From Alphaproteobacteria bacterium (GTDB taxonomy: Bacteria; Pseudomonadota; Alphaproteobacteria; GCA-2731375), in the NCBI GenBank assembly GCA_016776605.1, contig JADHTB010000022.1, positions 714 through 64,713 of the forward strand: 64,000 nt of DNA, given 5' to 3'. A model generated the notes under the pieces. That model saw only the letters and a list, made by a program, of their open reading frames with translations. It did no database searches and had not been told where the DNA came from. The first letter of the stretch is position 1. Every line of letters begins with the position of its first letter. Position numbers and translations under genes: made by a program. Shown piece after piece: positions 1-64,000 of this stretch.

Positions 1-1336
1 TGATCACGATGGCGCCGGTCGTTCCCCGTGGCAATTCCTTGCAGCTTTCATCCACCACGCGGACGTCATAACCGGGCACCGCCTTGGTGGGCGAGCCGTG
101 CTTGACCGGCAGGGCGCCCAGACCGACGCAATTGGCGGCGATGGGCCAGCCGGTCTCGGTCTGCCACCAATGATCGATCACCGGCGTTTTCAGCTGTTGT
201 TCGGCCCATTGAATGGTGTCCGGGTCGGCCCGCTCGCCCGCCAGGAACAGGGTGCGGAACCGGGATAGATCGTACTTGGCCAGCAAAACACCGTCCGGGT
301 CCTCTCGTCTGATGGCGCGAAAGGCGGTCGGCGCGGTGAATAGAGACACGCACTTATGCTGCTCGATCACCCGCCAAAAGACCCCCGCGTCCGGCGTGCC
401 CACGGGCTTGCCCTCGTACAGGACCGTGGTCGCGCCATGGAACAGCGGCGCATAAACGATATAGGAATGGCCAACCACCCAGCCCAGGTCCGAGGCCGTC
501 CACCAGACCTCGCCGGGATTGACGTCATAGACATTCTTCATGGACCATTTCAGGGCTACCAGATGGCCGCCGTTGTCCCGCATCACGCCTTTGGGGATAC
601 CCGTGGTGCCGGAGGTATAGAGGATATACAGCGGATCGGTCGCCAGCACGGGGACGCAATCGGCGGGCTGTGCGCCTGCGATGATCTCGTCCCAATCATG
701 GTCCCGCCCAGGCGTCAATTCCGCCACTTCCATGGGCCGTTGCAGGATCACGCAGGCATCCGGCTTATGGCTGGCTAGTTGGATCGCGCCATCCAGCAAT
801 GGCTTGTAGGCCACGATACGGCCCGGTTCCACGCCGCAGGATGCCGACAGAATTACTTTCGGCAGGGCATCATCGATGCGGGTGGCCAGTTCGTTGGCGG
901 CAAAGCCGCCGAAGACCACGGAATGCACCGCCCCGATGCGGGCACAGGCCAGCATGGCGACGGCGGTTTCGGGCACCATGGGCATATAGATGATGACACG
1001 GTCGCCCTTGTCGACGCCCAAGGCCCGCAGCATGCCGGCACAGCGGGCAACCTGATCGCGCAATTCCAGATAGCTGATGGTGCGAATGGTATCGGTGACC
1101 GGTGAATCGTAAATGATGGCGGCCTGGCCGCCCCGCCCGGCTTCCACATGGCGATCCACGGCGTTGTAACAGGTGTTGGTTTGCGCCCCGGGAAACCAGC
1201 GATAAAAGGGCGCGCGGCTGTCATCCAGGATCTGATCCCAAGTCTTGAACCAATGGATATCCTGCGCCGCCTCGGCCCAAAATGCCTGGGGGTCTTTTTG
1301 CCAGGCGCCATATGTTTCGTCGTATCCACCGGCCAT
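1..1336 (-). CDS. prpE: Propionate--CoA ligase / acetyl-CoA synthetase family enzyme, C-terminal part cut off by the window edge
   Basis: Absent from the ORF track because it runs off the left edge. My translation of the minus strand from ATG 1336..1334 gives MAGGYDETYGAWQKDPQAFWAEAAQDIHWFK...NTCYNAVDRHV...DPLYILYTSGTTGIPKGV (AMP-binding signature). The frame stays open to base 2. Confidence 0.8.
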   Translation of the reverse strand, partial: MAGGYDETYGAWQKDPQAFWAEAAQDIHWFKTWDQILDDSRAPFYRWFPGAQTNTCYNAVDRHVEAGRGGQAAIIYDSPVTDTIRTISYLELRDQVARCAGMLRALGVDKGDRVIIYMPMVPETAVAMLACARIGAVHSVVFGGFAANELATRIDDALPKVILSASCGVEPGRIVAYKPLLDGAIQLASHKPDACVILQRPMEVAELTPGRDHDWDEIIAGAQPADCVPVLATDPLYILYTSGTTGIPKGVMRDNGGHLVALKWSMKNVYDVNPGEVWWTASDLGWVVGHSYIVYAPLFHGATTVLYEGKPVGTPDAGVFWRVIEQHKCVSLFTAPTAFRAIRREDPDGVLLAKYDLSRFRTLFLAGERADPDTIQWAEQQLKTPVIDHWWQTETGWPIAANCVGLGALPVKHGSPTKAVPGYDVRVVDESCKELPRGTTGAIVI

Positions 1337-1460
1337 GGTTTTCTCCCTCGTTTCGCGGCTGCTGCTTTCGTCAGGCTCTATCTAGCGGCCTATTATGGCG
1401 CGTCGCGGTGGGCGAGTCATGGATGTTGATGGCCATGAATGTATCGGTTTCCGATACCCC

Positions 1461-1934
1461 CTATTTCTCCGGTAGATAGATTGGCGGCAGCCCTTCCGAC
1501 AGATCATAGGGGTCCAGGTCCCTAGGCACCTTTAACACCGCGTTGGCCCGCAGCACCACCTCGCCATCCGCCAAGAGCCGCCCTTCGGCGAAGACTAGGC
1601 TGCGGGTCTGTTTGACCACATCGCCATGGGCCTCCACCCATTGCCCCTGCATCACCGGGGCCATGAAGTCCGAGGTCATATTAACGGTAACCAGAAAGCC
1701 GGTAATGCCGGTCTCGATGTTGGCGTTGAAGCCCAATTCGATGTCCATCAGGGTGAACAGCATGCCGCCGTGGCAGATTTTTGCGGCATTGACATGCTTC
1801 TCACCGCAGCGAAAGCCAAATTCCACCTTGTTGCCAAGGTTCCGCAGGAATAATGGCCCCACGGTGCCATAGTAAAACCGTTCCGGCTCCCAGGCATGAA
1901 AGCCGGGCGGCGGATTGTACGCGTCGAAGGACAT
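1461..1934 (-). CDS. PaaI-family (hotdog fold) thioesterase
   Basis: ORF 1461..2030. The internal start MSFDAYNPPPGF at 1934 is preferred. The CHGGMLFTLMD motif and the length are typical of PaaI/4HBT thioesterases. Confidence 0.7.
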   Translation of the reverse strand: MSFDAYNPPPGFHAWEPERFYYGTVGPLFLRNLGNKVEFGFRCGEKHVNAAKICHGGMLFTLMDIELGFNANIETGITGFLVTVNMTSDFMAPVMQGQWVEAHGDVVKQTRSLVFAEGRLLADGEVVLRANAVLKVPRDLDPYDLSEGLPPIYLPEK

Positions 1935-2135
1935 GGCAAAACCTGACTGATTGACGAACCGGAGCGCCGAACCTAACCGCTTGCCCCGTGGCGGCAAAGG
2001 AGGAAATCGTCCCTGGCGGATAAGCAACAAAAGCCTGAAAAATAATTATACATTTAAAACAAGTGTTTTAGATTTATTTATCTTTTTTTACTGTGTTGTA
2101 TTGCAACATACCATTGCCGACTGTATATAAAGCAC

Positions 2136-2459
2136 ATGAACAAAGGTGAACTGATCGAAATTGATGCCCGCACCGTGCGCGATTGGCTTGATCGTGGCGA
2201 AGCTGTCCTCGTCGACGTGCGGGAAGCGGCGGAGTATGCCGAAGAGCGCATTCCCGGTACTCTGACCTTTCCGTTGTCTCGTTTCGATCCCGGCAGTCTG
2301 CCGCACGAACCCGGCAAAAGGACGGTGTTGACCTGTTTCATTGGCGGCCGTTCGGCCGAGGCGGCAGAGCGGCTTTTCGCCGCCGGGCATAGCACGGCCT
2401 TTCAACTCGACGGCGGCCTATTCGCCTGGAAAGAGGCAGGTTTCGCGACGGAGGCCTGA
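2136..2459 (+). CDS. Rhodanese-domain sulfurtransferase
   Basis: 107 aa with the single-domain rhodanese pattern VDVREAAEYAEERIPG and the active-site loop CFIGGRS. Confidence 0.8.
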   Translation: MNKGELIEIDARTVRDWLDRGEAVLVDVREAAEYAEERIPGTLTFPLSRFDPGSLPHEPGKRTVLTCFIGGRSAEAAERLFAAGHSTAFQLDGGLFAWKEAGFATEA

Positions 2460-2472
2460 TGCACGCCGCGCC

Positions 2473-3270
2473 TCAGCCGCCGGTGAAGTTCGGTTTCCGC
2501 TTGTTGGAGAAGGCGGTCACCGCTTCTTGGTGATCGCTTGAGAGGTTGGATTGGGTTTCGACGCTAATGCTCAGGTCCATCATCGAATGGGCCAATTGGC
2601 GCAGCGGGATGTTGACCACTTGCTTGGTCCAGCGCACGGATTTCGAGGCTCCCGAAGCGAGTCGGCGCGCGAGATCATAAACTTTGTCGTCGAGTTCGTC
2701 GGCAGCGACAACATGATTGATCAAACCGATGCGCTCGGCCTCGGTCGCGCTCATCAAATCGCCGGTGAAGAGGTATTCCTTGGCGCGGGCGAAGCCGACC
2801 AGTTGCGGCCATATAACGGCGCCGCCATCACCGGCGACGAGGCCGGCGTTGACATGAGGATCGCCGATCTTGGCGTGCTCCGCCGCGATGATAATGTCGC
2901 AGAACAGGGCGACGGTGGCGCCAAGGCCGACGGCATGGCCATTGACTCGGGCGATGATTGGCTTGTCGCATTCCAGCATGCGGAAAATGATGCGCTTGGC
3001 TTCCGGCACGATTTCATCGAACAGCGCGGGATCGTCAATTTTCTGTTGCATGGCGACAACATTGCCCCCCGCCGAAAAGGCCCGCCCGGCACCGGTCAGG
3101 ACGACGACATCGACCTCCGGGTCGTCGTGAACGTCGCTCCAGATGCGCGAGAGGCCATGATGCATGCCTGGCGTAAAGGCGTTCAGGTTCTCTGGTGAAT
3201 TGAGCGTGATCGTCATGACGCGATTGTCCTTTTCGATCAACAGGTCCTCGTAAACGCTATAGTCGATCAT
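2473..3270 (-). CDS. Enoyl-CoA hydratase/isomerase (crotonase) family protein
   Basis: 265 aa. VVVLTGAGRAFSAGGN oxyanion-hole motif, IARVNGHAVGLG, and crotonase length. Confidence 0.85.
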   Translation of the reverse strand: MIDYSVYEDLLIEKDNRVMTITLNSPENLNAFTPGMHHGLSRIWSDVHDDPEVDVVVLTGAGRAFSAGGNVVAMQQKIDDPALFDEIVPEAKRIIFRMLECDKPIIARVNGHAVGLGATVALFCDIIIAAEHAKIGDPHVNAGLVAGDGGAVIWPQLVGFARAKEYLFTGDLMSATEAERIGLINHVVAADELDDKVYDLARRLASGASKSVRWTKQVVNIPLRQLAHSMMDLSISVETQSNLSSDHQEAVTAFSNKRKPNFTGG

Positions 3271-3521
3271 CCTGTTTTTCCTTTTCCAGCGGTTCGTGGT
3301 CCAATTTTTCCAGGTTGGCTAAACCGAAATTGAATTATGACTTTCTGAATTGACCGATACAGTAGCCAACTTTTCGAAACTTGCCGCAACGGAATATTAA
3401 GCCGATGGCCGTAGAATGACGCATAACACTAGACGCCGCCGCCGGGGCGGTGTATGTCTCCGCCGCGCCAGAGGCCTTGAGCCCAAATCCGCCCTTATTC
3501 AAATTAAATTGTGATTAAACC

Positions 3522-5345
3522 ATGCCGCTTCGCAATATCGCCATCATTGCCCATGTTGACCACGGTAAGACCACCATGGTCGATGCCATGTTCCGTCAGT
3601 CCGGTACTTTTCGCAGCAATCAACAGATTGCCGAGCGGGCCATGGATTCCAACGATCAGGAGCGCGAGCGGGGCATCACCATTTTGTCCAAGTGCACCTC
3701 GGTCGACTGGCGCGGTACACGTGTCAACATCGTCGATACCCCTGGTCATGCCGATTTCGGTGGCGAGGTGGAACGTATATTGAAGATGGTCGATGGCGTC
3801 GTGCTGTTGGTTGACGCCGCCGAAGGCCCCATGCCCCAGACCAAGTTCGTCCTCGGCAAGGCCCTGGCTCTGGGCCTGCGTCCCATCGTGGTGATCAACA
3901 AGATCGATCGCGGCGATGCCCGGCCCGATGAGGTGCTGAACGAAATTTTTGATTTGTTCACCGCCCTGGATGCCAATGAAGAACAGTTGGATTTCCCCTA
4001 TCTTTACGCGGTGGGCCGGGATGGCTGGGCCAGCGATGACCCGGCCGCGGGGGGCGGTGATTTAACGCCCCTGTTCGAATTGCTGCATCGCCATGTGGCT
4101 GCGCCGGCGGTCGATCTGGATGCGCCCTTTGCCATGATCGCGACTTTGTTGGATGCCGACCCTTATTTGGGCCGGGTGTTGACGGGCCGTGTTGATGCCG
4201 GGCGGCTGTCACAGGGAGACACCATCCGCGCCCTGCGCGGTGACGGCAGCGTGGTGGAAACCGCACGGGTGACTAAATTACTGGCTTTTCGCGGCCTCGA
4301 GCGGGTGCCGGTGGAGACGGTCTCGGCCGGCGATATTATTGCCATCGCCGGCTTGCAGCACGCCACCGTTGCCGACACCCTCGCCGATCCCGTGGTAACC
4401 CAGCCGATCACCGCACCGCCGATCGACCCGCCGACCCTGGCCATGACCTTTTCCATCAATGACTCTCCCATGGCCGGGCGCGACGGTTCAAAAGTGCAAA
4501 GCCGGGTAATCCGCACCCGCCTGATGGCGGAGGCCGAGGGCAATGTCGCCATCAAGATTTCCGAGACCGGCGACAAGGATGCCTTCGAGGTGGCGGGCCG
4601 GGGCGAATTGCAATTGGGCGTCTTGATCGAGACCATGCGCCGGGAAGGCTTCGAGCTGACCATCGGGCGGCCGCGGGTGCTTTACCGCCAGGACCCCGAT
4701 AGCGGTCAGCGCACGGAGCCCATCGAGGAAGTTTCCATCGACGTGGACGATGAATTCACCGGCGTCGTGGTCGAAAAATTGGCGACACGCAAGGGCGAGA
4801 TGACCGACATGCGGCCCTTTGGTATCGGCCGCACGCGCATCACCTTCCTGGCCCCATCGCGCGGGCTGATCGGCTATCATGGCGAGTTTCTGACCGATAC
4901 CCGGGGCACCGGCATCATGCACCGCCTGTACCACAGCTATGGCCCCTACAAGGGTCCGATTCTTGGCCGCCATCGCGGCGCCATTGTTTCCGGCGAAACG
5001 GGCGTCGCCGTGCCCTTTGCCCTGTGGCACCTTGAAGAACGCGGCGTGTTATTTATCGGCGGCGGCGAACAGGTCTACGCCGGTATGGTTATTGGTGAAA
5101 ATGCCAAGCCCTCGGATATGGAAGTCAATCCTCTGAAGGCGAAACAACTGACCAATATCCGGGCCTCTGGCAAGGATGACGCGGTGCGCCTGACAACGCC
5201 CCGGCGGATGAGCCTGGAACAGGCCATTGCCTATATCGGCAACGACGAAGTGGTTGAGGTTACCCCTAACCACATTCGCCTGCGCAAGGCCACGTTGGAT
5301 CCCCATCAGCGCAAACGCGAACGCCGCGCCGCAATGGCCGGATAG
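3522..5345 (+). CDS. typA: Translational GTPase TypA/BipA
   Basis: 607 aa. N-terminus MPLRNIAIIAHVDHGKTT, DTPGHADFGGEVER, NKIDR, and EF-G-like domains. Confidence 0.95.
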   Translation: MPLRNIAIIAHVDHGKTTMVDAMFRQSGTFRSNQQIAERAMDSNDQERERGITILSKCTSVDWRGTRVNIVDTPGHADFGGEVERILKMVDGVVLLVDAAEGPMPQTKFVLGKALALGLRPIVVINKIDRGDARPDEVLNEIFDLFTALDANEEQLDFPYLYAVGRDGWASDDPAAGGGDLTPLFELLHRHVAAPAVDLDAPFAMIATLLDADPYLGRVLTGRVDAGRLSQGDTIRALRGDGSVVETARVTKLLAFRGLERVPVETVSAGDIIAIAGLQHATVADTLADPVVTQPITAPPIDPPTLAMTFSINDSPMAGRDGSKVQSRVIRTRLMAEAEGNVAIKISETGDKDAFEVAGRGELQLGVLIETMRREGFELTIGRPRVLYRQDPDSGQRTEPIEEVSIDVDDEFTGVVVEKLATRKGEMTDMRPFGIGRTRITFLAPSRGLIGYHGEFLTDTRGTGIMHRLYHSYGPYKGPILGRHRGAIVSGETGVAVPFALWHLEERGVLFIGGGEQVYAGMVIGENAKPSDMEVNPLKAKQLTNIRASGKDDAVRLTTPRRMSLEQAIAYIGNDEVVEVTPNHIRLRKATLDPHQRKRERRAAMAG

Positions 5346-5389
5346 TTGTGGCCGGATAGTTATGGCCGGATAGTTATGGCCGGATAGTT
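5334..5389. repeat. Four tandem copies of the 14-bp unit ATGGCCGGATAGTT; copy 1 is the last codons plus the TAG stop of typA
   Basis: Read directly: copies at 5334-5347, 5348-5361 (G at position 1), 5362-5375 and 5376-5389. typA stop TAG is at 5343-5345. Confidence 0.95.
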
Positions 5390-5551
5390 AGAGTATCCAT
5401 TAGAATCGAAAGACCATTAGAGCGGTTCCGGGCTGATCCAGTCCGGCGCGATCATCACGGCCGCCGGAATTAGGCTGCTGTCTGCCCTTACGCGATGGCT
5501 AAAATCGCGAAATACCTCCAGACTATATAGCCTGGCCCAGATGGCCAACTC

Positions 5552-5605
5552 GGCAATAATTGCCTAATTTACCGGGCAATCCTTGCCTACCCGGCATTTT
5601 TTGCC
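5552..5605. promoter_or_regulatory. Three GGCA-N5-TGCC palindromes; candidate enhancer (bEBP/FlbD-type) sites upstream of the flagellin sigma54 promoter
   Basis: GGCAataatTGCC 5552-5564, GGCAatcctTGCC 5575-5587, GGCAtttttTGCC 5593-5605. They lie about 90-140 bp upstream of the -24 element. Confidence 0.5.
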
Positions 5606-5691
5606 TGCCCTGCGCGGCGTGGTTAATTTTTTTAAACTATTAATATTACAATTAAACAACAGCTTGTTTGAGGCCGGATTCTTCCCTCGCT

Positions 5692-5707
5692 TGGCACGCG
5701 TTTTGCA
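5692..5707 (+). promoter_or_regulatory. Sigma54 (-24/-12) promoter of the flagellin gene
   Basis: TGGCACgcgttTTGCA with exact GG-N10-GC spacing, 70 bp upstream of the flagellin ATG. Confidence 0.8.
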
Positions 5708-5776
5708 CCTCCGTTGGCAGGCGCAAAACGCGCCAGTCCGCAGAAGCGGGTATACCTAGAAAAAAGGAAGATAGAC

Positions 5777-6589
5777 ATGCCTCTATCAGTAAATACAAAC
5801 GTCGGCGCAATGCTGGCGCTGCAAAACCTCAGCAAAACCAACAAGCAGATGGATGCGACGCAGCTTGCCATCACCACCGGCCTGCGGGTCAGTGGTCCGA
5901 AGCAGGATGCCTCCTCCTATGCTATCGCGCAAAACATGCGCGGCGACATCTCTGGTCTTGGCGCGGTGAAAACCGCTCTGTCCAATGGTGAAGCCACCAT
6001 CAACACGGCCATCACGGCCGGTCAGTCCATCTCTGACCTGTTGACGGAAATGAAAGCCAAGGTGGTTCAAGCCAACCAGGCCGGTCTCGATACCGCGTCG
6101 CGGACCTCGTTGCACAATGACTTTGTGTCGTTGCGCGATCAGATCTCGACAATCGTGGCCACCGCCGAATTCAACGGAACCAACCTGGTGAATGGTAGTG
6201 CTTCGGCGACTTCGGTCCTGAGCACGGTCGATGGCTCGACCATCGCTGTGTCCGCACAGAAGATGGATTCCACCACTCTGGCCATCCAAAGCCAGGTGTT
6301 GAATACCTCTGCCGGTGCGGCGACCGCCCTTACCGCGATCGATTCAGCTATTACGTCCGTTTCGGACAAGCTGGCGGCGCTGGGTTCGGTCTCCAAGCGT
6401 ATTGAAGTGCAGGGTGATTTCACCACCAAGCTAACGGATATTCTGAAAGCTGGTGTTGGCACCTTGGTCGATGCGGATTTGGCGGAAGAGAGTGCCAAAC
6501 TGCAGTCGTTGCAGATCAAGCAACAGTTGGGCGTTCAGGCTCTGTCGATCGCCAACTCTGGTCCGCAGACGATTCTGGCGTTGTTCTAG
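5777..6589 (+). CDS. Flagellin (short alphaproteobacterial type, 270 aa)
   Basis: ORF 5714..6589. Start MPLSVNTNVGAM at 5777 follows an AGGAAG RBS. Conserved N-terminus (SVNTN...A...L) and C-terminus (LQSLQIKQQLGVQALSIANSGPQTILALF). Confidence 0.93.
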   Translation: MPLSVNTNVGAMLALQNLSKTNKQMDATQLAITTGLRVSGPKQDASSYAIAQNMRGDISGLGAVKTALSNGEATINTAITAGQSISDLLTEMKAKVVQANQAGLDTASRTSLHNDFVSLRDQISTIVATAEFNGTNLVNGSASATSVLSTVDGSTIAVSAQKMDSTTLAIQSQVLNTSAGAATALTAIDSAITSVSDKLAALGSVSKRIEVQGDFTTKLTDILKAGVGTLVDADLAEESAKLQSLQIKQQLGVQALSIANSGPQTILALF

Positions 6590-6600
6590 TAAGGACTATC

Positions 6601-6626
6601 GGGGGCGGCGCCTTGGCGCCGCCTCC
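6601..6626 (+). terminator. GC-rich hairpin after the flagellin gene
   Basis: GGGGGCGGCGCCttGGCGCCGCCTCC lies directly after the TAG TAA double stop. The U-tract is weak. Confidence 0.45.
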
Positions 6627-6731
6627 ACCCTTAATAGCCGGTTCACCGTCATCGTTAGATGGCGCGGCAGCCGGGGGGTAAAGACCTAATTTGCCTGACA
6701 AACCAGATCGATTGACTTCGGAGTGTGCAAT

Positions 6732-7085
6732 ATGACGATGCAGGGTTACCAACAGGCCTATCTACAGGCGCAAAATGTCACGGAAAGTCCGCGGCAGACC
6801 GAATACCGGATACTTGCCCGGATTACCTCGGCGATGATCAAGGCGGAGCAACAAGGCCATACGGAAGTCGTTCGCGCGGTGCATTGGAACCGTCGCCTAT
6901 GGTTGACGCTTCAGTCCGACTGCGCCTCGGAAGATAACGGACTTCCCGATGCGATGCGGGCAGGAATAATTTCTTTGGCGATCTGGGTGGATAAGCATTC
7001 ACGGAAAGTGCTGAAACGCGAGGCCGATCTTGCGCCTATGATCGAAGTTAATCGGAATATTATGGAAGGATTATCGGGAGGGTAG
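6732..7085 (+). CDS. flaF: Flagellar biosynthesis regulator FlaF
   Basis: Shows the ESPRQTEYRILARIT...WNRRLW..L..DC...N.LP..MRAGIISLAIWV..H pattern of alphaproteobacterial FlaF. ATG 6732 lies 9 nt after a GGAG. Confidence 0.85.
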   Translation: MTMQGYQQAYLQAQNVTESPRQTEYRILARITSAMIKAEQQGHTEVVRAVHWNRRLWLTLQSDCASEDNGLPDAMRAGIISLAIWVDKHSRKVLKREADLAPMIEVNRNIMEGLSGG

Positions 7086-7172
7086 GAATACCCGTCAGGC
7101 CCAGTTTGTCGTGCGTGGCTGGGCGTGACGTAGAGATCCGGCAAAATCGCCGGTGTAGCGTGGGAGAATGAT

Positions 7173-7547
7173 ATGGCGAATATTTCCATGTCGAACCCAC
7201 TACCACCACCTTCAGTATTAAAGGTGGTTCAGCGCGAAGCTGGCAAGGCCGCTATCGAGACTGTTGCCAAACCCGCTTCCGCAGAAAGTAACACGTCGGG
7301 GAAGCAGAGGTTGGAAGGCGTTCCTAGTTCCAAACTGAACGAACTCCAACAGCTCACTGAACAGGCGTTTGTCGCTGATGACCTGAGGCTGTCGATAAGT
7401 TTTGAAAAATCGATTGGCCGTTTCGTCTACCGAGGCGTCGACCGGGAGACGGGTGAGATCGTTCGTGAATATCCTCAAGAAGAGGTTGTGAAACGGATTG
7501 CTCACTTAAGGGAAATCGCCGGCATTGCGATTGACCGGAGCCTGTAA
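7173..7547 (+). CDS. flaG: FlaG-family flagellar protein
   Basis: C-terminal LRLSISFEKSIGRFVYRGVDRETGEIVREYPQEEVV matches the FlaG domain pattern (D..TGEvIRqiP.ee). GGGAGA RBS. Confidence 0.7.
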   Translation: MANISMSNPLPPPSVLKVVQREAGKAAIETVAKPASAESNTSGKQRLEGVPSSKLNELQQLTEQAFVADDLRLSISFEKSIGRFVYRGVDRETGEIVREYPQEEVVKRIAHLREIAGIAIDRSL

Positions 7548-7726
7548 TAGGTCCCGGAGTGGTGACGACACGCACAAGACGGCCCAGTAATGGGTCTAAG
7601 ACCAAAGAGACGGCCGGAAGTTTGGAGAGTTAATTTTCCTTGCTCCCGGCCGTCGCCATTTTGGCTGTGCGTCGAACAACAGCCAAATGGGTTGCGGCCA
7701 GATTTTCATCAGCCGCGTGGTGACAT

Positions 7727-8167
7727 CTAGACGACCTCGTTCAGAGCCAGGGAAACGGGTCTTTGATTGCGGTTGAACGGTGTCCGCATGCTGGCGGTCC
7801 GGTCATATCCTTCGACCGGGCGCTGCTTGGCGGAAACCTCTTCCGTAATGGCCTTTAACATCCGGTCGGTAACGGATTTTGTGGTCTGCACCAGCCGGCG
7901 ATGTTCTTCCAGAACCTGTTGAAAACGCTTGGTCGCGGATTTGAGACGGCCAATTTCATCCGGTTCGGCCCGCGACAGCAGGGTCGGATTGGCATGCAAT
8001 TCCGCCATCTCCCGTTCGTAGGCCGAAGCCAGCTCTTCCTTTTCAGCCGAGTATCCGGCCAACTCGTGAGGCCGGCGATGTATCAGTATCTGATTTTCCT
8101 TTGCCATCACATCGTCCAGGCGCGTGGTGATGTCGGTCAAGGTATCGATTGCTTTACGCGTGCGCAT
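7727..8167 (-). CDS. FlgN-like / FlbY-position flagellar protein (helical, 146 aa)
   Basis: ORF 7727..8200. Start MRTRKAID at 8167 follows a GGAAGG RBS. It sits downstream of flgI and flgJ as in Caulobacter flgI-cheL-flbY. All-helical; the family call is tentative. Confidence 0.5.
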   Translation of the reverse strand: MRTRKAIDTLTDITTRLDDVMAKENQILIHRRPHELAGYSAEKEELASAYEREMAELHANPTLLSRAEPDEIGRLKSATKRFQQVLEEHRRLVQTTKSVTDRMLKAITEEVSAKQRPVEGYDRTASMRTPFNRNQRPVSLALNEVV

Positions 8168-8483
8168 CGGCTTTGCCTTCCTGCAGTTTGATAATTTCAC
8201 GATAGACGGCGTCGGCTATGCCGATGCCACCGGTGTCGGCAACGATCTTGCCGTATTCTTCGTTCAGCAGCGCGCGGAACATGCTCTCGCCTTGGCCGCC
8301 ACCCATGGGACCATCGGTCTTGACACCGGAGAACATGTCATCCATCGCCCGGCTCAGAAAAAAGGCTTCGAATTCCTGGGCGGTGCGCCAGGCGCCTTGC
8401 CTGGCGGCGCTGTCGTTGCCAGTTGGCAGCTGCGGCTTTGGGATTGATTGTCCCGGAACAAAGGGCGCAATGTTCATGCTCAT
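8154..8483 (-). CDS. flgJ: Flagellar rod-binding protein (FlgJ N-terminal domain only, no muramidase)
   Basis: 109 aa. AQEFEAFFLSRAMDDMF...GESMFRALLNEEYGK is the rod-binding domain pattern. ATGA overlap with the flgI stop. Confidence 0.8.
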   Translation of the reverse strand: MSMNIAPFVPGQSIPKPQLPTGNDSAARQGAWRTAQEFEAFFLSRAMDDMFSGVKTDGPMGGGQGESMFRALLNEEYGKIVADTGGIGIADAVYREIIKLQEGKADAHA

Positions 8484-9652
8484 TGTACTAGAATCTCCGC
8501 TTGCAGGGCGCCGGCCGCCTTGATGGTTTGCAGGATTGCGATCAGATCACGGGGACCGACCCCAAGGGCGTTCAAGCCATCGACCAGATCGCGCAGGCTG
8601 ACGCCGGGCGTCAACATGGTCAGGCGTTTGTCGCTGCCATCGTCAATTTCGATATCGCTGCGGGCCACGGTTGTGGTTTCACCGGCCGAGGCAAGGGCGC
8701 CTGGTTGGGAAACCTGCGGGGCCTCGCTCACTCGTACGGTCAGATTGCCTTGGGCCACGGCTACTTCGCTGACCCGCACACCGCCGCCCATGACGATGAT
8801 GCCCGAGGCCTCGTCGATCACGACGCGGGCTGTCTGATCCGGTTCGACCACCAATTGTTCGATTTCCACCAACAGATCGAATATCCGGCCTTTGTAGTCG
8901 ACGCCGGGAACCAGATCGATGGTCGTGGAGTCCATTGCCGTGGCTATCTGGCGGCCGAAATGGGTGTTGATGGCCTGGGATACGCGGCGCGCGGTGGTCA
9001 AATCGGGATTGCGCAGGGCGATAGACGAGGTTTCCAGCGATGCCAAACTAAAGGGTACTTCGCGCTCGATAATGCCGCCATTGGAAATGCGGCCCCCGGT
9101 GGGGACACCCTGGGTCACCGTGCCGCCTTCACCCTCGGCGACATAGCCGCCGATGGCTACCGGTCCCTGAGCCACGGCATAGACTTCACCATCCGCGCCC
9201 AACATTGGCGTAACCAACAGCATGCCGCCCTGCAGATTGGAGGCATCGCCCATGGTAGAAACCACCACGTCCAAGCGTGTGCCTACCCGGGAAAAGGCGT
9301 GCAGACTGGCGGTGACCATCACGGCGGCCACATTCTTAGTATTCAGGCTGGCATCACGGGTATTGACGCCCATGCGCTCCAGCATGGCTTCCAGGCTCTG
9401 TTTCGTGAAAGGTGAGTTGCCTAGTCTGTCGCCGGTACCGTTCAGGCCGACGACCAGACCGTAACCAATCAACAGGTTGTCACGAATACCCTGGAAATCC
9501 GCTATATCCTTAATTCGTGAAGCTGCCGAGGCGGAATATCCGGTGGCGGTAGCCAGCAATCCGATGATACCCAGAAAGGCGCCCAGCCAGGCTGTGCCGT
9601 GTCGCTGAGTCGGATGGTTGTAATTTTTGAACATTTTTGCCGCGACCCGCAT
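8480..9652 (-). CDS. flgI: Flagellar P-ring protein FlgI
   Basis: 390 aa with a signal peptide. RIKDIADFQGIRDNLLIGYGLVVGLNGTGD and C-terminal LNALGVGPRDLIAILQTIKAAGALQAEI. Confidence 0.95.
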   Translation of the reverse strand: MRVAAKMFKNYNHPTQRHGTAWLGAFLGIIGLLATATGYSASAASRIKDIADFQGIRDNLLIGYGLVVGLNGTGDRLGNSPFTKQSLEAMLERMGVNTRDASLNTKNVAAVMVTASLHAFSRVGTRLDVVVSTMGDASNLQGGMLLVTPMLGADGEVYAVAQGPVAIGGYVAEGEGGTVTQGVPTGGRISNGGIIEREVPFSLASLETSSIALRNPDLTTARRVSQAINTHFGRQIATAMDSTTIDLVPGVDYKGRIFDLLVEIEQLVVEPDQTARVVIDEASGIIVMGGGVRVSEVAVAQGNLTVRVSEAPQVSQPGALASAGETTTVARSDIEIDDGSDKRLTMLTPGVSLRDLVDGLNALGVGPRDLIAILQTIKAAGALQAEILVQ

Positions 9653-9707
9653 ACTCTCGAACCTGTCAAAATCATGAAGCGGCCCATACCGCGTTCAACC
9701 TTGATTA

Positions 9708-9723
9708 TGCGAGAAACATGCCA
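9708..9723 (-). promoter_or_regulatory. Sigma54 (-24/-12) promoter of the flgI operon
   Basis: The minus strand reads TGGCATgtttcTCGCA with correct GG/GC spacing, 56 bp upstream of ATG 9652. Confidence 0.7.
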
Positions 9724-9869
9724 ATTTACCGGATAATTTTATCTTTATAATTCATATAGTTAAGGTATCGGCGTTGAGAAATTCCGGGCCCTGTCGGAAA
9801 AATATGCCTAGCGTCGTGCGCTTTCTGCCGTGACGTTTTTGCCGCCATCAGAGGTTTGTCGGCGCGGGA

Positions 9870-9885
9870 TTAACGAAGTATTTAC
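9870..9885 (+). promoter_or_regulatory. Near-consensus CtrA box upstream of fliX
   Basis: TTAAcgaagtaTTTAC has one mismatch to TTAA-N7-TTAAC and lies 64 bp upstream of the fliX ATG. Confidence 0.4.
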
Positions 9886-9948
9886 GACGATTGAGCATGG
9901 TACAGGCCGTTGGTAAGGTTTTGGCCAGCCGGAAGGACTATTCCTGCT

Positions 9949-10380
9949 ATGAAAATTTCGGGCTCCGGATCCATCCGTTCAGGTGGTGCGCGCCGTGTTG
10001 AACGCAAAGGCGGCGCCAGCGGCGGGACGTTCCGCATAGAGGCGGGCGATGCGGCCGAAGCCGCGGGTCAGGCCCAGGCTACGGCATCCGTGGCTGGCGT
10101 GGGCTCTCTATTGGCGTTGCAGGAAATACCTGATGCCACCGAACAGCGCCGCCGGGCCGTGCAAAGAAGTGACGATATCCTTGATGAGTTGCATGAATTG
10201 CGCATTGGTCTGATGACTGGCAGTGTGCCGCGGCAACGCTTGCGGCGGCTCATGAAATTGCTGCGGGATCGGCCGGGTGGTTACGCGGATCCGCAATTAG
10301 ACAGCATTATTTCCCATATTGAGGTGCGCGCTGCGGTTGAACTGGCGAAACTGGAACTGACCGAAGCGGCCGGGAAATAG
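9949..10380 (+). CDS. fliX: Flagellar assembly regulator FliX
   Basis: ORF 9910..10380 with start MKISGSGS at 9949. LLALQE....EQRRRAV...DILDEL..L..G and C-terminal IEVRAAVELAKLE. Divergent from flgI, as in Caulobacter. Confidence 0.85.
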   Translation: MKISGSGSIRSGGARRVERKGGASGGTFRIEAGDAAEAAGQAQATASVAGVGSLLALQEIPDATEQRRRAVQRSDDILDELHELRIGLMTGSVPRQRLRRLMKLLRDRPGGYADPQLDSIISHIEVRAAVELAKLELTEAAGK

Positions 10381-10531
10381 TGGGCAGGCATTGCTATCTG
10401 TTGGGGTGAAAAGCCGGCTTGGCAGGAAAATAAATTATTTTGCCGAGGATTCTTGATGCCGAGGGACGAGATGTTTATATTCCGCTCCGTTCTACATACC
10501 TAATCCCATCAACAGTCCATGAGGCCGCTTC

Positions 10532-10951
10532 ATGTCGGAAGTCAAGCTTCCCAATAATTATCGACCTTCCGAAAAAGAAAAATTCATGAGCCCACGGCAA
10601 AAGGAATTTTTCCGGCAACGCCTGTCCAGCTGGCGTGACGAAATTCTGCGCGATGCCCAGGGCACCATCCAGAATTTGCAGGAAGACGATGGTCAGGCCC
10701 CTGATGTTGCCGACCGGGCGACGACGGAGTCTGAACGGTCCATTGAATTACGTACCCGCGACCGGCAACGGAAGCTGGTCAGCAAGATTGACGCCGCCCT
10801 GGGGCGGATCGAGGAAGGCAGCTATGGCTATTGCGACGATACGGGCGAGCCGATCAGCCTGAAGCGTCTGGAAGCCCGACCCATCGCTACCCTATCCATA
10901 GAAGCCCAGGAACGTCACGAGCGCCGCGAACGGTTGCACCGCGACGATTAA
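10532..10951 (+). CDS. dksA: RNA polymerase-binding transcription factor DksA (single-Cys variant)
   Basis: 139 aa. Coiled-coil tip DVADRA. The zinc-finger region reads GYCDDTGEPISLKRLEARPIATLSIEAQ, so only the first of the four canonical Cys remains. Confidence 0.9.
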   Translation: MSEVKLPNNYRPSEKEKFMSPRQKEFFRQRLSSWRDEILRDAQGTIQNLQEDDGQAPDVADRATTESERSIELRTRDRQRKLVSKIDAALGRIEEGSYGYCDDTGEPISLKRLEARPIATLSIEAQERHERRERLHRDD

Positions 10952-11008
10952 TGCCGGCTCAACGGGTCGCTATCGGCATATACTGGTGTAAAGCGGGAAG
11001 AAACGAAA

Positions 11009-11038
11009 ACAGGGGCCGGTGAATGAACCGGCCCCTGT
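11009..11038. terminator. Perfect 12-bp stem hairpin between convergent dksA and the flgH operon
   Basis: ACAGGGGCCGGTgaatgaACCGGCCCCTGT. On the minus strand it is followed by TTTCGTTTCTT, so it is the better terminator for the flgFGAH transcript. Confidence 0.65.
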
Positions 11039-11040
11039 AT

Positions 11041-11165
11041 TCCTAGATATTCTGTATGCCTGGATATTCCCCCGGAAGGAAAATGCTCAGATCTTTAGAA
11101 TTAGTGCAATTTTTCCAATCACTTAGAATCGCTTCGCAATTCTCATTAATTCGGAATTGCTCTAG
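11041..11165 (-). mobile_element. MITE family A copy (11079-11165, hairpin module truncated) fused to a family B-like relic (11041-11078)
   Basis: The minus strand reads TAGAGCAATTCCGAATTAATGAGAATTGCGAAGCGATTCTAAGTGATTGGAAAAATTGCACTAATTCTAAAGATCTGAGCATTTTCC, then diverges into GGGGGAATATCCAGG...CAGAATATCTAGG. The first TAG is the flgH stop. Confidence 0.85.
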
Positions 11166-11941
11166 AAGGGGAAGATGACGTCGAAGAGCTGCTGGCCGTA
11201 ACGCGGCTGTTGGACGTCCGTCAATTGGCCGGCGCCGCCGTAGGCGATCCGGGCCTCGGCAATCTGGGTGTGCTTGATGATATTGCTGGCGGAGATATCC
11301 TCCGGCCGCACGACGCCGGTAATCGTCAGGATACGCTTTTCAAAATTCACCCGAACTTCCTGGGTGCCCGAGATTACCAGATTGCCGTTGGGCAAGACCT
11401 GGGTGATGATCGCGGCGACCACAAGCTTGACGGATTCCGATCGGGCGATGGAGCCGGAGCCGGTGTGGCTTGACGCGCTGCCAAGGCTGGCCAGGCTGGC
11501 CGCAGAGGCTGCTTCCGGGAAAATCTTGCCCAACTTACTTTCATAACCCAGAAAATTGGTTAAATCCGAATCTTCCGAGGCGTCCCGTGTGCGGGAGGAT
11601 TCGTTGTCCAATGTGGCTTCATCGGCAATGGTGATATTGACGGTTAGAATGTCACCGATTTGCGCCGCCCGTTGATCCTTGAAAAAGGCCCGGGCGCCAG
11701 GCCGCCAAAGAGAGTTCGGTTCGTGCACCGCATGGCGTTCGCGCGGCATGGGCAAAACGACTGGTTGGTATTGCCGCGTCTGCACCGGATTTTGGATGGT
11801 GCTCAACGTTGGTTCGCCGCCAAGCGTGGTAATGCGGTCAACGACATTGCAAGCACCGAGCAGGAGCGCCGCGGCTGCGAGTGCGACAACGCGGTTCAGA
11901 TTTGATTTGCGGTAATGGGTGGTCATGACTTGAAATTCCAT
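11162..11941 (-). CDS. flgH: Flagellar L-ring lipoprotein FlgH
   Basis: 259 aa with lipobox LLLGAC. GDILTVNITI...NGNLVISGTQEVRVNFEKRILTITGVVRPEDI. TAATG overlap with the flgA stop. Confidence 0.93.
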   Translation of the reverse strand: MEFQVMTTHYRKSNLNRVVALAAAALLLGACNVVDRITTLGGEPTLSTIQNPVQTRQYQPVVLPMPRERHAVHEPNSLWRPGARAFFKDQRAAQIGDILTVNITIADEATLDNESSRTRDASEDSDLTNFLGYESKLGKIFPEAASAASLASLGSASSHTGSGSIARSESVKLVVAAIITQVLPNGNLVISGTQEVRVNFEKRILTITGVVRPEDISASNIIKHTQIAEARIAYGGAGQLTDVQQPRYGQQLFDVIFPF

Positions 11942-12894
11942 TATCTGGCCGCGGTCACGGCGATCTGCCGGAGTAAAGCTACGCGCACACGATCCGGACC
12001 GATGACGCTGGCTTCCAGCTTGCGTTTGCTTTTTACATTCATTATCTGGATGCTCTCGCCCAGGGAGCCGTCTTCCAAGGCTCGGCCGGCGCCGCTAAGG
12101 CTAATGCCGCCGCTTTGTAAAGTGATCCTGACCAAGGTGCCTTTGGCTATCATGATCGGGGTCCGCAAATTGGACTGCTTGATCGGCTGGTTTTGGCGTA
12201 GGTTCCGTTTGGCGGCAAGGCCAACCAGCTGCTCCATATGCTCGACGGCATCAGATCCCACCAGGCGCTGGCTAAGTTCCATCCATTTGACATCTCCGTC
12301 GGTGATTTTCTCGCCCTTGCGAATGGCGCGGCTGGCCACGGGCACCCGGGCTACGAAATCCACCCGGCCGCGCAACAACTGGCGCTGTCCGACGCCATTG
12401 GATCCGTCGCTTTCGATATAGGCACTGAACGGCCCGCCGTCACTGTTATGGGTTAGGTCTTCAATTCGCAATGCGCCGCCATCGAGCGGCCGCAACATGC
12501 CATTCCTGAGTTTGTTTAGCCGAATGATGACACGGCCTACCGCGCCTTTCTGGCGGAAATCTCGGCGCAGCAATGCGATGATTTCCGCTTCATCCACGAT
12601 TTCGCCACCGCGGCTTACGACCGCCCGGCTAACGCTGCTGGCCGGGCTCCACTTCAATCCATGTGCCCGGGCGATGGCAATCAGGTGTTTGGCCTTATAG
12701 GTAGCACGGCGTCCTGGCGCCGGGGCTGGGCCCACTTCCTCCCCGGCCAGGCTTTCGACGCCCGTAAACAGATCGCCCAAGGTGATGACATCATTTTCCG
12801 TGGTGGCCTGGGCGCGCAACCGCACCTGACCCAGGGCTGCCTGCGCAATTGCAGTCGCAGCCAAGAAAGTGACAATCGGGATTAAGCGTTTCAC
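11941..12894 (-). CDS. flgA: Flagellar P-ring assembly chaperone FlgA
   Basis: ORF 11941..12939. A GTG start at 12894 (VKRLIPIVTFLAATAIAQA signal peptide) follows a GGAG RBS, 11 nt after the flgG stop. C-terminal SAF-like region. Confidence 0.8.
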   Translation of the reverse strand: MKRLIPIVTFLAATAIAQAALGQVRLRAQATTENDVITLGDLFTGVESLAGEEVGPAPAPGRRATYKAKHLIAIARAHGLKWSPASSVSRAVVSRGGEIVDEAEIIALLRRDFRQKGAVGRVIIRLNKLRNGMLRPLDGGALRIEDLTHNSDGGPFSAYIESDGSNGVGQRQLLRGRVDFVARVPVASRAIRKGEKITDGDVKWMELSQRLVGSDAVEHMEQLVGLAAKRNLRQNQPIKQSNLRTPIMIAKGTLVRITLQSGGISLSGAGRALEDGSLGESIQIMNVKSKRKLEASVIGPDRVRVALLRQIAVTAAR

Positions 12895-12904
12895 AACATC
12901 ACTC

Positions 12905-13690
12905 CTATCTGAGGTTGGCCATGGTCCGCAGCATCTCATCCGAAGCGGTAATGACGCGGGAGTTCATCTCATAGGCGCGCTGCGCGGTAATCAGCGATGT
13001 AATTTCGGAGACCGCATTGACGTTCGAAGTTTCCAGGAAGCCTTGAAGGACGCTGCCATAGCCTGGGCTGCCTGGAACACTGAGGGCCGCCGCGCCCGAG
13101 GCGGGCGTCTCCATGAACATGTTGCCGCCCTTGGATTCCAGCCCGGCGTCGTTGAAGAATATCGCCAATTCCAACTGGCCAGCGACCGCGATGGCCGTGG
13201 AGCCGTCGGTCTTGATCCCAACTTCGCCATTGGCGTTAATGGTGACATCAATGGCGCCATTGGGAATGGTGATGCCTGGCGACACGACATAACCGTCGGT
13301 GGTCACCAGTTTCCCATCGGCGCCGACCTGAAACGAACCGGCGCGTGTGTAGGCATCCTCACCCGAGGGTAGAGTCACCTTGAAAAAACCCTTGCCCTGA
13401 ATAGCCAGGTCATAAGTGTTGTCGGTACTTTGCAGATTGCCCTGCTCGGAGATGCGATAGACAGCGGAGGTTTTGACGCCGGTGCCAACTTCGACGCCGG
13501 CTGGTACCACCGTGCCTGTATCCGATGACTGGGTGCCGCTGCGGCGCAGGTTCTGATACAGCAGATCCTGAAACTCGGCCCTCTGGCGGCGGAAACCGGT
13601 GGTGTTCATATTGGCAATGTTATTCGAAATAACTTCGACGTTTAGCTGTTGGGCCAACATGCCAGTCGCTGCGATACTTAAACTTCTCAT
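12905..13690 (-). CDS. flgG: Flagellar distal rod protein FlgG
   Basis: 261 aa. MRSLSIAATGMLAQQLNVEVISNNIANMNTTGF and C-terminal GFLETSNVNAVSEITSLITAQRAYEMNS. Confidence 0.95.
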   Translation of the reverse strand: MRSLSIAATGMLAQQLNVEVISNNIANMNTTGFRRQRAEFQDLLYQNLRRSGTQSSDTGTVVPAGVEVGTGVKTSAVYRISEQGNLQSTDNTYDLAIQGKGFFKVTLPSGEDAYTRAGSFQVGADGKLVTTDGYVVSPGITIPNGAIDVTINANGEVGIKTDGSTAIAVAGQLELAIFFNDAGLESKGGNMFMETPASGAAALSVPGSPGYGSVLQGFLETSNVNAVSEITSLITAQRAYEMNSRVITASDEMLRTMANLR

Positions 13691-13723
13691 CGTGGATATT
13701 CCTTATAACCAAACATGGCGGCG

Positions 13724-14443
13724 CTAGACGCGGCCCAAGGATTCAATGGCCTCGGTCGTCAGGTCACCGTCTTCCTGCATTAAATTGGCTGTCGATTGAT
13801 AAGACCGCGACAGGTCGATCATCTTGGTAATTTCCTTGATCGGGAGAACGTTCGAGGTCTCCAACATGCCCTGCATTACGGACACATCAAGAGGCGGGAT
13901 CTCCGTATCATCGGTTTTATACAGGCCGGAACCGATCGGACTTAAATTCTGTTCGTTTTCGAAGCTCACGATCGCCAGTTTGGCGAGGAGCCCTTGGCTG
14001 TTAGAGACGGAGCCATCCTTGGCAATCGTCAATGTGGGATCTTCGGGCGTAAGGACAATCGGCTGTCCCGCATCGTCCAAAATAGGGAATCCTTCATCGG
14101 TGACCAGTTGACCGATGGCATCCAGCCGCAGATTGCCGTTGCGTGAATAATACATCCCCGTATCGGTCTCGACCTTCATATAGCCGCCTTTGGTGATGGC
14201 CACGTCCATTGGGTTTTCCGTGGACTTGAACTCACCCTCGGACAAATCGCGCGAGGTACCATAGTCACGCACATAGGAGATGGTGTCGCCATCCGTTGTC
14301 TGTTCCAGATACTCTTCGAACAATACGCTTTCGGACTTGTATCCAGTGGAGCTCATATTCGACAGATTATTGGCGATGACCTCCATCTGGCGCTCCATGG
14401 CCATTTGGCGGGATAATGTGATGTAACCTGTTATTGCGGGCAT
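13724..14443 (-). CDS. flgF: Flagellar proximal rod protein FlgF
   Basis: ORF 13724..14551. Start MPAITGYITLSRQMAMERQMEVIANNLSN at 14443 follows an AAGAGG RBS. C-terminal GMLETSNV..IKEITKMIDLSRSYQ. Confidence 0.9.
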   Translation of the reverse strand: MPAITGYITLSRQMAMERQMEVIANNLSNMSSTGYKSESVLFEEYLEQTTDGDTISYVRDYGTSRDLSEGEFKSTENPMDVAITKGGYMKVETDTGMYYSRNGNLRLDAIGQLVTDEGFPILDDAGQPIVLTPEDPTLTIAKDGSVSNSQGLLAKLAIVSFENEQNLSPIGSGLYKTDDTEIPPLDVSVMQGMLETSNVLPIKEITKMIDLSRSYQSTANLMQEDGDLTTEAIESLGRV

Positions 14444-14509
14444 TCTTGCCTCTTTAAATCCGTTGTGGTTTTTGTGGATCGTGATCTCGTGTGTCGTCAG
14501 CCCTGTTGT

Positions 14510-14525
14510 TGCACGCGACGTGCCA
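14510..14525 (-). promoter_or_regulatory. Sigma54 (-24/-12) promoter of the flgF-G-A-H operon
   Basis: The minus strand reads TGGCACgtcgcGTGCA with correct GG-N10-GC spacing, 67 bp upstream of ATG 14443. Confidence 0.7.
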
Positions 14526-14699
14526 ACTTCCATGATTGGAGCAATTTTCAACCAATTGGAGTCGCTGGCCTGACTTAAGCGATTGATTTAAATTCTATAT
14601 TTTGAATAATCTGGGCACGCTTGGATAAATTGGGCGCTTGTGAAATCAATGAGTTGGCGATCAGTGATCCGCTCTGCTCCGGGCATTGGGGTCGGTCGT

Positions 14700-14726
14700 G
14701 GCAAGCTTTGCCCGGCAAAAAATGCC
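14700..14726. promoter_or_regulatory. Two abutting GGCA-N5-TGCC palindromes in the flgF/fliL divergent region
   Basis: GGCAagcttTGCC 14700-14712 and GGCAaaaaaTGCC 14714-14726. This is the same motif as upstream of the flagellin gene. Confidence 0.5.
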
Positions 14727-14839
14727 GATTTTGGCCATCTCATTTATAATGCAGGCACGGCTTCAACGCCTTGTTAACTAAACTTCCCTATTTTGCTGGC
14801 TTAGGATAGCCATTTTAAGCGGAAGAGTTAGGTGCGAGC

Positions 14840-15394
14840 ATGTCGGACGCGAATGTGGCCGAGACGGAAGACGTTGAAGGCAATGAAGAAGCCGAAGCTG
14901 AAGGCGAAGGTGGCGGAAAAAAGAAGCTATCGGGCAAGAAACTGGTCCTGTTCATCGCTTTGCCGTTAATTTTGATTTTACTCGGCGGCGGCGTTGGCGC
15001 CTTTTTTATGCTGTCGGGCGACGATGAACCGGGCGCGGCCGCGGCGCATGGCGAGGGCGGCGACGGGGAAGGGGAGCCAGGCAGTGCCACGGTCGTCTTT
15101 TATGATCTACCCGAAATGCTGGTCAACCTGAACGCGGGCGGCAAACGGGCAAGCTATTTAAAAATTACCGTTGCCCTTGAATTGGAGAATGCCGCGGCCG
15201 TGCCCAAACTGGAGGTGATCTTGCCACGGGTGGTGCACAATTTTCAGGTCTACCTGCGGGAGTTGCGCCTGGAAGATCTGAAGGGGTCGGCCGGCCTGCT
15301 GCGTTTGAAGGAAGAATTATTGATCCGGGTACAGCGGGCGGCGGGCGCGATCAAGATAAACGACGTTTTGTTCAAGGAAATGCTGGTGCAATAG
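14840..15394 (+). CDS. fliL: Flagellar basal-body-associated protein FliL
   Basis: 184 aa. Acidic N-terminus, one TM helix (LVLFIALPLILILLGGGVGAFF), then YLKITVALE...V..F..YLR.L..EDL..S.G...LKEEL. Confidence 0.9.
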   Translation: MSDANVAETEDVEGNEEAEAEGEGGGKKKLSGKKLVLFIALPLILILLGGGVGAFFMLSGDDEPGAAAAHGEGGDGEGEPGSATVVFYDLPEMLVNLNAGGKRASYLKITVALELENAAAVPKLEVILPRVVHNFQVYLRELRLEDLKGSAGLLRLKEELLIRVQRAAGAIKINDVLFKEMLVQ

Positions 15395-15430
15395 AAGGCC
15401 GATTGGATCGCTTTGCCGGCAGAGAGATTT

Positions 15431-15481
15431 TCAATAATTGGAGTCGTAAACGCGACTTAAGTAATTGGTTCAATTGCTCTA
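15431..15481 (+). repeat. Degenerate relic of the MITE family A right end in the fliL-fliM spacer
   Basis: GCGACTTAAGTAATTGGTTCAATTGCTCTA matches the consensus GCGATTCTAAGTGATTGGAAAAATTGCTCTA at about 25 of 31 positions. Confidence 0.5.
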
Positions 15482-15568
15482 TCTAAACAACCCCGAGCGC
15501 ATTTCGATTAACTGTGCGTTAGGGACCATGATCCAGGGGCATAACATAGAGCAGGGACGGGAGATAGT

Positions 15569-16690
15569 ATGGCTGAAGACGATGACGACGAAGAAGTAAA
15601 TGACGACGATGTCGCCGCCGAATGGGCTGCCATGGTCGATGACGACGACGGGGGCGATGACGACGATGCTGCCGCCGAATGGGCTGCCGCGGCCGATGGC
15701 GATGACGATGGCGATGCTTCCGGTGCTGTAAACCGGGTCCTTAACCAGGATGAAATTGATAGTCTTCTAGGCTTTGATGCCGATGGCGACGACGATGGGC
15801 AGCGCCTGGGTATCCGCGCCATTATCAACAGTGCCCTGGTCTCGTACGAACGCCTGCCAATGTTGGAGGTGGTATTTGACCGCTTGGTGCGGATGATGTC
15901 CACGTCATTGCGGAATTTTACCTCGGATAATGTGGAAGTTTCACTAGACAACATTACCTCTATTCGTTTCGGTGACTATCTGAATTCCATTCCCCTGCCG
16001 GCGATGTTGACGGTGTTCAATGCGGAAGAATGGGACAATTACGGGCTTTTGACCGTGGATTCATCGTTGATTTATTCAATTGTGGATGTCCTGCTTGGTG
16101 GCCGCCGCGGCACCGCGGCCATGCGTATCGAAGGTCGTCCCTATACCACCATCGAAATTTCATTGGTGGAGGAGATGGTACATGTGGTGCTGGCGGATTT
16201 AAGCGCTTCGTTTGAACCGTTGAGCCCTGTCAACTTCGTCTTTGACCGGTTGGAGACGAATCCACGCTTTGCCACCATTGCCCGCCCGGCCAACGCCGCC
16301 GTGTTGATCCGCCTGCGGATTGATATGGAGGACCGTGGCGGCCGTCTGGAGTTGTTGCTGCCCTATGCCACGTTGGAGCCGATCCGTGAATTGCTGCTGC
16401 AAATGTTCATGGGCGAGAAGTTTGGCCGCGATGCAATCTGGGAAAGCCATTTGGCCACCGAGCTTTGGAGCACGGATATCGTTGTCGAGGCAGTCTTGGA
16501 GGAGCAGTTTTTGACCATCGGCGAAGTCATGGATCTGGAAGTCGGCAGCACTATGATATTGAATTCAAGCACTGATTCATTGGTTCAACTGCGTTGCGGC
16601 GACGTTCCTCTGCTGCAAGGCAAGATGGGCCGGGTCGGTTCCCACGTTGCTGTCAATGTTACCGATAATTTGTCCAGCGAGGCGCGCTGA
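15569..16690 (+). CDS. fliM: Flagellar motor switch protein FliM with an acidic repeat-bearing N-terminal extension
   Basis: 373 aa. CheY-docking motif LNQDEIDSLLGF. FliM core ERLPMLEVVFDRLVRMM...; C-terminal SpoA-like LQGKMGRVGSHVAVNV. Confidence 0.93.
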   Translation: MAEDDDDEEVNDDDVAAEWAAMVDDDDGGDDDDAAAEWAAAADGDDDGDASGAVNRVLNQDEIDSLLGFDADGDDDGQRLGIRAIINSALVSYERLPMLEVVFDRLVRMMSTSLRNFTSDNVEVSLDNITSIRFGDYLNSIPLPAMLTVFNAEEWDNYGLLTVDSSLIYSIVDVLLGGRRGTAAMRIEGRPYTTIEISLVEEMVHVVLADLSASFEPLSPVNFVFDRLETNPRFATIARPANAAVLIRLRIDMEDRGGRLELLLPYATLEPIRELLLQMFMGEKFGRDAIWESHLATELWSTDIVVEAVLEEQFLTIGEVMDLEVGSTMILNSSTDSLVQLRCGDVPLLQGKMGRVGSHVAVNVTDNLSSEAR

Positions 16691-17127
16691 TGGATTTGTC
16701 GTCGGGAATGGGATTGTGGCTGGATGGCCTTGTTGCCATTCTGCTTGTGGTTACGGTCGGCTACTGCCTGATTTTGAACCGCCGGTTGACCGCGCTGCGG
16801 GCAAATCAGACGGAAATGAGGCAGTTGTTGTCGGAATTCACCGAGGCGACCCGGCAGGCTGAAATCAGCGTCAGCCATTTGAAAAATACCAGCGATCACA
16901 TTAGCAGTAGCCTGGGCGAAAGGATGACCGACGCCAGGGCGCTGGCGGACGAGTTAGGTTCAATAACGCAATCGGCGGGCCGGCTGGCGGACCGCATTGA
17001 AAATGGTCTGGCCGGTCGCTCCAGCCCGGGCCGGCAAGCGGCGCCGTCCGAGGGAAACCAGGAGGCATCTGCGAAGATGTCGGAATCGGAGCGGGAATTA
17101 GCGGAGATTTTGCGGCAAGCCCGTTGA
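16690..17127 (+). CDS. Membrane-anchored coiled-coil protein of unknown function, translationally coupled to fliM
   Basis: 145 aa. TGATG overlap with the fliM stop, one N-terminal TM helix (LWLDGLVAILLVVTVGYCLIL), then helical heptad-like sequence. Confidence 0.6.
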   Translation: MDLSSGMGLWLDGLVAILLVVTVGYCLILNRRLTALRANQTEMRQLLSEFTEATRQAEISVSHLKNTSDHISSSLGERMTDARALADELGSITQSAGRLADRIENGLAGRSSPGRQAAPSEGNQEASAKMSESERELAEILRQAR

Positions 17128-17197
17128 GCCGGGCATCCTGGGCCGGCGTATTACCGGTTTGGATGATGAATAATATTGGAATTATTAGGTGCGTGTA

Positions 17198-17899
17198 ATG
17201 CTTAGGAAAATTCGGGTGCTACCAGTCATGATTTTGGCCGCGATGATGCTGCTGGGCATCAAAGTTGTTGAACTGCGTCGTGGGATCTCGGACTTCGCCT
17301 TTGCCACCGCCTGGGCCCAGAGTGATAAGAGCAAGGGTAGTACGGCAAAACCCGAGCAGGCCAAGTCGCCGGCGCCGGTGGACGAACCTGTCGAAAAGGC
17401 AGGCAAGATAGCTGCGTCAAAGAGCGCCGGGGATGCCGACAAGACAACGGCCAGACCCGCCAAAGTTAGTCGGAAGACCAAATTCTCGCCTTCGGAAATA
17501 GAAGTGCTGCAAAAGCTTTCGGGCCGGCGCGAGACATTGGAACAGCGATCCCGGCAAATGGCCATGCGGGAGAAAATTCTGCAGGCCACGGAAAAGCGCA
17601 TCGATAATAAAATTGGCGAGCTAAAAAAGCTCGAAGGGCAAATCAAAGGCCTGCTGCTGGAGCATGACAAGGAAAACGAAACGCAGATCAAGAGCCTCGT
17701 GAAAGTCTACGAAAATATGAAGCCAAAGCAGGCGGCAAGAATATTCGAAGAGCTGGAGATGGATGTCTTGCTCAATGTGGCCGAACGCATGAAGGAAGTA
17801 AAAATGGCCAAAATATTGGCGGCCATGGCCCCGAATAAGGCTAAAACCTTGACTGTAAAACTGGCGACCCGGCGGCCCCTGCCAAAGACTGGAGGATAG
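17198..17899 (+). CDS. motE: MotE-family (MgtE_N-like) flagellar motor protein
   Basis: ORF 17189..17899. ATG 17198 follows AGGTG. Signal/TM segment, Lys-rich coiled coil, then VYENMKPKQAARIFEELEMDVLLNVAERMKEVKMAKILAAMAP (MgtE_N/MotE pattern). Confidence 0.7.
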   Translation: MLRKIRVLPVMILAAMMLLGIKVVELRRGISDFAFATAWAQSDKSKGSTAKPEQAKSPAPVDEPVEKAGKIAASKSAGDADKTTARPAKVSRKTKFSPSEIEVLQKLSGRRETLEQRSRQMAMREKILQATEKRIDNKIGELKKLEGQIKGLLLEHDKENETQIKSLVKVYENMKPKQAARIFEELEMDVLLNVAERMKEVKMAKILAAMAPNKAKTLTVKLATRRPLPKTGG

Positions 17900-18028
17900 G
17901 ATGGCGCGCGGAGGTGTATGACCCGTTTTCCCTGGTTACTGAATGTTAGGGAAATTCAAGCATAATATTAAGTCAATCTGTAGAGGACCCTGGGCAAGCA
18001 TGATTTGTTGGAGCCGAGGGTGCGGAGA

Positions 18029-19864
18029 ATGTCTGAGAAGTCACATTTCGAAATAATGTCGTACAGCGGCAGCCGTTGGGATCTCGAGGCGATTGCGCCA
18101 AGCCACGAGGATGCGATTGCACGCGCCAACGACATGATGGAACGGACAAGTAGCAGCGCCTTGAAGGTCAATCGCCTCTCTTTTAGTAATGCGACCGGCG
18201 AATTCCGTGAAAAAGAAGTTCTCTTTCTAGGGACCAGGCCCAGTACCGCGCGGACACATGGCGACGGCGTGGACGCAGGTTCGCCTTGTCAGACCTTGGA
18301 GCAGGTTTTTTCTTTACAATCACGTCAGGCCATTCGCCGTGTCATGCGGCAATGGCTGGATGCCCACCAGGTAACACCAGTGGAATTGCTGCACCTGCCT
18401 GAATACATCAATCGTTTCCAGGCGTCGGGCTCGATGCTGCAAAGCACCGTACAGCGCGCCGCCTTGGCTCAGGCTGGCGCTTACAAATTGAACGCCAAAT
18501 TGCGTCAGCGGGAATTGTACGATCTGGTTGACGAAGTCGCCGCGAAAGCCAGATTGATGTGGCGGACAACAGATCTTATTCCGGTCATTGAAGGTGATGG
18601 TTTGGACGGTCTGGTCGACCGTTTGGGCGATGCCAAGGACCAGGAGTATATATTTAATGCGGCGCTGGCCAATTGGCTGCGCCGATTCAAAACGGGCCCG
18701 GAGAAATTCCTTGCCTTGCTGGATATGGTGGCGGGATCCAAGAGACCGGCCGCGATCATACATTTGGATGAATTTTTGGCAGATTTTCTTGAATCCGCTA
18801 ACGTGGTCGCTACGGTGATTGGCAAGGAAACCAGTCTGGGTGGTGCTGTTTTACGCCTGGCTGCATTGATCAACCCTGGCGCAGCGACGGAAGTTGCGAC
18901 CGCGGCGGCGGCTCCGGCAGCCACCGATGCAGCCACCGATACTGGGGCTGGGAAAAAACGCCCGAGGGATCCCGACGAGATTTATGATGATTCCGGCGAT
19001 GGCGGGGATGAAATTCCGGAACATCCCGCGGTCGAAAAATTTCGCCAAATGATGCGGCTTGAAAGCTTTCCGAAATGCCGGCAGTCCCTGATCCGCCGCA
19101 TGGAACAAACCTTGACCGGGCCTCGTTCCTTCACGGGTCAGGGCACTTTGGCCGATGCCCAAATATTGGGGCAGCTTCATGCCCGACTATGCAATGAGAA
19201 TGGTAAATTTGCCCTGGGTGCGGAGCTGGGAGAGGCTTTTGTCGTGCGCTCGCAAACATATATCGGCGGCAAGTCAATCGGCGATCTGCTGGACGGTGTA
19301 ACATTGCCGTTGCCGCGAGTGAAGATCCTGCTGGATGTTGAAAAGGGTATTTTTGGCAAGGCGGGCCGGCAACGAATTGGCGACTACATCATGGCGATTT
19401 TGGAGGAGCCGGAAAATCAAGCCGTTTTGCGCAATCCGGATACGCCGCCAGCAATCCACATGCGCAATTTAGCCGGCATACAACGGCTGATAGGGAATGC
19501 CAGCATTTCGAATGCGCAAAAGGAAGCTGCCGCGGCGGTTTTGGATGATATTTGTATCGATATTCTGGACAGGGGACAGATACTCGCGAAAATCGCCGAC
19601 CGGTCGTCCAGCAATATTGACGAATGCATGTCGATTTTAAAGCTTTGCGCGGCTGGAAGTTTTACGGAAGGACGGGCCGCGGAACTGGCCCGTAGCCGGG
19701 CAACGGCGGTCATGCGCGCGCCTGGCTTTGCAGAGGCATTTCTGCGCCGGGGTAACGACAGGGCGGAAATGCAGAAGATGTTGGTGGAACTTGAAATGCT
19801 GATGGCCAAGGCGGGTATCAGTAGTCTTCCGCTGATGGGTGCGATGGCTTCGGCGCAAGCATAA
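18029..19864 (+). CDS. Hypothetical 611-aa soluble helical protein embedded in the flagellar cluster
   Basis: ORF 18005..19864. Start MSEKSHFEIMSY at 18029 follows GGTGCGGAG. No TM segment or signal peptide, an Ala/Asp-rich linker around residue 300, and no family I recognise. Confidence 0.6.
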   Translation: MSEKSHFEIMSYSGSRWDLEAIAPSHEDAIARANDMMERTSSSALKVNRLSFSNATGEFREKEVLFLGTRPSTARTHGDGVDAGSPCQTLEQVFSLQSRQAIRRVMRQWLDAHQVTPVELLHLPEYINRFQASGSMLQSTVQRAALAQAGAYKLNAKLRQRELYDLVDEVAAKARLMWRTTDLIPVIEGDGLDGLVDRLGDAKDQEYIFNAALANWLRRFKTGPEKFLALLDMVAGSKRPAAIIHLDEFLADFLESANVVATVIGKETSLGGAVLRLAALINPGAATEVATAAAAPAATDAATDTGAGKKRPRDPDEIYDDSGDGGDEIPEHPAVEKFRQMMRLESFPKCRQSLIRRMEQTLTGPRSFTGQGTLADAQILGQLHARLCNENGKFALGAELGEAFVVRSQTYIGGKSIGDLLDGVTLPLPRVKILLDVEKGIFGKAGRQRIGDYIMAILEEPENQAVLRNPDTPPAIHMRNLAGIQRLIGNASISNAQKEAAAAVLDDICIDILDRGQILAKIADRSSSNIDECMSILKLCAAGSFTEGRAAELARSRATAVMRAPGFAEAFLRRGNDRAEMQKMLVELEMLMAKAGISSLPLMGAMASAQA

Positions 19865-19885
19865 TTGAACGATTTAGCGGCCTTC

Positions 19886-19901
19886 TTAAATCGCCGTTAA
19901 C
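19886..19901 (+). promoter_or_regulatory. Consensus CtrA box upstream of the cheZ-like gene
   Basis: TTAAatcgccgTTAAC is a perfect TTAA-N7-TTAAC, 86 bp upstream of ATG 19987. Confidence 0.6.
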
Positions 19902-19986
19902 CCTTTTTCTTTAGATTTTCCAAATCACAAACTGGAACACGCCGAGTTGCCGGGGCATAGGCCAACGGTAAAGCTGGAGGGTCAAT

Positions 19987-20646
19987 ATGAATGCGCTAGC
20001 GGTGCTGCCAAGTCTGGTTGATACGATCGAGGAAATTCGTCAGTCAAGCGGCGGGCCGGTGGCCATCGACGATATTGCAGGCATCGTTGTTTCATTGATG
20101 ACCTCGATCCAGGGGGATTTATCTTCCACCGATTTGCAGGCGCATCAGGAATTGGAAGAATTGGTGCATTATATCAAAAATGCCCGTGCCGAAATTTCCG
20201 CCATTCGTCCAAACAGCATTCGTGATGAGGAAATTCCGACGGCCAATAGTGAACTCGATGCCATTGTAGCGGCGACCGAGGAGGCGACCGGCGTTTTCCT
20301 TGATGTCGCCGAGCAGTTGGAAACCATGGCCGACAATATGGGTGGCGAAGACGGCGAGGCGATCCATGAAATGACAGCCCGGATGTACGAAGCATCGAAC
20401 TTTCAGGATATTACCGGTCAACGGATTACCAAGGTGGTCAGCACCCTCAGCTATATCGAGGCCAAGGTCGAGCGTCTGTCCCGCATCATCGATGGTCAGG
20501 ATATTTCTGACGTGGATGCCATGTCGATGGAAGATCTGATGCCACCGGATGACCGTCCCGACGCCGACCTGCTGCATGGGCCCGCCATGCCAGAGCAAGC
20601 CAACAACCAGGATGATATCGACGCTCTATTGGCGAGCTTCGATTGA
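19987..20646 (+). CDS. cheZ: CheZ-like CheY-P phosphatase
   Basis: 219 aa. Catalytic signature ASNFQDITGQRITKV (D-x3-Q as in E. coli CheZ D143/Q147). Acidic C-terminal peptide QDDIDALLASFD resembles the CheY-binding tail. GGAGGG RBS. Confidence 0.75.
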   Translation: MNALAVLPSLVDTIEEIRQSSGGPVAIDDIAGIVVSLMTSIQGDLSSTDLQAHQELEELVHYIKNARAEISAIRPNSIRDEEIPTANSELDAIVAATEEATGVFLDVAEQLETMADNMGGEDGEAIHEMTARMYEASNFQDITGQRITKVVSTLSYIEAKVERLSRIIDGQDISDVDAMSMEDLMPPDDRPDADLLHGPAMPEQANNQDDIDALLASFD

Positions 20647-20652
20647 TGCATC

Positions 20653-21339
20653 ATGGATCAGCCGCGCCAGGCCCATAGACGCAGCAGCGAGGACAATGGC
20701 AACGTTGTCCTGATGTCGCTCTACCTGCTTCTGGTCGCCTTTTTTATCCTGCTTAACTCCATGGCCCACTATGAAGTTTCACGCGTTGAAGAGGTAATGG
20801 GCAGCGTCAAGTCAGAGTTCCGTAATCAATGGGCGGTCGCCGATACGGGACTCTCGGTTCCCAGCCAACGCGGCCTGGCCCCGGCTGTCGATGATTTTCA
20901 TGGCGAAGTACGCCAATTTTTTGAAGAAACGTTGCCGGTCGATCATGTCGAACCGGAGCGGCGTGGCGATATGATCCGTTTTGCCGTTCCAGTCGACGAT
21001 CTGTTTCGCCCGGACGCGGTCGCGCCCCGGCCGCGCGGACGGGCCTTTCTGGATCGCATGGCGTCCAGCTTGAAAAAAGTCCGTCCTGGTTTGCAGGCAG
21101 AAGTGGAAATGGTGTTGGGCACGGGCATAACCTTGCCAGGTGGAGATGATGCCGTCGGTGCTTTTGAAATGCGCCGGGTGTCCAGCCTGGCCCATGCCTT
21201 GCGCCGGCGTGGTGTTGCCGCCATGGCAATGCGTACCGGTCTGATGCCCGGCGATCCGGGGCAGATCTCGTTCATCTTCAGGGTCCATGACGAAACGCGG
21301 GCGCGGGTAACGTTCTCCGAACTTGTGGTGCGGCAATGA
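20653..21339 (+). CDS. Degenerate MotB-like membrane protein lacking the channel Asp and the GHTD peptidoglycan-binding motif
   Basis: 228 aa. The TM helix VVLMSLYLLLVAFFILL aligns to MotB WMVTFADLLALLLAFFVLL with Ser in place of Asp. The C-terminal OmpA-like fold is only vestigial (RFAVPVDDLF...EVEMVLGTG). Confidence 0.55.
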   Translation: MDQPRQAHRRSSEDNGNVVLMSLYLLLVAFFILLNSMAHYEVSRVEEVMGSVKSEFRNQWAVADTGLSVPSQRGLAPAVDDFHGEVRQFFEETLPVDHVEPERRGDMIRFAVPVDDLFRPDAVAPRPRGRAFLDRMASSLKKVRPGLQAEVEMVLGTGITLPGGDDAVGAFEMRRVSSLAHALRRRGVAAMAMRTGLMPGDPGQISFIFRVHDETRARVTFSELVVRQ

Positions 21340-22064
21340 CGGAATATTCGCCAATCCGCATCCGCCGCCCGGTCTCTCGTGCCTGGATGGTCACGTTTGC
21401 CGATCTGCTCGCTTTATTGCTGGCGTTTTTCGTGCTGCTGTTCGCCATGTCGAAAGTGGAAACGAATGCCTGGAAGACAATGGTTGATGCGCTGTCAAGC
21501 CGTCTGCGCCCTTTGCACCAATGGATCCAGCCACAGGTGGTGATGGAAAGCACCGCGCCCAAACCGTTCGCTAAACGGGCCATTGATCTGGATTATCTGG
21601 CAGGTATTTTACAGGCTAAAATGGCCGGCAGCGAGATACTGGGGCAGAGTATTCTACACCGCCTGGATGACGCCCTGGTCGTCTCACTGCCGGGACATCT
21701 GCTGTTTTTACCAGGCCAGGCGCGATTGCAGGCGGGCAGTCAACAGGTCATGGCGACCTTGGGCACGGCTTTGAAATTGGTTGGTAACAATGTTGAACTG
21801 GTTGGTCACACGGACGCTTCGCCACCGCCGTCCGGCTCGGCCTTTAATTCCAATTGGGACCTCTCCCTGGCACGCGCCCTGGCATTGGCCCGCGGCTTGC
21901 GGGCGGTGGGTTATACCGAGACGATCAAGGTTATTGGCGCCGCCGACGCCGGCTATGACGATATTTCATCGAAACTGTCCGATGCCCAGCGGCATATATT
22001 GTCACGGCGGGTTGATCTGGTTATTCGCGAGACTTCGGCCGAGGGAGGCGCCAATGCGCCATAG
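21336..22064 (+). CDS. motB: MotB-type flagellar stator protein (OmpA_C-like domain)
   Basis: 242 aa. AWMVTFADLLALLLAFFVLLFAMS carries the conserved Asp. VELVGHTDASP...SNWDLSLARALALARGL. ATGA overlap with the upstream gene. Confidence 0.8.
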   Translation: MTEYSPIRIRRPVSRAWMVTFADLLALLLAFFVLLFAMSKVETNAWKTMVDALSSRLRPLHQWIQPQVVMESTAPKPFAKRAIDLDYLAGILQAKMAGSEILGQSILHRLDDALVVSLPGHLLFLPGQARLQAGSQQVMATLGTALKLVGNNVELVGHTDASPPPSGSAFNSNWDLSLARALALARGLRAVGYTETIKVIGAADAGYDDISSKLSDAQRHILSRRVDLVIRETSAEGGANAP

Positions 22065-25000
22065 CCGCATTCTGTTGGCCGGCATTACATTGCTGATGGC
22101 ACTGATCTTCATCGCCGGATCGGGCCACGACGCCCTGGCGGCGACCAATGTGAAGGTGCGGGCCGGTGTCCATAAGAATTATGCCCGGCTCGTATTCGAC
22201 TGGCCGATACCGGTCACCTACACCACCGATTTGGGTGCCGACCATCTGCGCATTCGCTTTTCCAAGCCCTTTGCGGCGAACTACACCGCTGTTCTGCGGC
22301 ATTTGGATAAATTTATAGCCAGCATCGTGGCCTCCAAGGACGGTCACGCGGTTGATCTGAAATTGCTGCAGCCTGTCCGCGTGCGGGACCATCGCGTCGA
22401 TGGGGTCCTGGTCTTTGACCTGTTGGCCGATCAGAAAGCCAAGGCGCCGAAGAACACTGGCGAGAAAGCTTCCGAGAAGAAACCTTCCAGCAAAAAAATC
22501 ACCGCCAAGGTAGCGGCCAACGCCACCAGGGCGGCGGAACGCGCACGTATTGCCGCGGTCCAGGCAGCAATTGGTACATCGGAACGGGTGCTGATCCGGG
22601 CCGGCGAACATGGCAAACTGAGCCGTCTGGTCTTCGATTGGCGTCGCAATGTCGCCTATAGCGTGGTGCTTGGCGAAGGCGGCTTGAGCGTGGCTTTTGC
22701 GCGCCCGGCCCTTTTTGATCTGACGGAGTTGCAAAAGGATCCGCCCCGTTTCATTCTGGGTGCCGATGCGGCCGTCGACAAGAACGGCGCGCGGGTGACC
22801 GTGCGCACAAAAGTTGGCGTCCGGTTCCGTCATTTTCGCGCCGGCACCAAAGTCGTGCTGGATATCTATGCCGCGAAAAAAGCTCGGAACACGACGCATA
22901 CCAAGACCGCCAAAAACGCCAAAAACGCGAAAAGCACCGAAGTCGCCGCTGATGCCAAAGCCGCCCCATTGGGCGTAGGCCCGGCGAAACTTGTCCCCCA
23001 CATGTCCATGCTGCGCGCCGCGCAGGAACATGGCATTGAAGAATATCTCAAGCTGGCTGCGAAGGCGGCCACGGGCGGCCCCAAATCCCTGCTTGGCGGC
23101 GCCAAGAAGGGCCAGCAGGACCAGCGGGAAGAGCCTGGCGAGAGCCAGCCAGCCGTCGATGCGGACGCCGGAAAACTGCATAATGTCCGCATTGAATTGG
23201 CTGAAAAAGGCGACGAGCTGCGATTATTGTTCGCTTGGGAAAAACCAGTGCCGGCAGTGGTCTTTCAACGTTCCGGCTATGTCTGGGCGGTGTTTGGCCG
23301 CCGCTCGGAAATCGACAGCCAGCGCCTGATCGGCAACGACTGGATCAGCGGCGCTAGTCAAATTCGCAATAACGAGGCCACGGTGTTGCGCCTGAAGGTG
23401 CGGGCTGGCTTGTTCCCGGTCATGCAACGGCGGGGTAATTTCTGGCATTTGACGTTGAGCCCATCACGGGGCGGACCCAAAACCCTGCTGTCACCGACAC
23501 CGCAGCCGTTTCACAAGAATGGCCCGCGGGTATTCATCCCCGCCCTGGATTCCGCTCGCCAGGTACGTCTCTATGATCCGGAAGTCGGGGACGAAATATT
23601 TGCTGTCCCCATGTTGGCTTCCGGTGCCGGGATGCCGATCCGACACAATTATGTGGAATTTCAGCTTCTTGCCACCGCCCAAGGTCTCGTCATCAAGTCC
23701 GAGATCGACGATCTTATAATCCGTGCGGCGCGGCATGGAGTGATCGCGACGACCAGAACCGGGCTGGTGATATCCGCCCTGGATGCCAATTCGGTTCGGA
23801 CCTCAAACACCTATTCCGCGTCCATGAAGGGGCCGCTCATGCAATTGTATGATTGGCGTGGCGGCCGCGAGGCAGATCCCAAGGTATTTAACGATTATCA
23901 CAAGGCGTTGTTGTTTCGCCTGGCATCCGCGCCCAAGGCGGGCCGCAACAAAGTCCGTTGGGAATTGGCTAAATTCCATCTTGGCCATGGTCTGTTCGCC
24001 AAGGCTGGAGGCATATTGCAATTGATGGAGGAAAGCGACGCCCGCGCCTCCGTGGATCCGCATTTTCGTGCCGCGCGCGGTCTGACACGCCTGCTTCTGA
24101 ACCATTTGCCGGAAGCCGAGAAGGATTTGAGCAACATCGATCTGAAGCTTTATCCCGATGTGGCGCTTTGGCACGGCAGCGTCCTGTCCCGGCTTGGCAA
24201 ATATGACGAGGCAAACCGGCGATTTGTTCAGGGCGCCCGGGCTTTGCCCAGTTTGCCGGAAGAATTCCGGTCCCGCCTATTCGAGGACTGGGCCGTGGCC
24301 GCAGCCGCTATCGACGACAAGGCCAGTCTGCATTCGGCCGCGCAGAAATGGCGGAAAATGGAAAGCGGGGACCGCATCACCACTGTTTTGGAATTCCTGG
24401 CCGGCAATGCCGCGCTGCGGGACAAGGAATACGAAAAGGCCGAAAAACATCTTAAAACCGCCATCGAGGCGGGCTATCGCCCCTATGCCGCGCGGGCCCG
24501 CCTCGCCTTGATCGATGCCGAAAGAGAGCAGGAAAAGATCAGCCAGGACGAGGCGATCGGACGCTACGAAAGTTTGCGCTTTGCCTGGCGCGGCGACAGC
24601 GTCGAACTGGATTTGATCGATCGCGCCGTTGGTCTGGAAATGAACAAGCAGGATTATGCCGGCGCAATGAGGCATTTGCGCGCCGCCGTATCAAATTTCC
24701 CGAAAACCAAGACGACCCTGAATATGGCCGAGCGCATGAAGGAAATTTTTGTCGACCTGTTTTTGAACGGCAAGGTGGATGACCTGCCGCCGATCAGCGC
24801 GTTGGCCCTGTATTTCGAGTTCAAGGAACTCACGCCCCTGGGCAAGCAGGGTGACGCCATGATCCAGCGTTTGGCCGACCGGCTGGCCGACGTGGATCTT
24901 TTGGATCGGGCCGCCCGCCTGTTGGAGCATCAGGTTCGTTACCGTCTGCGGGGGGCGGAAAGAATCAAGGTCCAGACCCGGTTGGCGGTGATCTATTTGC

Positions 25001-25551
25001 TGGATGCCATGCCGGAAAAGGCCCTGAAAATTCTGAAGGACGGTAAGACCAAGAATTTGGGCGAGGCGCTGTTGGCCCAACGGCGCTATCTGCAGGCCCG
25101 GGCATTGTCCGAATTGGACAAGATTGATGAAGCCCTGGCGCTTCTGGCCGCTGATGACACGGCCCCCGCGAAACTGCTGCGGGCCGATATCTACTGGCGC
25201 GGGCAACGCTGGGCCAACGCCGCCGAGACCACGGAAAATCTACTGGGCCAACGCTGGCGGGCCGAGGACGGCCTGAACACCACGGAGCAGAGCCAGGTGG
25301 TGCAGCTGGCCGTCTCCTACTATATGGCCGGTGACGCCAAATCCTTGAAGGGCCTTAACCGTCGCTACGGTGACAAAATGGCCAAGGGTCCGCATGCCGA
25401 AACATTCCGGGTGCTAACCGACAAGGTCGATCAGTCACAGACTAAATTCCGCGATCTGGCCGGCCAGATCGCCCGCGTCGCCGATCTGGAAGCCTTCATG
25501 GCCTCGTACCGCAACAAGCTGAAAAACGGCGGCCTCAGCGCCCTGAATTGA
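22054..25551 (+). CDS. Exported 1165-aa protein with three AMIN-like beta modules plus a long TPR-like helical region
   Basis: ORF 21781..25551. Start MRHSRILLAGITLLMALIFIAGSGHDALA (signal peptide) at 22054 overlaps the motB stop by 11 nt. The three modules are marked by RLVFDW, RLVFDW and RLLFAW. Lys-rich linkers. The C-terminal ~600 aa are helical repeats. Confidence 0.7.
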   Translation: MRHSRILLAGITLLMALIFIAGSGHDALAATNVKVRAGVHKNYARLVFDWPIPVTYTTDLGADHLRIRFSKPFAANYTAVLRHLDKFIASIVASKDGHAVDLKLLQPVRVRDHRVDGVLVFDLLADQKAKAPKNTGEKASEKKPSSKKITAKVAANATRAAERARIAAVQAAIGTSERVLIRAGEHGKLSRLVFDWRRNVAYSVVLGEGGLSVAFARPALFDLTELQKDPPRFILGADAAVDKNGARVTVRTKVGVRFRHFRAGTKVVLDIYAAKKARNTTHTKTAKNAKNAKSTEVAADAKAAPLGVGPAKLVPHMSMLRAAQEHGIEEYLKLAAKAATGGPKSLLGGAKKGQQDQREEPGESQPAVDADAGKLHNVRIELAEKGDELRLLFAWEKPVPAVVFQRSGYVWAVFGRRSEIDSQRLIGNDWISGASQIRNNEATVLRLKVRAGLFPVMQRRGNFWHLTLSPSRGGPKTLLSPTPQPFHKNGPRVFIPALDSARQVRLYDPEVGDEIFAVPMLASGAGMPIRHNYVEFQLLATAQGLVIKSEIDDLIIRAARHGVIATTRTGLVISALDANSVRTSNTYSASMKGPLMQLYDWRGGREADPKVFNDYHKALLFRLASAPKAGRNKVRWELAKFHLGHGLFAKAGGILQLMEESDARASVDPHFRAARGLTRLLLNHLPEAEKDLSNIDLKLYPDVALWHGSVLSRLGKYDEANRRFVQGARALPSLPEEFRSRLFEDWAVAAAAIDDKASLHSAAQKWRKMESGDRITTVLEFLAGNAALRDKEYEKAEKHLKTAIEAGYRPYAARARLALIDAEREQEKISQDEAIGRYESLRFAWRGDSVELDLIDRAVGLEMNKQDYAGAMRHLRAAVSNFPKTKTTLNMAERMKEIFVDLFLNGKVDDLPPISALALYFEFKELTPLGKQGDAMIQRLADRLADVDLLDRAARLLEHQVRYRLRGAERIKVQTRLAVIYLLDAMPEKALKILKDGKTKNLGEALLAQRRYLQARALSELDKIDEALALLAADDTAPAKLLRADIYWRGQRWANAAETTENLLGQRWRAEDGLNTTEQSQVVQLAVSYYMAGDAKSLKGLNRRYGDKMAKGPHAETFRVLTDKVDQSQTKFRDLAGQIARVADLEAFMASYRNKLKNGGLSALN

Positions 25552-25654
25552 GGCTTGCCTCCGGCCTATGGACGATGACGCCGATAACGACATGCGGGCG
25601 ATCGAAAAATATGCGCTAATACCAATCAGCACCGGTTAGTATAAAGTGGCGGCC

Positions 25655-26920
25655 ATGTCCGCCGCTCCACCCTCCAAAGATCGACGATCCGACAACTTGG
25701 CAGCTATCTCGCCAGGGATTTATCCCGGCTGGATCATGGTGGCTGCTTGCTTCGTGCTGGCTTTTTTTGCCTGGGGCCTGGGGTTCTATGGCCATGGCTT
25801 TTTTATTGCCGCCTTGCGGGCCGAACGGGGCTGGTCGACGGGCCTGTTGTCGGGCGCGGTTGCGTCGTTTTGGTTCGTTGGCGTGCCGGCGGTGGTGCTG
25901 ATCGGGCGGCTGCTGGACCGCTATGGGCCGCGCTGGATTGTCCTGTACGGCGCGGTGGCCATGGGGTCGGCCGGCATATTGGTTGGGCAGGCGACGGAAA
26001 TCTGGCAGATATTTGTCCTGTTCATGATCATGGGGTCGGCCTATCCAGCGCTGGCGACCGCCGCCATCAGCGCCTCGCTGGTGCCCTGGTTCGACCGCCG
26101 TTTGGGTCTCGCACTGGGCATTGCGCTATCGGGTGCATCGGCGGGCGGCGTATTGATGCCACCCGCTCTGGTGCGGTTATCATCGGCGTATGGCTTTGAT
26201 CTGGCCTTGGCAGGTGTGGGCACGGCGATTTTAGTGCTGATAATTCCCCTGGCGCTGTTTGTCCTGCGCCGGCCCCGTAACGCCGGGGAAACGGCCGGGG
26301 AGCGCAAACCGCCAGCCAGTCACAATACGGCCGCGGCGCAACCGGGCATGGGGCACTTTCTAGGCGCGGGCCCATTCTGGCGCATCGCCGCCGCTTCCAC
26401 TCTGGCGTTGGCGGCGCAGGTTGGATTGTTGATGCACCTGTTACCGGCGCTGGAAACCGAATTGGGCCTTTCGGCTGCTGCGTTTGCCGTCAGTGTGGTG
26501 GCGGGCAGCGCCGTGATTGGCCGTTTCGTGCTGGGCGGTCTGAGCGCGCGGTTCTCTTTGCCCTTCCTGGCGGCTGGTTGTTATCTGATCCAGGCGGCGG
26601 GTTTGGTTTTAATCGTTTTGGGCCAGGGGCCGATCCTGCTTTATGCCGGTTCCGCGCTGGCGGGTGTCGTGGTTGGCTGTATCGTCATGCTGCCGCCTTT
26701 GTTGTTGAGCGGCGCATTTGGCGCCAATGGCTATGGTACGGCCTATGGATTAATCAGCGCCATTATGTTCCTCGGCGCCAGCACAACCACCGCCGCGGTG
26801 GGTATGCTGCGTGATATGATGGGCAGTTACACACCGTCTTTTCTACTATTGGCCGGCATGGAACTAACCGCCGCCATTGTCATCACCTGGCGGCGCGCGC
26901 GGTCAAATGGATCACAATAG
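25655..26920 (+). CDS. MFS transporter
   Basis: About 420 aa with 12 predicted TM segments and a DRYGPR-type loop motif (LLDRYGPRW). Start is ATG 25655 or GTG 25646. Confidence 0.85.
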   Translation: MSAAPPSKDRRSDNLAAISPGIYPGWIMVAACFVLAFFAWGLGFYGHGFFIAALRAERGWSTGLLSGAVASFWFVGVPAVVLIGRLLDRYGPRWIVLYGAVAMGSAGILVGQATEIWQIFVLFMIMGSAYPALATAAISASLVPWFDRRLGLALGIALSGASAGGVLMPPALVRLSSAYGFDLALAGVGTAILVLIIPLALFVLRRPRNAGETAGERKPPASHNTAAAQPGMGHFLGAGPFWRIAAASTLALAAQVGLLMHLLPALETELGLSAAAFAVSVVAGSAVIGRFVLGGLSARFSLPFLAAGCYLIQAAGLVLIVLGQGPILLYAGSALAGVVVGCIVMLPPLLLSGAFGANGYGTAYGLISAIMFLGASTTTAAVGMLRDMMGSYTPSFLLLAGMELTAAIVITWRRARSNGSQ

Positions 26921-26936
26921 TCCGGAAATGCTCTAG
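26918..26936. repeat. 19-bp MITE family B-like relic bridging two convergent stop codons
   Basis: TAGTCCGGAAATGCTCTAG (compare TAGAGCCCGGAACTGCTCTAG at 50275). The left TAG is the MFS stop; the right CTA is the fliP TAG on the minus strand. Confidence 0.6.
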
Positions 26937-27739
26937 CCAAAGCTTTTGACCAAGCTGGAGGTAATAAGGGTCCAGCCATCGACCAGGACGAAAAAGATCA
27001 GCTTGAAGGGCAGGGCGATCATGATCGGCGGCAGCATCATCATGCCCATGGACATCAGCACGCTGGCCACCACCATGTCGATAACGATAAAGGGGATGAA
27101 AATCAGAAAGCCGATTTCAAAGGCCCGGCGCAATTCGCTGACGATGAAGGCGGGCACCAGAACCTGCAATGGCGTTTCAGCCACGGTATCGGGAATAGGA
27201 TATTTCGTCATGTTTATGAACACGGTCAGGTCCTTTTCCCGGACATGCTGGATCATAAATCCGCGGAAGGGTTTCATGACGCGTTCAAAGGCCTGGTACT
27301 CGTCGATCTCTTGGGCGATCAGGGGCGCGACGCCGGTTTCGTAGGCTTCTTCGAACACCGGCGACATGATGAAAAAGGTCAGGAACATGGCCAGGCTGAT
27401 CAGCACCGTGTTGGGTGGTGTCTGTTGCACACCCAGGGCGCTGCGCAACAGCGACAGGACGATGATGATCCTGGTGAAGGAGGTAACCATGACCAGGATC
27501 GAAGGCGCCAGGCTGAGAACCGTCAGCAGGGCGATAAATTGTATCACCCGGGCGCTGAGTTGCCCGTCGCCGCCCAGATCCAGGTTCAAGGATTGCGCCG
27601 TGGCGGCCGAGGGCATGAATAGAACCAGGGCGGCCAGCAGCGCCAGCGGCGCCAGCAGACTGATCCGGATGGCCATGCGGGTGGATGCGCTACTGTACTT
27701 GGCGGTTCCTGTTACCTTTGTGACCTCTGGGGCACTCAT
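26933..27739 (-). CDS. fliP: Flagellar export apparatus protein FliP
   Basis: 268 aa. LTVLSLAPSILVMVTSFTRIIIVLSLLRSALG...FIVSELRRAFEIGFLIFIPFIVIDMVVASVLMSMGMMMLPP. Confidence 0.95.
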   Translation of the reverse strand: MSAPEVTKVTGTAKYSSASTRMAIRISLLAPLALLAALVLFMPSAATAQSLNLDLGGDGQLSARVIQFIALLTVLSLAPSILVMVTSFTRIIIVLSLLRSALGVQQTPPNTVLISLAMFLTFFIMSPVFEEAYETGVAPLIAQEIDEYQAFERVMKPFRGFMIQHVREKDLTVFINMTKYPIPDTVAETPLQVLVPAFIVSELRRAFEIGFLIFIPFIVIDMVVASVLMSMGMMMLPPIMIALPFKLIFFVLVDGWTLITSSLVKSFG

Positions 27740-28020
27740 GGGCGGGCACCGCCAACCGGCGTGATGCCCGTTTCAATGACCCGTTCGCCATCCGCTCCCA
27801 GTAAAATCAGATGTTCACGGTCATCGCGGCGGATCAGTACCAGGCGGCGCCTGGGATCAACGCTCAACACCTCGACCACTTCCAGCCGGCCAGAGGGTCC
27901 GCGCTTGCCGGTTTGCACGCCACCCATGCCCCAGCGCCGGGCCAGCCAGGCAAAACCGCCGATCAAGCCCAGCACCACCAGCAGAGCCAGGACAAAACGC
28001 ACATAGTTCGCCCATTCCAT
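27736..28020 (-). CDS. fliO: Flagellar export protein FliO
   Basis: ORF 27736..28200. Start MEWANYVRFVLALLVVLGLIGGFAWLARR at 28020. Single TM helix plus RLEVVEVLSVDPRRRLVLIRRDDREHLILLG. ATGA overlap with fliP. Confidence 0.8.
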   Translation of the reverse strand: MEWANYVRFVLALLVVLGLIGGFAWLARRWGMGGVQTGKRGPSGRLEVVEVLSVDPRRRLVLIRRDDREHLILLGADGERVIETGITPVGGARP

Positions 28021-28328
28021 CACTCGGCACCTTCGCCGCTGGCGGTTTCGGTCACGCCCAGGTCTTCCATCCGCTGTTGCAATTTGTCGTGGGCGCCATG
28101 GATATCGTTTTCCAGGGCCTCTAGCAGTTGTAGGGTTGATTGCAGGCTGGCCGCGTAACCCTGGGCGACTTCCGTGGGCAGGGCGGCAATTTGTTCGCAC
28201 AAACCCTCAAGCACGCCCGTCAGGGGCGCCAAATCGAAGCTCGCCTCGCGGTCCAGATTTTCCCGGGCCGCGATGATGGCGGCGCGAATATGGTTCAATG
28301 CCTGTTCGGGCTGTGGTGCGCTGGTCAT
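28020..28328 (-). CDS. Hypothetical acidic helical 102-aa protein, translationally coupled to fliO
   Basis: TGATG overlap with the fliO start, first gene of the fliO-fliP transcription unit, no recognisable family. Confidence 0.5.
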   Translation of the reverse strand: MTSAPQPEQALNHIRAAIIAARENLDREASFDLAPLTGVLEGLCEQIAALPTEVAQGYAASLQSTLQLLEALENDIHGAHDKLQQRMEDLGVTETASGEGAE

Positions 28329-28521
28329 TTCAGTATACTTTTTCCTGTTTGCCCGATTTTTCGCTTAATTTTACCCTGGCCTGATCCAAACGGGGCGCGG
28401 CCAATTCGCGGCGCCGGCCCGCATGGCGATGCCGCCGCACGAACCTGATGCAGTTATCGCGCTTTATGCTTAACAAAGATTAAATGCCCGGCCGACCCGG
28501 GTGATTGGCGCGCGTTCGCGG

Positions 28522-28537
28522 TTAAGGCTTTATTAAC
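28522..28537 (+). promoter_or_regulatory. Consensus CtrA box upstream of flgB
   Basis: TTAAggctttaTTAAC is a perfect TTAA-N7-TTAAC in the fliO-operon/flgB divergent region. Confidence 0.6.
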
Positions 28538-28609
28538 GGCTATGGAGCGAATATGGCGGAACCACCGAAAGGCGGCGCGGATGCCGTTGTTGGCAAGGAT
28601 CAAGGTGCT

Positions 28610-29017
28610 ATGACAGTAAGCGATATGAGCTACTTTAAGGCGTTGAACACGCGCATGACCTGGCTGACCGCGCGTCAGCAGGTCTTGGCCGAGAATGTCG
28701 CCAACGCCAATACACCGGGTTTCCTGTCCAAGGATCTTGCGGAACCGAACTTTCGCGATTTGCTGCGCAAAAGCTTGGCCCCTGTCGCTTTGTCACATAC
28801 CTCCGAAAGGCATATCCAGGGGATTGGGAATACCAGCGCCGTGAAGTTCAAGGTTGAGAATTCCGACGAACCTCCCGACAAGTCCGGCAACAGCGTGACC
28901 CTGGAAGCCGAGATGATGAAGGTTTCGCAATCCGTGGCCGACCATGTGCTGATGTCCAATTTGTACAAAAAGGGCATGGGCCTGTTGCGGATAGCCCTTA
29001 GCCGTCCGTCGCGTTGA
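28610..29017 (+). CDS. flgB: Flagellar proximal rod protein FlgB
   Basis: ORF 28553..29017. ARQQVLAENVANANTPGF is the FlgB signature. I prefer ATG 28610 (MTVSDMSYFKAL) because ATG 28553 is only 16 nt after the CtrA box and 28610 gives the usual ~135 aa. 28553 remains possible. Confidence 0.85.
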   Translation: MTVSDMSYFKALNTRMTWLTARQQVLAENVANANTPGFLSKDLAEPNFRDLLRKSLAPVALSHTSERHIQGIGNTSAVKFKVENSDEPPDKSGNSVTLEAEMMKVSQSVADHVLMSNLYKKGMGLLRIALSRPSR

Positions 29018-29070
29018 TTGACGGATGTCGGCGGCGTTTGGCATTGGCCTGGTTTGGGAGTAACGGCTGA

Positions 29071-29478
29071 ATGGATTTTGATAAGACTATACAGATTTCG
29101 GCTGCCGGCTTGCGGGCGCAGGGCGTGCGCATGCGCATTATCGCGGAAAACATCGCAAACGCTTCGACCAAGCCATTGGCGCCGGATCAGGATCCCTACC
29201 GGCGCAAGTTGATCAGCTTCAAGAACGAACTGGACCATAAATTAGGCGTCCATATGGTTGCCGTTGCCGACATTAGCAAGGATAAAACGGAATTCACCAA
29301 ACGCTTTGAACCCGGCCATCCCGGCGCCGACCGAGAAGGCTATGTGAAGATTCCCAACGTCAACGGCATGATCGAGATGATGGATATGCGTGAAGCGCAG
29401 CGCAGCTACAAAGCCAACATCAAGGTGATCGAGGCGGCCAAGCGGATGATGATGCTCACGATCGATTTGTTGAAATAG
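29071..29478 (+). CDS. flgC: Flagellar rod protein FlgC
   Basis: 135 aa. ISAAGLRAQGVRMRIIAENIANAST...GYVKIPNVN...EMMDMREAQRSYKANIKVIE. Confidence 0.95.
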   Translation: MDFDKTIQISAAGLRAQGVRMRIIAENIANASTKPLAPDQDPYRRKLISFKNELDHKLGVHMVAVADISKDKTEFTKRFEPGHPGADREGYVKIPNVNGMIEMMDMREAQRSYKANIKVIEAAKRMMMLTIDLLK

Positions 29479-29554
29479 GGCGCCCGGTGGCGGCGCAAAT
29501 TGATGCCGCGTCCGGCCGGGAGATCTCGCGCCGGCGCTAGAGGAGAACAAGAGA

Positions 29555-29872
29555 ATGGATGCTAAGGTCGTAAATGCCTCAATCGCTTACGTTGAAGCGC
29601 TGAAACGGTCCATGGACGACGGCGGAACCGCGCCACAGCAGGGGACGGACGCCGGATCAGGCTTTGCCGATATACTGCGGGATACGATTTCGGGCACGAC
29701 GGCCGCGGTCAAGGGCGCCGAGACAGTGAGCATTCAGGCCGCCGCGCAACAGGCCAACATCACCGATGTGGTAACGGCGGTCTCCAACGCCGAAATGGCA
29801 TTGGAATCCGTGGTCGCGGTGCGCGACCGGGTCGTCCAGGCCTATCAAGATATTCTGCGTATGCCCATTTAG
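29555..29872 (+). CDS. fliE: Flagellar hook-basal body complex protein FliE
   Basis: 105 aa. C-terminal TDVVTAVSNAEMALESVVAVRDRVVQAYQDILRMPI. Confidence 0.9.
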   Translation: MDAKVVNASIAYVEALKRSMDDGGTAPQQGTDAGSGFADILRDTISGTTAAVKGAETVSIQAAAQQANITDVVTAVSNAEMALESVVAVRDRVVQAYQDILRMPI

Positions 29873-29892
29873 GGCGGTTTGAGGGGCTAATC

Positions 29893-30159
29893 ATGAGTGT
29901 GCCGGACGTTCTCGACATTGCGCGAGACGCTATTTTTACCCTGCTGCTGATCTCGTCACCCATCATGGGGGTCGGCTTGGCGGTTGGCCTGATCATTGCC
30001 TTGGTGCAGGCCCTGACGTCGGTCCAGGAAATGACCCTGGTGTTCGTGCCGAAGATTTTCGCCATTTTTCTGGCGCTGCTGGTTTTTCTACCCTTCATGA
30101 TTCAAAATCTGACCTCTTTCATGGACCGGATCGCCCAGCGCATCGTCAGTTTATCTTAA
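29893..30159 (+). CDS. fliQ: Flagellar export apparatus protein FliQ
   Basis: 88 aa with two TM helices. LISSPIMGVGLAVGLIIALVQALTSVQEMTLVFVPKI. Confidence 0.93.
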   Translation: MSVPDVLDIARDAIFTLLLISSPIMGVGLAVGLIIALVQALTSVQEMTLVFVPKIFAIFLALLVFLPFMIQNLTSFMDRIAQRIVSLS

Positions 30160-30301
30160 TACCCGCTATCAGTTTGGGATGCTTCGCATGACGGTTTTGC
30201 AGGTTTTTTCCGCCAGGATGGTGACGTGTAACGCCGTCCAAGGCATCCGCGGACCCGCCGTCCAGGCCGCCTGTCCCGATTGCGGGTACTAGGCGGCGGC
30301 G

Positions 30302-31066
30302 ATGTTGGGGCAAGTCCTGCCTGCGGAAATATTCGCGTTCATGCTCGTATTTTCGCGCATCGGCGCCGCTGTGATGCTTTTGCCCGGCATTGGCGAAAAC
30401 TATGTCTTCGCCCGTATCCGCCTTTCTCTGGCGCTGGCCCTTACCCTGGTCATGTACCCCCTGGTCCGGACTGAATTGCCGGTAATGCCGCCCTCTCCCC
30501 TGGGCTTGTTCATCCTGATCGCCGGGGAAGTCATCATCGGTTTATTTATCGGCGGCGCCTCGCGCCTTTTAATCTCCAGCCTGCATGTCGCCGGCGTCGT
30601 CATAGCCTTTCAAAGCAGCTTGGCGTTCGCCCAGACCGTTGATCCCAACCAGGGCACTCAAGGCGCCGTCATGAGCGCCCTGATGACCATCACCGGCGTG
30701 GTGCTGATTTTTGTATCCGGCTTGCACATGTTGTTATTAATCGGCATTCGCGACAGCTATACAATGTTCCCCGCCGGAGACGCGCCCCCGATTGCTGATT
30801 TTGCCCAGTTGGCGGTGTATTTGGCAGCATCTTCATTCAATGTCGGTTTGAAGATGGCCTCGCCTTTTATCGTTTACGGCCTGATTTTTTATATTGGCCT
30901 GGGCATTCTGCAGCGCCTGATGCCCCAGGTGCAGTTGTTTTTCATCGCGGTTCCGGCGCAGATGATGATGGCGTTTCTGGTGATCACGTTGGTGTTTTCG
31001 TCGACGCTGATGGTTTTCCTGCATTATTTCGAGGAAAACGTCATTCTATTCACGGCGGGGCGGTAG
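30302..31066 (+). CDS. fliR: Flagellar export apparatus protein FliR
   Basis: 254 aa polytopic protein. FMLVFSRIGAAVMLLPG..., positioned between fliQ and flhB. Confidence 0.9.
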   Translation: MLGQVLPAEIFAFMLVFSRIGAAVMLLPGIGENYVFARIRLSLALALTLVMYPLVRTELPVMPPSPLGLFILIAGEVIIGLFIGGASRLLISSLHVAGVVIAFQSSLAFAQTVDPNQGTQGAVMSALMTITGVVLIFVSGLHMLLLIGIRDSYTMFPAGDAPPIADFAQLAVYLAASSFNVGLKMASPFIVYGLIFYIGLGILQRLMPQVQLFFIAVPAQMMMAFLVITLVFSSTLMVFLHYFEENVILFTAGR

Positions 31067-31069
31067 CCG

Positions 31070-32173
31070 ATGTCAGATGATCAGGATAAATCCGAAAAGA
31101 CAGAAGAGCCGACCGGGAAGAAGATTGACGACGCCTTCAAGAAAGGCCAGGTGCCGAAAAGCCAGGAAGTAAACCACTGGTTCATGCTGGCCGGCGGTGC
31201 CGCGGTGCTTGGTCTGTTCTCCACCGACATGGCCAATGGCGTGATCGTTAATTTTACCCAGTTTCTGGCCGCGCCGCATACAATCGCGACGGACGCGGGT
31301 CAATTGCTTCAAATGGGGCAAGCTCTGGGCTTCAAGGTCGTGGGCTTTCTTGCCGTGCCATTGGGGGTTCTGGTGGTCGCGGCGCTGGCCGGCAACTTGT
31401 TGCAGCATCGCCTGGTTTTTTCACCCAGCAAGATGGCGCCGGAGCTGTCCAAGCTATCCCCCCTGAAGGGAGCGAAAAAGATATTCGGCTCCAAGGGGGT
31501 GATTGATCTACTCAAGGCAGTCGCGAAAATTATTGTCATAGGCGGGCTGGTGGTCAGCATCGTTTGGCCGGATTTGGCCGATTTGCGCCACATGCCGACC
31601 ATGGAATTGACTGCGATCGGGGGCTTCATCCGGCATGAAGCGCTAAAGATAGCGCTGGCGGTTCTGGCGGTGATGGCGGTGGTGGCGGCCGCCGACAGCT
31701 TTTATGAGCGCTATTCCTGGTTTGAGAACCTGCGTATGAGCGTCAAGGATCTAAAGGATGAAAGTAAACAGGCCGAAGGCGATCCGCACGTCAAGGCGAA
31801 GATCAGACAATTGCGCAGCGAGCGGGCACGCACCCGCATGATGCAGGCGGTGCCCGATGCGGACGTGGTGATCACCAACCCGACCCATTTTGCCGTCGCC
31901 CTGAAATACGATGGCGAGGCCATGGCGGCGCCCAAGGTGGTGGCCATGGGCCAGGACAACGTCGCCCTGCGCATCCGTGAAGTAGCCGAGGAAAACAATG
32001 TCCCCATCGTGGAAAACCCACCCCTTGCCCGTGGCCTGTACGCGGCGGCGGAATTGGACCGGGAAATACCCACTGAATTCTTCAAGGCGGTGGCCGAGGT
32101 TATCGGCTATGTCATGCGCCTGCAGGGTAAAATGGCCCGGCGCTCTGGCGCCACGGGGCGCGGCCGCCCTTGA
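31070..32173 (+). CDS. flhB: Flagellar export switch protein FlhB
   Basis: 367 aa. SEKTEEPTGKKIDDAFKKGQVPKSQE and the NPTH autocleavage site (VVITNPTHFAVALKY). Confidence 0.95.
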   Translation: MSDDQDKSEKTEEPTGKKIDDAFKKGQVPKSQEVNHWFMLAGGAAVLGLFSTDMANGVIVNFTQFLAAPHTIATDAGQLLQMGQALGFKVVGFLAVPLGVLVVAALAGNLLQHRLVFSPSKMAPELSKLSPLKGAKKIFGSKGVIDLLKAVAKIIVIGGLVVSIVWPDLADLRHMPTMELTAIGGFIRHEALKIALAVLAVMAVVAAADSFYERYSWFENLRMSVKDLKDESKQAEGDPHVKAKIRQLRSERARTRMMQAVPDADVVITNPTHFAVALKYDGEAMAAPKVVAMGQDNVALRIREVAEENNVPIVENPPLARGLYAAAELDREIPTEFFKAVAEVIGYVMRLQGKMARRSGATGRGRP

Positions 32174-32192
32174 TGTGGACTCCGGGGCGGCG

Positions 32193-32297
32193 CTAGAGCA
32201 ATTACGAATTAATGAGAATCGCGAAGCGATTCTAAGTGATTGGAAAAATTGCTCTAATGCTAAAGATCTGAGCATTTTCAGAATGAAAATGCTCTAG
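32193..32297 (+). mobile_element. MITE family A, full 105-bp copy (module 1 with TIRs TAGAGCAATT/AATTGCTCTA plus hairpin module GAGCATTTTCagaatGAAAATGCTC)
   Basis: CTAGAGCAATTACGAATTAATGAGAATCGCGAAGCGATTCTAAGTGATTGGAAAAATTGCTCTAATGCTAAAGATCTGAGCATTTTCAGAATGAAAATGCTCTAG. It differs at 3 of 105 positions from the inverted copy at 39745-39849. TA on both flanks. Confidence 0.9.
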
Positions 32298-32348
32298 GCC
32301 GTGGATGGCCAGATAGGTTGGCCAAAATAGGCATATGGACGTAAGCTC

Positions 32349-32364
32349 GTTAACCATAAATTAC
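32349..32364 (-). promoter_or_regulatory. Near-consensus CtrA box (reverse orientation) upstream of the CckA-like kinase
   Basis: GTTAAccataaaTTAC has one mismatch to GTTAA-N7-TTAA and ends 22 bp upstream of ATG 32386. Confidence 0.35.
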
Positions 32365-32385
32365 TGGCAAGGCAGATAGCGGAAA

Positions 32386-34920
32386 ATGGCGGCAATCACG
32401 GACGATCATCAGGCGGAGCAAAAGGCGATCCTGCCCAGGGTCCGGCCTCTGCGTTTGTTGCGTTGGGTTGCCGCGGTGCTGGCCTTGGTGGCAGGCACCG
32501 CCTGCCTGTTGTTGCTGGTGGTGGAGAACGATCTCCATGATAGCGTCGTTTTGTCCGCCGCGGCGCTCGCCTTGGTGGCCAACGCCGGCCTGGCGTTAGC
32601 GGCCCTGATACCGGATGCCCGCGAGGCTCAGGTCCATCTGCTATCGGAAATGATGGGTCAAAGCGGCGAGGGCCAGATGGTCACGGGCCGCGATGGCCGG
32701 ATGTTATATATGAACAAGGCGGCCGAGGGCTTTTTTGGCGGCGGCGGACGGCGGGTCGATCTGGCCCAGCTTGCCGGCGACGAAAGCGCGGTTGCCCAGA
32801 TCTTGCGTCGTCTGCAGGCGGACGCCCTGTCCGGGGCCAGTAGCCAGGACGAATTTCGCCTGACCCTGCCAAACGGGGAAATCCATGGCCTGGAAGTGCG
32901 GGTCCATCCCATCGGCAATCCCGCCGACAAGGTGGCCTGGTATCTGGCCGAGGCAACGGCGCGGCAGGAATTGCGCGAAGTGTTGCGCAATGAGCAGGCT
33001 TTGTTGACGGATTTTCTGGATAATGCGCCGGTCGGCTTCTATTCGGTGGACCAGGAAGGGCAGTTTATCCTTTCCAATAATACCCTTGCCAATTGGCTGG
33101 GCTATCGGCCGGACGAGTTGGTGGCGGGGCGGGACCTGCACAGCGTGCTGGTCAGCGACAGCGCGACCCTGCTGCCGGGTCAGGGCGCCACGGCGCAGGG
33201 TGAGATGGAAGGCGCGGGTTATTCGAACCGCTATTGGGACGTCACGTTTCAGGCCCGGGACGGAGAGACCTTTCAGGCTCAGGTCACGCAATCGGTGGTC
33301 GGCGATGCCGCCAAGGGTGAGGCGCGGAGCCGCTCGGTGGTGCGCAACCTGTCATTGGAACGCGAACGCCGCAGCGCCCTGCAAACGGCGGAACGCCGCT
33401 TCCAGGAATTTTTTGATCATGCCCCGGTGTCGGTGCTGCTGTTGGACGCCAATGGGGTAATCCAGGAAGCCAATGTTACCTTTACAGCGCTGTTGCCCGA
33501 GGGTGAGACGGCGGCCGAGCGGTCATTGTTCGATTTCGTCAACGAAGATGACCGTGAAGACGTGGCCAGGCAATTGCGGGCGGCCTGGGCCAACGAGCCG
33601 GCCAGCGGGCCGTTGGAGGTTGCCTTGTTCGCCGGCCCGCAGCAACGGCAGATGGAACTTTATGCCTCTGGCATGACCGATGCCAAGGGCGGCGTTTCCG
33701 GCATTTTGCTGCATCTGATTGACAATACCACGCAGCGGAATCTGGAACTGCAATTTGCCCAGTCGCAAAAGATGCAGGCGGTGGGTCAGTTGGCGGGCGG
33801 CGTGGCCCATGATTTCAACAATCTGCTGACCGCCATGATCGGCCATTGCGATTTGTTGTTGTTACGCGCCCGCCCAGGCGACGAAACCTTTCCTGATATC
33901 ATGCAGGTGAAACAAAACGCCAACCGGGCGGCCAATCTGGTGCGTCAGTTGCTGGCGTTTTCCCGGCAGCAGACCTTGCGCCCCAAGGTTCTGTCCTTGA
34001 CCGATGTGCTGGCGGAATTAACCCATCTGGTGCGCCGCCTGATCGGCGAAAATATCGAACTGCGGATCGAACATGGCCGCGACCTCGGCCTGGTCAAGGT
34101 CGATCAGGGACAATTCGAACAGGTCGTGATCAATTTGGCCGTCAACGCCCGTGACGCTATGACCGAGGGCGGCATACTGCACATCAGCACCACCAATGTG
34201 TCGTGGCAGGAGGCGTTTGATTTAGGCAACGGCCTGATCAAACCGGACGAATATATCAAGGTGCAGGTCAAGGACACGGGTAAGGGCATCAAGAAGGAAG
34301 ACATGGGCCGGATCTTCGAGCCCTTTTTTACCACCAAGCTGCCGGGCACCGGGGCGGGTTCGGGCACCGGCCTGGGATTGTCCACGGTGTTCGGTATCGT
34401 TAAACAGACCGGGGGTTATATTTTTCCGGAAAGCGACACCGGCACCGGCACGACGTTCTCGATTTATCTGCCCCGCTATATGCCCACGGTGGACGACGTC
34501 GTCGCCGCCGACCGCGATGAAGAAGAGGACGCGCCGCCCAAGGATCTGACCGGCAAGGGCAAAATTCTGTTGGTGGAGGATGAGGAAGCGGTGCGCATGT
34601 TTGCCGCCCGTGCCCTGCGCAACAAAGGCTATACGGTGTTGGAGGCTGATTGCGGCGAGGCCGCCCTGGCGCAATTCAACGAGCAGAAGGGCGATATTGA
34701 TTTGCTGATCTCTGACGTGGTGATGCCGCAGATGGACGGTCCCACCCTGATCCGTGAGGTGCGCAAGCAGCGCCCCGATCTGAAAGTGATCTTCATCTCC
34801 GGCTATGCCGAGGAAGCGTTCCGCCGCAACCTGGATCCTGACAGCGAATTCGAACTGCTGCCCAAGCCGTTTTCCCTGAAGCAGCTGGCGGGCCGGGTGA
34901 AGGACGTGATCGGCAGTTAG
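32386..34920 (+). CDS. cckA: Hybrid sensor histidine kinase/response regulator, probable CckA orthologue
   Basis: 844 aa. N-terminal TM helices, PAS repeats, H-box GGVAHDFNNLLTAMIGHCDLLL, RQLLAFSRQQTLRPKVL, HATPase region. The receiver has LLISDVVMPQMDGPTL and FISGYAEEAF...LLPKPF, which from memory is close to Caulobacter CckA. Confidence 0.55.
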   Translation: MAAITDDHQAEQKAILPRVRPLRLLRWVAAVLALVAGTACLLLLVVENDLHDSVVLSAAALALVANAGLALAALIPDAREAQVHLLSEMMGQSGEGQMVTGRDGRMLYMNKAAEGFFGGGGRRVDLAQLAGDESAVAQILRRLQADALSGASSQDEFRLTLPNGEIHGLEVRVHPIGNPADKVAWYLAEATARQELREVLRNEQALLTDFLDNAPVGFYSVDQEGQFILSNNTLANWLGYRPDELVAGRDLHSVLVSDSATLLPGQGATAQGEMEGAGYSNRYWDVTFQARDGETFQAQVTQSVVGDAAKGEARSRSVVRNLSLERERRSALQTAERRFQEFFDHAPVSVLLLDANGVIQEANVTFTALLPEGETAAERSLFDFVNEDDREDVARQLRAAWANEPASGPLEVALFAGPQQRQMELYASGMTDAKGGVSGILLHLIDNTTQRNLELQFAQSQKMQAVGQLAGGVAHDFNNLLTAMIGHCDLLLLRARPGDETFPDIMQVKQNANRAANLVRQLLAFSRQQTLRPKVLSLTDVLAELTHLVRRLIGENIELRIEHGRDLGLVKVDQGQFEQVVINLAVNARDAMTEGGILHISTTNVSWQEAFDLGNGLIKPDEYIKVQVKDTGKGIKKEDMGRIFEPFFTTKLPGTGAGSGTGLGLSTVFGIVKQTGGYIFPESDTGTGTTFSIYLPRYMPTVDDVVAADRDEEEDAPPKDLTGKGKILLVEDEEAVRMFAARALRNKGYTVLEADCGEAALAQFNEQKGDIDLLISDVVMPQMDGPTLIREVRKQRPDLKVIFISGYAEEAFRRNLDPDSEFELLPKPFSLKQLAGRVKDVIGS

Positions 34921-35138
34921 AGCAATTCCGAATTAATGAGAATCGCGAAGCTATTCTAGAGCAGTTCCGGGATATTCTGGTCCATTTGATGGCGCCCCTA
35001 AGCCATTCTGGTGCGTTGCGCCGCTTGCCCGATGCACCACATCGCGCTGCGCAACGCGCCTACCCGAATGGCTTAGGGGCGCCATCAAATGGACCAGAAT
35101 ATCTCGGAACTGCTCTAAGTGATTGGAAAAATTGCTCT
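34918..35138 (+). mobile_element. MITE family A module-1 copy interrupted by a family B element (nested insertion)
   Basis: TAGAGCAATTCCGAATTAATGAGAATCGCGAAGCTATTC-TA-[B]-TA-AGTGATTGGAAAAATTGCTCT. The uninterrupted copies read ATTCTAAGTG at this point. The first TAG is the cckA-like stop. Confidence 0.9.
34957..35117. mobile_element. MITE family B, full copy (157-bp core with 50-bp terminal inverted repeats, flanked by a TA duplication)
   Basis: Left arm GAGCAGTTCCGGGATATTCTGGTCCATTTGATGGCGCCCCTAAGCCATTC; the right arm is its reverse complement with one mismatch. The centre carries its own GCGTTGCGC/GCGCAACGC inverted repeat. Confidence 0.9.
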
Positions 35139-35154
35139 GCTTTTAAGAGTCTGG

Positions 35155-35568
35155 TTAAGAGTCTGGGCGCATTTTCTTCGCATGCGCTCTGGCATCGCTG
35201 CCCATGACGATCTGCCGGATGATGTGGGCGATGTACCAGACGGCGTAATAGCCCGAAGCCAAGAGCCCGCCGCCCTTCCCCCCGCCGCCCTTCCCCCCGC
35301 TGCCCGTACCATTGTAGGGGCCGCCGGAATTCGCCCGGTACGGCCCGACCCTGATGTTCTGAAATAAAATGTCGAGGACACCGGCAAAGCGTTTGCGGCA
35401 GGTCAGGCAGTGATAGATGCCCGGCCGCGTGGTTTGGCTGTGAATGGTCCGGATCGCCTCGCGCTCGCCGCAATGGGGGCAAAAGGGACCATCGGACCAA
35501 TGGGCGCAGTCAAGGTTGCCCAGCGCCTCAATCTGATAATGGATGTTGACCTTCGGATCTTCCACCAC
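35155..35568 (-). pseudogene. Remnant of an IS1595-family transposase (zinc-ribbon N-terminus only, internally rearranged, no DDE domain)
   Basis: 137-aa ORF. WSDGPFCPHCGEREAIRTIHSQTTRPGIYHCLTCRKRF is the Zn_Tnp_IS1595 pattern. A GKGGG GKGGG stretch comes from a 15-bp direct repeat. The tail AVWYIAHIIRQIVMG resembles the TAW..H.IR.AM helix. It abuts the nested MITEs. Confidence 0.5.
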
Positions 35569-35652
35569 GGGCGATTCCCCCCGCTTATTGATAAGACCAT
35601 GTGACCGGGCAGGTCAAATACATTGCTGTCCAACGTGATGGTAAATGGACCG

Positions 35653-35667
35653 GAACATTTTTCGAAC
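35653..35667. promoter_or_regulatory. Alphaproteobacterial SOS (LexA) box upstream of recA
   Basis: GAACatttttcGAAC is a perfect GAAC-N7-GAAC, 146 bp upstream of ATG 35813. Confidence 0.75.
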
Positions 35668-35720
35668 ATAGATGAAAATCCGTCATAACATCAACGCCTT
35701 AGTAGCCTATTGCCAGACCG

Positions 35721-35735
35721 GAACAAAAAGGGTAC
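35721..35735. promoter_or_regulatory. Second, imperfect SOS box upstream of recA
   Basis: GAACaaaaaggGTAC has one mismatch and lies 78 bp upstream of the recA ATG. Confidence 0.5.
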
Positions 35736-35812
35736 AGTGATTGGGTTGTTGGATTTCAATCTTTGCCCCCGAATTGAACATGGGGGGCGGTTATGGGATA
35801 AGGGAGCAGGCT

Positions 35813-36958
35813 ATGTCGGTCGGAAATTTACGCTTGGTGGAGCAGAACCAGATGGATAAGGAAAAGGCGTTGGAGCAGGCCTTGGCGCACATTGATCGTG
35901 CCTTTGGCAAGGGTTCGGTGATGAAACTGGGCCAGAATACCACTGCTGTCGAGATTGGCTCGGTTTCCACCGGCTCCCTGGGGCTGGACATCGCGCTGGG
36001 TATTGGCGGTTTACCAAGGGGCCGGGTGGTCGAGGTCTATGGTCCGGAAAGCTCGGGCAAGACCACCTTGACCCTGCATGTGATCGCCGAGGCGCAAAAA
36101 AAGGGTGGCATTTGTGCTTTTGTCGATGCCGAACATGCGCTTGATCCCGCCTATGCCCGCAAGCTGGGCGTGGATGTGGATGAATTGTTGATTTCGCAGC
36201 CTGATACGGGCGAACAGGCCCTGGAAATTGCCGATACTCTGGTCCGTTCGGGGGCCATTGATGTGCTGGTGATCGATTCCGTCGCGGCCCTGACGCCACG
36301 CGCGGAGTTGGAGGGCGAGATGGGCGATACCCATGTGGGCCTGCAGGCCCGCTTGATGAGCCAGGCCTTGCGTAAATTGACCGGTTCCATCTCCAAATCC
36401 GGCTGCATGGTGATCTTCATCAATCAGATCCGCATGAAAATTGGCGTTATGTTTGGCAGCCCCGAAACCACGTCCGGTGGCAATGCCTTGAAATTTTATG
36501 CCTCCGTGCGCCTGGATATCCGCCGTATTGGCGCCTTGAAGGACAAGGAAGAAATTGTTGGCAACCAGACCCGTGTGAAGGTGGTCAAAAACAAGGTGGC
36601 CCCGCCCTTCAAGGTGGTGGAATTTGACATCATGTACGGTCAGGGCATTTCCAAGACCGGCGAGCTGCTGGACCTGGGTGTCAAGGCCGGCGCGGTGGAG
36701 AAATCCGGTTCCTGGTTCTCCTATGGCGATCAGCGGATCGGCCAGGGACGGGAAAATGCCAAACAATTTTTATCGGAACATAGCGATATCGCCGATGAAA
36801 TCGAACGCACGATCCGCGCCAACGCCGGCCTGATCGCCGAAGCCATCATTGGCGAGCCGATCCCATCGGCTGATAACGCTGGTGACAATGACGCAGATAA
36901 TAAGGCAGACAATAGTGCAGACAATGGCCCGAATACCGCGCTGGGCGGCAACCTATAG
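35813..36958 (+). CDS. recA: Recombinase RecA with an extended (A/G)DN-repeat acidic tail
   Basis: ORF 35741..36958. Start [40 protein letters not shown] at 35813 follows AGGGAG. Walker [11 protein letters not shown]-terminus [23 protein letters not shown]. Confidence 0.97.
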
Positions 36959-36976
36959 GGCCATTTTAAATTCATC

Positions 36977-37004
36977 GGGGGCGCGTTCACGGGGACGCGC
37001 CCCC
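36977..37004 (+). terminator. Hairpin after recA
   Basis: GGGGGCGCGttcacggggaCGCGCCCCC followed by ATTGTCCTCATTCATT. Confidence 0.55.
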
Positions 37005-37051
37005 ATTGTCCTCATTCATTATTTCCATAAACAGCGGTCGTCTTGATAGCC

Positions 37052-37231
37052 ATGGCAAAATATCACGTAACCCTGAAATCAAGCCTGTCGGACGGGGATC
37101 TCTATTGGGTCGCCGATGTAACGGCTGAAAACGAAGATGCCGCCATGGTCGCCGCTGAAGCGTTGTTCACGCGGCAAATGAAAAACGCCACGGAATGGTC
37201 GTTTACGGATGCAGATGTGGAACGCCTTTAA
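37052..37231 (+). CDS. Hypothetical 59-aa protein
   Basis: ORF 37043..37231, ATG at 37052 (MAKYHVTLKSS...). No recognisable family. The coding status is uncertain. Confidence 0.35.
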   Translation: MAKYHVTLKSSLSDGDLYWVADVTAENEDAAMVAAEALFTRQMKNATEWSFTDADVERL

Positions 37232-37263
37232 AGCATCGGCCTTTAAAGCCATCGGCCTTTAAT
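37224..37263. repeat. About 2.6 tandem copies of a 15-16-bp unit that contains the TAA stop of the 59-aa ORF
   Basis: GCCTTTAAAGCATCG / GCCTTTAAAGCCATCG / GCCTTTAAT. The stop TAA is at 37229-37231 in copy 1. Confidence 0.85.
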
Positions 37264-37316
37264 ACAATCCGTCTGCCCTGAGCCATCGGTGGTTTGCCCA
37301 GCCAGGCAATCAATTT

Positions 37317-37380
37317 CTAGAGCAATTCCGAATTAATGAAAATCGCGACGCGATTCTAAGTGATTGGAAAAATTGCTCTA
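37317..37380 (+). mobile_element. MITE family A, module 1 only (64 bp)
   Basis: CTAGAGCAATTCCGAATTAATGAAAATCGCGACGCGATTCTAAGTGATTGGAAAAATTGCTCTA with TA at both ends. Confidence 0.9.
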
Positions 37381-37434
37381 ATACTCCGCCTAAATGCAGT
37401 GTGTCGCCTAAAGGTACGGCTTAAAGGCATCGCC

Positions 37435-37470
37435 TATAACTATGGTTTAAATTTGGTAACCATAGTTATA
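37435..37470. promoter_or_regulatory. Perfect 13-bp inverted repeat inside a ~180-bp extremely AT-rich leader
   Basis: TATAACTATGGTTtaaatttggtAACCATAGTTATA, 145 bp upstream of the first pseudo-receiver gene. Candidate operator. Confidence 0.45.
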
Positions 37471-37614
37471 AAAGCTAAGTAATTATTACTAAAATAAAAT
37501 TAATCAGTATTGATAGCGTTTATTTAAATAATTAATACCAGAATTAATCCAATTCACTATTGGTGCGGTTGTCCGGGTCGGGAAACACGGCAAAACCATA
37601 ACTGACGGTGAACT

Positions 37615-38544
37615 ATGCGTAGAGCAGAATACGAGAACGCGTCTATATTACATTATGATGCCCGGCGACGAGTCGGCAAACGCACCTGTGCGGCCCTGGG
37701 GGAACTGGGTTTTCGCCGCATAGAGAACGTGGATAATGCCGACACGCTGGCCAAATTAATGCGCTCACGGCAGTTTGATCTGGCGGTTTATGGCAACGAT
37801 GCCGCGGCGGCCGGATCATTGGAATCGATTCGGCAGACGCGCCACTACGACAAGTCCTCGGATCCCTATACGCCGATGATCCTGATGACCTGGAATGCCG
37901 CCTCGGAAGTGGTGCGCAAAGCCTTGAATACGGGTACCGACCAGTTGTTGTTGTGGCCGTTTTCAACCCGGCAAATTGGCGCCCGTGTGGAGGCCTTGAT
38001 TACGGCACGCAAGCCTTTCATCGAGACCGAGGATTATCTGGGACCGGAACGCCGCGACCCAACGGCACGCCGCCTGTACTCAAAATCGATCGAGGTGCCC
38101 AATGCCTTGCGGGCCAAGGTCCAACGGCGTCCCGATTTGGCGCCCGGCATTGAGGCCATTCAGGCGGCTAGGGCCAGCTTGGAAAGGATTAAGATGGGAA
38201 ATATTGCCAACCGCATTTGCGCGGCGGCAAAAATGTTGCGCCGACATGGCGAAAATATTGGTTTTCTCCAGGATCTGGCGGTAGACGAATTGGCCTCCAT
38301 TCAAAAATCACTCGGTGTCATCCGAAAGGCCTTAGAGGTATTGCAGCAAGATCATAAACAGTCATTCTGCGACGCAGTGGACCGGCTGGCTATACAATTG
38401 AGCCATTCGGCGCCGGTTTTGGATTTGAAGGGCTTGGCTTTGTTGGAGCAGGCGGCCATGGCCCTGCGGGTGGCAATCGACATGGAAGCGACACCGACGA
38501 AAAATACCGCCCCTGCCACGGCTGGGACATCTACCGTAAGTTAA
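37615..38544 (+). CDS. Pseudo-receiver (CheY-like, non-phosphorylatable) protein with a GPERR arginine-rich motif and an unknown helical C-terminal domain; paralogue 1
   Basis: 309 aa. The receiver-like N-terminus ends beta3 as FDLAVYG (Gly where CheY has D57) and has LLLWPF (Trp where CheY has K109). Then ARKPFIETEDYLGPERRDPTARR, VPNALRAKV and a helical C-terminus (LALLEQAAMALRVA). Confidence 0.65.
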   Translation: MRRAEYENASILHYDARRRVGKRTCAALGELGFRRIENVDNADTLAKLMRSRQFDLAVYGNDAAAAGSLESIRQTRHYDKSSDPYTPMILMTWNAASEVVRKALNTGTDQLLLWPFSTRQIGARVEALITARKPFIETEDYLGPERRDPTARRLYSKSIEVPNALRAKVQRRPDLAPGIEAIQAARASLERIKMGNIANRICAAAKMLRRHGENIGFLQDLAVDELASIQKSLGVIRKALEVLQQDHKQSFCDAVDRLAIQLSHSAPVLDLKGLALLEQAAMALRVAIDMEATPTKNTAPATAGTSTVS

Positions 38545-38562
38545 TCCGGCGGTCAGACCGGC

Positions 38563-38597
38563 GAGAGCAGTTCCAGAATATCCCGGAACTGCTCTAG
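38563..38597. repeat. Minimal MITE family B copy (termini only, 35-bp hairpin)
   Basis: GAGAGCAGTTCCagaatatcccGGAACTGCTCTAG, 19 bp after the paralogue 1 stop. Confidence 0.8.
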
Positions 38598-38765
38598 TTC
38601 TTCGTTTCCCACCGAGGGCTGGCTGTGTGATGACCCCTATCCTAACTGATATTTAAGTATTTCCGGGCAACCTGTCTCAACCCTGGACGTCCAAATAATG
38701 ATGTTTCGGGGCAGGTTTTTGGTATCTGGGATGTCATCCCGAGCTAGGTTGTGGGTTATTAATCA

Positions 38766-39722
38766 ATGGAAAAAGAACCGTTCGTCAATTCGACGGTCCT
38801 GCTTTTTGACACCAAGCTGCATGTGCGGAAGCAAACCCGCTCGATATTGAATATCATCGGCTTTTGGAAGATCGAAGAATGCGAAAGTGTCAGTGATGTT
38901 CGGCTGGCTCTCAAGAGTCGGCGGTATGATTTAGCGATTTTTGCGGTACTCGACCGTGATGATGGCGTATCTGCGTTGGTTAATGATCTGCGGCGCTTCC
39001 GTTGTGGCGACGATCCTTTCCTGCCCGTCATCCTGTCCAGTTGGGACGCGCGTCTGGGGCTGGTCCGTACGATCATTGATGCCGGCGCCGATGATTTTCT
39101 GGCGCATCCATTTTCCACCACCGATTTGAGTGAACGGATCAATGCCCTGGTGACCAATCGCAAACCCTTTATCGTCACCGAAGAGTATTTTGGTCCCGAC
39201 CGCCGCACCGCCGAGGCCCGCGGCAATGATGCCGGTTCCGTAATGGTGCCGAATGCTTTATTGGCCCGGGTCGAGGGAAAGCCGGAATTGGGACCCAATC
39301 CGGATTTTATCGAAGCCAGCCTGAGCCAGTTGCGCCGGGTCAAAATACGCAACATTGCCCGCCGTATCTGGGCCATTGCGGATGTTTTGTATAAGGCTTA
39401 TGGCGATCCGTCCCTGCCGGATTGGATCGAGCGTGAATTGCTGCAAATACTCAAGTCGGGACGCAAGTTTAACGAAATTATTCCGCCGCGCGAGATCATG
39501 CAGCTGGGTAGTCTATGTGATACGGTGATCCAAACGGCCAACCGGCTCCGGGTTGAAAAAGTCCGTGAAACAGATCTTGAATTACTGGAACAAAGTGCGC
39601 TGGCGCTTCGGGTCGCCTCCCAGCTTGGCGGTGATAGCACCGATGCCGCCGCCGAAATTTCCTCCGCCCTTGCCGCTATTCGTGACAAACACAACGATTT
39701 GATCAAATCAGTCATCGGCTGA
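38766..39722 (+). CDS. Pseudo-receiver protein with a GPDRR motif and a helical C-terminal domain; paralogue 2
   Basis: 318 aa, colinear with 37615..38544. YDLAIFA (Ala at the D57 position), FLAHPF (His at the K109 position), NRKPFIVTEEYFGPDRRTAEAR, VPNALLARV, LELLEQSALALRVA. Confidence 0.65.
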   Translation: MEKEPFVNSTVLLFDTKLHVRKQTRSILNIIGFWKIEECESVSDVRLALKSRRYDLAIFAVLDRDDGVSALVNDLRRFRCGDDPFLPVILSSWDARLGLVRTIIDAGADDFLAHPFSTTDLSERINALVTNRKPFIVTEEYFGPDRRTAEARGNDAGSVMVPNALLARVEGKPELGPNPDFIEASLSQLRRVKIRNIARRIWAIADVLYKAYGDPSLPDWIERELLQILKSGRKFNEIIPPREIMQLGSLCDTVIQTANRLRVEKVRETDLELLEQSALALRVASQLGGDSTDAAAEISSALAAIRDKHNDLIKSVIG

Positions 39723-39744
39723 ACAACCTCGTGAGAACTCACAT

Positions 39745-39849
39745 CTAGAGCATTTTCATTCTGAAAATGCTCAGATCTTTAGAATGAGAGCAATTTTTCC
39801 AATCACTTAGAATCGCTTCGCGATTCTCATTAATTCGGAATTGCTCTAG
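39745..39849 (-). mobile_element. MITE family A, full 105-bp copy in inverted orientation
   Basis: Its reverse complement differs at 3 positions from 32193-32297. The terminal CTA at 39846-39848 is the TAG stop of the acyl-CoA ligase. Confidence 0.9.
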
Positions 39850-41498
39850 GAAGCCGCCGTCTCGCGGTCGCGCAGGGCAAAACGTTGAACCTTGCCCGTG
39901 GCGGTCCGGGGCAGGCCGTCGATGAATTCCACCGCACGGGGATATTTGTAGGGCGCGATGGTCGCCTTCACATGATCCTGCAACGCCTGGACCAGATCGG
40001 GCCCCGCGTGGCCGGGGTCTTGCAGCACGACAAAGGCTTTGACGATCTGGCCGCGCCGGGCATCGGGGCAGCCGATCACCACGCAATCGGCAACGCCCGG
40101 AAATTCCAGCAAAACCGCCTCGATTTCCGGGCCGGAAATATTGTACCCGGCGGAAACAATCAAATCGTCAGTGCGTGACTGATACCAGAAATAGCCGTCT
40201 TCATCCCGTAAATAACTATCGCCGGTCAAATTCCAACCCTGCAACACATAGCTGGCCTGGCGCTCCGGGCTGGCCATATAGCGGCAGCCCGTGGGGCCGC
40301 GTATGGCCAGGCGTCCGATTACGCCGGGGGGCGCCGTGTTGCCGCTCTCATCCAGCACCGTTGCTTCATATCCGGGAACCGTCTGGCCGGTCGCGCCGGG
40401 ACGGATATCGCCGTCCCGGCTGGCAATGAAGTTGTGCAGCGTTTCGGTCGCACCAATGCCGTCATAAATGGTTAAACCTGTCGCCCTGTGCCACGCCTCC
40501 CAGGTCGCCTTTGGCAGTACCTCCCCGGCCGAATTGCATAGCCGCAGGCTGGGCAGGGCGGTCTCGCGCAGCAGTGGTGTCAAGGTACGGTACATGGTGG
40601 GGGCGGTGAACAGCACCGTCACCTTATGTTTGTTGATCGCGGTGATTAGGCTTTCCGGCGTATAGCCTTCCAACAACAGCACCGAGGCACCCGCATACAT
40701 GGGAAACAGCAACAAACCACCCAGGCCATAAGTAAAGGCCAGGGGCGGGGTGCCGGTAAATATATCGTCGGCCCTGGGCCGTATGGTATGCCCGCACGAG
40801 GTCAGGCAGACGGCCATCACATCGCGGTGGAAATGCATGCAGGCCTTGGGCTGGCCCGTAGTGCCGGAGGTAAAGGCGATGATGCAGACATCGTCGGCGG
40901 CAGTATCCACATTGTCGAATGTGTCGGGTTTGCCGGCCATGCGGGCTTCCAGGCCATCCGCTCCCGGGTCATGGAAACAGACGATATCGCGCAGATATTT
41001 GGAATTTGCGCGCGCCTGGTTCAACTCACCCGCCAGCTTGCTGTCGCATAAGGCGACGCTGATCCTGGCGAAGTCGGCCATATAGGACAACTCCCGGGCC
41101 CGCAACAGGGGCATGGAGGCGACGGCGACGGCGCCCACCTTCATCGCCGCGAACCAGCAGGCGGCATACATGGGATTGTTGCCCGAGCGTAACAGCACCC
41201 GGTTGCCAGGCTGGATGCCCAGGTCTTCGGTCAGCACATGGGCGATACGGTTGGCCTGGGCCAACAGCGCGCCATAGCTCCAGGCTACTGCATTATCGCG
41301 CAGGGCCACGCGGTCCGGATGCGCGGCGGCCTTTTTGTCCAACAGTTCCGTGGCGCAGTTGATCCGGTCCGCCAGGGCGGCCAGTTCGGGCAGACGGGTA
41401 TAATCGATCTCGGCCCAGGTTGACTTCGGGGGCAGGTTTTCCGCCGCGAAGTGATCGACATGGGCGGTCTCGCCACCCGGGGCCCATGGTTCAGACAT
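39846..41498 (-). CDS. AMP-dependent acyl-CoA ligase (aryl/2-aminobenzoate-CoA ligase-like)
   Basis: 550 aa. IIAFTSGTTGQPKACMH P-loop, YDGIGATE, SGDSYLRDEDGYFWYQSRTDDLI, TATGKVQRF. Confidence 0.85.
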   Translation of the reverse strand: MSEPWAPGGETAHVDHFAAENLPPKSTWAEIDYTRLPELAALADRINCATELLDKKAAAHPDRVALRDNAVAWSYGALLAQANRIAHVLTEDLGIQPGNRVLLRSGNNPMYAACWFAAMKVGAVAVASMPLLRARELSYMADFARISVALCDSKLAGELNQARANSKYLRDIVCFHDPGADGLEARMAGKPDTFDNVDTAADDVCIIAFTSGTTGQPKACMHFHRDVMAVCLTSCGHTIRPRADDIFTGTPPLAFTYGLGGLLLFPMYAGASVLLLEGYTPESLITAINKHKVTVLFTAPTMYRTLTPLLRETALPSLRLCNSAGEVLPKATWEAWHRATGLTIYDGIGATETLHNFIASRDGDIRPGATGQTVPGYEATVLDESGNTAPPGVIGRLAIRGPTGCRYMASPERQASYVLQGWNLTGDSYLRDEDGYFWYQSRTDDLIVSAGYNISGPEIEAVLLEFPGVADCVVIGCPDARRGQIVKAFVVLQDPGHAGPDLVQALQDHVKATIAPYKYPRAVEFIDGLPRTATGKVQRFALRDRETAAS

Positions 41499-41589
41499 TG
41501 TAGCAATTGTCCTTGCTTATGGTTCCCCTGCTATTCACCCCCTATGTTCCGCCATTGCCATTGCGATAGCAATGGTTTCCAGGCGCGGC

Positions 41590-42432
41590 CTACATCACCT
41601 CGCCGCCGGCGACGGCGATGGCCTGACCGGTAATGGCGGCTGATGACGGCAGGCACAGCCAGCCAACCGCCGCGGCGACCTCGTCAGGCTGGATTAACCG
41701 GCCCTGGGGGTTGCCACGGGTCAGAACGGCCCGGGCCTCCGCCTCGGATTTTCCCGATTGCTGAATATTGGCAATGGCGTTCCGCGCCATCTCGGTCTCG
41801 GTATAGCCGGGGCAGACCGCGTTGACGGTGATTGGACCCTTGGCCAGTTCCAGGGCCAGGGCGCGGGTCAGGCCGATCAGGGCATGTTTGGAGGCCACAT
41901 AGGCGGCCACGTAGGGATAGCCGCGCAGCCCGGCGGTGGAGGCTAGATTGACCATCCGGCCAAAGCCCAGATCCTGCATGTCATCCTGCACTGCCTGGCA
42001 CAACAAAAAGGCCGCCTGCACATTGATGTCAAAAGTCTCGCGCCAGCATTCCAGGGCAAGCTTGGCCAGGGGTGCTGCGGGGGCCACGCCGGCATTGTTG
42101 ATCAGGATAGCGATCGGACCCTGGCTATCCCGCGCCGCCGCCACGCCTTGCGCGATGGAGTCCGGATCGCGCAGGTCCATGCGATGAGTGGCAACGGCGA
42201 TGTCACCGCGCTGGGACAAGGCCTCCCGCTGCGTTTCAAGGGCCGCCTCATCCCGCGCCACCAGGGTAATGTTGGCGCCCAGATCCGCCAATTCCGTCGC
42301 GATCGCGGCGCCGATGCCCCGATTGCCGCCGGTGATCAGGGCGTGCCGCCCCGCCAGCGGGCGCGGCAAAGGCGTCGCCTCGTCCATGGATGTCGGGGAT
42401 TTCGGGGATTTCGTGGCTTTTGCTGTTTGCAT
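41590..42432 (-). CDS. SDR-family oxidoreductase
   Basis: 280 aa. ALITGGNRGIGAAIA Rossmann motif, NNAG, YVASKHAL catalytic YxxxK. Confidence 0.85.
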   Translation of the reverse strand: MQTAKATKSPKSPTSMDEATPLPRPLAGRHALITGGNRGIGAAIATELADLGANITLVARDEAALETQREALSQRGDIAVATHRMDLRDPDSIAQGVAAARDSQGPIAILINNAGVAPAAPLAKLALECWRETFDINVQAAFLLCQAVQDDMQDLGFGRMVNLASTAGLRGYPYVAAYVASKHALIGLTRALALELAKGPITVNAVCPGYTETEMARNAIANIQQSGKSEAEARAVLTRGNPQGRLIQPDEVAAAVGWLCLPSSAAITGQAIAVAGGEVM

Positions 42433-42541
42433 GCACCATCCATATATTTGTTTTACGGGTAAATAAAGCCGGAAACCCGGACCGGCGTATGCGGCCCGTC
42501 CGGCGTGTTATAGTCGCCTCGGTCTTTGAGGAAACTGAACC

Positions 42542-43969
42542 ATGAGCATTGCGGATATTACCGCCGGGAAAAGCCAGGTGGGCAGCGACGGATTGCGGGC
42601 GCAATTGGACGCCATGCAAGCGGCCAATCAGCGCGATGGCGCCCCGGACCGGGCGCGGCGCCTGGATTGGCTGGGCCGGATCGGGGCAATGGTAAAGCAA
42701 CACCAGGCCGCCATTATCGCGGCGGTGGATGCGGATTTCGGTGGCAGATCGCGGCAAGAGACCCTGTTGGCGGAAATTTTCACCACCCTGTCCAGCATCC
42801 GCCATGCCAAGGGCCAGTTGGCGAAATGGATGCACCCGCGCCGCCGCGCCATGGATCTTTCCTTTCTGCCGGCCCGCGCCCGCCTGCTGCCTCAGCCCCT
42901 GGGCGTGGTAGGGGTTATTTCGCCGTGGAACTATCCCCTGTTCCTGGCGCTGTCGCCCCTGGTCGGCGCTGTGGCGGCCGGCAACCGGGCCATGGTGAAG
43001 CCGTCCGAATTCACCCCACGGACATCCGCCTTGCTGGCTGAAATGATGGCGCAGTATTTTGCCGCCGACGAGGTCGCCGTGGTTCAAGGCGGGCGGGAGG
43101 TGGGGGCGGCGTTCGCCAATCTGCCGTTTGATCATTTGCTGTATACGGGATCGACCAATGTGGGCCGCAAGGTGATGGCGGCGGCGGCGGCGAACCTGAC
43201 CCCGGTGACCTTGGAACTGGGCGGGAAATCGCCGGCCATTATCGGCCCCGAAGCCGCCATGGACGCGGCGGTGACATCAATTGTCCGGGGCAAGTTGTTT
43301 AACGCCGGGCAAACCTGTGTGGCGCCCGACTATGTGCTGGTGCCGAAAGACCAGGTTGGCGTCTTTGTCGAAAAGGCATTGGCCGTGGCGGCGAAATTTT
43401 ATCCCAACGTGGCCGACAATTCTGATTACAGCGCGATCATCAACCAGGCTCAATACGACCGCCTGCGGGCCATGGTGGCGGAGGCCGAGGCGCAGGGCGC
43501 CCAGGCGCTGGCGGCGGGCAGCGGCGGGGGCCGGAAAATGCCCCTGACCATGCTGTTGGAAACCAAGGACAGCATGGCGGTGCGGCGGCAGGAGATCTTC
43601 GGGCCGTTGCTGCCGGTAATTCCCTATGAAGATCTGGGCGCGGCCATCGCCCATGTAAATGGCGGCGACCGGCCGTTGGCTCTTTATGTCTATGATCGGA
43701 ACCGGGGCAATGTTGACCGGGTGCTGGCGGAAACAATTTCCGGCGGCGCCATGGTCAACGATTGTCTGTTGCATGCCGGCGTCGAAAATCTGCCGTTTGG
43801 CGGCGTTGGGGCATCGGGTATGGGGCAATACCATGGCCGCGATGGTTTCGAGACTTTTTCCAGGTTGAAACCGGTCATGTATCAGAGCCGTCTGAACGGC
43901 ATCTGGCTGCTGCACCCGCCATATGGCGCCCGGGCCAAGGCTATGATCAAACTGCTGCTGAAGCGGTAA
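42542..43969 (+). CDS. NAD(P)-dependent aldehyde dehydrogenase (coniferyl-aldehyde DH-like family)
   Basis: 475 aa. ISPWNYPL, LELGGKSP, FNAGQTCVAPDY (catalytic Cys), EEIFGPLLPV. Confidence 0.88.
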   Translation: MSIADITAGKSQVGSDGLRAQLDAMQAANQRDGAPDRARRLDWLGRIGAMVKQHQAAIIAAVDADFGGRSRQETLLAEIFTTLSSIRHAKGQLAKWMHPRRRAMDLSFLPARARLLPQPLGVVGVISPWNYPLFLALSPLVGAVAAGNRAMVKPSEFTPRTSALLAEMMAQYFAADEVAVVQGGREVGAAFANLPFDHLLYTGSTNVGRKVMAAAAANLTPVTLELGGKSPAIIGPEAAMDAAVTSIVRGKLFNAGQTCVAPDYVLVPKDQVGVFVEKALAVAAKFYPNVADNSDYSAIINQAQYDRLRAMVAEAEAQGAQALAAGSGGGRKMPLTMLLETKDSMAVRRQEIFGPLLPVIPYEDLGAAIAHVNGGDRPLALYVYDRNRGNVDRVLAETISGGAMVNDCLLHAGVENLPFGGVGASGMGQYHGRDGFETFSRLKPVMYQSRLNGIWLLHPPYGARAKAMIKLLLKR

Positions 43970-43991
43970 GTTTGCTTTATTCCCAAATGAT

Positions 43992-44939
43992 TTAGTCGGA
44001 CAGCGCCTGTTTCAGAACCGCGCCGCAATGCGCCACTGCTTCCCGGCAGGCAGCGGACGTGCCGTGAAACTGAATAAAGGCATGCACGGCGCCTTCATAA
44101 TTGACCAGATTTACCGGCACGCCGGCGGCGGCCAGGGTTTTTGCATACGCCATGCCCTCGTCGCGCAAAGGGTCATAACCGGCGACGATAATTTCTGCCG
44201 GCGCCAGGTTGCCATGATCGCTGGCGATCAAGGGGGCAAAGTTGGGCTCAGCGGTTAAATCACGGCTGCCGTAATACTGCTCCATGAACCAGTCCATGTT
44301 GTCCCGGGTCAGCAAATGACCTTCACCAAACGCCGCATGGCTGGGGCTGTCCATGGACGGGGCGACGGCTGGATAAATCAGCAATTGCAGGCTCAATTCC
44401 GGACCGCCATTGTCGCGGGCGTGCAGGGCGCAAACGGCGGATAGATTGCCGCCCGCACTGTCGCCGCCAATCGCCAGGCGCCGGCTGTCGCCGCCCAATT
44501 CGGCCGCGTTCGCGGCGCACCATTGCATGGCGGCGATGCAATCTTCACCACTGGCGGGAAAGGGGTGCTCGGGCGCCAGGCGGTAATCCACCGATACCAC
44601 GATACAGTCGCCACCATTGCACAGGCGCCGGCACAAGGGATCGTGGGTGTCGAGATCCCCGATCACGAAGCCGCCGCCATGCAGAAAAATGAAAACGCCC
44701 AGGCTTTCCCCCGGCGCTATTTCGCGCGGCCAATAGATGCGGACGGGTATCTCGCCCGCCGGCCCCGGAATGGCGCGGTCCTCTGTGCGGTGGATCGGTT
44801 CCTCTTCCGGGTCAAGCAGGCTGACCATCGCCTGATATCCCGCCCGCGCCTCGGCCACGGATACCTCGCGATAGGGCAGCCGGCCCGCGGCCTTGATCAT
44901 ATCCAGGATGTTTTGCAGATCGGCATCTACCGCCATCAA
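43992..44939 (-). CDS. Alpha/beta hydrolase, HSL-type esterase/lipase
   Basis: 315 aa. FLHGGGFVIGD oxyanion motif, GDSAGGNL nucleophile elbow, DPLRDEG. Confidence 0.88.
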   Translation of the reverse strand: MMAVDADLQNILDMIKAAGRLPYREVSVAEARAGYQAMVSLLDPEEEPIHRTEDRAIPGPAGEIPVRIYWPREIAPGESLGVFIFLHGGGFVIGDLDTHDPLCRRLCNGGDCIVVSVDYRLAPEHPFPASGEDCIAAMQWCAANAAELGGDSRRLAIGGDSAGGNLSAVCALHARDNGGPELSLQLLIYPAVAPSMDSPSHAAFGEGHLLTRDNMDWFMEQYYGSRDLTAEPNFAPLIASDHGNLAPAEIIVAGYDPLRDEGMAYAKTLAAAGVPVNLVNYEGAVHAFIQFHGTSAACREAVAHCGAVLKQALSD

Positions 44940-44987
44940 TTACGCTCCCATGCCACGCGTGTATATTTTGCTTCCGCCCGTCAGGCG

Positions 44988-46310
44988 TCATCCGCCCAGC
45001 AGGCTGCCCCGGCTGATCATGAACTCGTCCATGGCCGCTTCCAGGGCGGCAAAGGCGTCTTCCCCGTGCGCCAGGGACAGGGTGAACATGCCGCGGGCGG
45101 CGGGATAGATGCCCTGAGCCACCAGATCCATGTGCAACAGGGGGCGCAGTTCGTTCCGCCCGGCCATGGCGTCTTCGACATTGCGGATCTGGCCCCGTTG
45201 GAAATGCACCGCCATCATGCTGCCACGTCCGATAAACTGCATCGCCGCGCCATGCTTATCGGCCAGGGCATTCAATGCCTGACGCAGGATATCGCCACGG
45301 GCATTGAAACTTTCCGCGACGTCCGGGGTATAAATCTGGCTCAGACCGGCCAGACCGGCATTCATGGTCAGGACGTTGTTATTGAAGGTGCCCGCATGCG
45401 GCCAGGCATCCTGGCGGCGTGGGTCGAAGCGATCGATAATGTCGGCCCGGCCGCCAAAGGCGCCAAAGGACATGCCCCCACCAACGTATTTACCCAATGA
45501 TGTCAGGTCCGGCATGACCCCGGTCAGTCCTTGCAGACCGCCCGGCCCCAGGCGTGAGGTCATGACCTCGTCAAAAATCAATAAAGCGCCGCCTCTTTCG
45601 GTTTCCTCGCGCAGCATGGCCAGGAATTCCGGCGTACCCTGGATACAACCGCCGCCGCCCTGCATGGGTTCGACAATGACACAGGCCAAATCCGCTCCCT
45701 GCTCGCGGATCAGGGCCCGGCAGCCATCGACATCGTTGTAGCTGCCCATGACATAAGGAAACGGTGCGTTCAGGGGCGAGCCGCCCGGCGCGAAATAAAA
45801 CACGCTGCCGTGATAGCCCCCCGACATCACCATGACGCCGGGCCGTTTGGTAAAGGCCCGGGCGGCGGACACGGCCATCATATTGGCTTCGGTGCCGGAG
45901 TTGGTGAAGCGAACCCGTTCAATGGCGGGAAACCGCTCAACGATGGCGCCGGCCAGACCGGCTTCGGCCTGGTTCTGCCCGCCCATGACGATGCCGTTAT
46001 CCAGGGCGCGGTCGATCGCGGCGCGAATGATGGGGTTGGAATGGCCGTACAGCCCGGCGGTATATTCGCCCAGGAAATCGATATATTGATGGCCGTCCAG
46101 ATCCCACAGATGACAGCCTTCGCCCTTGGTGATGGTCAGGGGAAAGGGTGGGTAGAACAGCACCGTTCGGGTATTGCCGCCCGGCAGTACCTTGGACGCT
46201 TTTTCCAACTGGGCCTGGCTGTTTGGATTGGCGGTGGCGAAGCGCGCCTGCGCTTCAGCGATGGCCGAGGCGACGTCGGTATTGGCGGCGGCGTTGCTGG
46301 GAGCGCTCAT
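44988..46310 (-). CDS. Class-III (PLP) aminotransferase, glutamate-1-semialdehyde aminomutase-like
   Basis: 440 aa. FTNSGTEANMMA, LIFDEVMTSR, SLGKYVGGGMSFGAFGG (Lys for PLP). GGAGG RBS. Confidence 0.85.
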   Translation of the reverse strand: MSAPSNAAANTDVASAIAEAQARFATANPNSQAQLEKASKVLPGGNTRTVLFYPPFPLTITKGEGCHLWDLDGHQYIDFLGEYTAGLYGHSNPIIRAAIDRALDNGIVMGGQNQAEAGLAGAIVERFPAIERVRFTNSGTEANMMAVSAARAFTKRPGVMVMSGGYHGSVFYFAPGGSPLNAPFPYVMGSYNDVDGCRALIREQGADLACVIVEPMQGGGGCIQGTPEFLAMLREETERGGALLIFDEVMTSRLGPGGLQGLTGVMPDLTSLGKYVGGGMSFGAFGGRADIIDRFDPRRQDAWPHAGTFNNNVLTMNAGLAGLSQIYTPDVAESFNARGDILRQALNALADKHGAAMQFIGRGSMMAVHFQRGQIRNVEDAMAGRNELRPLLHMDLVAQGIYPAARGMFTLSLAHGEDAFAALEAAMDEFMISRGSLLGG

Positions 46311-46321
46311 TTAGGCCTCCG

Positions 46322-46564
46322 TCAGGCGAAGGTTTTGAAAGTGATTAAGGTGAAGGTGTCTTTCACGCCGGGCAGGGTTTGAATAGTCTCGGTGACGAAA
46401 TGCCCAATGTCGGCGCCATCATCCAGATAACATTTCATCATCAGGTCGTATTGACCTGAAATGGAATGCACCTCGGATATCATATCCGTGCTTTCCACCG
46501 CGGCCGAGGCAACCTTATAGGTTTCGCCTAATTCGCACTTGGCCATCACGAAAATGGTTTGCAT
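46322..46564 (-). CDS. Stand-alone Lrp/AsnC ligand-binding (RAM) domain protein
   Basis: 80 aa. EVHSISGQYDLMMKCY...DTFTLI pattern. It lies 11 nt upstream of the aminotransferase. Confidence 0.7.
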   Translation of the reverse strand: MQTIFVMAKCELGETYKVASAAVESTDMISEVHSISGQYDLMMKCYLDDGADIGHFVTETIQTLPGVKDTFTLITFKTFA

Positions 46565-46590
46565 GGCCCATTCTCCCTAATTGCGGGTCT

Positions 46591-48246
46591 TTATTTACCG
46601 GTCCCTTTTTTGCCTGTGCCGCCACGTGCCAGAAAGGCTGGCATGTGGTCGCCCAGACCAACGACGGGCCGGTCGCCACCTTCGCGGTTGCCGCCACGAT
46701 TGCCATCCTGGCGGCCTTCGCCCGGCTTGCGCTTGCCACGGCCCGGGCTGGCGCTTTTTTCGCCACCCCTGCCGCCGGCCGTTTTCGCCTCGGTGGGGGC
46801 ATCCTTGGTGTCCGTTTTTGCACCCCGGCCCCGGCCGCCGCGTCCACGGTTGCGCTGGCGGCCTTCGCGTCTGGGTTTTTCCTGCTCTTGCGGGGCGGCT
46901 GTCTCGGTGGCTTCCACCTGCGCTACGACCCGTGTTTCGACCAGGGCCTCAGGTGCCGCCTCGACCACGGCTTCCGGTGCTGCCGCGGGCGCCGCATCAG
47001 ATGTTGCAGCCGGCATGGCTTCGGGCGTTACAGCCGGCACGGCTTCGGCGCTTGTGGCCGCTTCGTCGACGGCAGGCGCCTCCGCCTGGCCGGGGATGCC
47101 ATTCTCGTAACCAGGGCCTGATGTTGCCTGCCCATCGGGGTCGAAGCGGGGAATGGGTTTGCCAATCAGCTTTTCTACCGCCGCGAGGTATTTTCTATCC
47201 TCCGAAGTAGCCAGCGTCAGGGCGCGCCCCGGCATGCCTGCCCGGCCGGTGCGTCCGATCCGATGCACATAGTCATCGGCGTGGATTGGCACGTCATAAA
47301 GGAAAACATGGCTCAACCCCTGGATATCCAGACCGCGCGCGGCCACGTCGCTGCAGACCAGGATTTTCACCTCGTTATTGCGGAATTTCTCCAGGGTCTG
47401 TGTGCGGTAACTCTGCTGCATGTCGCCATGCAGGGCCAGGGCATCGAAGCCTTTACCCTTCAGCAATTTGCTGACCGCGTCCACGTCCCGCTTTCGATTG
47501 CAGAAGATCAGGGCGTTTTTTACCGGCTGCGAGCGTAACAAGGATTGCAAAACCCGGTCTTTATCTCTGGGTTGGACCATGGTCAGGGTTTGATCCACGG
47601 TTTCGGCCGGCGAGGCGGGCGGCGCAACGGAAATTTCCGTCGGGTCGTTCAGGAATGCATCCGCCAGGCGGCGAATTTCAGGCGGCATGGTGGCCGAGAA
47701 AAACAGGGTTTGCCGCTTTGGATTGCACAGTTGCACGATGCGCTCTACATCCGGAATGAAGCCCATATCCAACATCCGGTCGGCCTCGTCGATAACCAGC
47801 ACATCGACGCCGCGCAGCAACAAGCCGCCGCGTTCAAAGTGATCCAACAGGCGTCCCGGCGTAGCGATCAGCACGTCGGCGCCGCGGTCGATGATCTTGC
47901 TTTGATCCACAAAGGATACGCCACCGATCAACAGGGCCATGTTCAGCTTGTGATATTTGCCATAGACCTCGAAATTTTCGGCCACTTGGGCGGCCAATTC
48001 CCGGGTCGGTTCCAGGATCAGCGAGCGCGGCATCCGCGCTCTGGCCCGGCCCTGGGCCAAGATATCGATCATCGGCAGGGTAAAGCCAGCGGTCTTGCCG
48101 GTGCCTGTCTGGGCGCAACCCAGGACGTCGCGTCCTTGCAGGACATAGGGAATGGCGCGGCGTTGAATGGGCGTCGGTTCGCTGTAGCCAGCGTCTGCGA
48201 CGGCTTTGAGAATTGAAGTACTAAGACCAAGTTCTTCGAAGGGCAT
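46591..48246 (-). CDS. rhlE: DEAD-box ATP-dependent RNA helicase with an Arg/Gly-rich C-terminal tail
   Basis: 551 aa. Q-motif, AQTGTGKT, VIDEADRMLDMGF, SAT, HRIGRTGRAG. The tail is RREGRQRNRGRGGRGRG... Confidence 0.88.
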   Translation of the reverse strand: MPFEELGLSTSILKAVADAGYSEPTPIQRRAIPYVLQGRDVLGCAQTGTGKTAGFTLPMIDILAQGRARARMPRSLILEPTRELAAQVAENFEVYGKYHKLNMALLIGGVSFVDQSKIIDRGADVLIATPGRLLDHFERGGLLLRGVDVLVIDEADRMLDMGFIPDVERIVQLCNPKRQTLFFSATMPPEIRRLADAFLNDPTEISVAPPASPAETVDQTLTMVQPRDKDRVLQSLLRSQPVKNALIFCNRKRDVDAVSKLLKGKGFDALALHGDMQQSYRTQTLEKFRNNEVKILVCSDVAARGLDIQGLSHVFLYDVPIHADDYVHRIGRTGRAGMPGRALTLATSEDRKYLAAVEKLIGKPIPRFDPDGQATSGPGYENGIPGQAEAPAVDEAATSAEAVPAVTPEAMPAATSDAAPAAAPEAVVEAAPEALVETRVVAQVEATETAAPQEQEKPRREGRQRNRGRGGRGRGAKTDTKDAPTEAKTAGGRGGEKSASPGRGKRKPGEGRQDGNRGGNREGGDRPVVGLGDHMPAFLARGGTGKKGTGK

Positions 48247-48614
48247 GAAATTCCGTTACTGCAGTTATTTTCTGTAATTATTTTTCCGCGATTATTTATT
48301 GCAATTTCCTGGGGCAAACTGCGCGTATAGCGGAAAAACCAGTACACGAGCTTCAGGATGGCAATTCCGAGTTCGCTGCAAAGCGACATAATCGCTTGCC
48401 GCCGTCATGTCAACGGTGCAATGAGTTTAAGGGGGATTTCCGCGCGGAAACCTCGCGCTGGCGGTGCCGGCGTGGTAAATCTGCATCGCTTTCATGGGAC
48501 AGGCTGCTAGGTAATGTTGTTGCAGGTAGGGCAATACAAAAATGCTGATAATCTATCTGCGGGGGCGGTTGTCGCCATCCCTGCAACAAAAACACATGCG
48601 CGAGGGATAAAACG

Positions 48615-49538
48615 ATGAGAATCGCAATCAACGGTCAACAGGCTTTCGGCAAAAGCGTCCTCGAGGCGCTTTTGGAACGGGGCGATGACGTCATCGCCGT
48701 TTATTGCGAGCCGGACCGCGAAGGCGGGCGGCCGGATCCCATCAAACAGGTGGCGGTGGAGCGGGGCCTGCCGGTCTATCAGCCGGCCTCGTTCAAGAAG
48801 CCCGAGGTCTGGGCCGAGTTCGCGGCGTTGAAACCCGACCTGTGCGTCATGGCTTATGTCACCAAGATCGTGCCTGAGGAATTCCTGAACACCCCGACCC
48901 ATGGCACCATTCAATATCATCCCTCGCTCTTGCCAAGGCATCGTGGCCCAAGTTCGATCAATTGGCCCATCATCCAGGGCGCGGCCAAGACTGGTTTGAC
49001 CATCTTCTGGCCCGATAATGGCCTCGATACCGGTCCGATCCTGTTGCAAAAGGAAGTCGAGATCACGGCCGTGGACACCCTCGGCAGCATCTATTTCGAC
49101 CGGCTGTTTCCCATGGGAGTCGCGGCGATGTTGGAGGGGGTTGATCTGGTCAAGGCCGGCAAGGCGCCAAAGATCATCCAGAGCGAAGCCCATGCCACCT
49201 ATGAAAGTTGGTGCACGGCGGACGACGTCGCCATTGATTGGAGCCAGCCGGCGGCCACGGTCCACAACCTGATCCGGGGGGCCGACCCGCAACCGGGCGC
49301 CTGGACCTCGCATGACGGCAAGCGCCTGCAAATTTACGACTGCGCCCGCGTCGATGGCGCCGGGGGCACGCCCGAGGGCACGCCTGGCGAGATCATGGCG
49401 ATTGGCGGCGAGGGCTTTGAGGTCGCGGCGGGCGATGGCCGTATTCTGGTGAAGCGCGTGCGCGGCGAGGGGCAAAAGCTATCCGCCGCCGATTATGCCG
49501 CCGCGACCGGGCTCGGCATCGGCATGCGCCTGGGTTAG
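48615..49538 (+). CDS. Formyltransferase-family protein (10-formyl-THF dehydrogenase N-terminal-like / Fmt-like)
   Basis: 307 aa. IQYHPSLLPRHRGPSSINWPIIQGAAKTGLTIFWPDNGLDTGPILLQKE. GAGGGA RBS. Confidence 0.8.
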   Translation: MRIAINGQQAFGKSVLEALLERGDDVIAVYCEPDREGGRPDPIKQVAVERGLPVYQPASFKKPEVWAEFAALKPDLCVMAYVTKIVPEEFLNTPTHGTIQYHPSLLPRHRGPSSINWPIIQGAAKTGLTIFWPDNGLDTGPILLQKEVEITAVDTLGSIYFDRLFPMGVAAMLEGVDLVKAGKAPKIIQSEAHATYESWCTADDVAIDWSQPAATVHNLIRGADPQPGAWTSHDGKRLQIYDCARVDGAGGTPEGTPGEIMAIGGEGFEVAAGDGRILVKRVRGEGQKLSAADYAAATGLGIGMRLG

Positions 49539-49569
49539 CGATATTCCTGGACGCGGTGAAAGCGGACCG

Positions 49570-50277
49570 ATGAACAAGGCGCCCATGCCGCTGATCCTGC
49601 TGCCCGGTCTGCTCTGTACGGATGCTCTGTGGCGGGCGCAAGTTGCTGGCCTGGCCGATGTGGCCCGCATCGCCGTAACGGCGGAGCATACCCGCCACAC
49701 CGATATTGGCGCCATTGCCGCCGCCATTCTGGCCGCGGCCCCACCACGGTTCGCCTTGGCCGGATTATCCTTTGGCGGCTATATCGCGTTCGAAATCATG
49801 CGCCGGGCGGCGCATCGGGTTGACCGTCTGGCCCTATTGGATACGACGGCCAATGCGGATCCCGAGGCGCGGGGCAAGCTGCGCCGCGAGATGATTAAAC
49901 AGGCGCAGATGGGCCGCTTTCTAGGCGTGACGGACCGTCTGTTGCCACAATTCATACATCCCGACCGGCTGGATGATCAGATCCTGGTCAATGAGATTAA
50001 GGACATGGCCCTGGCCGTGGGGCGCGATGGTTTCATCCGTCAGCAAACCGCGATCATCGGCCGCCCGGACAGCCGGCGGGATTTGGCCGGGATCGATTGC
50101 CCCACTCTGGTTCTGGTTGGCCGTCAGGATTTACTGACGCCCCTGGCCCGGCACGAGGAGATGCAGGCGGCAATCCCCGGTGCCAAGCTATCGGTAATCG
50201 AAGACTGCGGCCATTTGAGCACGATGGAGCGGCCCGAACAGGTCAACCAGGCCCTGCGGGATTGGTTGGCACGGTAG
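49570..50277 (+). CDS. Alpha/beta hydrolase
   Basis: ORF 49495..50277. Start MNKAPMPLILLPGLLC at 49570. GLSFGGYIA nucleophile elbow, EDCGHLSTMERPE. Confidence 0.8.
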   Translation: MNKAPMPLILLPGLLCTDALWRAQVAGLADVARIAVTAEHTRHTDIGAIAAAILAAAPPRFALAGLSFGGYIAFEIMRRAAHRVDRLALLDTTANADPEARGKLRREMIKQAQMGRFLGVTDRLLPQFIHPDRLDDQILVNEIKDMALAVGRDGFIRQQTAIIGRPDSRRDLAGIDCPTLVLVGRQDLLTPLARHEEMQAAIPGAKLSVIEDCGHLSTMERPEQVNQALRDWLAR

Positions 50278-50295
50278 AGCCCGGAACTGCTCTAG
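50275..50295. repeat. Minimal MITE family B relic (21 bp)
   Basis: TAGAGCCCGGAACTGCTCTAG. The first TAG is the hydrolase stop codon. Confidence 0.7.
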
Positions 50296-50298
50296 CGC

Positions 50299-50883
50299 TC
50301 AACAATTGAGACCCGCCGGATCGCTGCAGCCGCCCTGGTCCGGGATTTGGCTGGGTAACAAGACCGCCAGCAATTGCGACATGGCTTCGCCAAAGGCAGG
50401 ATCGTTGAACCCGCGCGGCCGGGGCATTTCCAGATACGCCACGCTGACGGCATCGCGGCCATAGCAGAACGCGGCTTGCAGGCGCAGGTTATTCGCCGCT
50501 CCGGCCGGTGCCGCCGATGCGGTCTGGGCCAGGGGTGCGCTACAGGCGGCATCGCCGGTCGAGGTGCGGATGGGATTAAAGATCAGCACCAAATGGCCAT
50601 CTTTCCGGGCCTCGGCCGTGGTCGCCTTAAAGGCCGCGGGTGCGTAAAAGCCGGGTAGTTGCATGGTCGCCAACAGGGCGCCGTCCAACCCGGCGCCAAA
50701 TGGATTGGCGATTATCAGTACGGGAAAATCCCCCTGGGCGGCGACATATCGAACCAAATCCGGATGATAGAAGGCATAACGATTATCGCCGGTAATGGTG
50801 TTGGTGCAGGCGCCCTGGGTGAGAAGCAACAAAGCGACCGCCAAGCCGCCGATGAAGGCCTGCATGCGGATAGGTCTTGTCAT
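50299..50883 (-). CDS. Hypothetical lipoprotein
   Basis: ORF 50299..50913. Start MTRPIRMQAFIGGLAVALLLLTQGAC (lipobox) at 50883 follows a GGGAG RBS. No family recognised. Confidence 0.6.
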   Translation of the reverse strand: MTRPIRMQAFIGGLAVALLLLTQGACTNTITGDNRYAFYHPDLVRYVAAQGDFPVLIIANPFGAGLDGALLATMQLPGFYAPAAFKATTAEARKDGHLVLIFNPIRTSTGDAACSAPLAQTASAAPAGAANNLRLQAAFCYGRDAVSVAYLEMPRPRGFNDPAFGEAMSQLLAVLLPSQIPDQGGCSDPAGLNC

Positions 50884-50932
50884 GGCAAAGCTCCCATGGA
50901 TCACGCGATACATTGCCGCAGATAGGAACTTA

Positions 50933-50968
50933 GTGTCTAGACATCAAGGCGTGTCTAAACATCAAGGT
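50933..50968. repeat. Tandem 18-bp duplication of the parE 3' end including its stop codon
   Basis: GTGTCTAGACATCAAGGC / GTGTCTAAACATCAAGGT (16 of 18 identical). On the minus strand both copies read CTTGATGT(T/C)TAG, that is L-D-V-stop. Confidence 0.85.
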
Positions 50969-52979
50969 CCGTGACGAAACGGGCGTTGTCCTGGATGTAG
51001 CGATAACGTGCCTCCGCCTTCCGGCCCATCAATTGTTCGACCAAATCCGAGGTTTCGCCACCGTCCTTGGGCAATACGACCCGCAATAAGGTGCGTTTCG
51101 CCGGGTCCATGGTCGTCTGTTTCAATTGCGCCGGGGGCATTTCGCCCAGCCCCTTGAAACGGGAGATGTCCACCTTGCCGCGGCCCTGGAATTCGCTGGC
51201 CATCAATTGTTCTCGATGGGCTTCATCGCGGGCAAACAGGGTCTTGCCGCCTTGACTGATCCGGTACAACGGCGGCAGGGCCAGATAAAGATGTCCCTGA
51301 TGCACCAAATCCGGCAGCTCGCGGTAGAAAAAGGTCATCAACAACGAGGCGATATGGGCCCCGTCCACATCCGCGTCGGTCATAATGATGATTTTATCGT
51401 AACGCAGATCTTCCTCGCGGTAGCGTACCCCCGTGGCGCAGCCCAGGGCCTGCAGCAAATCGGTCAATTCCTGATTGGCCTTAAGCTTTTCCACGGTGGC
51501 CGAGGCAACGTTGAGGATTTTACCCCGCAAAGGCAGGATGGCCTGATTGGTCCGGTTCCGGGCCTGTTTTGCCGAGCCGCCGGCGCTATCGCCCTCGACG
51601 ATAAAAATCTCGCTGCCGGCGGCGGAATTTTGCGAGCAATCGGATAGTTTGCCGGGCAGGCGGACCCGGCGTGCGGCCGACTTGCGTTTGACGTCCCGCT
51701 CGTCGCGGCGGCGACGGCGTTCGTCCGCCCGCTCGATCCCCCAGGCCAACAGCCGGCTGGCGTTCTCCGGGTCGCCCGACAGCCAATGGTCGAAATGGTC
51801 GCGGACAATGGCTTCGACCCAGCGCGTCGCTTCCGGATTAGACAGCCGTTCCTTGGTCTGGCCACTGAATTGCGGTTCGGGAATGAACACCGACAACATG
51901 GCGGCGGCCGGTCCCAGAACATCGTCGCCGGTCAATTGACTGGCCTTGCGCACGCCAACCATTTCGCCATAGGCCTTCAGGCCCTTGGTCAGGGCGGCGC
52001 GCAAGCCGGCTTCATGGCTGCCGCCTTCGCTGGTCGGCACGGTGTTGCAATAGGAATGCAGAAAGCCATCGCTCTCCACCGGCCAATGCATGGCCCATTC
52101 GACCTCGCCCTTGGCTTCGGTCAGGGCGGCACGACCGTTGAATGGTTGCGGCGTGACGGTCGGTCCATCGCCCAAGGAGGCGGCCAGAAAGTCCGCCAGG
52201 CCGTTGGGGAAATGCAAAACCGCCTCTGTCGGCGTCTGATCCTTGCCCGTGATCAGTTCCTTGGCGCAGGTCCAGCGGATTTCCACCCCCCGGAACAAAT
52301 ACGCTTTGGAGCGCGCCATGCGGTGTAAACGCGCGGGCAAAAAAGCGGCGCCCGCGCCGAAAATGCCGGGGTCGGGCCGAAAGGCGATGGTTGTGCCGCG
52401 CCGGTTCGCAATCTTGCCCAGATCCTGCAATTTCGTAGTCGGGGCGCCACGGCTGTATTCCTGCCGCCAAAGCTGGCGGTCCCGGGCCACTTCGACGCAA
52501 AGGTATTCAGACAGCGCGTTGACCACCGAAATGCCGACGCCGTGCAATCCGCCGGCGGTCTGATACACCTTGTCGGAAAATTTACCGCCTGAATGCAAAG
52601 TCGTCAGAATGACTTCCAGGGCCGACTTCGGCTTGTATTTAGGGTGCACGTCGGTGGGGATGCCCCGGCCATTGTCGGTGACGGTCAAAGTGCCGTCGGC
52701 ACCTAGATCCACCTCGATCCGGTTAGCGAAGCCGGCCACGGCCTCGTCCATGGCGTTGTCCAGCACCTCGGCCGCCAGATGGTGCAGGGCGCGTTCGTCG
52801 GTGCCGCCAATATACATACCGGGGCGCCGGCGGACCGGCTCCAACCCCTCCAGTACCTCGATATCCTTGGCGGAATAGGCACTTTCCTTGGCGCCGCGAG
52901 GCGCCTCGCTGGCCGTCTTCCCGCCGGCGCTCTTTTCACCGAGGCCCTTGTTCGCTGACTGTGTGAACAGATCGTTCAT
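50955..52979 (-). CDS. parE: DNA topoisomerase IV subunit B
   Basis: 674 aa. LEGLEPVRRRPGMYIGG, GGLHGVG, EGDSAGGSAKQARNR..QAILPLRGKILNV. The length and the lack of the GyrB insertion favour ParE. Confidence 0.8.
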   Translation of the reverse strand: MNDLFTQSANKGLGEKSAGGKTASEAPRGAKESAYSAKDIEVLEGLEPVRRRPGMYIGGTDERALHHLAAEVLDNAMDEAVAGFANRIEVDLGADGTLTVTDNGRGIPTDVHPKYKPKSALEVILTTLHSGGKFSDKVYQTAGGLHGVGISVVNALSEYLCVEVARDRQLWRQEYSRGAPTTKLQDLGKIANRRGTTIAFRPDPGIFGAGAAFLPARLHRMARSKAYLFRGVEIRWTCAKELITGKDQTPTEAVLHFPNGLADFLAASLGDGPTVTPQPFNGRAALTEAKGEVEWAMHWPVESDGFLHSYCNTVPTSEGGSHEAGLRAALTKGLKAYGEMVGVRKASQLTGDDVLGPAAAMLSVFIPEPQFSGQTKERLSNPEATRWVEAIVRDHFDHWLSGDPENASRLLAWGIERADERRRRRDERDVKRKSAARRVRLPGKLSDCSQNSAAGSEIFIVEGDSAGGSAKQARNRTNQAILPLRGKILNVASATVEKLKANQELTDLLQALGCATGVRYREEDLRYDKIIIMTDADVDGAHIASLLMTFFYRELPDLVHQGHLYLALPPLYRISQGGKTLFARDEAHREQLMASEFQGRGKVDISRFKGLGEMPPAQLKQTTMDPAKRTLLRVVLPKDGGETSDLVEQLMGRKAEARYRYIQDNARFVTDLDV

Positions 52980-53260
52980 GTCGTTTGATCTATCGCCTCA
53001 TCTTCTTAAGCGCATTGCGCGTTTCATTCGCAAACCAGTTTGCCAACCCAAACGGTAAAACGAATCAAAACAAAGGATATATAGTCACACCGTCATTACC
53101 AAATTCTGTTTGGGTAAAAGACGAAACCCGGTCACAAGGTCTGGCTGCCGGGGCAGGGACGGGGCCACTTGCCGCAACGCCGACCGTATGCCGGGTTTGT
53201 TGCCCACATGTATATTCACGTTTTGTTCTTTTGTCAAATACAAAATAGAACGGTTTGGCA

Positions 53261-56200
53261 TTAGCCGTTCAGGGCGCGCCTGATCATCCTGGCTAAATCA
53301 TCCTTGTGGAACGGTTTTTCCAGCAATTCATCGCCTGGGTCCGGATTGCCATCGGCGGCAAATGCATCGCGGGCATAACCGGACATGAACAGAACCTTCA
53401 GGTCCGGCATTATGGCGCGCGCGTTTTCGGCCAGGGCCCGGCCACTCATGCCCCTGGGCAGAACCACATCGGACAACAAAAGATCTAATCGGGGGTTTGC
53501 CGCGATTAATTTCATGGCTTCCGCGCCCGCCTCGGTCTCTAACACGGAATAACCGAGTTCGTGCAACATCGCGACGGCGATGTTACGAACTTCCGGGTCG
53601 TCCTCGACCACCAGTATGGTCCCGCTGTTTCCGGTTTGGATCTCGGAAGGTATGGTCTGGGATATCTCATCAAGGCTGGCTGCCGGTGTGCTGGGCAGAT
53701 AAATTTTAACGATGGTGCCTCTGCCCATCTCGCTTTCGACGCGCACTTGACCGCCGGATTGTCGGATAAAATTGTAAACCATGGTCAACCCCAGGCCAGT
53801 ACCTTTTTCAACGTCCTTGGTTGTGAAAAATGGGTCAAAGGCATGCGCGATAACCTCCCCTGACATGCCCGTGCCGGTGTCGCTGACCGACAGCAGGACA
53901 TATAATCCAGGTTCAATATTCTCCTGTTGCGCCACGGCGGCGTCGCTCAGATCCAGATTAAGGCCCTCGATTGTCAGGGTGCCCCCCTGGGGCATGGCGT
54001 CTCTGGCATTGATCGCCAGGTTCAGAATGGCGTTTTCCAACTGTGCCGCGTCGATAAGAATGGGCCATGGTTCAGGACCGACAATGATTTCGATGTGAAT
54101 TGTTTCGCCCAAGGTCCGCTGCACCAGGTCGCGCATGTTGTTGATCAAACGATCCATGGTCGTCGCCTTGGCATCCAGTGCCTGCTTGCGCGAAAACGAC
54201 AGTAATCGATGGGTTAGCCGGGCGCCGCGTTCCGCCGCTGCCAGGCCTCGTTCAATGAAGCGGCTCAGATCGGGATGGTCCCTGGCACGGCTTTCGAGTA
54301 ATTCCAGGTTGCCGGATATCACCGCCAGCAAATTGTTGAAATCATGGGCGACGCCGCCGGTTAAATGGCCCACGGCTTCCATCTTCTGGGCTTGGCGCAG
54401 TTGTTCCTCGATTTGCCTCTGTTGCGTCACATCGGTGCTTAAGGTGATGGTGCCGCCGTCCGGGGTTCGCCGCTCCCGGACGTTGATGGTGAGGTTTTTG
54501 CGCTTAACTTCCATCTCGCTGGGCGGATTGCGGTGGCCGGCTATTCTATCTTGGAGCGCGGCTTCCTGCGCCTCTCCCTTGGCCAGAAAATTGACGGCGG
54601 CGGCCTGTATATGTTCTTCGAACGTCATGCCGATCTGAAACATATTATCTTGATTGCTGCCGAATTCCCGATAGCGCTGGTTGCATATGACCAGCCTGTC
54701 ATCGGCGTCCCAAAAGGCCACCCCATCGGACATGCTATCGATTGCATTGAGGTAGCGGTCGGCAATGCTTTGCAATTGCTGGCGCGCCTCGACCTCGGCT
54801 GTGATATTGGCCGTGGTTCCACGATAACCGACAAAGTTGCCGTCCCGATCATGGACCGGTATCGATCCCGTACGGATCCATAAAGGGTCGCTTCCCGGCA
54901 CACGGAATGAGTGGACAAAATCGCGAATAGACTCGCGAGCGTCTATTTTGCGCAACATTTCGAAATCGGCGACCGTGCTTGCGGCCTTCTCTAGCATCGC
55001 GCGCCTGTCCGTGCCAAGGATACGGTCGGGCGAGATACCGGTGGATCGTTCGAAGCCGGCCGAGACGTAGGTGACGCGGTGCCGGGCATCGGTTTCCCAA
55101 AGCCAATCCGCGCTGGCTTCGGCGAAGTCGTGAAAGCGCTGTTCGCTTTCCCGCACGGCATCCTCGGCCGCCTTGCGCTCGGTGATATCAATCGCAGTGG
55201 CCTGTACGGCCTGCCGTCCTTCCCATTCGACCACCCGACCCTCGAGTTGCAACCAGACAGTTTCGCCGTTCTTGCGTGTTCCTTTAGCTTCATACGTCCT
55301 TGGCGCTGCTTCGTTGTTGAACCTTGTGCTTATTATGTCTCGAATGCGCTCAACCTCCGCATCACCGAAAAACACCGACAGGCTGTCCCAGGCGAGGATT
55401 GTTTCGGGTGAATCGTAGCCAAATATATCGGCCAGCGCCTGATTGACGAACAGCGGGCGCCAGGTCTCGTCTATGATTGCCATGCACTGGATGGAGCCTT
55501 CGGCAAGATCGCGGAAGCGCCGTTCGCTGGCCCGCAAGTCCGTTTCCGTCTGCTTTCTTTCGTGGATGTTATAGCTCCAGGTCAGGACGGCGTCTTCGCC
55601 TTCGAATTCAATTTGGTACAATGACATCAGGATCCAAACAAAACCCCGGCTGTGGTGCAGCACCTGTATTTCCTCGTCGGTGACGGAGCCTTCGAGGCGC
55701 ATACGCTTTAACAACTTATTCCGTGGCGCGGGATCAGGGTAAATGTCGCCGATCAGGCTGCCCAGGTACGATTCAACAGGCTTGCCATGAAATTCGGCCC
55801 ATCGCCTGTTAACAAACAGAATAGATCCATCCGAGGCCCTGGTAATGGAAATACCCATGGGGCTGCCATCCAAAAGGTCGCGAAATCGATCGTTGCTGTT
55901 TCGCAATTCAATATCGGCGAGGACGGCGGCGGTGACATCGGAGCCGGCGCAGCGATAGCCCATGAAATCGCCACTTGCATTGAAGACCGGCTTGCCGCTG
56001 TCACTAAACCATAGCGGGCGTCCGCCGTCAGTTAGATAAGGGTGGGCGAAATTATGAAACGGCCGATGTTCGGCCAGGCTGGTAAGATGATCATCCCAGA
56101 ACTCATGATCATAGCTGCAACCCAGCATCTCCCGGCGCGTCTTGCCAAGATATCGATTAGTGGGTTCGCCGACCAAGGTCTCGAAACTATTCGAAACAAA

Positions 56201-56794
56201 ACTGATGCGTAGATCCGCATCCATCTCCCAAAACCAATCGGCGCCGGCGTCGGCAAAATCTTGAACGCGCTGTTCGCCAAATAGCCGCTCCTGCAAAAGC
56301 TTTTCTTGCGCCCAGGCCGAGGAGATGCGTTCCGCCACCAGGCGGAAGAACATTGCCGCGGCGGCATCATTTGCCATCGTGCGGCTATCCAGTGCCAGCA
56401 CGTAGCCAAACCCGTGGCCCGCGGCGTCGACCAGAACATGGCCCTGGCAGGACGCCGCGTCGGCTTGCAGGCTGGTAAACGTGCCCTCGAATTGTTGGCG
56501 CAGATTATCCGGTACAAACCAGTATCGTTGTGCCGGGACCGCCCGGAACGGTGGCGCGCTGGGCAGTTCCGCGAAAGGCGCGGCGGCCGTGCCTGTCGCG
56601 TCCGTGCCGTATCGAGATGCCAACAGAATTGGTTGTTCACCCGGTCCGCGCGTTTCAACAACCAGCACCCAACGGCAATCCAGGCCATCGGCCAGGGCAT
56701 CCACGGCCAGGGCGCAAAATTCCGCCGCCGAGGCCGATTGGCGATCCAAGCGGGCCAGGGCCTCGTCATATTGGCTGAATTCAGACGCGCTCAT
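53261..56794 (-). CDS. Multi-PAS hybrid sensor histidine kinase/response regulator
   Basis: 1177 aa. At least four PAS-like units, H-box GGVAHDFNNLLAVISGNLELL, HATPase (NLAINARDAM...GTGLGL), C-terminal receiver (LLLSDVVLPRG, FMSGY, EKPF). Confidence 0.9.
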   Translation of the reverse strand: MSASEFSQYDEALARLDRQSASAAEFCALAVDALADGLDCRWVLVVETRGPGEQPILLASRYGTDATGTAAAPFAELPSAPPFRAVPAQRYWFVPDNLRQQFEGTFTSLQADAASCQGHVLVDAAGHGFGYVLALDSRTMANDAAAAMFFRLVAERISSAWAQEKLLQERLFGEQRVQDFADAGADWFWEMDADLRISFVSNSFETLVGEPTNRYLGKTRREMLGCSYDHEFWDDHLTSLAEHRPFHNFAHPYLTDGGRPLWFSDSGKPVFNASGDFMGYRCAGSDVTAAVLADIELRNSNDRFRDLLDGSPMGISITRASDGSILFVNRRWAEFHGKPVESYLGSLIGDIYPDPAPRNKLLKRMRLEGSVTDEEIQVLHHSRGFVWILMSLYQIEFEGEDAVLTWSYNIHERKQTETDLRASERRFRDLAEGSIQCMAIIDETWRPLFVNQALADIFGYDSPETILAWDSLSVFFGDAEVERIRDIISTRFNNEAAPRTYEAKGTRKNGETVWLQLEGRVVEWEGRQAVQATAIDITERKAAEDAVRESEQRFHDFAEASADWLWETDARHRVTYVSAGFERSTGISPDRILGTDRRAMLEKAASTVADFEMLRKIDARESIRDFVHSFRVPGSDPLWIRTGSIPVHDRDGNFVGYRGTTANITAEVEARQQLQSIADRYLNAIDSMSDGVAFWDADDRLVICNQRYREFGSNQDNMFQIGMTFEEHIQAAAVNFLAKGEAQEAALQDRIAGHRNPPSEMEVKRKNLTINVRERRTPDGGTITLSTDVTQQRQIEEQLRQAQKMEAVGHLTGGVAHDFNNLLAVISGNLELLESRARDHPDLSRFIERGLAAAERGARLTHRLLSFSRKQALDAKATTMDRLINNMRDLVQRTLGETIHIEIIVGPEPWPILIDAAQLENAILNLAINARDAMPQGGTLTIEGLNLDLSDAAVAQQENIEPGLYVLLSVSDTGTGMSGEVIAHAFDPFFTTKDVEKGTGLGLTMVYNFIRQSGGQVRVESEMGRGTIVKIYLPSTPAASLDEISQTIPSEIQTGNSGTILVVEDDPEVRNIAVAMLHELGYSVLETEAGAEAMKLIAANPRLDLLLSDVVLPRGMSGRALAENARAIMPDLKVLFMSGYARDAFAADGNPDPGDELLEKPFHKDDLARMIRRALNG

Positions 56795-56814
56795 GTTTGC
56801 CTATTCATGCATTT

Positions 56815-57990
56815 TTATGCGGACAGAAAATCCAGGGCCGCCTGAACGCCACCCCTTTCGTGAGGCACGCCGGCGGCGGCCAGACCCATTTCCACGCCTG
56901 ACAGGGTGCCCGCCAGCATCAACTCGTTAAAATCACCCAGATGGCCGATGCGGAACGCCCGGCCCGCCAGACGGCCCAGACCATTGCCCAGGGACATGTT
57001 GAAGCGCCGCAGAACCGTGGCGCGGAACGCGTCGGCGTCATGTCCCTCCGGCAACATCACGGCGGTCAGGCTGTTGGATTTTTCCCCCGCCTCCAGTGCC
57101 ACGGTTTCCAGACCCCAGGCCTGGACCGCGCGGCGCGTTGCTTCCGCCAGGCGGGCATGGCGTTGGAAAACATTGGGCAATCCTTCCTCTTGCAGCATCA
57201 CAATCGCTTCATCCAGGCCGTACAGCAGATTGGTCGCCGGGGTATAGGGAAAGGCGCCACCCTTGTTGGCCTGCAACATGGCGGACCAGTCCCAATAGGA
57301 CCGGGTCATACCGGCGCTTTCGTGTGCCTTCAGAGCCTTTTCGCTGACGGCGTTGAAGCTCAGGCCGGGGGGCAGCATCAGGCCTTTTTGCGAGCCGCCA
57401 ATGGTCACATCGACGCCCCATTCGTCATGGCGGAAATCGATCGAGGCCAGGGACGAAATGGTATCGACCAGCAACAAGGCCGGATGCCCTGCATCGTCCA
57501 TGGCCCGGCGGACCCCGGCGATGTCCGAGGTAACCCCGGTCGAGGTTTCGTTATGCACGCAACAGACCGCCTTGATGCGTTTGTCCTTGTCTTCGGCCAG
57601 GGCGGTGGCGATTTGCGCCGCCTGGATCCCATGCCGCCAATCGCCGGGCAGGAAGTGCACGTCCAGGCCCAGGCGCTCGGCCAGGACACGCCATAGGCTG
57701 GCGAATTGTCCGGTCTCGGCCATCAACACCCTGTCGCCGGGGGACAGGGTGTTGACCAGGGCTGCTTCCCAGGCCCCGGTGCCGGACGCCGGATAGATCA
57801 CCACCGCGTCCTTGGTTTGGAAGATCGGCTTCATGCCATCCAAAACCCGCCGCGCCAGGCCCTCGAATGTAGGGCCGCGGTGATCGATGGTGGCGCCATC
57901 AATGGCGCGCAGGATGCGATCAGGCACATTGGTTGGGCCGGGGATTTGCAGGAAATGGCGGCCTGCCTGATAGGGTTGGTTTCCGGCCAT
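56815..57990 (-). CDS. Class-V aminotransferase (serine--glyoxylate / alanine--glyoxylate aminotransferase-like)
   Basis: ORF 56815..58374. Start MAGNQPYQAGRHFLQIPGPTNVPDRIL at 57990. GGSQKGLMLPPGLSF (PLP Lys). Confidence 0.85.
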   Translation of the reverse strand: MAGNQPYQAGRHFLQIPGPTNVPDRILRAIDGATIDHRGPTFEGLARRVLDGMKPIFQTKDAVVIYPASGTGAWEAALVNTLSPGDRVLMAETGQFASLWRVLAERLGLDVHFLPGDWRHGIQAAQIATALAEDKDKRIKAVCCVHNETSTGVTSDIAGVRRAMDDAGHPALLLVDTISSLASIDFRHDEWGVDVTIGGSQKGLMLPPGLSFNAVSEKALKAHESAGMTRSYWDWSAMLQANKGGAFPYTPATNLLYGLDEAIVMLQEEGLPNVFQRHARLAEATRRAVQAWGLETVALEAGEKSNSLTAVMLPEGHDADAFRATVLRRFNMSLGNGLGRLAGRAFRIGHLGDFNELMLAGTLSGVEMGLAAAGVPHERGGVQAALDFLSA

Positions 57991-58128
57991 GCTGTGTGCC
58001 TCTGTGTTGCCTGGTTGAATTGCTGCCCGTGTCGGGGGGAATAATAGGGCGGCGTTCGAATTTTGCATCCCCTTTAGCCTATTTGGCGCTAACCTATGTG
58101 GGATTTCACCGATGCCAGGGAGGTCCGA

Positions 58129-58887
58129 ATGCTGAAACTTAGCGATATGGCCAAGGTTGGGCGTAAGGTGCGCCAGGATGATTGGGAGGCGTTGGGTAAA
58201 GCCACGCCAGCAGCGGTCGTGGATGCCATCGATGACGGCAGGGCAGACGAGGCCAAGGCGCTGGCCCAGTACGCCATCCCCGAGGGCAAGGCCCTGCACG
58301 ATCTGTTTTGCGACTGGTTGTGGGATCTTTTCACCAACATCGCTGAACGCCAAGGCGAGGAAGAATTGTATCAAACCCTGCGCCAGACCCAGGGTGGCTG
58401 GATGCTGAAACGCACCTGGCGTGGTTTTTTGGGTTTAAGCGTGAAGGAGCGGGTCTATTTGTCGGCCGAGATCATGCGGGCCCACCGCTGCGGCCCGGAT
58501 CAGGATGGCGGATTGGCGGTAACGGACGAGGGCGACCATTATGCCATCGCCATGGACCCTTGCGGCTCCGGCGGCCGCATGCGGCGTGGCGACCCGGTGG
58601 ACAACACCCCGTCAAGGCAAGGGCCGCCGTATAATTTCGGTGCCACCAAAAAGGCTTACGATTGGTCCTGGGGCCAGACCGGCGTGCCCTATTATTGCCT
58701 GCATTGCGCCATCAACGAAATTCTGCCCATGGAGTGGGGCGGCCATCCGCTTTGGGTTACGGGTTATGACGCCGACCCGCAAAAGCCCTGTTCGTGGAAA
58801 TTTTATAAGCGGGCAGAAGATATTCCGGAAGACTATTATCGCCGGGTGGGGCGGCAAAAACCGGGCCCGGACGAGGGCGAATATTAA
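58129..58887 (+). CDS. Hypothetical Cys-rich 252-aa protein
   Basis: ORF 58096..58887. Start MLKLSDMAKV at 58129 lies 5 nt after AGGGAGG. Cys motifs MDPCGSGGRMRR, YYCLHC and KPCSW. No family recognised. Confidence 0.6.
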   Translation: MLKLSDMAKVGRKVRQDDWEALGKATPAAVVDAIDDGRADEAKALAQYAIPEGKALHDLFCDWLWDLFTNIAERQGEEELYQTLRQTQGGWMLKRTWRGFLGLSVKERVYLSAEIMRAHRCGPDQDGGLAVTDEGDHYAIAMDPCGSGGRMRRGDPVDNTPSRQGPPYNFGATKKAYDWSWGQTGVPYYCLHCAINEILPMEWGGHPLWVTGYDADPQKPCSWKFYKRAEDIPEDYYRRVGRQKPGPDEGEY

Positions 58888-58902
58888 AACCAGAGGCGTT
58901 CC

Positions 58903-60351
58903 ATGACTGAAGTTTCCCTATCCCGGATTTTGGCCTATTGGGCGGATCGGGACCCGGATAAACCCAGCCTGACCCACGAAGGCACCACCTTAAGCCGGGC
59001 GGAACTGGAGGCGCGCAGCAATCGCCTCGCCAGGGCCTATCAGGGGCTTGGCGTCAAGGCCGGCGATTTTGTTACGATCGCCCTGCCGAACGGCATTGAA
59101 TTCATCGAGGCGGTTTTCGCCACCTGGAAGCTGGGCGCAACGCCACAGCCGGTGTCCTACCGTCTGCCCGATGGGGAACGCAGCCAGATCGTTGAATTGG
59201 CGGAACCCAGCCTGCTGGTTGGCGCCGCGCCGGGGTCGCATCAGGGCACGGCATGTCTAGGGGCGGGTTACCGCCCGGATCCGGCCCTGTCCGATGCGCC
59301 GCTACCGGAGGTCACGGCCAAATATTGGAAAGCCATGACCTCTGGCGGCTCAACCGGCCGGCCGAAACTGATCGTCTCCAAAGATCCGGCGGCAGCGGAT
59401 CCGCTGGAGGAGAAATTTGGCCTTTCGCCGGGGCAGATCGCGTTGATACCTGGCCCGCTGTATCACAATGGGCCGTTTAGTTTGAGCATGATCGCCCTGC
59501 AAATGGGGCATCACCTGATCATCACCTCGCGCTTCGATGCAGCGGAAACCCTGGAACTGATCGACCGCCATGGCGTGCAACTGATGTATCTGGTGCCGAC
59601 CATGATGCAACGTATGTGGCGCCTGCCCAGCGCCCAACGGGACAGCTATGACGTCAGCTCGTTGCAGGTGGTGTGGCATATGGCGGCGCCTTGTCCGGCC
59701 TGGCTGAAAGAGGTCTTTATCGAATGGTTCGGCGGCGATGTGCTGATGGAGCTGTATGGCGGCACCGAGGCCCAGGGGTTCACCACCATTTCGGGCACTG
59801 AGTGGTTAAGCCATCGCGGCTCGGTCGGCAAACCGCAGGATGGCTTCCAAATGAAGGTCGTGGATGATGCGGGCAACAGCCTGCCCAGCGGCGAAATCGG
59901 TGAAATATTTTTACTGCCCGATGCCGGGCAGGGCGCTACTTATTATTACATCGGGGCGGAAGCCAAGGCGGTCGACGGTGGTTGGGAATCCCTGGGCGAT
60001 CTGGGCTATCTGGATGCCGAGGGCTATCTCTATCTGACCGACCGGCGCAGCGACATGATCCTATCGGGCGGCGCCAATATATATCCGGCGGAGGTGGAAG
60101 CGGCGATCGATCTGTATCCCGGCGTCCGGTCTTCGGCGGTGATTGGCCTGCCGGACGCGGATATGGGCAATCTGATACATGCCATCGTCGATGCTCCTGG
60201 CCAGGACTTGGATGTAGAAACACTGCTGGCGCATCTGAACCAGCATCTGGTGCGCTACAAGATCCCCCGGACCTTTGAATTTGTTTCCGAACCGTTGCGG
60301 GACGACGCCGGCAAGGTTCGCCGTCAGGCGTTGCGCGAACAGCGTCTCTAA
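58903..60351 (+). CDS. AMP-dependent synthetase/ligase (short acyl-CoA ligase type)
   Basis: 482 aa. MTSGGSTGRPKLI P-loop variant, YGGTEA, GDLGYLDAEGYLYLTDRRSDMI, DAGKVRR. Confidence 0.85.
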   Translation: MTEVSLSRILAYWADRDPDKPSLTHEGTTLSRAELEARSNRLARAYQGLGVKAGDFVTIALPNGIEFIEAVFATWKLGATPQPVSYRLPDGERSQIVELAEPSLLVGAAPGSHQGTACLGAGYRPDPALSDAPLPEVTAKYWKAMTSGGSTGRPKLIVSKDPAAADPLEEKFGLSPGQIALIPGPLYHNGPFSLSMIALQMGHHLIITSRFDAAETLELIDRHGVQLMYLVPTMMQRMWRLPSAQRDSYDVSSLQVVWHMAAPCPAWLKEVFIEWFGGDVLMELYGGTEAQGFTTISGTEWLSHRGSVGKPQDGFQMKVVDDAGNSLPSGEIGEIFLLPDAGQGATYYYIGAEAKAVDGGWESLGDLGYLDAEGYLYLTDRRSDMILSGGANIYPAEVEAAIDLYPGVRSSAVIGLPDADMGNLIHAIVDAPGQDLDVETLLAHLNQHLVRYKIPRTFEFVSEPLRDDAGKVRRQALREQRL

Positions 60352-60403
60352 ATGTCTCTAAGGGTGCGATAGCCAGCCGCACCCTGCAATGCTATGGATG
60401 GCC

Positions 60404-61381
60404 ATGCGAATTTGTATTTATGGCGCCGGGGCGATCGGCGGTTATATGGGGGCCTGCCTGGCGCGGGCCGGTTATGCGGTATCCCTGGTGGCCCGCGGGC
60501 CGCATATGCAGGCGATCCAGGCCAATGGCCTGACCCTAAGGATGGCCGGAGAAAGCTTTACCCAGGCGATTACCTGCACCGATGACCCGGCCGAATTGGG
60601 GCCGCAGGACTATGTCATCGTAACCCTGAAGGCCCATTCGGTACCTGCGGTCGTGGATCAACTGCCCAGCCTGTTTCACGACGATACGGCGGTGGTAATG
60701 GCGGTGAACGGTGTGCCCTGGTGGTATTTTTATGACCTGGAAGGCCCCTATCGCGACCGCCAACTTGAAAGCGTTGATCCGGGCGGCAGGCAATGGGCCG
60801 TGATCGAACCGCGCCGGGCCATTGGCTGCGTGGTTTATCCCGCCTGTGAAGTTGCCGAACCCGGGGTCATCGAACATATCGAAGGCGACCGCTTTTCCAT
60901 CGGCGAACCCCAGGGTGAAAAAACCGAGCGCCTGCTGGCCCTGGCCGATGCCCTGCGCAAGGCCGGCCTGAAGGCGCCCATCAGACCCCGTATCCGTGAC
61001 GAGATTTGGGTTAAGCTATGGGGCAATTTGAGCTTCAATCCCATTTCGGCCCTGACCGGCGCTACGCTGGAACAGATTTGCGGCGATCCGCGGACCCGGG
61101 CCCTGGCCCGCGCCATGATGGTGGAGGCCCAGGCTATTGGCGAGCGGTTGGGGGTGCGTTTTCCGGTGGATGTGGACCGCCGCATTGCGGGGGCGGAAGC
61201 GGTGGGCGCCCACAAGACCTCGATGTTGCAGGATCTGGAGCGGGGCCGGGCCATGGAAATCGACGCGCTGGTCGGCGCGGTCGCTGAATTGGGACGCCTT
61301 ACGGCGGTGCCGACGCCGACCATCGATACCGTGCTGGCGCTGGTCCAACAAAGAGGCCGGATTGCGGGATGTTATCAATAA
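60404..61381 (+). CDS. panE: 2-dehydropantoate 2-reductase (ApbA/PanE family)
   Basis: ORF 60389..61381. Start MRICIYGAGAIGGYMG (Rossmann) at 60404. KTSMLQDLERGRAMEIDALVG. Confidence 0.75.
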   Translation: MRICIYGAGAIGGYMGACLARAGYAVSLVARGPHMQAIQANGLTLRMAGESFTQAITCTDDPAELGPQDYVIVTLKAHSVPAVVDQLPSLFHDDTAVVMAVNGVPWWYFYDLEGPYRDRQLESVDPGGRQWAVIEPRRAIGCVVYPACEVAEPGVIEHIEGDRFSIGEPQGEKTERLLALADALRKAGLKAPIRPRIRDEIWVKLWGNLSFNPISALTGATLEQICGDPRTRALARAMMVEAQAIGERLGVRFPVDVDRRIAGAEAVGAHKTSMLQDLERGRAMEIDALVGAVAELGRLTAVPTPTIDTVLALVQQRGRIAGCYQ

Positions 61382-61449
61382 GCTGTCAATAACCTATTGA
61401 TAGACTGGAGATCGCGCGAAAACGCCGTTGTGGAAAGAAGGCTCGCACC

Positions 61450-63822
61450 ATGGCTAAAATTGAAAAGGCCCTGGCCATGCTGGCCGGCGGGGGCTCTGTA
61501 GGGGAAGAATTTTTCCAGCTCGCGACGGCGGCTCTGGTGCAGGGGCTGGGCTGTCGATGGGCCGGAATATCCTGCTTATCCGACGACAAAAGATCCGTTA
61601 GGCTGCTGGCTTCGACCGGCGCGGAGGCGCCGCTTGAACCGGGGCTCTTTGCCTTGGACGGCATGCCGGTGGCAGCGCTTTATGCGGCGCCTTCTTCAGG
61701 GCAACTGCATATCACCGAAGATTTGGCCGCCCGCTTCCCAAAATACCGGGATCTGCTTGGCATCGACCTGCATCGTTACAGCGCGGCGATTTTTTGCCAT
61801 TCCGACGGCCGTCCCGCCGGACATGTATTCATCGTTGATGACCATGAGGTGACAAGGGGCGCGGAGGATTGGCGCTTCTTCGATTTGGTCTGCGGGCGGG
61901 TCGGTGCGGAATATTCCCTGCGCAGCGGTTTCGCGGGCAACACCTGGCTTGACAAGCTGGTGGATGGAACCGGCACCGCGCTTGTGGTCACCGATACTTC
62001 GGGCCAGATCGTGCTGGCCAACGACACCTATGCCAACTGGGCCGGCTTTCCAAGTAGCGCCGAAATGATTGGCGGCAATGTAGAACAATGGATTGATCCG
62101 AAAGACTGGGTCACGAACAAACGGGTCGTTTCAGGTCTTTTGCAACAGGATGCAGCCAACGCATATAAATGCCTGCTGCGTGACCGCCATGGTGTTCCCC
62201 GCGAAGTCGTGGCCGTCGCTGCCGTCGACCAGACCCCGGCCGGCACGCACATAGTGGCGTTGATGCGCGACAACAAGGCGCGTAACGATACAGAACGCGC
62301 CCGCCTGGAAAGCGAAGCGCGCTTGAAGGCCGTCATCGATAATGCCCCTTTCTCAATTATCTTGAAGGATGCCCAGGGACGTTATGTCACGATGAACAGG
62401 CAGGGCGAGGAATGGATGGGAACGACGGTTGCCGAAGCCGCCGGCAAATTTCCCGAGGCCCTCCACAAACTGAATTCCGGTGAACTCGATCGCCGCAGGG
62501 ATCTCGAAGTATTGAATGAAGGCCGCATCGTCAATTACGAAGTCGATGGCATGGTAGACAACGCCCCGCGCACATTATGGGCCACGAAATTTCCGATCAT
62601 CGGCGAGGCCGGGCAACCCATCGGGTTGGGTACCATTGTTTCCGATGTCACGGATCGCAAGCAGACCGAAGTTGTTATGCAGCAGAAAATGGAGGCAGCT
62701 GAAAAATCCAGCGATGCCAAAACCAGGTTTTTGGCGGCGGCCAGCCATGATTTGCGCCAGCCGCTGCATTCAATGGAATTGATGCTGGAAATCCTGGGCC
62801 GCATCGTGCAGGAGCCGGCGCAGCAGGAACTGGTCTCGGATATTGCCCAGGCGGCCACTATCGCGGCCGATCTGCTGAACCCCTTGTTGGATTACTCCCG
62901 CCTGGAAGCGGGCATGGTACAGCCCGAAATTGAGGACTTTTCCATTGCTTTGCTGCTGCGGGATATGGATGTGAGATTCCGCTCTCAGGCCGAGAAGGCC
63001 GGGCTGGAATTACGGATCGTGCCGTCCAATGCGATGATCCGAAGCGACCCTGTGCTGCTCTCTCTTATCGTTAGCAATTTTCTTTCGAATGCTGTGCGCT
63101 ATACCGAAAGCGGACGTTTGCTATTGGGTTGCCGGCGTCAGGGCACAGCCCTCCGCATCGAAGTATGGGACACCGGGCCAGGCATGGCGGGCGAGCACCT
63201 GAACTCGATTTTTGAAGAGTTTCACCAGCTCGAAACGCCGACCCGTGATCGTGATAAAGGTCTTGGTCTCGGCCTTGCGATCGTCAGGGCTCAGGCGAGT
63301 TTATTGCAGCACAAGGTTCGGGTCTCGACCAAGCCGGGCCGGGGATCGACTTTCTCAATCGAGGTGCCATTGATTGGGGGCGCTGAACAACTTCGCCCTG
63401 CCATCGACCCTGAGTCCATTAAGCCCGAATTTCTAGCCGGGCTTCGCATGCTGATCCTGGAAGATAATTTAGGCATTCAGCGCGCGACCAAGGCGCTGCT
63501 GGAACGTTGGGGGTGCGAGGTGGTATTGGCGGCGAACGGCAACGAGGCGATGAATGTAATAGCCACCGATCAGGCAATGTTCGATCTTATTATCGCCGAC
63601 TATCACCTGGAAGATGGCGACAACGGTGTCGATACCGTGCTGAAAATTCAGGAACTGTTGGAATATGATGTACCGGCGATCATCGTAACGGCGGATATTT
63701 CCAATGAAAGCCTGCGGCACGCGGACAAGAATAAATTTCCCTTATTGCAGAAACCATTCCGTCCGGCCGCGTTGCGCTCGGCTATCGCGCAATCAATCCT
63801 CAACCATGCGGCGGCATCTTGA
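61450..63822 (+). CDS. Hybrid sensor histidine kinase/response regulator (GAF-like N-terminus, PAS, HisKA, HATPase, REC)
   Basis: 790 aa. H-box FLAAASHDLRQPLHSM, HATPase (NAVRYT...DTGPGM...GLGLGLAIV), receiver (LIIADYHLEDG, IIVTAD, QKPF). Confidence 0.9.
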   Translation: MAKIEKALAMLAGGGSVGEEFFQLATAALVQGLGCRWAGISCLSDDKRSVRLLASTGAEAPLEPGLFALDGMPVAALYAAPSSGQLHITEDLAARFPKYRDLLGIDLHRYSAAIFCHSDGRPAGHVFIVDDHEVTRGAEDWRFFDLVCGRVGAEYSLRSGFAGNTWLDKLVDGTGTALVVTDTSGQIVLANDTYANWAGFPSSAEMIGGNVEQWIDPKDWVTNKRVVSGLLQQDAANAYKCLLRDRHGVPREVVAVAAVDQTPAGTHIVALMRDNKARNDTERARLESEARLKAVIDNAPFSIILKDAQGRYVTMNRQGEEWMGTTVAEAAGKFPEALHKLNSGELDRRRDLEVLNEGRIVNYEVDGMVDNAPRTLWATKFPIIGEAGQPIGLGTIVSDVTDRKQTEVVMQQKMEAAEKSSDAKTRFLAAASHDLRQPLHSMELMLEILGRIVQEPAQQELVSDIAQAATIAADLLNPLLDYSRLEAGMVQPEIEDFSIALLLRDMDVRFRSQAEKAGLELRIVPSNAMIRSDPVLLSLIVSNFLSNAVRYTESGRLLLGCRRQGTALRIEVWDTGPGMAGEHLNSIFEEFHQLETPTRDRDKGLGLGLAIVRAQASLLQHKVRVSTKPGRGSTFSIEVPLIGGAEQLRPAIDPESIKPEFLAGLRMLILEDNLGIQRATKALLERWGCEVVLAANGNEAMNVIATDQAMFDLIIADYHLEDGDNGVDTVLKIQELLEYDVPAIIVTADISNESLRHADKNKFPLLQKPFRPAALRSAIAQSILNHAAAS

Positions 63823-63875
63823 TTTTTGGATAGCGCATCAACCGGTCCCGTATGCCCGGCCCGTGAACGCCGGAG

Positions 63876-64000
63876 TCAGGCGAAGCCGTCGTCGGTTTTT
63901 GGGGTATCAAGCAGAGTGGAACTGGCAATGACGGCCTCGGTCCGGTTGCTGACCCCCAGGCTTTTGAAAATGCGGGTCATATGAACCTTCACGGTGCCCG
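63876..64000 (-). CDS. LuxR/GerE-type HTH regulator, C-terminal end only (N-terminus outside the window)
   Basis: My minus-strand translation is ...GTVKVHMTRIFKSLGVSNRTEAVIASSTLLDTPKTDDGFA-stop (TGA at 63878..63876). TVK.H...I..KLGV.NRTEA is the GerE helix-turn-helix. Confidence 0.7.
   Translation of the reverse strand, partial: GTVKVHMTRIFKSLGVSNRTEAVIASSTLLDTPKTDDGFA

Follow-up and report, generated by a model that had tools for sequence, protein, structure and literature searches.

The locus at positions 26918-26936, between an MFS transporter gene and the convergent gene fliP, raises the question of why the ends of small repeated elements should fall exactly on stop codons. An earlier note on this DNA had claimed that MITE termini coincide with the stop codons of six genes, and had left it open whether the elements prefer stop codons or are simply tolerated there. 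We addressed this question in the whole 64-kb stretch of DNA (hereafter, the window) and in related genomes and metagenomes, whose loci are designated by L numbers. The window covers a flagellar/CckA region of an alphaproteobacterium, with 58% G+C over its full length, and DNA identical to it is carried by the marine metagenome assembly JACKQG01 and by one ENA assembly.

All of the junctions quoted in the earlier note are present in the sequence exactly, and the six genes were confirmed by ORF listing and Pfam. They encode the MFS transporter (25646-26920, plus strand), FliP (26933-27739, minus strand), FlgH, a CckA-like kinase with PAS, HisKA, HATPase and receiver domains, an AMP-binding acyl-CoA ligase and an alpha/beta hydrolase. 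In five of the six the Pfam match runs to near the C-terminus (to residue 258 of 259 in FlgH, and to 14 residues short of the end in the acyl-CoA ligase); in the MFS protein it stops at residue 379 of 424, 45 residues before the C-terminus. Rfam and tRNA scans of the window returned no matches, including no Rfam family for the repeats. By crude gene calls the window uses 24 TAG, 19 TGA and 15 TAA stops, so that TAG is the commonest, which is unusual for a proteobacterium of 58% G+C and is found despite a five-fold depletion of CTAG. TAG stops are also common in L187 (7 of 19), L188 (7 of 20) and L189 (10 of 18), in L187 even though no element lies at the junctions examined in the region. Two further repeats were noticed in the window: a tandem array at 5334-5390 with four copies of the 14-nt unit ATGGCCGGATAGTT, which starts in the last codons of ORF 3522-5345, includes the TAG stop of that ORF and is followed on its 3′ side by element-like fragments; and, near the 5′ end of a FliM-like ORF (15569-16690), 2.4 copies of a 57-nt (19-codon) acidic repeat at 15580-15716.

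The window contains about 11 related copies, relics and fragments of the element, eight of them with reconstructable insertion sites. The elements are small (16-263 bp), non-coding and multi-copy, with inverted terminal repeats GAGCAnTTCC.../...GGAAnTGCTC; their termini follow the pattern GAGC(A/G)nTT... at the start and ...GCTC at the finish, with TA on both flanks. They therefore begin with G, as had been supposed, and end with C. The sub-families comprise A+B (103 bp), A only (63 bp), C (approximately 160 bp) and minimal units of 16-30 bp. Two complete 103-bp A+B copies are present. One, E3 (32194-32296, plus strand; target CGC-TA-GGC, that is, CTAG), lies away from stops between flhB and the CckA-like kinase gene, whereas in the other, E7 (39746-39848, minus strand; target ATC-TA-GGA, again CTAG), direct reading places the TAG of the A-left terminus (CTA at 39846-39848) on the acyl-CoA ligase stop. 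E1 (11044-11164, minus strand) is a composite of an A unit and an aberrant distal part, located between TA at 11044-11045 and TA at 11163-11164, and the TAG of its A-left terminus (CTA at 11162-11164) reads directly as the flgH stop. E4 (34918-35191, plus strand) is an A+B2 composite whose left TAG (34918-34920) terminates the CckA-like kinase gene; a 161-bp C-type MITE with 56-bp arms is nested within it (34957-35117, plus strand), in the TA of ...GATTC-TA-AGTGATT. E5 (37318-37380, plus strand) is an intergenic A-only copy of 63 bp at TTC-TA-ATA (CTAA). E8 (50275-50294) is a relic of 16 bp, GAGCCCGGAACTGCTC, with a TA on either side; the alpha/beta hydrolase gene stops at its left TAG (50275-50277), and 4 bases past its right end a convergent ORF terminates.

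The right end of E4 has TG in place of TA, some 19 bp of the flank having been deleted, and the convergent ORF 35155-35568 (minus strand) now terminates inside the element, its last six or so residues replaced by 11 element-encoded ones. This MITE-encoded tail ends ...VMGSDARAHAKKMRPDS, and relatives, which give weak Zn_ribbon_IS1595 matches, end ...IMGSDARPPRRP. Other copies do not coincide with stops. A degenerate A2+B2-like copy, recognized by eye against variants, lies between divergent genes (14539-14643, plus strand), and another (15420-15521, plus strand) begins 25 bases past the TAG that ends ORF 14840-15394. A left-end fragment, TAGAGCGGTTCCGGGCT... (5418-5445, plus strand), also away from stops, resembles the left ends of the full-length IS and of the L152 C variant. 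E6 (38563-38596), located 19 bases after a TAA stop, is a minimal 30-bp palindrome made up of the two terminal repeats only, whose left duplication has decayed to GA. The same palindrome, GAGCAGTTCCAGAATATCCCGGAACTGCTC, is TA-flanked at unrelated loci (window 38563-38596 and L137 315-348), and a similar unit occurs at L136 573-605. This suggests that a unit as small as this may itself be mobile rather than a product of decay.

The element at the locus that raised the question (E2) had to be delimited anew. The string at 26918-26936 is TAGTCCGGAAATGCTCTAG, which had been taken for a 19-bp relic with the MFS stop at its left end and the fliP stop at its right. We found instead that it belongs to a longer remnant of about 37 bp on the minus strand (26899-26935; GCGGTCAAATGGATCACAATAGTCCGGAAATGCTCTA), which matches the right arm of C-type copies over its full extent, the C-type ends used being those of L152, L145, L176 and E4 of the window. 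The internal AATAG is common to the remnant and the L152 variant. Because the alignment continues through 26918-26920 as internal element sequence, the MFS stop TAG located there (plus strand) is neither a terminus nor a TA-duplication junction. The fliP stop (TAG on the minus strand, 26933-26935), by contrast, is a true terminus and TA junction by direct reading and Pfam, as had been claimed, with the outer TA at 26934-26935. The list of genes whose stops are element termini thus keeps flgH, fliP, the CckA-like kinase, the acyl-CoA ligase and the hydrolase, and loses the MFS gene. In L180, the closest relative (92% identity), the MFS gene ends ...CGCGGTCA TAA (...RRARS), four codons earlier than in the window. 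The window gene shares GCGGTCA with L180 and continues as element sequence thereafter, with four additional codons (NGSQ); these seven bases (26899-26905) constitute a 7-bp microhomology with the MFS 3′ end. A deletion at this microhomology removed the original TAA and joined the end of the MFS gene to the interior of a MITE arm.

We assign the repeats, from their sequences, to the MITEs of the IS630/Tc1-mariner superfamily. Comparison of filled and empty sites proved the target duplication to be the 2-bp TA that the earlier note had presumed: uninterrupted A units read GCGATTC-TA-AGTGATT, and the copy interrupted by the nested C element reads GCTATTC-TA-[C element]-TA-AGTGATT. TA flanks were present on both sides in 20 of 20 paired elements. 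A 4-bp CTAG duplication, of the IS5-like kind, was considered and ruled out, since the C of GCTC stays with the element where the left flank is T or G, the element's C and G persist beside differing flanks in general, and in the nested copy TA alone is duplicated. An identity as RAYT-mobilised REP/BIME sequences was likewise rejected, as the elements have a TA duplication and the related transposase is of the DDE_3 type. That transposase is encoded by a complete relative of about 1.07 kb at L120 483-1551, inserted at a CTAG target and with the ends TAGAGCGGTTCCGA... and TAGAGCATTTCCGAATTATTCTGG, whose two overlapping ORFs match HTH_23/HTH_Tnp_IS630 (weakly) and DDE_3 (E = 3.9e-31). It is because this relative with matching ends encodes a DDE_3 transposase that we classify the small elements as IS630/Tc1-mariner MITEs. 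The distribution of the filled and empty sites also supports mobility, as the E3 site is element-free in three relatives and the flgH stop is empty in three. An alignable empty E3 allele was sought in the relatives, where the intergenic DNA proved too diverged to show a single TA.

A scan of a genome collection with one genome per species used a degenerate pattern, and the matches listed are mostly due to chance. They included Magnetovibrio blakemorei MV-1 and several MAGs from marine Rhodospirillaceae, where elements of about 1.07 kb share the terminus, and two further MAGs, CB11b_AW.37 with the A family and OFTM58 with the C family. None of the matches listed was a full-length IS on JACKQG01 contigs, in which repeats assemble poorly. 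Acidobacteriaceae MAGs including Terracidiphilus (L008, L015, L039, L044, L067, L085 and L090) carry a different multi-copy element with the same terminus, TAGAGCATTTCCGGAATA, which indicates that the terminal motif is common to IS630-type elements across phyla. These genomes host several families of small TAG...CTA elements. At L188, for example, three other TA-flanked mini-palindromes (GATCAAACAGC...GCTGTTTGATC, GCGCAAC...GTTGCGC and GAATTGTTT...AACAATTC) lie in tandem at approximately 2560-2820, after the TAG of the kinase (stop at 2819-2821).

To quantify the coincidence we used a metagenome scan that recovered at least 79 loci, mostly from the window's own assembly; the census thus describes element-containing contigs and not a closed genome. 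After duplicates and internal junctions were dropped, 95 distinct outer termini remained, drawn from the window together with contigs of related metagenomes and MAGs. At 44 of these 95 termini the terminal TAG ended a reading frame of 90 or more open codons, while the other two frames gave 5 and 7 (binomial P = 5e-12). Ten upstream ORFs were sampled and all ten were Pfam-matching genes, with the domain reaching the end of its profile beside the C-terminus in nine. At L032 7434 (MAG CB11b_AW.37), where the stop of a short-chain dehydrogenase is an element terminus, a 38-residue tail extends past the Pfam domain, and in this case the stop may have been displaced. At least one stop was touched by 14 of the 20 elements with both ends identified, and four of the 20 had stops on both sides, belonging to convergent genes. 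Such genes must once have shared a single CTAG or CTAA, which implies an ancestral 2-nt (TA) overlap of their two stop codons. Both-sided cases include L189, with genes at 2319-2702 (plus strand) and 2801-5332 (minus strand), as well as L102, L136, L154 and L157. A tendency for the A-left end to face the stop, seen at three of five sites in the window, was gone in the pooled data, where the A-left end adjoins stops at about 7-9 sites and the B end at about 5-6.

The sequence context of the termini was strongly biased. Viewed from outside, the base before the TA was C at 69 of 95 termini (73%) and T at 20 (21%), in equal proportions at stop and non-stop termini. The reconstructed targets of the paired elements were CTAG (12), TTAG (4), CTAA (3) and TTAT (1), so that 19 of 20 fit YTAR, and CTAG accounted for 60% of them vs. 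approximately 2% of all TA sites. CTAG is itself about five-fold depleted in the window, where base composition predicts 236 occurrences and 43 are present, 11 of them at element junctions. The unoccupied sites comprise 21 within coding sequences, 6 in intergenic DNA and 5 at stops. When 290 kb were considered, stop codons accounted for 25 of the 57 non-genic CTAGs that carry no element. Since CTAG is depleted and about half of the CTAGs outside coding sequences are stops, we consider it probable, at roughly 85%, that the C-TA-G preference of an IS630-type transposase, combined with the loss of insertions within genes, explains the coincidence. On this account the alternatives left by the earlier note are only partly right: stop codons are not preferred per se, and what appears to operate is a preference for C-TA-G together with the removal of intragenic insertions.

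The MITEs would be mobilised in trans by an IS630-family DDE transposase that cuts at TA, strongly favours the palindrome C-TA-G and duplicates the TA. With the G and C at the element's two ends, both junctions read CTAG and TAG faces inward on each strand. Insertions within genes would be lost, and about half of the surviving non-coding CTAGs are amber stops preceded by a codon ending in C, where insertion into the TA of the stop leaves the protein unchanged, as can be seen for FliP, FlgH and the CckA-like kinase. As a result, a stop is touched by about 45% of termini and by about 70% of complete elements. Where convergent genes shared a CTAG or CTAA, the element separates them and gives each its own TAG, and later internal or flanking deletions generate relics and, occasionally, remodelled C-termini (four additional amino acids in the MFS protein; the small convergent ORF at E4). 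Target preference alone may not account for everything, as a residual stop excess of about two-fold remains when termini are compared, one by one, with views of unoccupied non-genic CTAGs (44/95 vs. 27/114, Fisher P = 7e-4). This gap could be filled by selection against insertion in 5′ regulatory DNA, or by small genes misclassified as intergenic.

The residual excess would also be expected if stop-adjacent hairpins were useful to the host, as terminators, stabilisers of mRNA 3′ ends or ribosome-release contexts, such that positive selection rather than target choice placed the elements where we find them. Complete elements do fold strongly (-39.3 kcal/mol, z = -6, for the AB copy E7 and -116.8 kcal/mol, z = -18, for C), and terminator-like roles for MITEs have been deemed conceivable in reviews (PMC10969869). 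However, the intrinsic-terminator signature of a G+C-rich hairpin followed by a U-tract was not found in any element in a scan of 26000-41000, which gave within the elements only a weak 6-pair stem in E4, and the stems of the A+B elements are AT-rich. Both orientations adjoin stops at similar rates, non-stop sites show an identical C/G flank bias, and flgH retains its own G+C-rich terminator-like hairpin beyond E1. The only relic folded, that of fliP/MFS (26895-26945), has no stable fold (z = +1.5 and +1.75), which contradicts the proposal in the earlier note that every gene concerned gains a strong hairpin. We therefore regard positive selection for the hairpin as an improbable origin of the pattern. 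A terminator or stabiliser role finds no support here, and a modest one is possible.

Mariner/Tc1 elements generally require only TA, and insertion into the TA of a stop codon is indeed silent, so one could imagine that these elements enter any TA and that only the insertions into stop codons and neutral spacers survive. We consider this very improbable. In the window, 5 of the 8 reconstructable insertion sites are stop codons, but stop TAs constitute only 8.8% of the non-genic TAs (P = 2e-4), which confirms that the ends meet stops more often than TA availability predicts and leaves survival alone short of the observed frequency. If CTAG sites are taken as the null instead, approximately 53% would be expected at stops (P = 0.42), and the excess in the window disappears once the target preference is given. 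The predominance of CTAG among the targets, and a C at the -1 position that is as frequent at non-stop as at stop sites, also argue against insertion at any TA.

Orthologous genes indicate that insertion occurred at pre-existing stops. FliP ends in KSFG directly before the stop in all relatives compared. In L180 a different full-length element directly follows the fliP GGC TAG, while in L182, L183 and L185 the gene ends GGC TGA with an element-free stop; as the element-free orthologues use TGA, a TAG or TAA intermediate must be assumed. The kinase ends in VKDVIG(S/A) in the window and in the relatives compared. In L187 its stop is TGA and element-free; in L188 it is the TAG followed by the mini-palindromes described above; and in L189 it is a TAG with an oppositely oriented element behind it, the far terminus of which is the TAG stop of a convergent small gene. 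The right flank in L189 begins with A, and the ancestral kinase stop there was therefore TAA. FlgH orthologues from three relatives end in DVIFPF followed by TAA, TGA and TAA, respectively, all element-free. Conversion of TAA to TAG is thus likely at flgH and at the L189 kinase, and the comparison with empty sites, which had been proposed as a way to learn whether the ancestral stops were TAA or TAG, gives TAA at the latter, TGA in the empty fliP orthologues and a mixture at flgH. The identical C-termini of the orthologues place the insertions exactly on the ancestral stop position, and bear out the idea that insertion into a TAG or TAA stop regenerates TAG with the ORF intact. Moreover, the same kinase stop is occupied by different elements or orientations in the window, L188 and L189, and has been hit independently in different lineages. 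It is least credible of all that the TAGs are premature stops left by insertions into 3′ coding sequence, or that the ORFs are unreal, because, although elements can remodel gene ends (the MFS gene, the tail of ORF 35155-35568, and the dehydrogenase tail at L032), FliP, FlgH and the kinase end at exactly the orthologous codon, and Pfam domains reach their profile ends by the C-terminus in 5 of 6 window and 9 of 10 census genes.

The combination of a CTAG preference with G...C ends might go further and represent an evolved 'safe-harbour' strategy, in which amber stops are the main landing pads and the elements feed back on the host; this we hold to be doubtful. Were it true, insertion would convert TAA stops to TAG, overlapping convergent stops would be pulled apart, and lineages would escape by switching to TGA. 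TGA is found in element-free orthologues of fliP, of the kinase and in one of the three of flgH, against an otherwise unusually high use of TAG. In a weaker version, stop-adjacent hairpins may have been co-opted as 3′-end RNA elements.

Under the preferred reading, C-TA-G targeting with loss of intragenic insertions, the sequence preference of a transposon can render it nearly invisible to selection, and the present elements provide a quantified example: insertion at an amber stop costs the host nothing, and nearly half of the element ends are there. The insertion is silent, yet the subsequent decay is not always so, as in the MFS gene and ORF 35155-35568. Annotators should expect TAG stops fused to repeats, C-terminal tails encoded by MITEs, and assembly breaks at gene ends. 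Whether CTAG depletion, stop-codon usage and transposon load are linked is testable, and such a link is absent from the reviews and surveys PMC10969869, PMC3184786 and PMC11602168, which hold no statement on stop codons or IS630.

We conclude that these repeats are a new MITE family whose association with stops, quantified here, has been under-reported and is largely predictable from known transposon biology. The Correia elements of Neisseria are also flanked by TA, and we know of no CTAG preference for them. They resemble the window repeats in being MITEs with hairpin-forming transcripts that adjoin or are fused with ORFs (PMC2229807), and differ in their terminal repeats and in their IHF and RNase III features. 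The pneumococcal BOX repeat similarly provides the stop of 36 coding sequences without evident truncation (PMC3049150), but it is modular (boxA/B/C) and not IS630-derived, and no mechanism of stop regeneration through TA or CTAG has been proposed for it. A closer parallel is RUP (repeat unit of pneumococcus), an IS630-derived MITE of about 107 bp with a TA target, high copy number and stops in all frames, mobilised by IS630-Spn1 (PMC2229807); unlike the window MITEs it is reported to favour IS elements, its sequence is unrelated, and the cited literature reports no CTAG or stop-codon association for it. IS630 of Shigella sonnei itself duplicates 2 bp at the target 5′-CTAG-3′ (PMC2577343, Table 1, citing Tenzen and Ohtsubo, 1991), and the elements described here share with its family the TA duplication, the CTAG target, a DDE_3 transposase with an N-terminal HTH and short terminal inverted repeats. 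They differ from it in being non-coding, 16-160 bp long and very dense, with the autonomous partner seen only in related genomes and metagenomes. Finally, IS870 of Agrobacterium vitis and ISMt1 also use a CTAG target whose TAG serves as a stop, according to the account of Fournier et al. (1993) cited in PMC13630536. As described in that account, the TAG ends the element's own transposase ORF, whereas here it preserves the stop of the host gene.

Follow-up and report, generated by a model that had tools for sequence, protein, structure and literature searches.

The closest described systems to the locus analysed here are the Cle proteins and the Caulobacter hybrid kinase ShkA. In Cle proteins, the arginine-rich region (ARR) has the core [Y/F]xGP[D/E][R/K]R (PMC5677366). 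The ARR is a tandem motif that contacts c-di-GMP through DRR and [R/K]RxxD, 11 residues apart, and in CleD the D-R-R residues form hydrogen bonds with the ligand; the region is disordered without ligand and folds upon ligand binding, and minimal CleD peptides lose all binding without the second half of the motif (PMC7382256). Full-length CleD no longer binds the ligand when its first repeat carries R156A, whereas R169A in the second causes only a ≈5-fold loss. Cle function also requires an arginine in α4 (CleD R113). The Rec1 domain of ShkA is a pseudo-receiver with an incomplete acidic pocket that binds c-di-GMP on its α4-β5-α5 face, and a short, charged linker motif (DDR) docks on the same face, where it works as a latch and can set the domain that follows free (Dubey et al., bioRxiv 10.1101/675454).

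The DNA analysed here, referred to in the following as the window, is a 64,000-nucleotide stretch of the alphaproteobacterial contig JADHTB010000022.1. It contains a pair of genes, A and B (Table 1), that a sequence-only reading had described as two tandem, colinear paralogues of 309 and 318 amino acids. ORFs of these lengths were found at exactly the expected coordinates. The two proteins share 34% identity from end to end, with a BLASTP E-value of 6e-53 over the full length, so their paralogy is not due to chance. In comparison with the syntenic relative L001, A has a dN/dS of 0.26 and B one of 0.09, showing that both are real genes under purifying selection. A is the faster-evolving paralogue, with orthologues confined to near relatives (89% in L001–L003, ≈60% in L040 and P0090), while B represents the conservative, widespread type and shares 97% identity with P0001.

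Table 1. Positions of the two genes, their domains and the neighbouring non-coding elements within the window.
Feature	Coordinates	Strand	Basis and remarks
Gene A	37615..38544	+	ORF, 309 aa: degenerate receiver, half-ARR linker and four-helix bundle
A receiver, aa ≈10–130	37642..38004	+	Pfam Response_reg and alignments; Gly60 = Asp57, Trp114 = Lys109, Thr87 kept
A linker, aa 132–165	38008..38109	+	RKPFIETEDYLGPERR-DPTARR-...-VPNAL; one ARR-type repeat, second Arg pair, no RxxD
A four-helix bundle, aa ≈179–292	38149..38490	+	AF2; holds the family's semi-conserved His in DHKQSFCD
Gene B	38766..39722	+	ORF, 318 aa; same architecture as A
B receiver, aa ≈10–130	38793..39155	+	Pfam, AF2, Foldseek; Ala60 = Asp57, His114 = Lys109, Thr87 replaced by Ser
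B linker, aa 132–165	39159..39260	+	RKPFIVTEEYFGPDRR-TAEA-RGND-...-VPNAL; one ARR-type repeat, then compact RxxD
B four-helix bundle	39300..39626	+	AF2 helices 179–210, 217–238, 241–263, 268–287; then a low-confidence tail helix
AT-rich leader upstream of A	37400..37614	+	Conserved; aligns closely with L001
MITE-like copy upstream of A	37314..37385	.	Recent insertion, incidental; absent from L001
MITE-derived hairpin between A and B	38564..38597	.	Recent insertion, incidental; absent from L001
MITE-like copy after B, before the convergent acyl-CoA ligase gene	39745..39852	.	Recent insertion, incidental; L001 has just 15 nt here

As the sequence-only reading had noted, MITE copies flank the pair and a hairpin splits it. 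The arms at 37314–37385 and 39781–39852 are each 72 nt, inverted and 93% complementary, and a 21-mer from the MITE core occurs five times in the window, with none expected. Together with the low Pfam score of A, which falls below threshold, this arrangement might suggest that the genes are decaying pseudogenes or annotation artefacts made by MITE activity. Conservation already refutes that idea: besides the dN/dS values, many assemblies hold full-length orthologues, the AF2 models are confident, and the MITEs are recent insertions, none of which lies in coding sequence. All three pieces are precise insertions absent from L001, the closest relative, so they are incidental to A and B and have no functional meaning for the pair. 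The gap between recA and A had been described as holding only a MITE and a leader; both are present, but so is a conserved 62-codon ORF at 37043–37231. The leader contains a perfect 13-bp palindrome (37435–37447/37458–37470), possibly an operator or promoter region, and has a fold z-score of −2.1. No Rfam family or riboswitch was found in 36900–39900, and a promoter and terminator scan gave matches no more numerous than in shuffled sequence.

The N-terminal part of both proteins is a receiver domain. Pfam Response_reg (PF00072) matched B at 36 bits, above the 30.2 cut-off, and A at 20.9 bits, below it. The AF2 model of full-length B (pLDDT 87.9, pTM 0.79) has a (βα)5 fold with pLDDT 89–97 over the receiver, and Foldseek matched it to the CheY and KdpE receivers with TM scores of 0.84–0.89, normalised by target. 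The residue register was taken from an alignment of A and B with E. coli CheY and 186 relatives. At the position of the acceptor Asp57 of CheY, A has Gly (FDLAVYG) and B has Ala (YDLAIFA); at that of Lys109, A has Trp (LLLWPF) and B has His (FLAHPF). The acidic pair D12/D13 is represented by a single acidic residue, Asp15, in both proteins, with Ala or Thr at the other position, and the second acidic residue is absent from all 188 family members. The Tyr106 position is L/I/V/F in the family, while Thr87 (as T or S), Pro110 and the GAD motif are kept. Neither A nor B thus has a functional Asp or Lys in register, in agreement with their earlier description as pseudo-receivers, and with both residues lost the two proteins cannot act as a phosphorylation switch.

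Clustered at 50% identity, the family to which A and B belong comprises at least 1077 clusters, nearly all from Alphaproteobacteria. Its members are annotated only generically in databases, as "response regulator", and we found no characterised member in the literature. The JGI label "DNA-binding response OmpR family regulator" was not supported, as Pfam searches gave no DNA-binding domain. The pseudo-receiver state holds for A and B, but not for the family as a whole, about half of which keep Asp57/Lys109, a point that the sequence-only reading had missed. Across the family the Asp57 position is D in 47%, A in 25% and E in 11%, and the Lys109 position is K in 43%; both residues are kept in 63 and neither in 67 of the 188 full-length members. 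In about one third of the family, Asp57, Lys109 and Thr87 are all still present, and these members may be ordinary, phosphorylation-driven regulators. Some members (P0180, P0183) have an extra canonical receiver at the N-terminus, the only informative fusion found among the long members.

The correlated retention of Asp57 and Lys109 and the extra receivers are consistent with a different account, according to which all members are response regulators of the ordinary kind, controlled by phosphorylation and equipped with a new four-helix-bundle output, the linker serves as structural coupling, and A and B are ligand-free, degenerate copies; these could, for example, act on the targets of their phosphorylatable relatives as constitutive partners, decoys or scaffolds. 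We consider this a serious alternative, although on balance an unlikely one. That the D12/D13 pair has lost its second acidic residue in every member speaks against it, and so does the linker, which is conserved above any active-site residue.

This linker has the consensus R-K-P-F-x-V-T-x-x-Y-x-G-P-D-R-R, followed by a short Arg-rich spacer and V-P-N. The blocks that the sequence-only reading had picked out, RKPFIETEDYLGPERR in A and RKPFIVTEEYFGPDRR in B, VPNAL and LLEQ-A-ALRVA, were all found. The first ARR repeat, which reads YLGPERR in A and YFGPDRR in B, follows directly after α5. No other segment of the family is as well conserved as the linker (84–100% per position); among the 188 full-length members, conservation reached 99% for R132, 98% for F135, 99% for Y141, 100% for G143, 99% for P144, 99% for R146, 97% for R147 and 100% for N163. 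It was equally high in the 63 members that keep both Asp57 and Lys109 and in the 67 that keep neither, which also speaks against the ordinary-regulator account. Moreover, the conserved residues are the Tyr and the c-di-GMP-contacting D-R-R of the corresponding Cle motif.

The relationship to Cle was assessed by HMMER profile-to-sequence alignment, using Cle-type proteins taken from the loci of relatives. No gaps were needed to align the family HMM with Cle-type proteins over the receiver and on through GPDRR (HMM positions 5–152); the scores were 112.5 and 108.3 bits, compared with 48.6 for E. coli CheY and 22.8 for the CckA receiver. When the HMM was restricted to the receiver, the best non-family matches were the canonical Cle-type proteins L042 (78 bits) and L099 (73 bits); the Cle-type L083 scored 54, E. 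coli CheY 50.7 and alphaproteobacterial CheYs 43–44, and the degenerate Cle-types L039 and L095 reached just 32–42 bits. With the receiver alone also placing canonical Cle-types at the top, these alignments show that the receiver and the first ARR repeat are homologous to those of Cle, beyond mere resemblance. In a PDB profile search, the CleD peptide 6sft was the only natural match over the linker motif, although a weak one (E ≈ 1).

The sequence-only reading had likened the GPxRR block, by its position, to the c-di-GMP-binding arginine-rich extension of Cle proteins. The first repeat is indeed present, homologous and in the same position, but the tandem repeat and the α4 arginine are both missing. 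A second ARR repeat was found in none of 169 family members, and [RK]RxxD in only three of them. A compact RxxD at +4/+5 occurs in 23% of members, including B (R152-G-N-D155), and RxxD is enriched in the spacer (64/283, against 28 ± 4 in shuffles). At the aligned position of the α4 arginine (residue 104 in B), which was mapped through Cle-type homologues (AR[DN]xG) and not through CleD itself, none of the 188 members has Arg; I, V, L, M or A is found instead. Because minimal CleD peptides need the second half of the motif, c-di-GMP binding cannot simply be carried over from Cle, and the absence of both elements counts in favor of the ordinary phosphorylation-controlled regulators described above.

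The same is true of the predicted linker structure. AF2 placed a β-hairpin at residues 135–137/142–144 of B, and the linker had pLDDT 87–95 in the full-length model, compared with 58–65 in a model lacking the receiver, this second model being of protein A and based on a shallower alignment. The drop suggests that the linker may dock on the receiver. A linker that is predicted with high confidence to be folded differs from the Cle ARR, which folds only with its ligand, and its conservation could therefore be purely structural.

The sequence-only reading had also described an additional helical C-terminal domain that could not be assigned, and this description held up. The domain is an antiparallel four-helix bundle in the AF2 models (Table 1). 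Foldseek with the full-length model returned receiver domains only; the C-terminal half was therefore modelled alone (protein A, pLDDT 80.4, with helices at fragment positions 52–83, 92–116, 119–137 and 144–165), and there was still no significant match. Neither Pfam, NCBIfam nor PDB sequences matched the bundle, and the PDB profile search otherwise gave designed helical proteins and weak, non-significant natural matches.

One column of the bundle is His in 93 of the 188 members (49%), within G-T-x-[YF]-x-H-[VI]-x-x-L-C, including A, while B has Gln. Members with the His tend also to have Asp57 (odds ratio 4.1, Fisher p = 5e-6, a statistic that ignores phylogeny); Terasakiella pusilla WP_028879530.1 and Ferrovibrio terrae WP_341913241.1, for example, combine Asp57, Lys109 and the His (His246). 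This raises the question of whether the ancestor was a fused receiver–HPt-like phosphorelay module with a phosphorylatable His in the bundle, of which A and B would be decayed remnants. CheA P1 and HPt domains (3kyi_A, 1i5n_B, 1yvi_B and 7c1i_A) do appear in the Foldseek list, but with E ≥ 0.28 and TM ≤ 0.5; for 3kyi_A, with E 0.28 and TM 0.35/0.48, designed bundles fitted equally well or better. Pfam Hpt (PF01627) matched none of 71 members even at an E-value of 1. The His is found early in the third long helix rather than halfway along the second and has no HxxKG around it, and its correlation with Asp57 may just mirror clade structure. We consider such an origin improbable.

Family loci were located with a hand-made degenerate DNA pattern, and their surroundings bear on the suggested link to motility. 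In the window's clade, the gene order fliR-flhB-cckA-recA-x-A-B is conserved, placing the pair a few kb from fliQ/fliR/flhB, with cckA, recA and a small ORF in between. The fliR/flhB synteny is lost in L004, L005, L006 and 119 genome loci, although L006 has a weak FliL-like gene two genes away. Support for the motility link is thus limited to this clade-specific synteny, and more distant members stand in unrelated contexts. No partner gene was conserved over 125 loci; the best cluster occurred in 16 and was of housekeeping type (tpiA, secG, pyrG).

In its most specific form, the proposal would make A and B true Cle equivalents, docking on the flagellar switch protein FliM when loaded with c-di-GMP. 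Homology to the Cle-type receiver and first ARR repeat, the proximity to fliQ/fliR/flhB in this clade and the FliL-like gene near the L006 member are all compatible with this. Nevertheless, we give it little credence: other genes intervene, the synteny disappears outside the clade, the Tyr106 position is L/I/V/F, the tandem ARR and α4 Arg that Cle function needs are both missing, and the 150-aa bundle has no equivalent in Cle proteins.

Our preferred interpretation, held tentatively, is that A and B are phosphorylation-independent, Cle-derived adaptors whose Arg-rich linker may bind a guanine nucleotide, probably c-di-GMP. The linker would pack against the receiver and create a binding pocket for a second messenger built on guanine, c-di-GMP being the best candidate, and ligand binding would provide the input in place of phosphorylation. 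The ligand would then alter the presentation of the four-helix bundle to a protein partner, or dimerization. Since each chain carries half of what makes up the site in Cle, homodimers or, in this clade, heterodimers of A and B could assemble the complete site that takes up an intercalated c-di-GMP dimer; monomeric c-di-GMP might instead bind within one chain, helped by receiver residues.

In favor of this interpretation, we count the degenerate active site, the linker as the best-conserved stretch of both proteins' family, the match to the ARR core and its D-R-R contacts, the effect of R156A in CleD, the Cle HMM scores, the 6sft match and the RxxD enrichment. Two genomic observations point the same way: a gene for a tandem-ARR protein follows that of a hemerythrin-fused member after 31 nt in both Magnetospirillum sp. 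SS-4 and P. marisnigri, and L083 has a Cle-type gene ≈3 kb from a B-type member. The pLDDT difference of the linker and the precedent of ShkA fit as well. On the other side stand the missing tandem ARR, the hydrophobic α4 position, the need of CleD peptides for the second half, the folded linker, the third of the family that keeps Asp57/Lys109/Thr87, the lack of a conserved neighbor and the absence of GGDEF, EAL or PilZ genes within the window.

A bolder extension, which we regard as rather unlikely in its entirety, is that the family represents a new class of effectors for c-di-GMP or a related guanine nucleotide, derived from Cle stock, in which a single repeat and a compact RxxD together act as a latch docked on a pseudo-receiver. 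Ligand would free the bundle for a cellular partner, possibly by binding across two chains (a homodimer, or A with B) whose half-ARRs restore the tandem arrangement in trans, and the hemerythrin fusions of Magnetospirillum-type genomes would link the system to O2 or iron sensing.

If the half-ARR binds c-di-GMP, the effectors that work through an ARR would gain a second branch, a large and widespread alphaproteobacterial group whose output domain is new, and the range of known c-di-GMP receptors would grow. The origin of the tandem ARR would also come into view, whether by duplication of a single repeat or with loss in this family, and there would be a natural test of one repeat with monomeric ligand against a need for dimerization. 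The family includes cultured, tractable genera (Magnetospirillum, Terasakiella, Oceanicaulis and Ferrovibrio). If there is no ligand, the family would be a clean case of receivers that repeatedly, in about half of the members, lost their phosphorylation chemistry next to a linker that does not vary and an uncharacterized bundle; even then, the "DNA-binding OmpR family" database label is corrected.

With respect to known systems, A and B share the receiver fold with canonical single-domain and OmpR-type regulators (PF00072), their current database label, but have no acceptor Asp, no Lys109 and a single acidic residue after β1. With HPt and CheA-P1 domains, the family has in common an up–down antiparallel four-helix bundle and a semi-conserved His, here attached to a receiver; the family His is on a different helix and outside an HxxKG context. 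PilZ receptors were considered and rejected, as there was no Pfam PilZ match, the RxxxR and [D/N]xSxxG pair occurred in no window ORF, and the fold is α/β plus helical. ShkA Rec1 resembles A and B in its receiver fold and in lacking part of the acidic pocket, but it lies inside a hybrid kinase, has DDR instead of GPDRR as its latch motif, and is followed by a second receiver; ShkA was not among the best 60 of 117 PDB sequence matches at E ≤ 1. The closest resemblance is to the Cle proteins described in 2017 (PMC5677366) and by Hee et al. in 2020 (PMC7382256). Both groups are alphaproteobacterial, both have a CheY-type receiver that functions independently of phosphorylation (for A and B, as judged from the lost residues), and in both K-P...[Y/F]-x-G-P-[D/E]-R-R follows directly after α5. 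Where Cle proteins have a tandem ARR, however, the family has a single repeat and no [R/K]RxxD at the Cle spacing; the α4 Arg is replaced by a hydrophobic position, the disordered ARR by a linker predicted to be folded, and the short, variable tail by V-P-N and a four-helix bundle of ≈110–150 residues.

Genes A and B were found as open reading frames exactly where the sequence-only reading had placed them, and its description of the two as colinear paralogues held: they share 34% identity in an alignment spanning their full length (E of 6e-53). The counterparts in L001, the closest syntenic relative, are 89% identical to A and 97% identical to B, with dN/dS values of 0.26 and 0.09, respectively, which shows that both genes are functional, A being the faster-evolving of the pair. 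A-type orthologues were confined to near relatives (89% in L001–L003; about 60% in locus L040 and protein P0090), whereas B-type sequences are widespread.

Coordinates of genes A and B and of neighbouring features in the window
Feature	Position	Strand	Remarks
fliR counterpart	30302-31066		directly 5' of CckA-like gene; from size, order and Pfam calls in relatives L001/L002
flhB counterpart	31070-32173		directly 5' of CckA-like gene; from size, order and Pfam calls in L001/L002
CckA-like hybrid histidine kinase	32386-34920	+	844 aa; 782 bits over full length to Brucella CckA model, below its curated cut-off of 1000 bits
ORF with CPHCG...CLTCRKRF zinc-ribbon	35155-35568	minus	
Small ORF between recA and A	37043-37231	+	62 codons from TTG; 59 aa as called in relatives
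AT-rich leader of A	37400-37614		highly conserved with L001
Gene A	37615-38544	+	ORF, 309 aa
Gene B	38766-39722	+	ORF, 318 aa
MITE-like repeats	11103, 32235, 34918-35138, 37314-37385, 38564-38597, 39745-39852		TAGAGCAATTCC... termini

Against Pfam Response_reg, B scored 36 bits and A 20.9 bits, below the cut-off of 30.2; NCBIfam gave weak receiver-level matches and nothing more. In the AlphaFold2 model of B, made from a 71-sequence alignment (pLDDT 87.9, pTM 0.79), residues 10–130 form a classical (beta-alpha)5 receiver, and Foldseek matched the model to CheY and KdpE receivers with TM scores of 0.84–0.89, normalised by target. Active-site residues were read from an alignment of A, B, 186 relatives and E. 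coli CheY. The position of CheY Asp57 is Gly in A and Ala in B, that of Lys109 is Trp and His, and that of Thr87 is Thr and Ser, respectively, while the D12/D13 pair is reduced to a single acidic residue in both. The proposed loss of the acceptor Asp and the conserved Lys was thus correct at the residue level, and standard phosphorylation cannot occur in either protein.

Directly after alpha5, B has the linker R132-K-P-F-I-V-T-E-E-Y-F-G-P-D-R-R147, predicted by AlphaFold2 to form a short beta-hairpin (135–137/142–144); A has ...IETEDYLGPERR there. Beyond the linker, the same model shows a spacer of 13 residues, then V161-P-N163, one short helix and a set of four long helices (179–210, 217–238, 241–263 and 268–287). 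The C-terminal half of A, modelled separately, has the same four helices (pLDDT 80.4). Neither Pfam nor NCBIfam gave a match to the bundle, even at an E of 10, and among PDB sequences only designed helical proteins matched. Pfam scans of 71 family members gave, beyond Response_reg, scattered weak chance matches alone (E of 0.006 or higher). A fold search yielded nothing below an E of 0.028, its matches being generic four-helix bundles (designed proteins, PsbQ, the FAT domain and CheA-P1/HPt). Calling the C-terminal part an unassignable helical domain, as the earlier reading did, was thus fair.

The two proteins belong to a large family. A word-indexed search returned 85 relatives, and an exhaustive search with a profile of the C-terminal half returned 1077 representatives of 50% identity clusters at E ≤ 1e-3, 830 of them at E ≤ 1e-10. 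In species-representative genomes, at least 119 stretches match a degenerate DNA pattern for KPF[VI]-x4-Y-x-GP[DE]RR; the C-terminal HMM also recognises the gene in 115 of the 119. Nearly all members are about 310 aa, with the C-terminal module starting near residue 128; all that longer ones add is a canonical receiver at the N-terminus or an extension without annotation. The hosts are nearly all Alphaproteobacteria, including Magnetospirillum, Paramagnetospirillum, Terasakiella, Sneathiella, Caenispirillum, Telmatospirillum, Ferrovibrio, Nisaea, Skermanella, Oceanicaulis, Marinicauda, Woodsholea and many MAGs. The contigs of L007, L031 and L061, which also carry members, were binned as Solirubrobacterales, Flavobacteriales and Candidatus Sulfotelmatobacter MAGs, owing either to contaminated bins or to rare transfer beyond the class. 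Literature searches found no paper on any member, and public names are no more specific than "response regulator", "hypothetical protein" or "DNA-binding response OmpR family regulator", the last of which is unsupported.

In 188 full-length members, conservation peaks in the linker (R132 99%, K133 90%, F135 98%, T138 93%, Y141 99%, G143 100%, P144 99%, D145 87%, R146 99%, R147 97%, V161 96%, P162 99%, N163 100%); in the bundle, hydrophobic positions alone are conserved. Asp57 is present in 47% of these members and Lys109 in 43%, both in 63 members and neither in 67. Taken as a whole, the family has given up phosphorylation chemistry repeatedly, its linker staying unchanged; A and B fall in the degenerate half.

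In 49% of the family, the column of B residue 246, where bundle helix 3 starts, is His, in the context G-T-x-[YF]-x-H-[VI]-x-x-L-C, with Cys five residues further on in 74 of the 93 His-bearing members. A has the His (38350-38367, residues ~246–251, DHKQSFC) and B has Gln. The His co-occurs with Asp57 (odds ratio 4.1, p of 5e-6, a statistic that ignores shared ancestry), which could indicate an ancestral receiver–HPt-like relay with a phosphorylatable bundle His. However, Pfam Hpt matched none of the 71 members scanned, the HPt-type fold matches were insignificant (E of 0.28 or worse), and the His lies on the wrong helix, outside an HxxKG context, making such a relay improbable. HPt-like, metal and redox roles are all possible for the column.

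The sequence-only reading had suggested a link to motility. Gene order in the window and in close relatives is flgC-fliE-fliQ-fliR-flhB, the CckA-like kinase, recA, a 59–62-codon ORF, A and B, followed by a convergent benzoate-CoA-ligase-like gene; L001 and L002 have Bac_export_1 and Bac_export_2 at the fliR and flhB positions. The flagellar genes are nearby because the CckA-like gene adjoins fliR/flhB, not because of the A/B pair, and the arrangement is clade-specific: the more distant tandem pair L004 and the singletons L005 (Ferrovibrio) and L006 have unrelated neighbourhoods. Members seldom occur as tandem pairs (L004, L018, L035, L040 and the window clade). No neighbour gene recurred in more than 16 of 125 loci, the recurrent ones being housekeeping genes such as tpiA, secG and pyrG. 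The sole informative association is in Magnetospirillum sp. SS-4, where a 459-aa member with an N-terminal hemerythrin domain (L030:1902-3281) lies 31 nt upstream of a gene (L030:3312-4871) for a 520-aa protein with a degenerate receiver, a tandem arginine-rich region (FHGPDRR...YKGPFRR-ADD) and an internal hemerythrin domain; Paramagnetospirillum marisnigri (L084) has the same pair. Together, these proteins are a possible c-di-GMP effector pair with an O2/iron link.

The small ORF preceding A, missing from the earlier account of the recA–A interval, is near-identical in L001–L003 and had no match in NCBIfam. The A leader, which had no match in Rfam, contains a perfect 13-bp palindrome, TATAACTATGGTT-N10-AACCATAGTTATA (37435-37447 / 37458-37470), which may be an operator; in L001 it is immediately preceded by additional direct repeats of CTGTAACTATGGCC. 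The MITEs reported around the pair are present (core AGTGATTGGAAAAATTGCTCT, five copies against none expected). The three pieces beside A and B are precise insertions missing from L001 and are of no functional relevance to the pair; the element was therefore active in this lineage in recent times. The interval separating recA from the CckA-like gene (34920-35740) is dense with nested copies, including a 56-nt inverted pair (34957-35012 / 35062-35117), and has C-rich 15-nt direct repeats (35260-35316). The matching L001 interval gave weak IS1595-transposase and HNH matches, and the contents look like mobile-element remnants.

We tentatively propose that a guanine-based messenger, c-di-GMP being the likeliest, provides the input by binding the linker, that the linker docks on the receiver, and that ligand binding would control the four-helix bundle, as in the "domain liberation" model of ShkA. 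Docking is suggested by the linker pLDDT, which was 87–95 with the receiver and 58–65 without it, a comparison confounded by the second model being of the other paralogue with a shallower alignment. Half a site on each chain suggests that the ligand is monomeric or that a dimer forms a composite site. The main rival, which we consider rather unlikely, is that the linker is purely structural and the family phosphorylation-driven, A and B being ligand-free degenerate copies; the D-R-R/Tyr linker is extremely conserved irrespective of Asp57. The family offers a well-defined hypothesis that can be tested in tractable organisms.

In Cle proteins, the c-di-GMP-binding arginine-rich region (ARR) is a tandem [Y/F]xGP[D/E][R/K]R right behind the receiver (Nesper et al., PMC5677366). 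The CleD peptide SKPREWVEAVAYVGPDRRRFNSADYKGPRKRKADAS contacts c-di-GMP through DRR and [R/K]RxxD, spaced 11 residues apart (Hee et al., PMC7382256). A genome scan caught tandem-ARR proteins of 175–179 aa in L039, L042, L095 and L099, consisting of a receiver, KPF[VI]R-x3-Y-x-GPDRR, a second repeat resembling Y-x-G-P-E-R-R, which is degenerate in L095 and L099, and a short tail; a fifth (L083:7314-7856) lies about 3 kb from a B-type member. Degenerate second repeats among Cle-type proteins include YTAAERR and FDGEDRR. At L039 (568-1092, 1202-1720, 4373-4759), two Cle-type proteins lie side by side, with a canonical 128-aa CheY nearby. These uncultured-Alphaproteobacteria proteins could serve as an outgroup for tracing ARR evolution.

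The full-length family HMM aligned with the L042 and L099 proteins without gaps from position 5 to 150–152, through GPDRR (112.5 and 108.3 bits); E. coli CheY scored 48.6 bits, its alignment ending at alpha5, and the window's CckA receiver 22.8. With a receiver-only HMM, L042 and L099 were the top non-family matches (78 and 73 bits), followed by the L083 Cle-type protein (54), E. coli CheY (50.7) and alphaproteobacterial CheYs (43–44); the degenerate Cle-types of L039 and L095 scored 32–42 bits. These scores show that the family receiver and first ARR repeat are homologous to those of Cle-type proteins.

In contrast to Cle proteins, a second [YF]xGPx[RK]R occurs in 0/169 family members and [RK]RxxD in just 3/169, and the position aligned with the Cle-specific alpha4 Arg (AR[DN]xG in Cle-type sequences) has I/V/L/M/A in all 188. 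Minimal CleD peptides lost binding altogether when the second half or R169 was taken away (PMC7382256). Countering these differences, R156A in the first repeat of full-length CleD gives no binding while R169A costs about 5-fold; Arg is the most frequent residue at +4 and +5 of the family spacer; and a compact RxxD occurs there in 64 of 283 spacers against 28 ± 4 in shuffles (R152-G-N-D155 in B; R-R without Asp in A). The original observation was thus confirmed and its interpretation supported in part: the Cle resemblance stands at the motif level, as a published ARR core following a receiver, while membership in Cle fails on the defining second repeat and alpha4 Arg, though the family may still work like Cle. 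It is not a Cle protein and probably not an ordinary response regulator, but a large sister group of the Cle-type proteins that has one ARR repeat and, as its putative output, a new helical domain.
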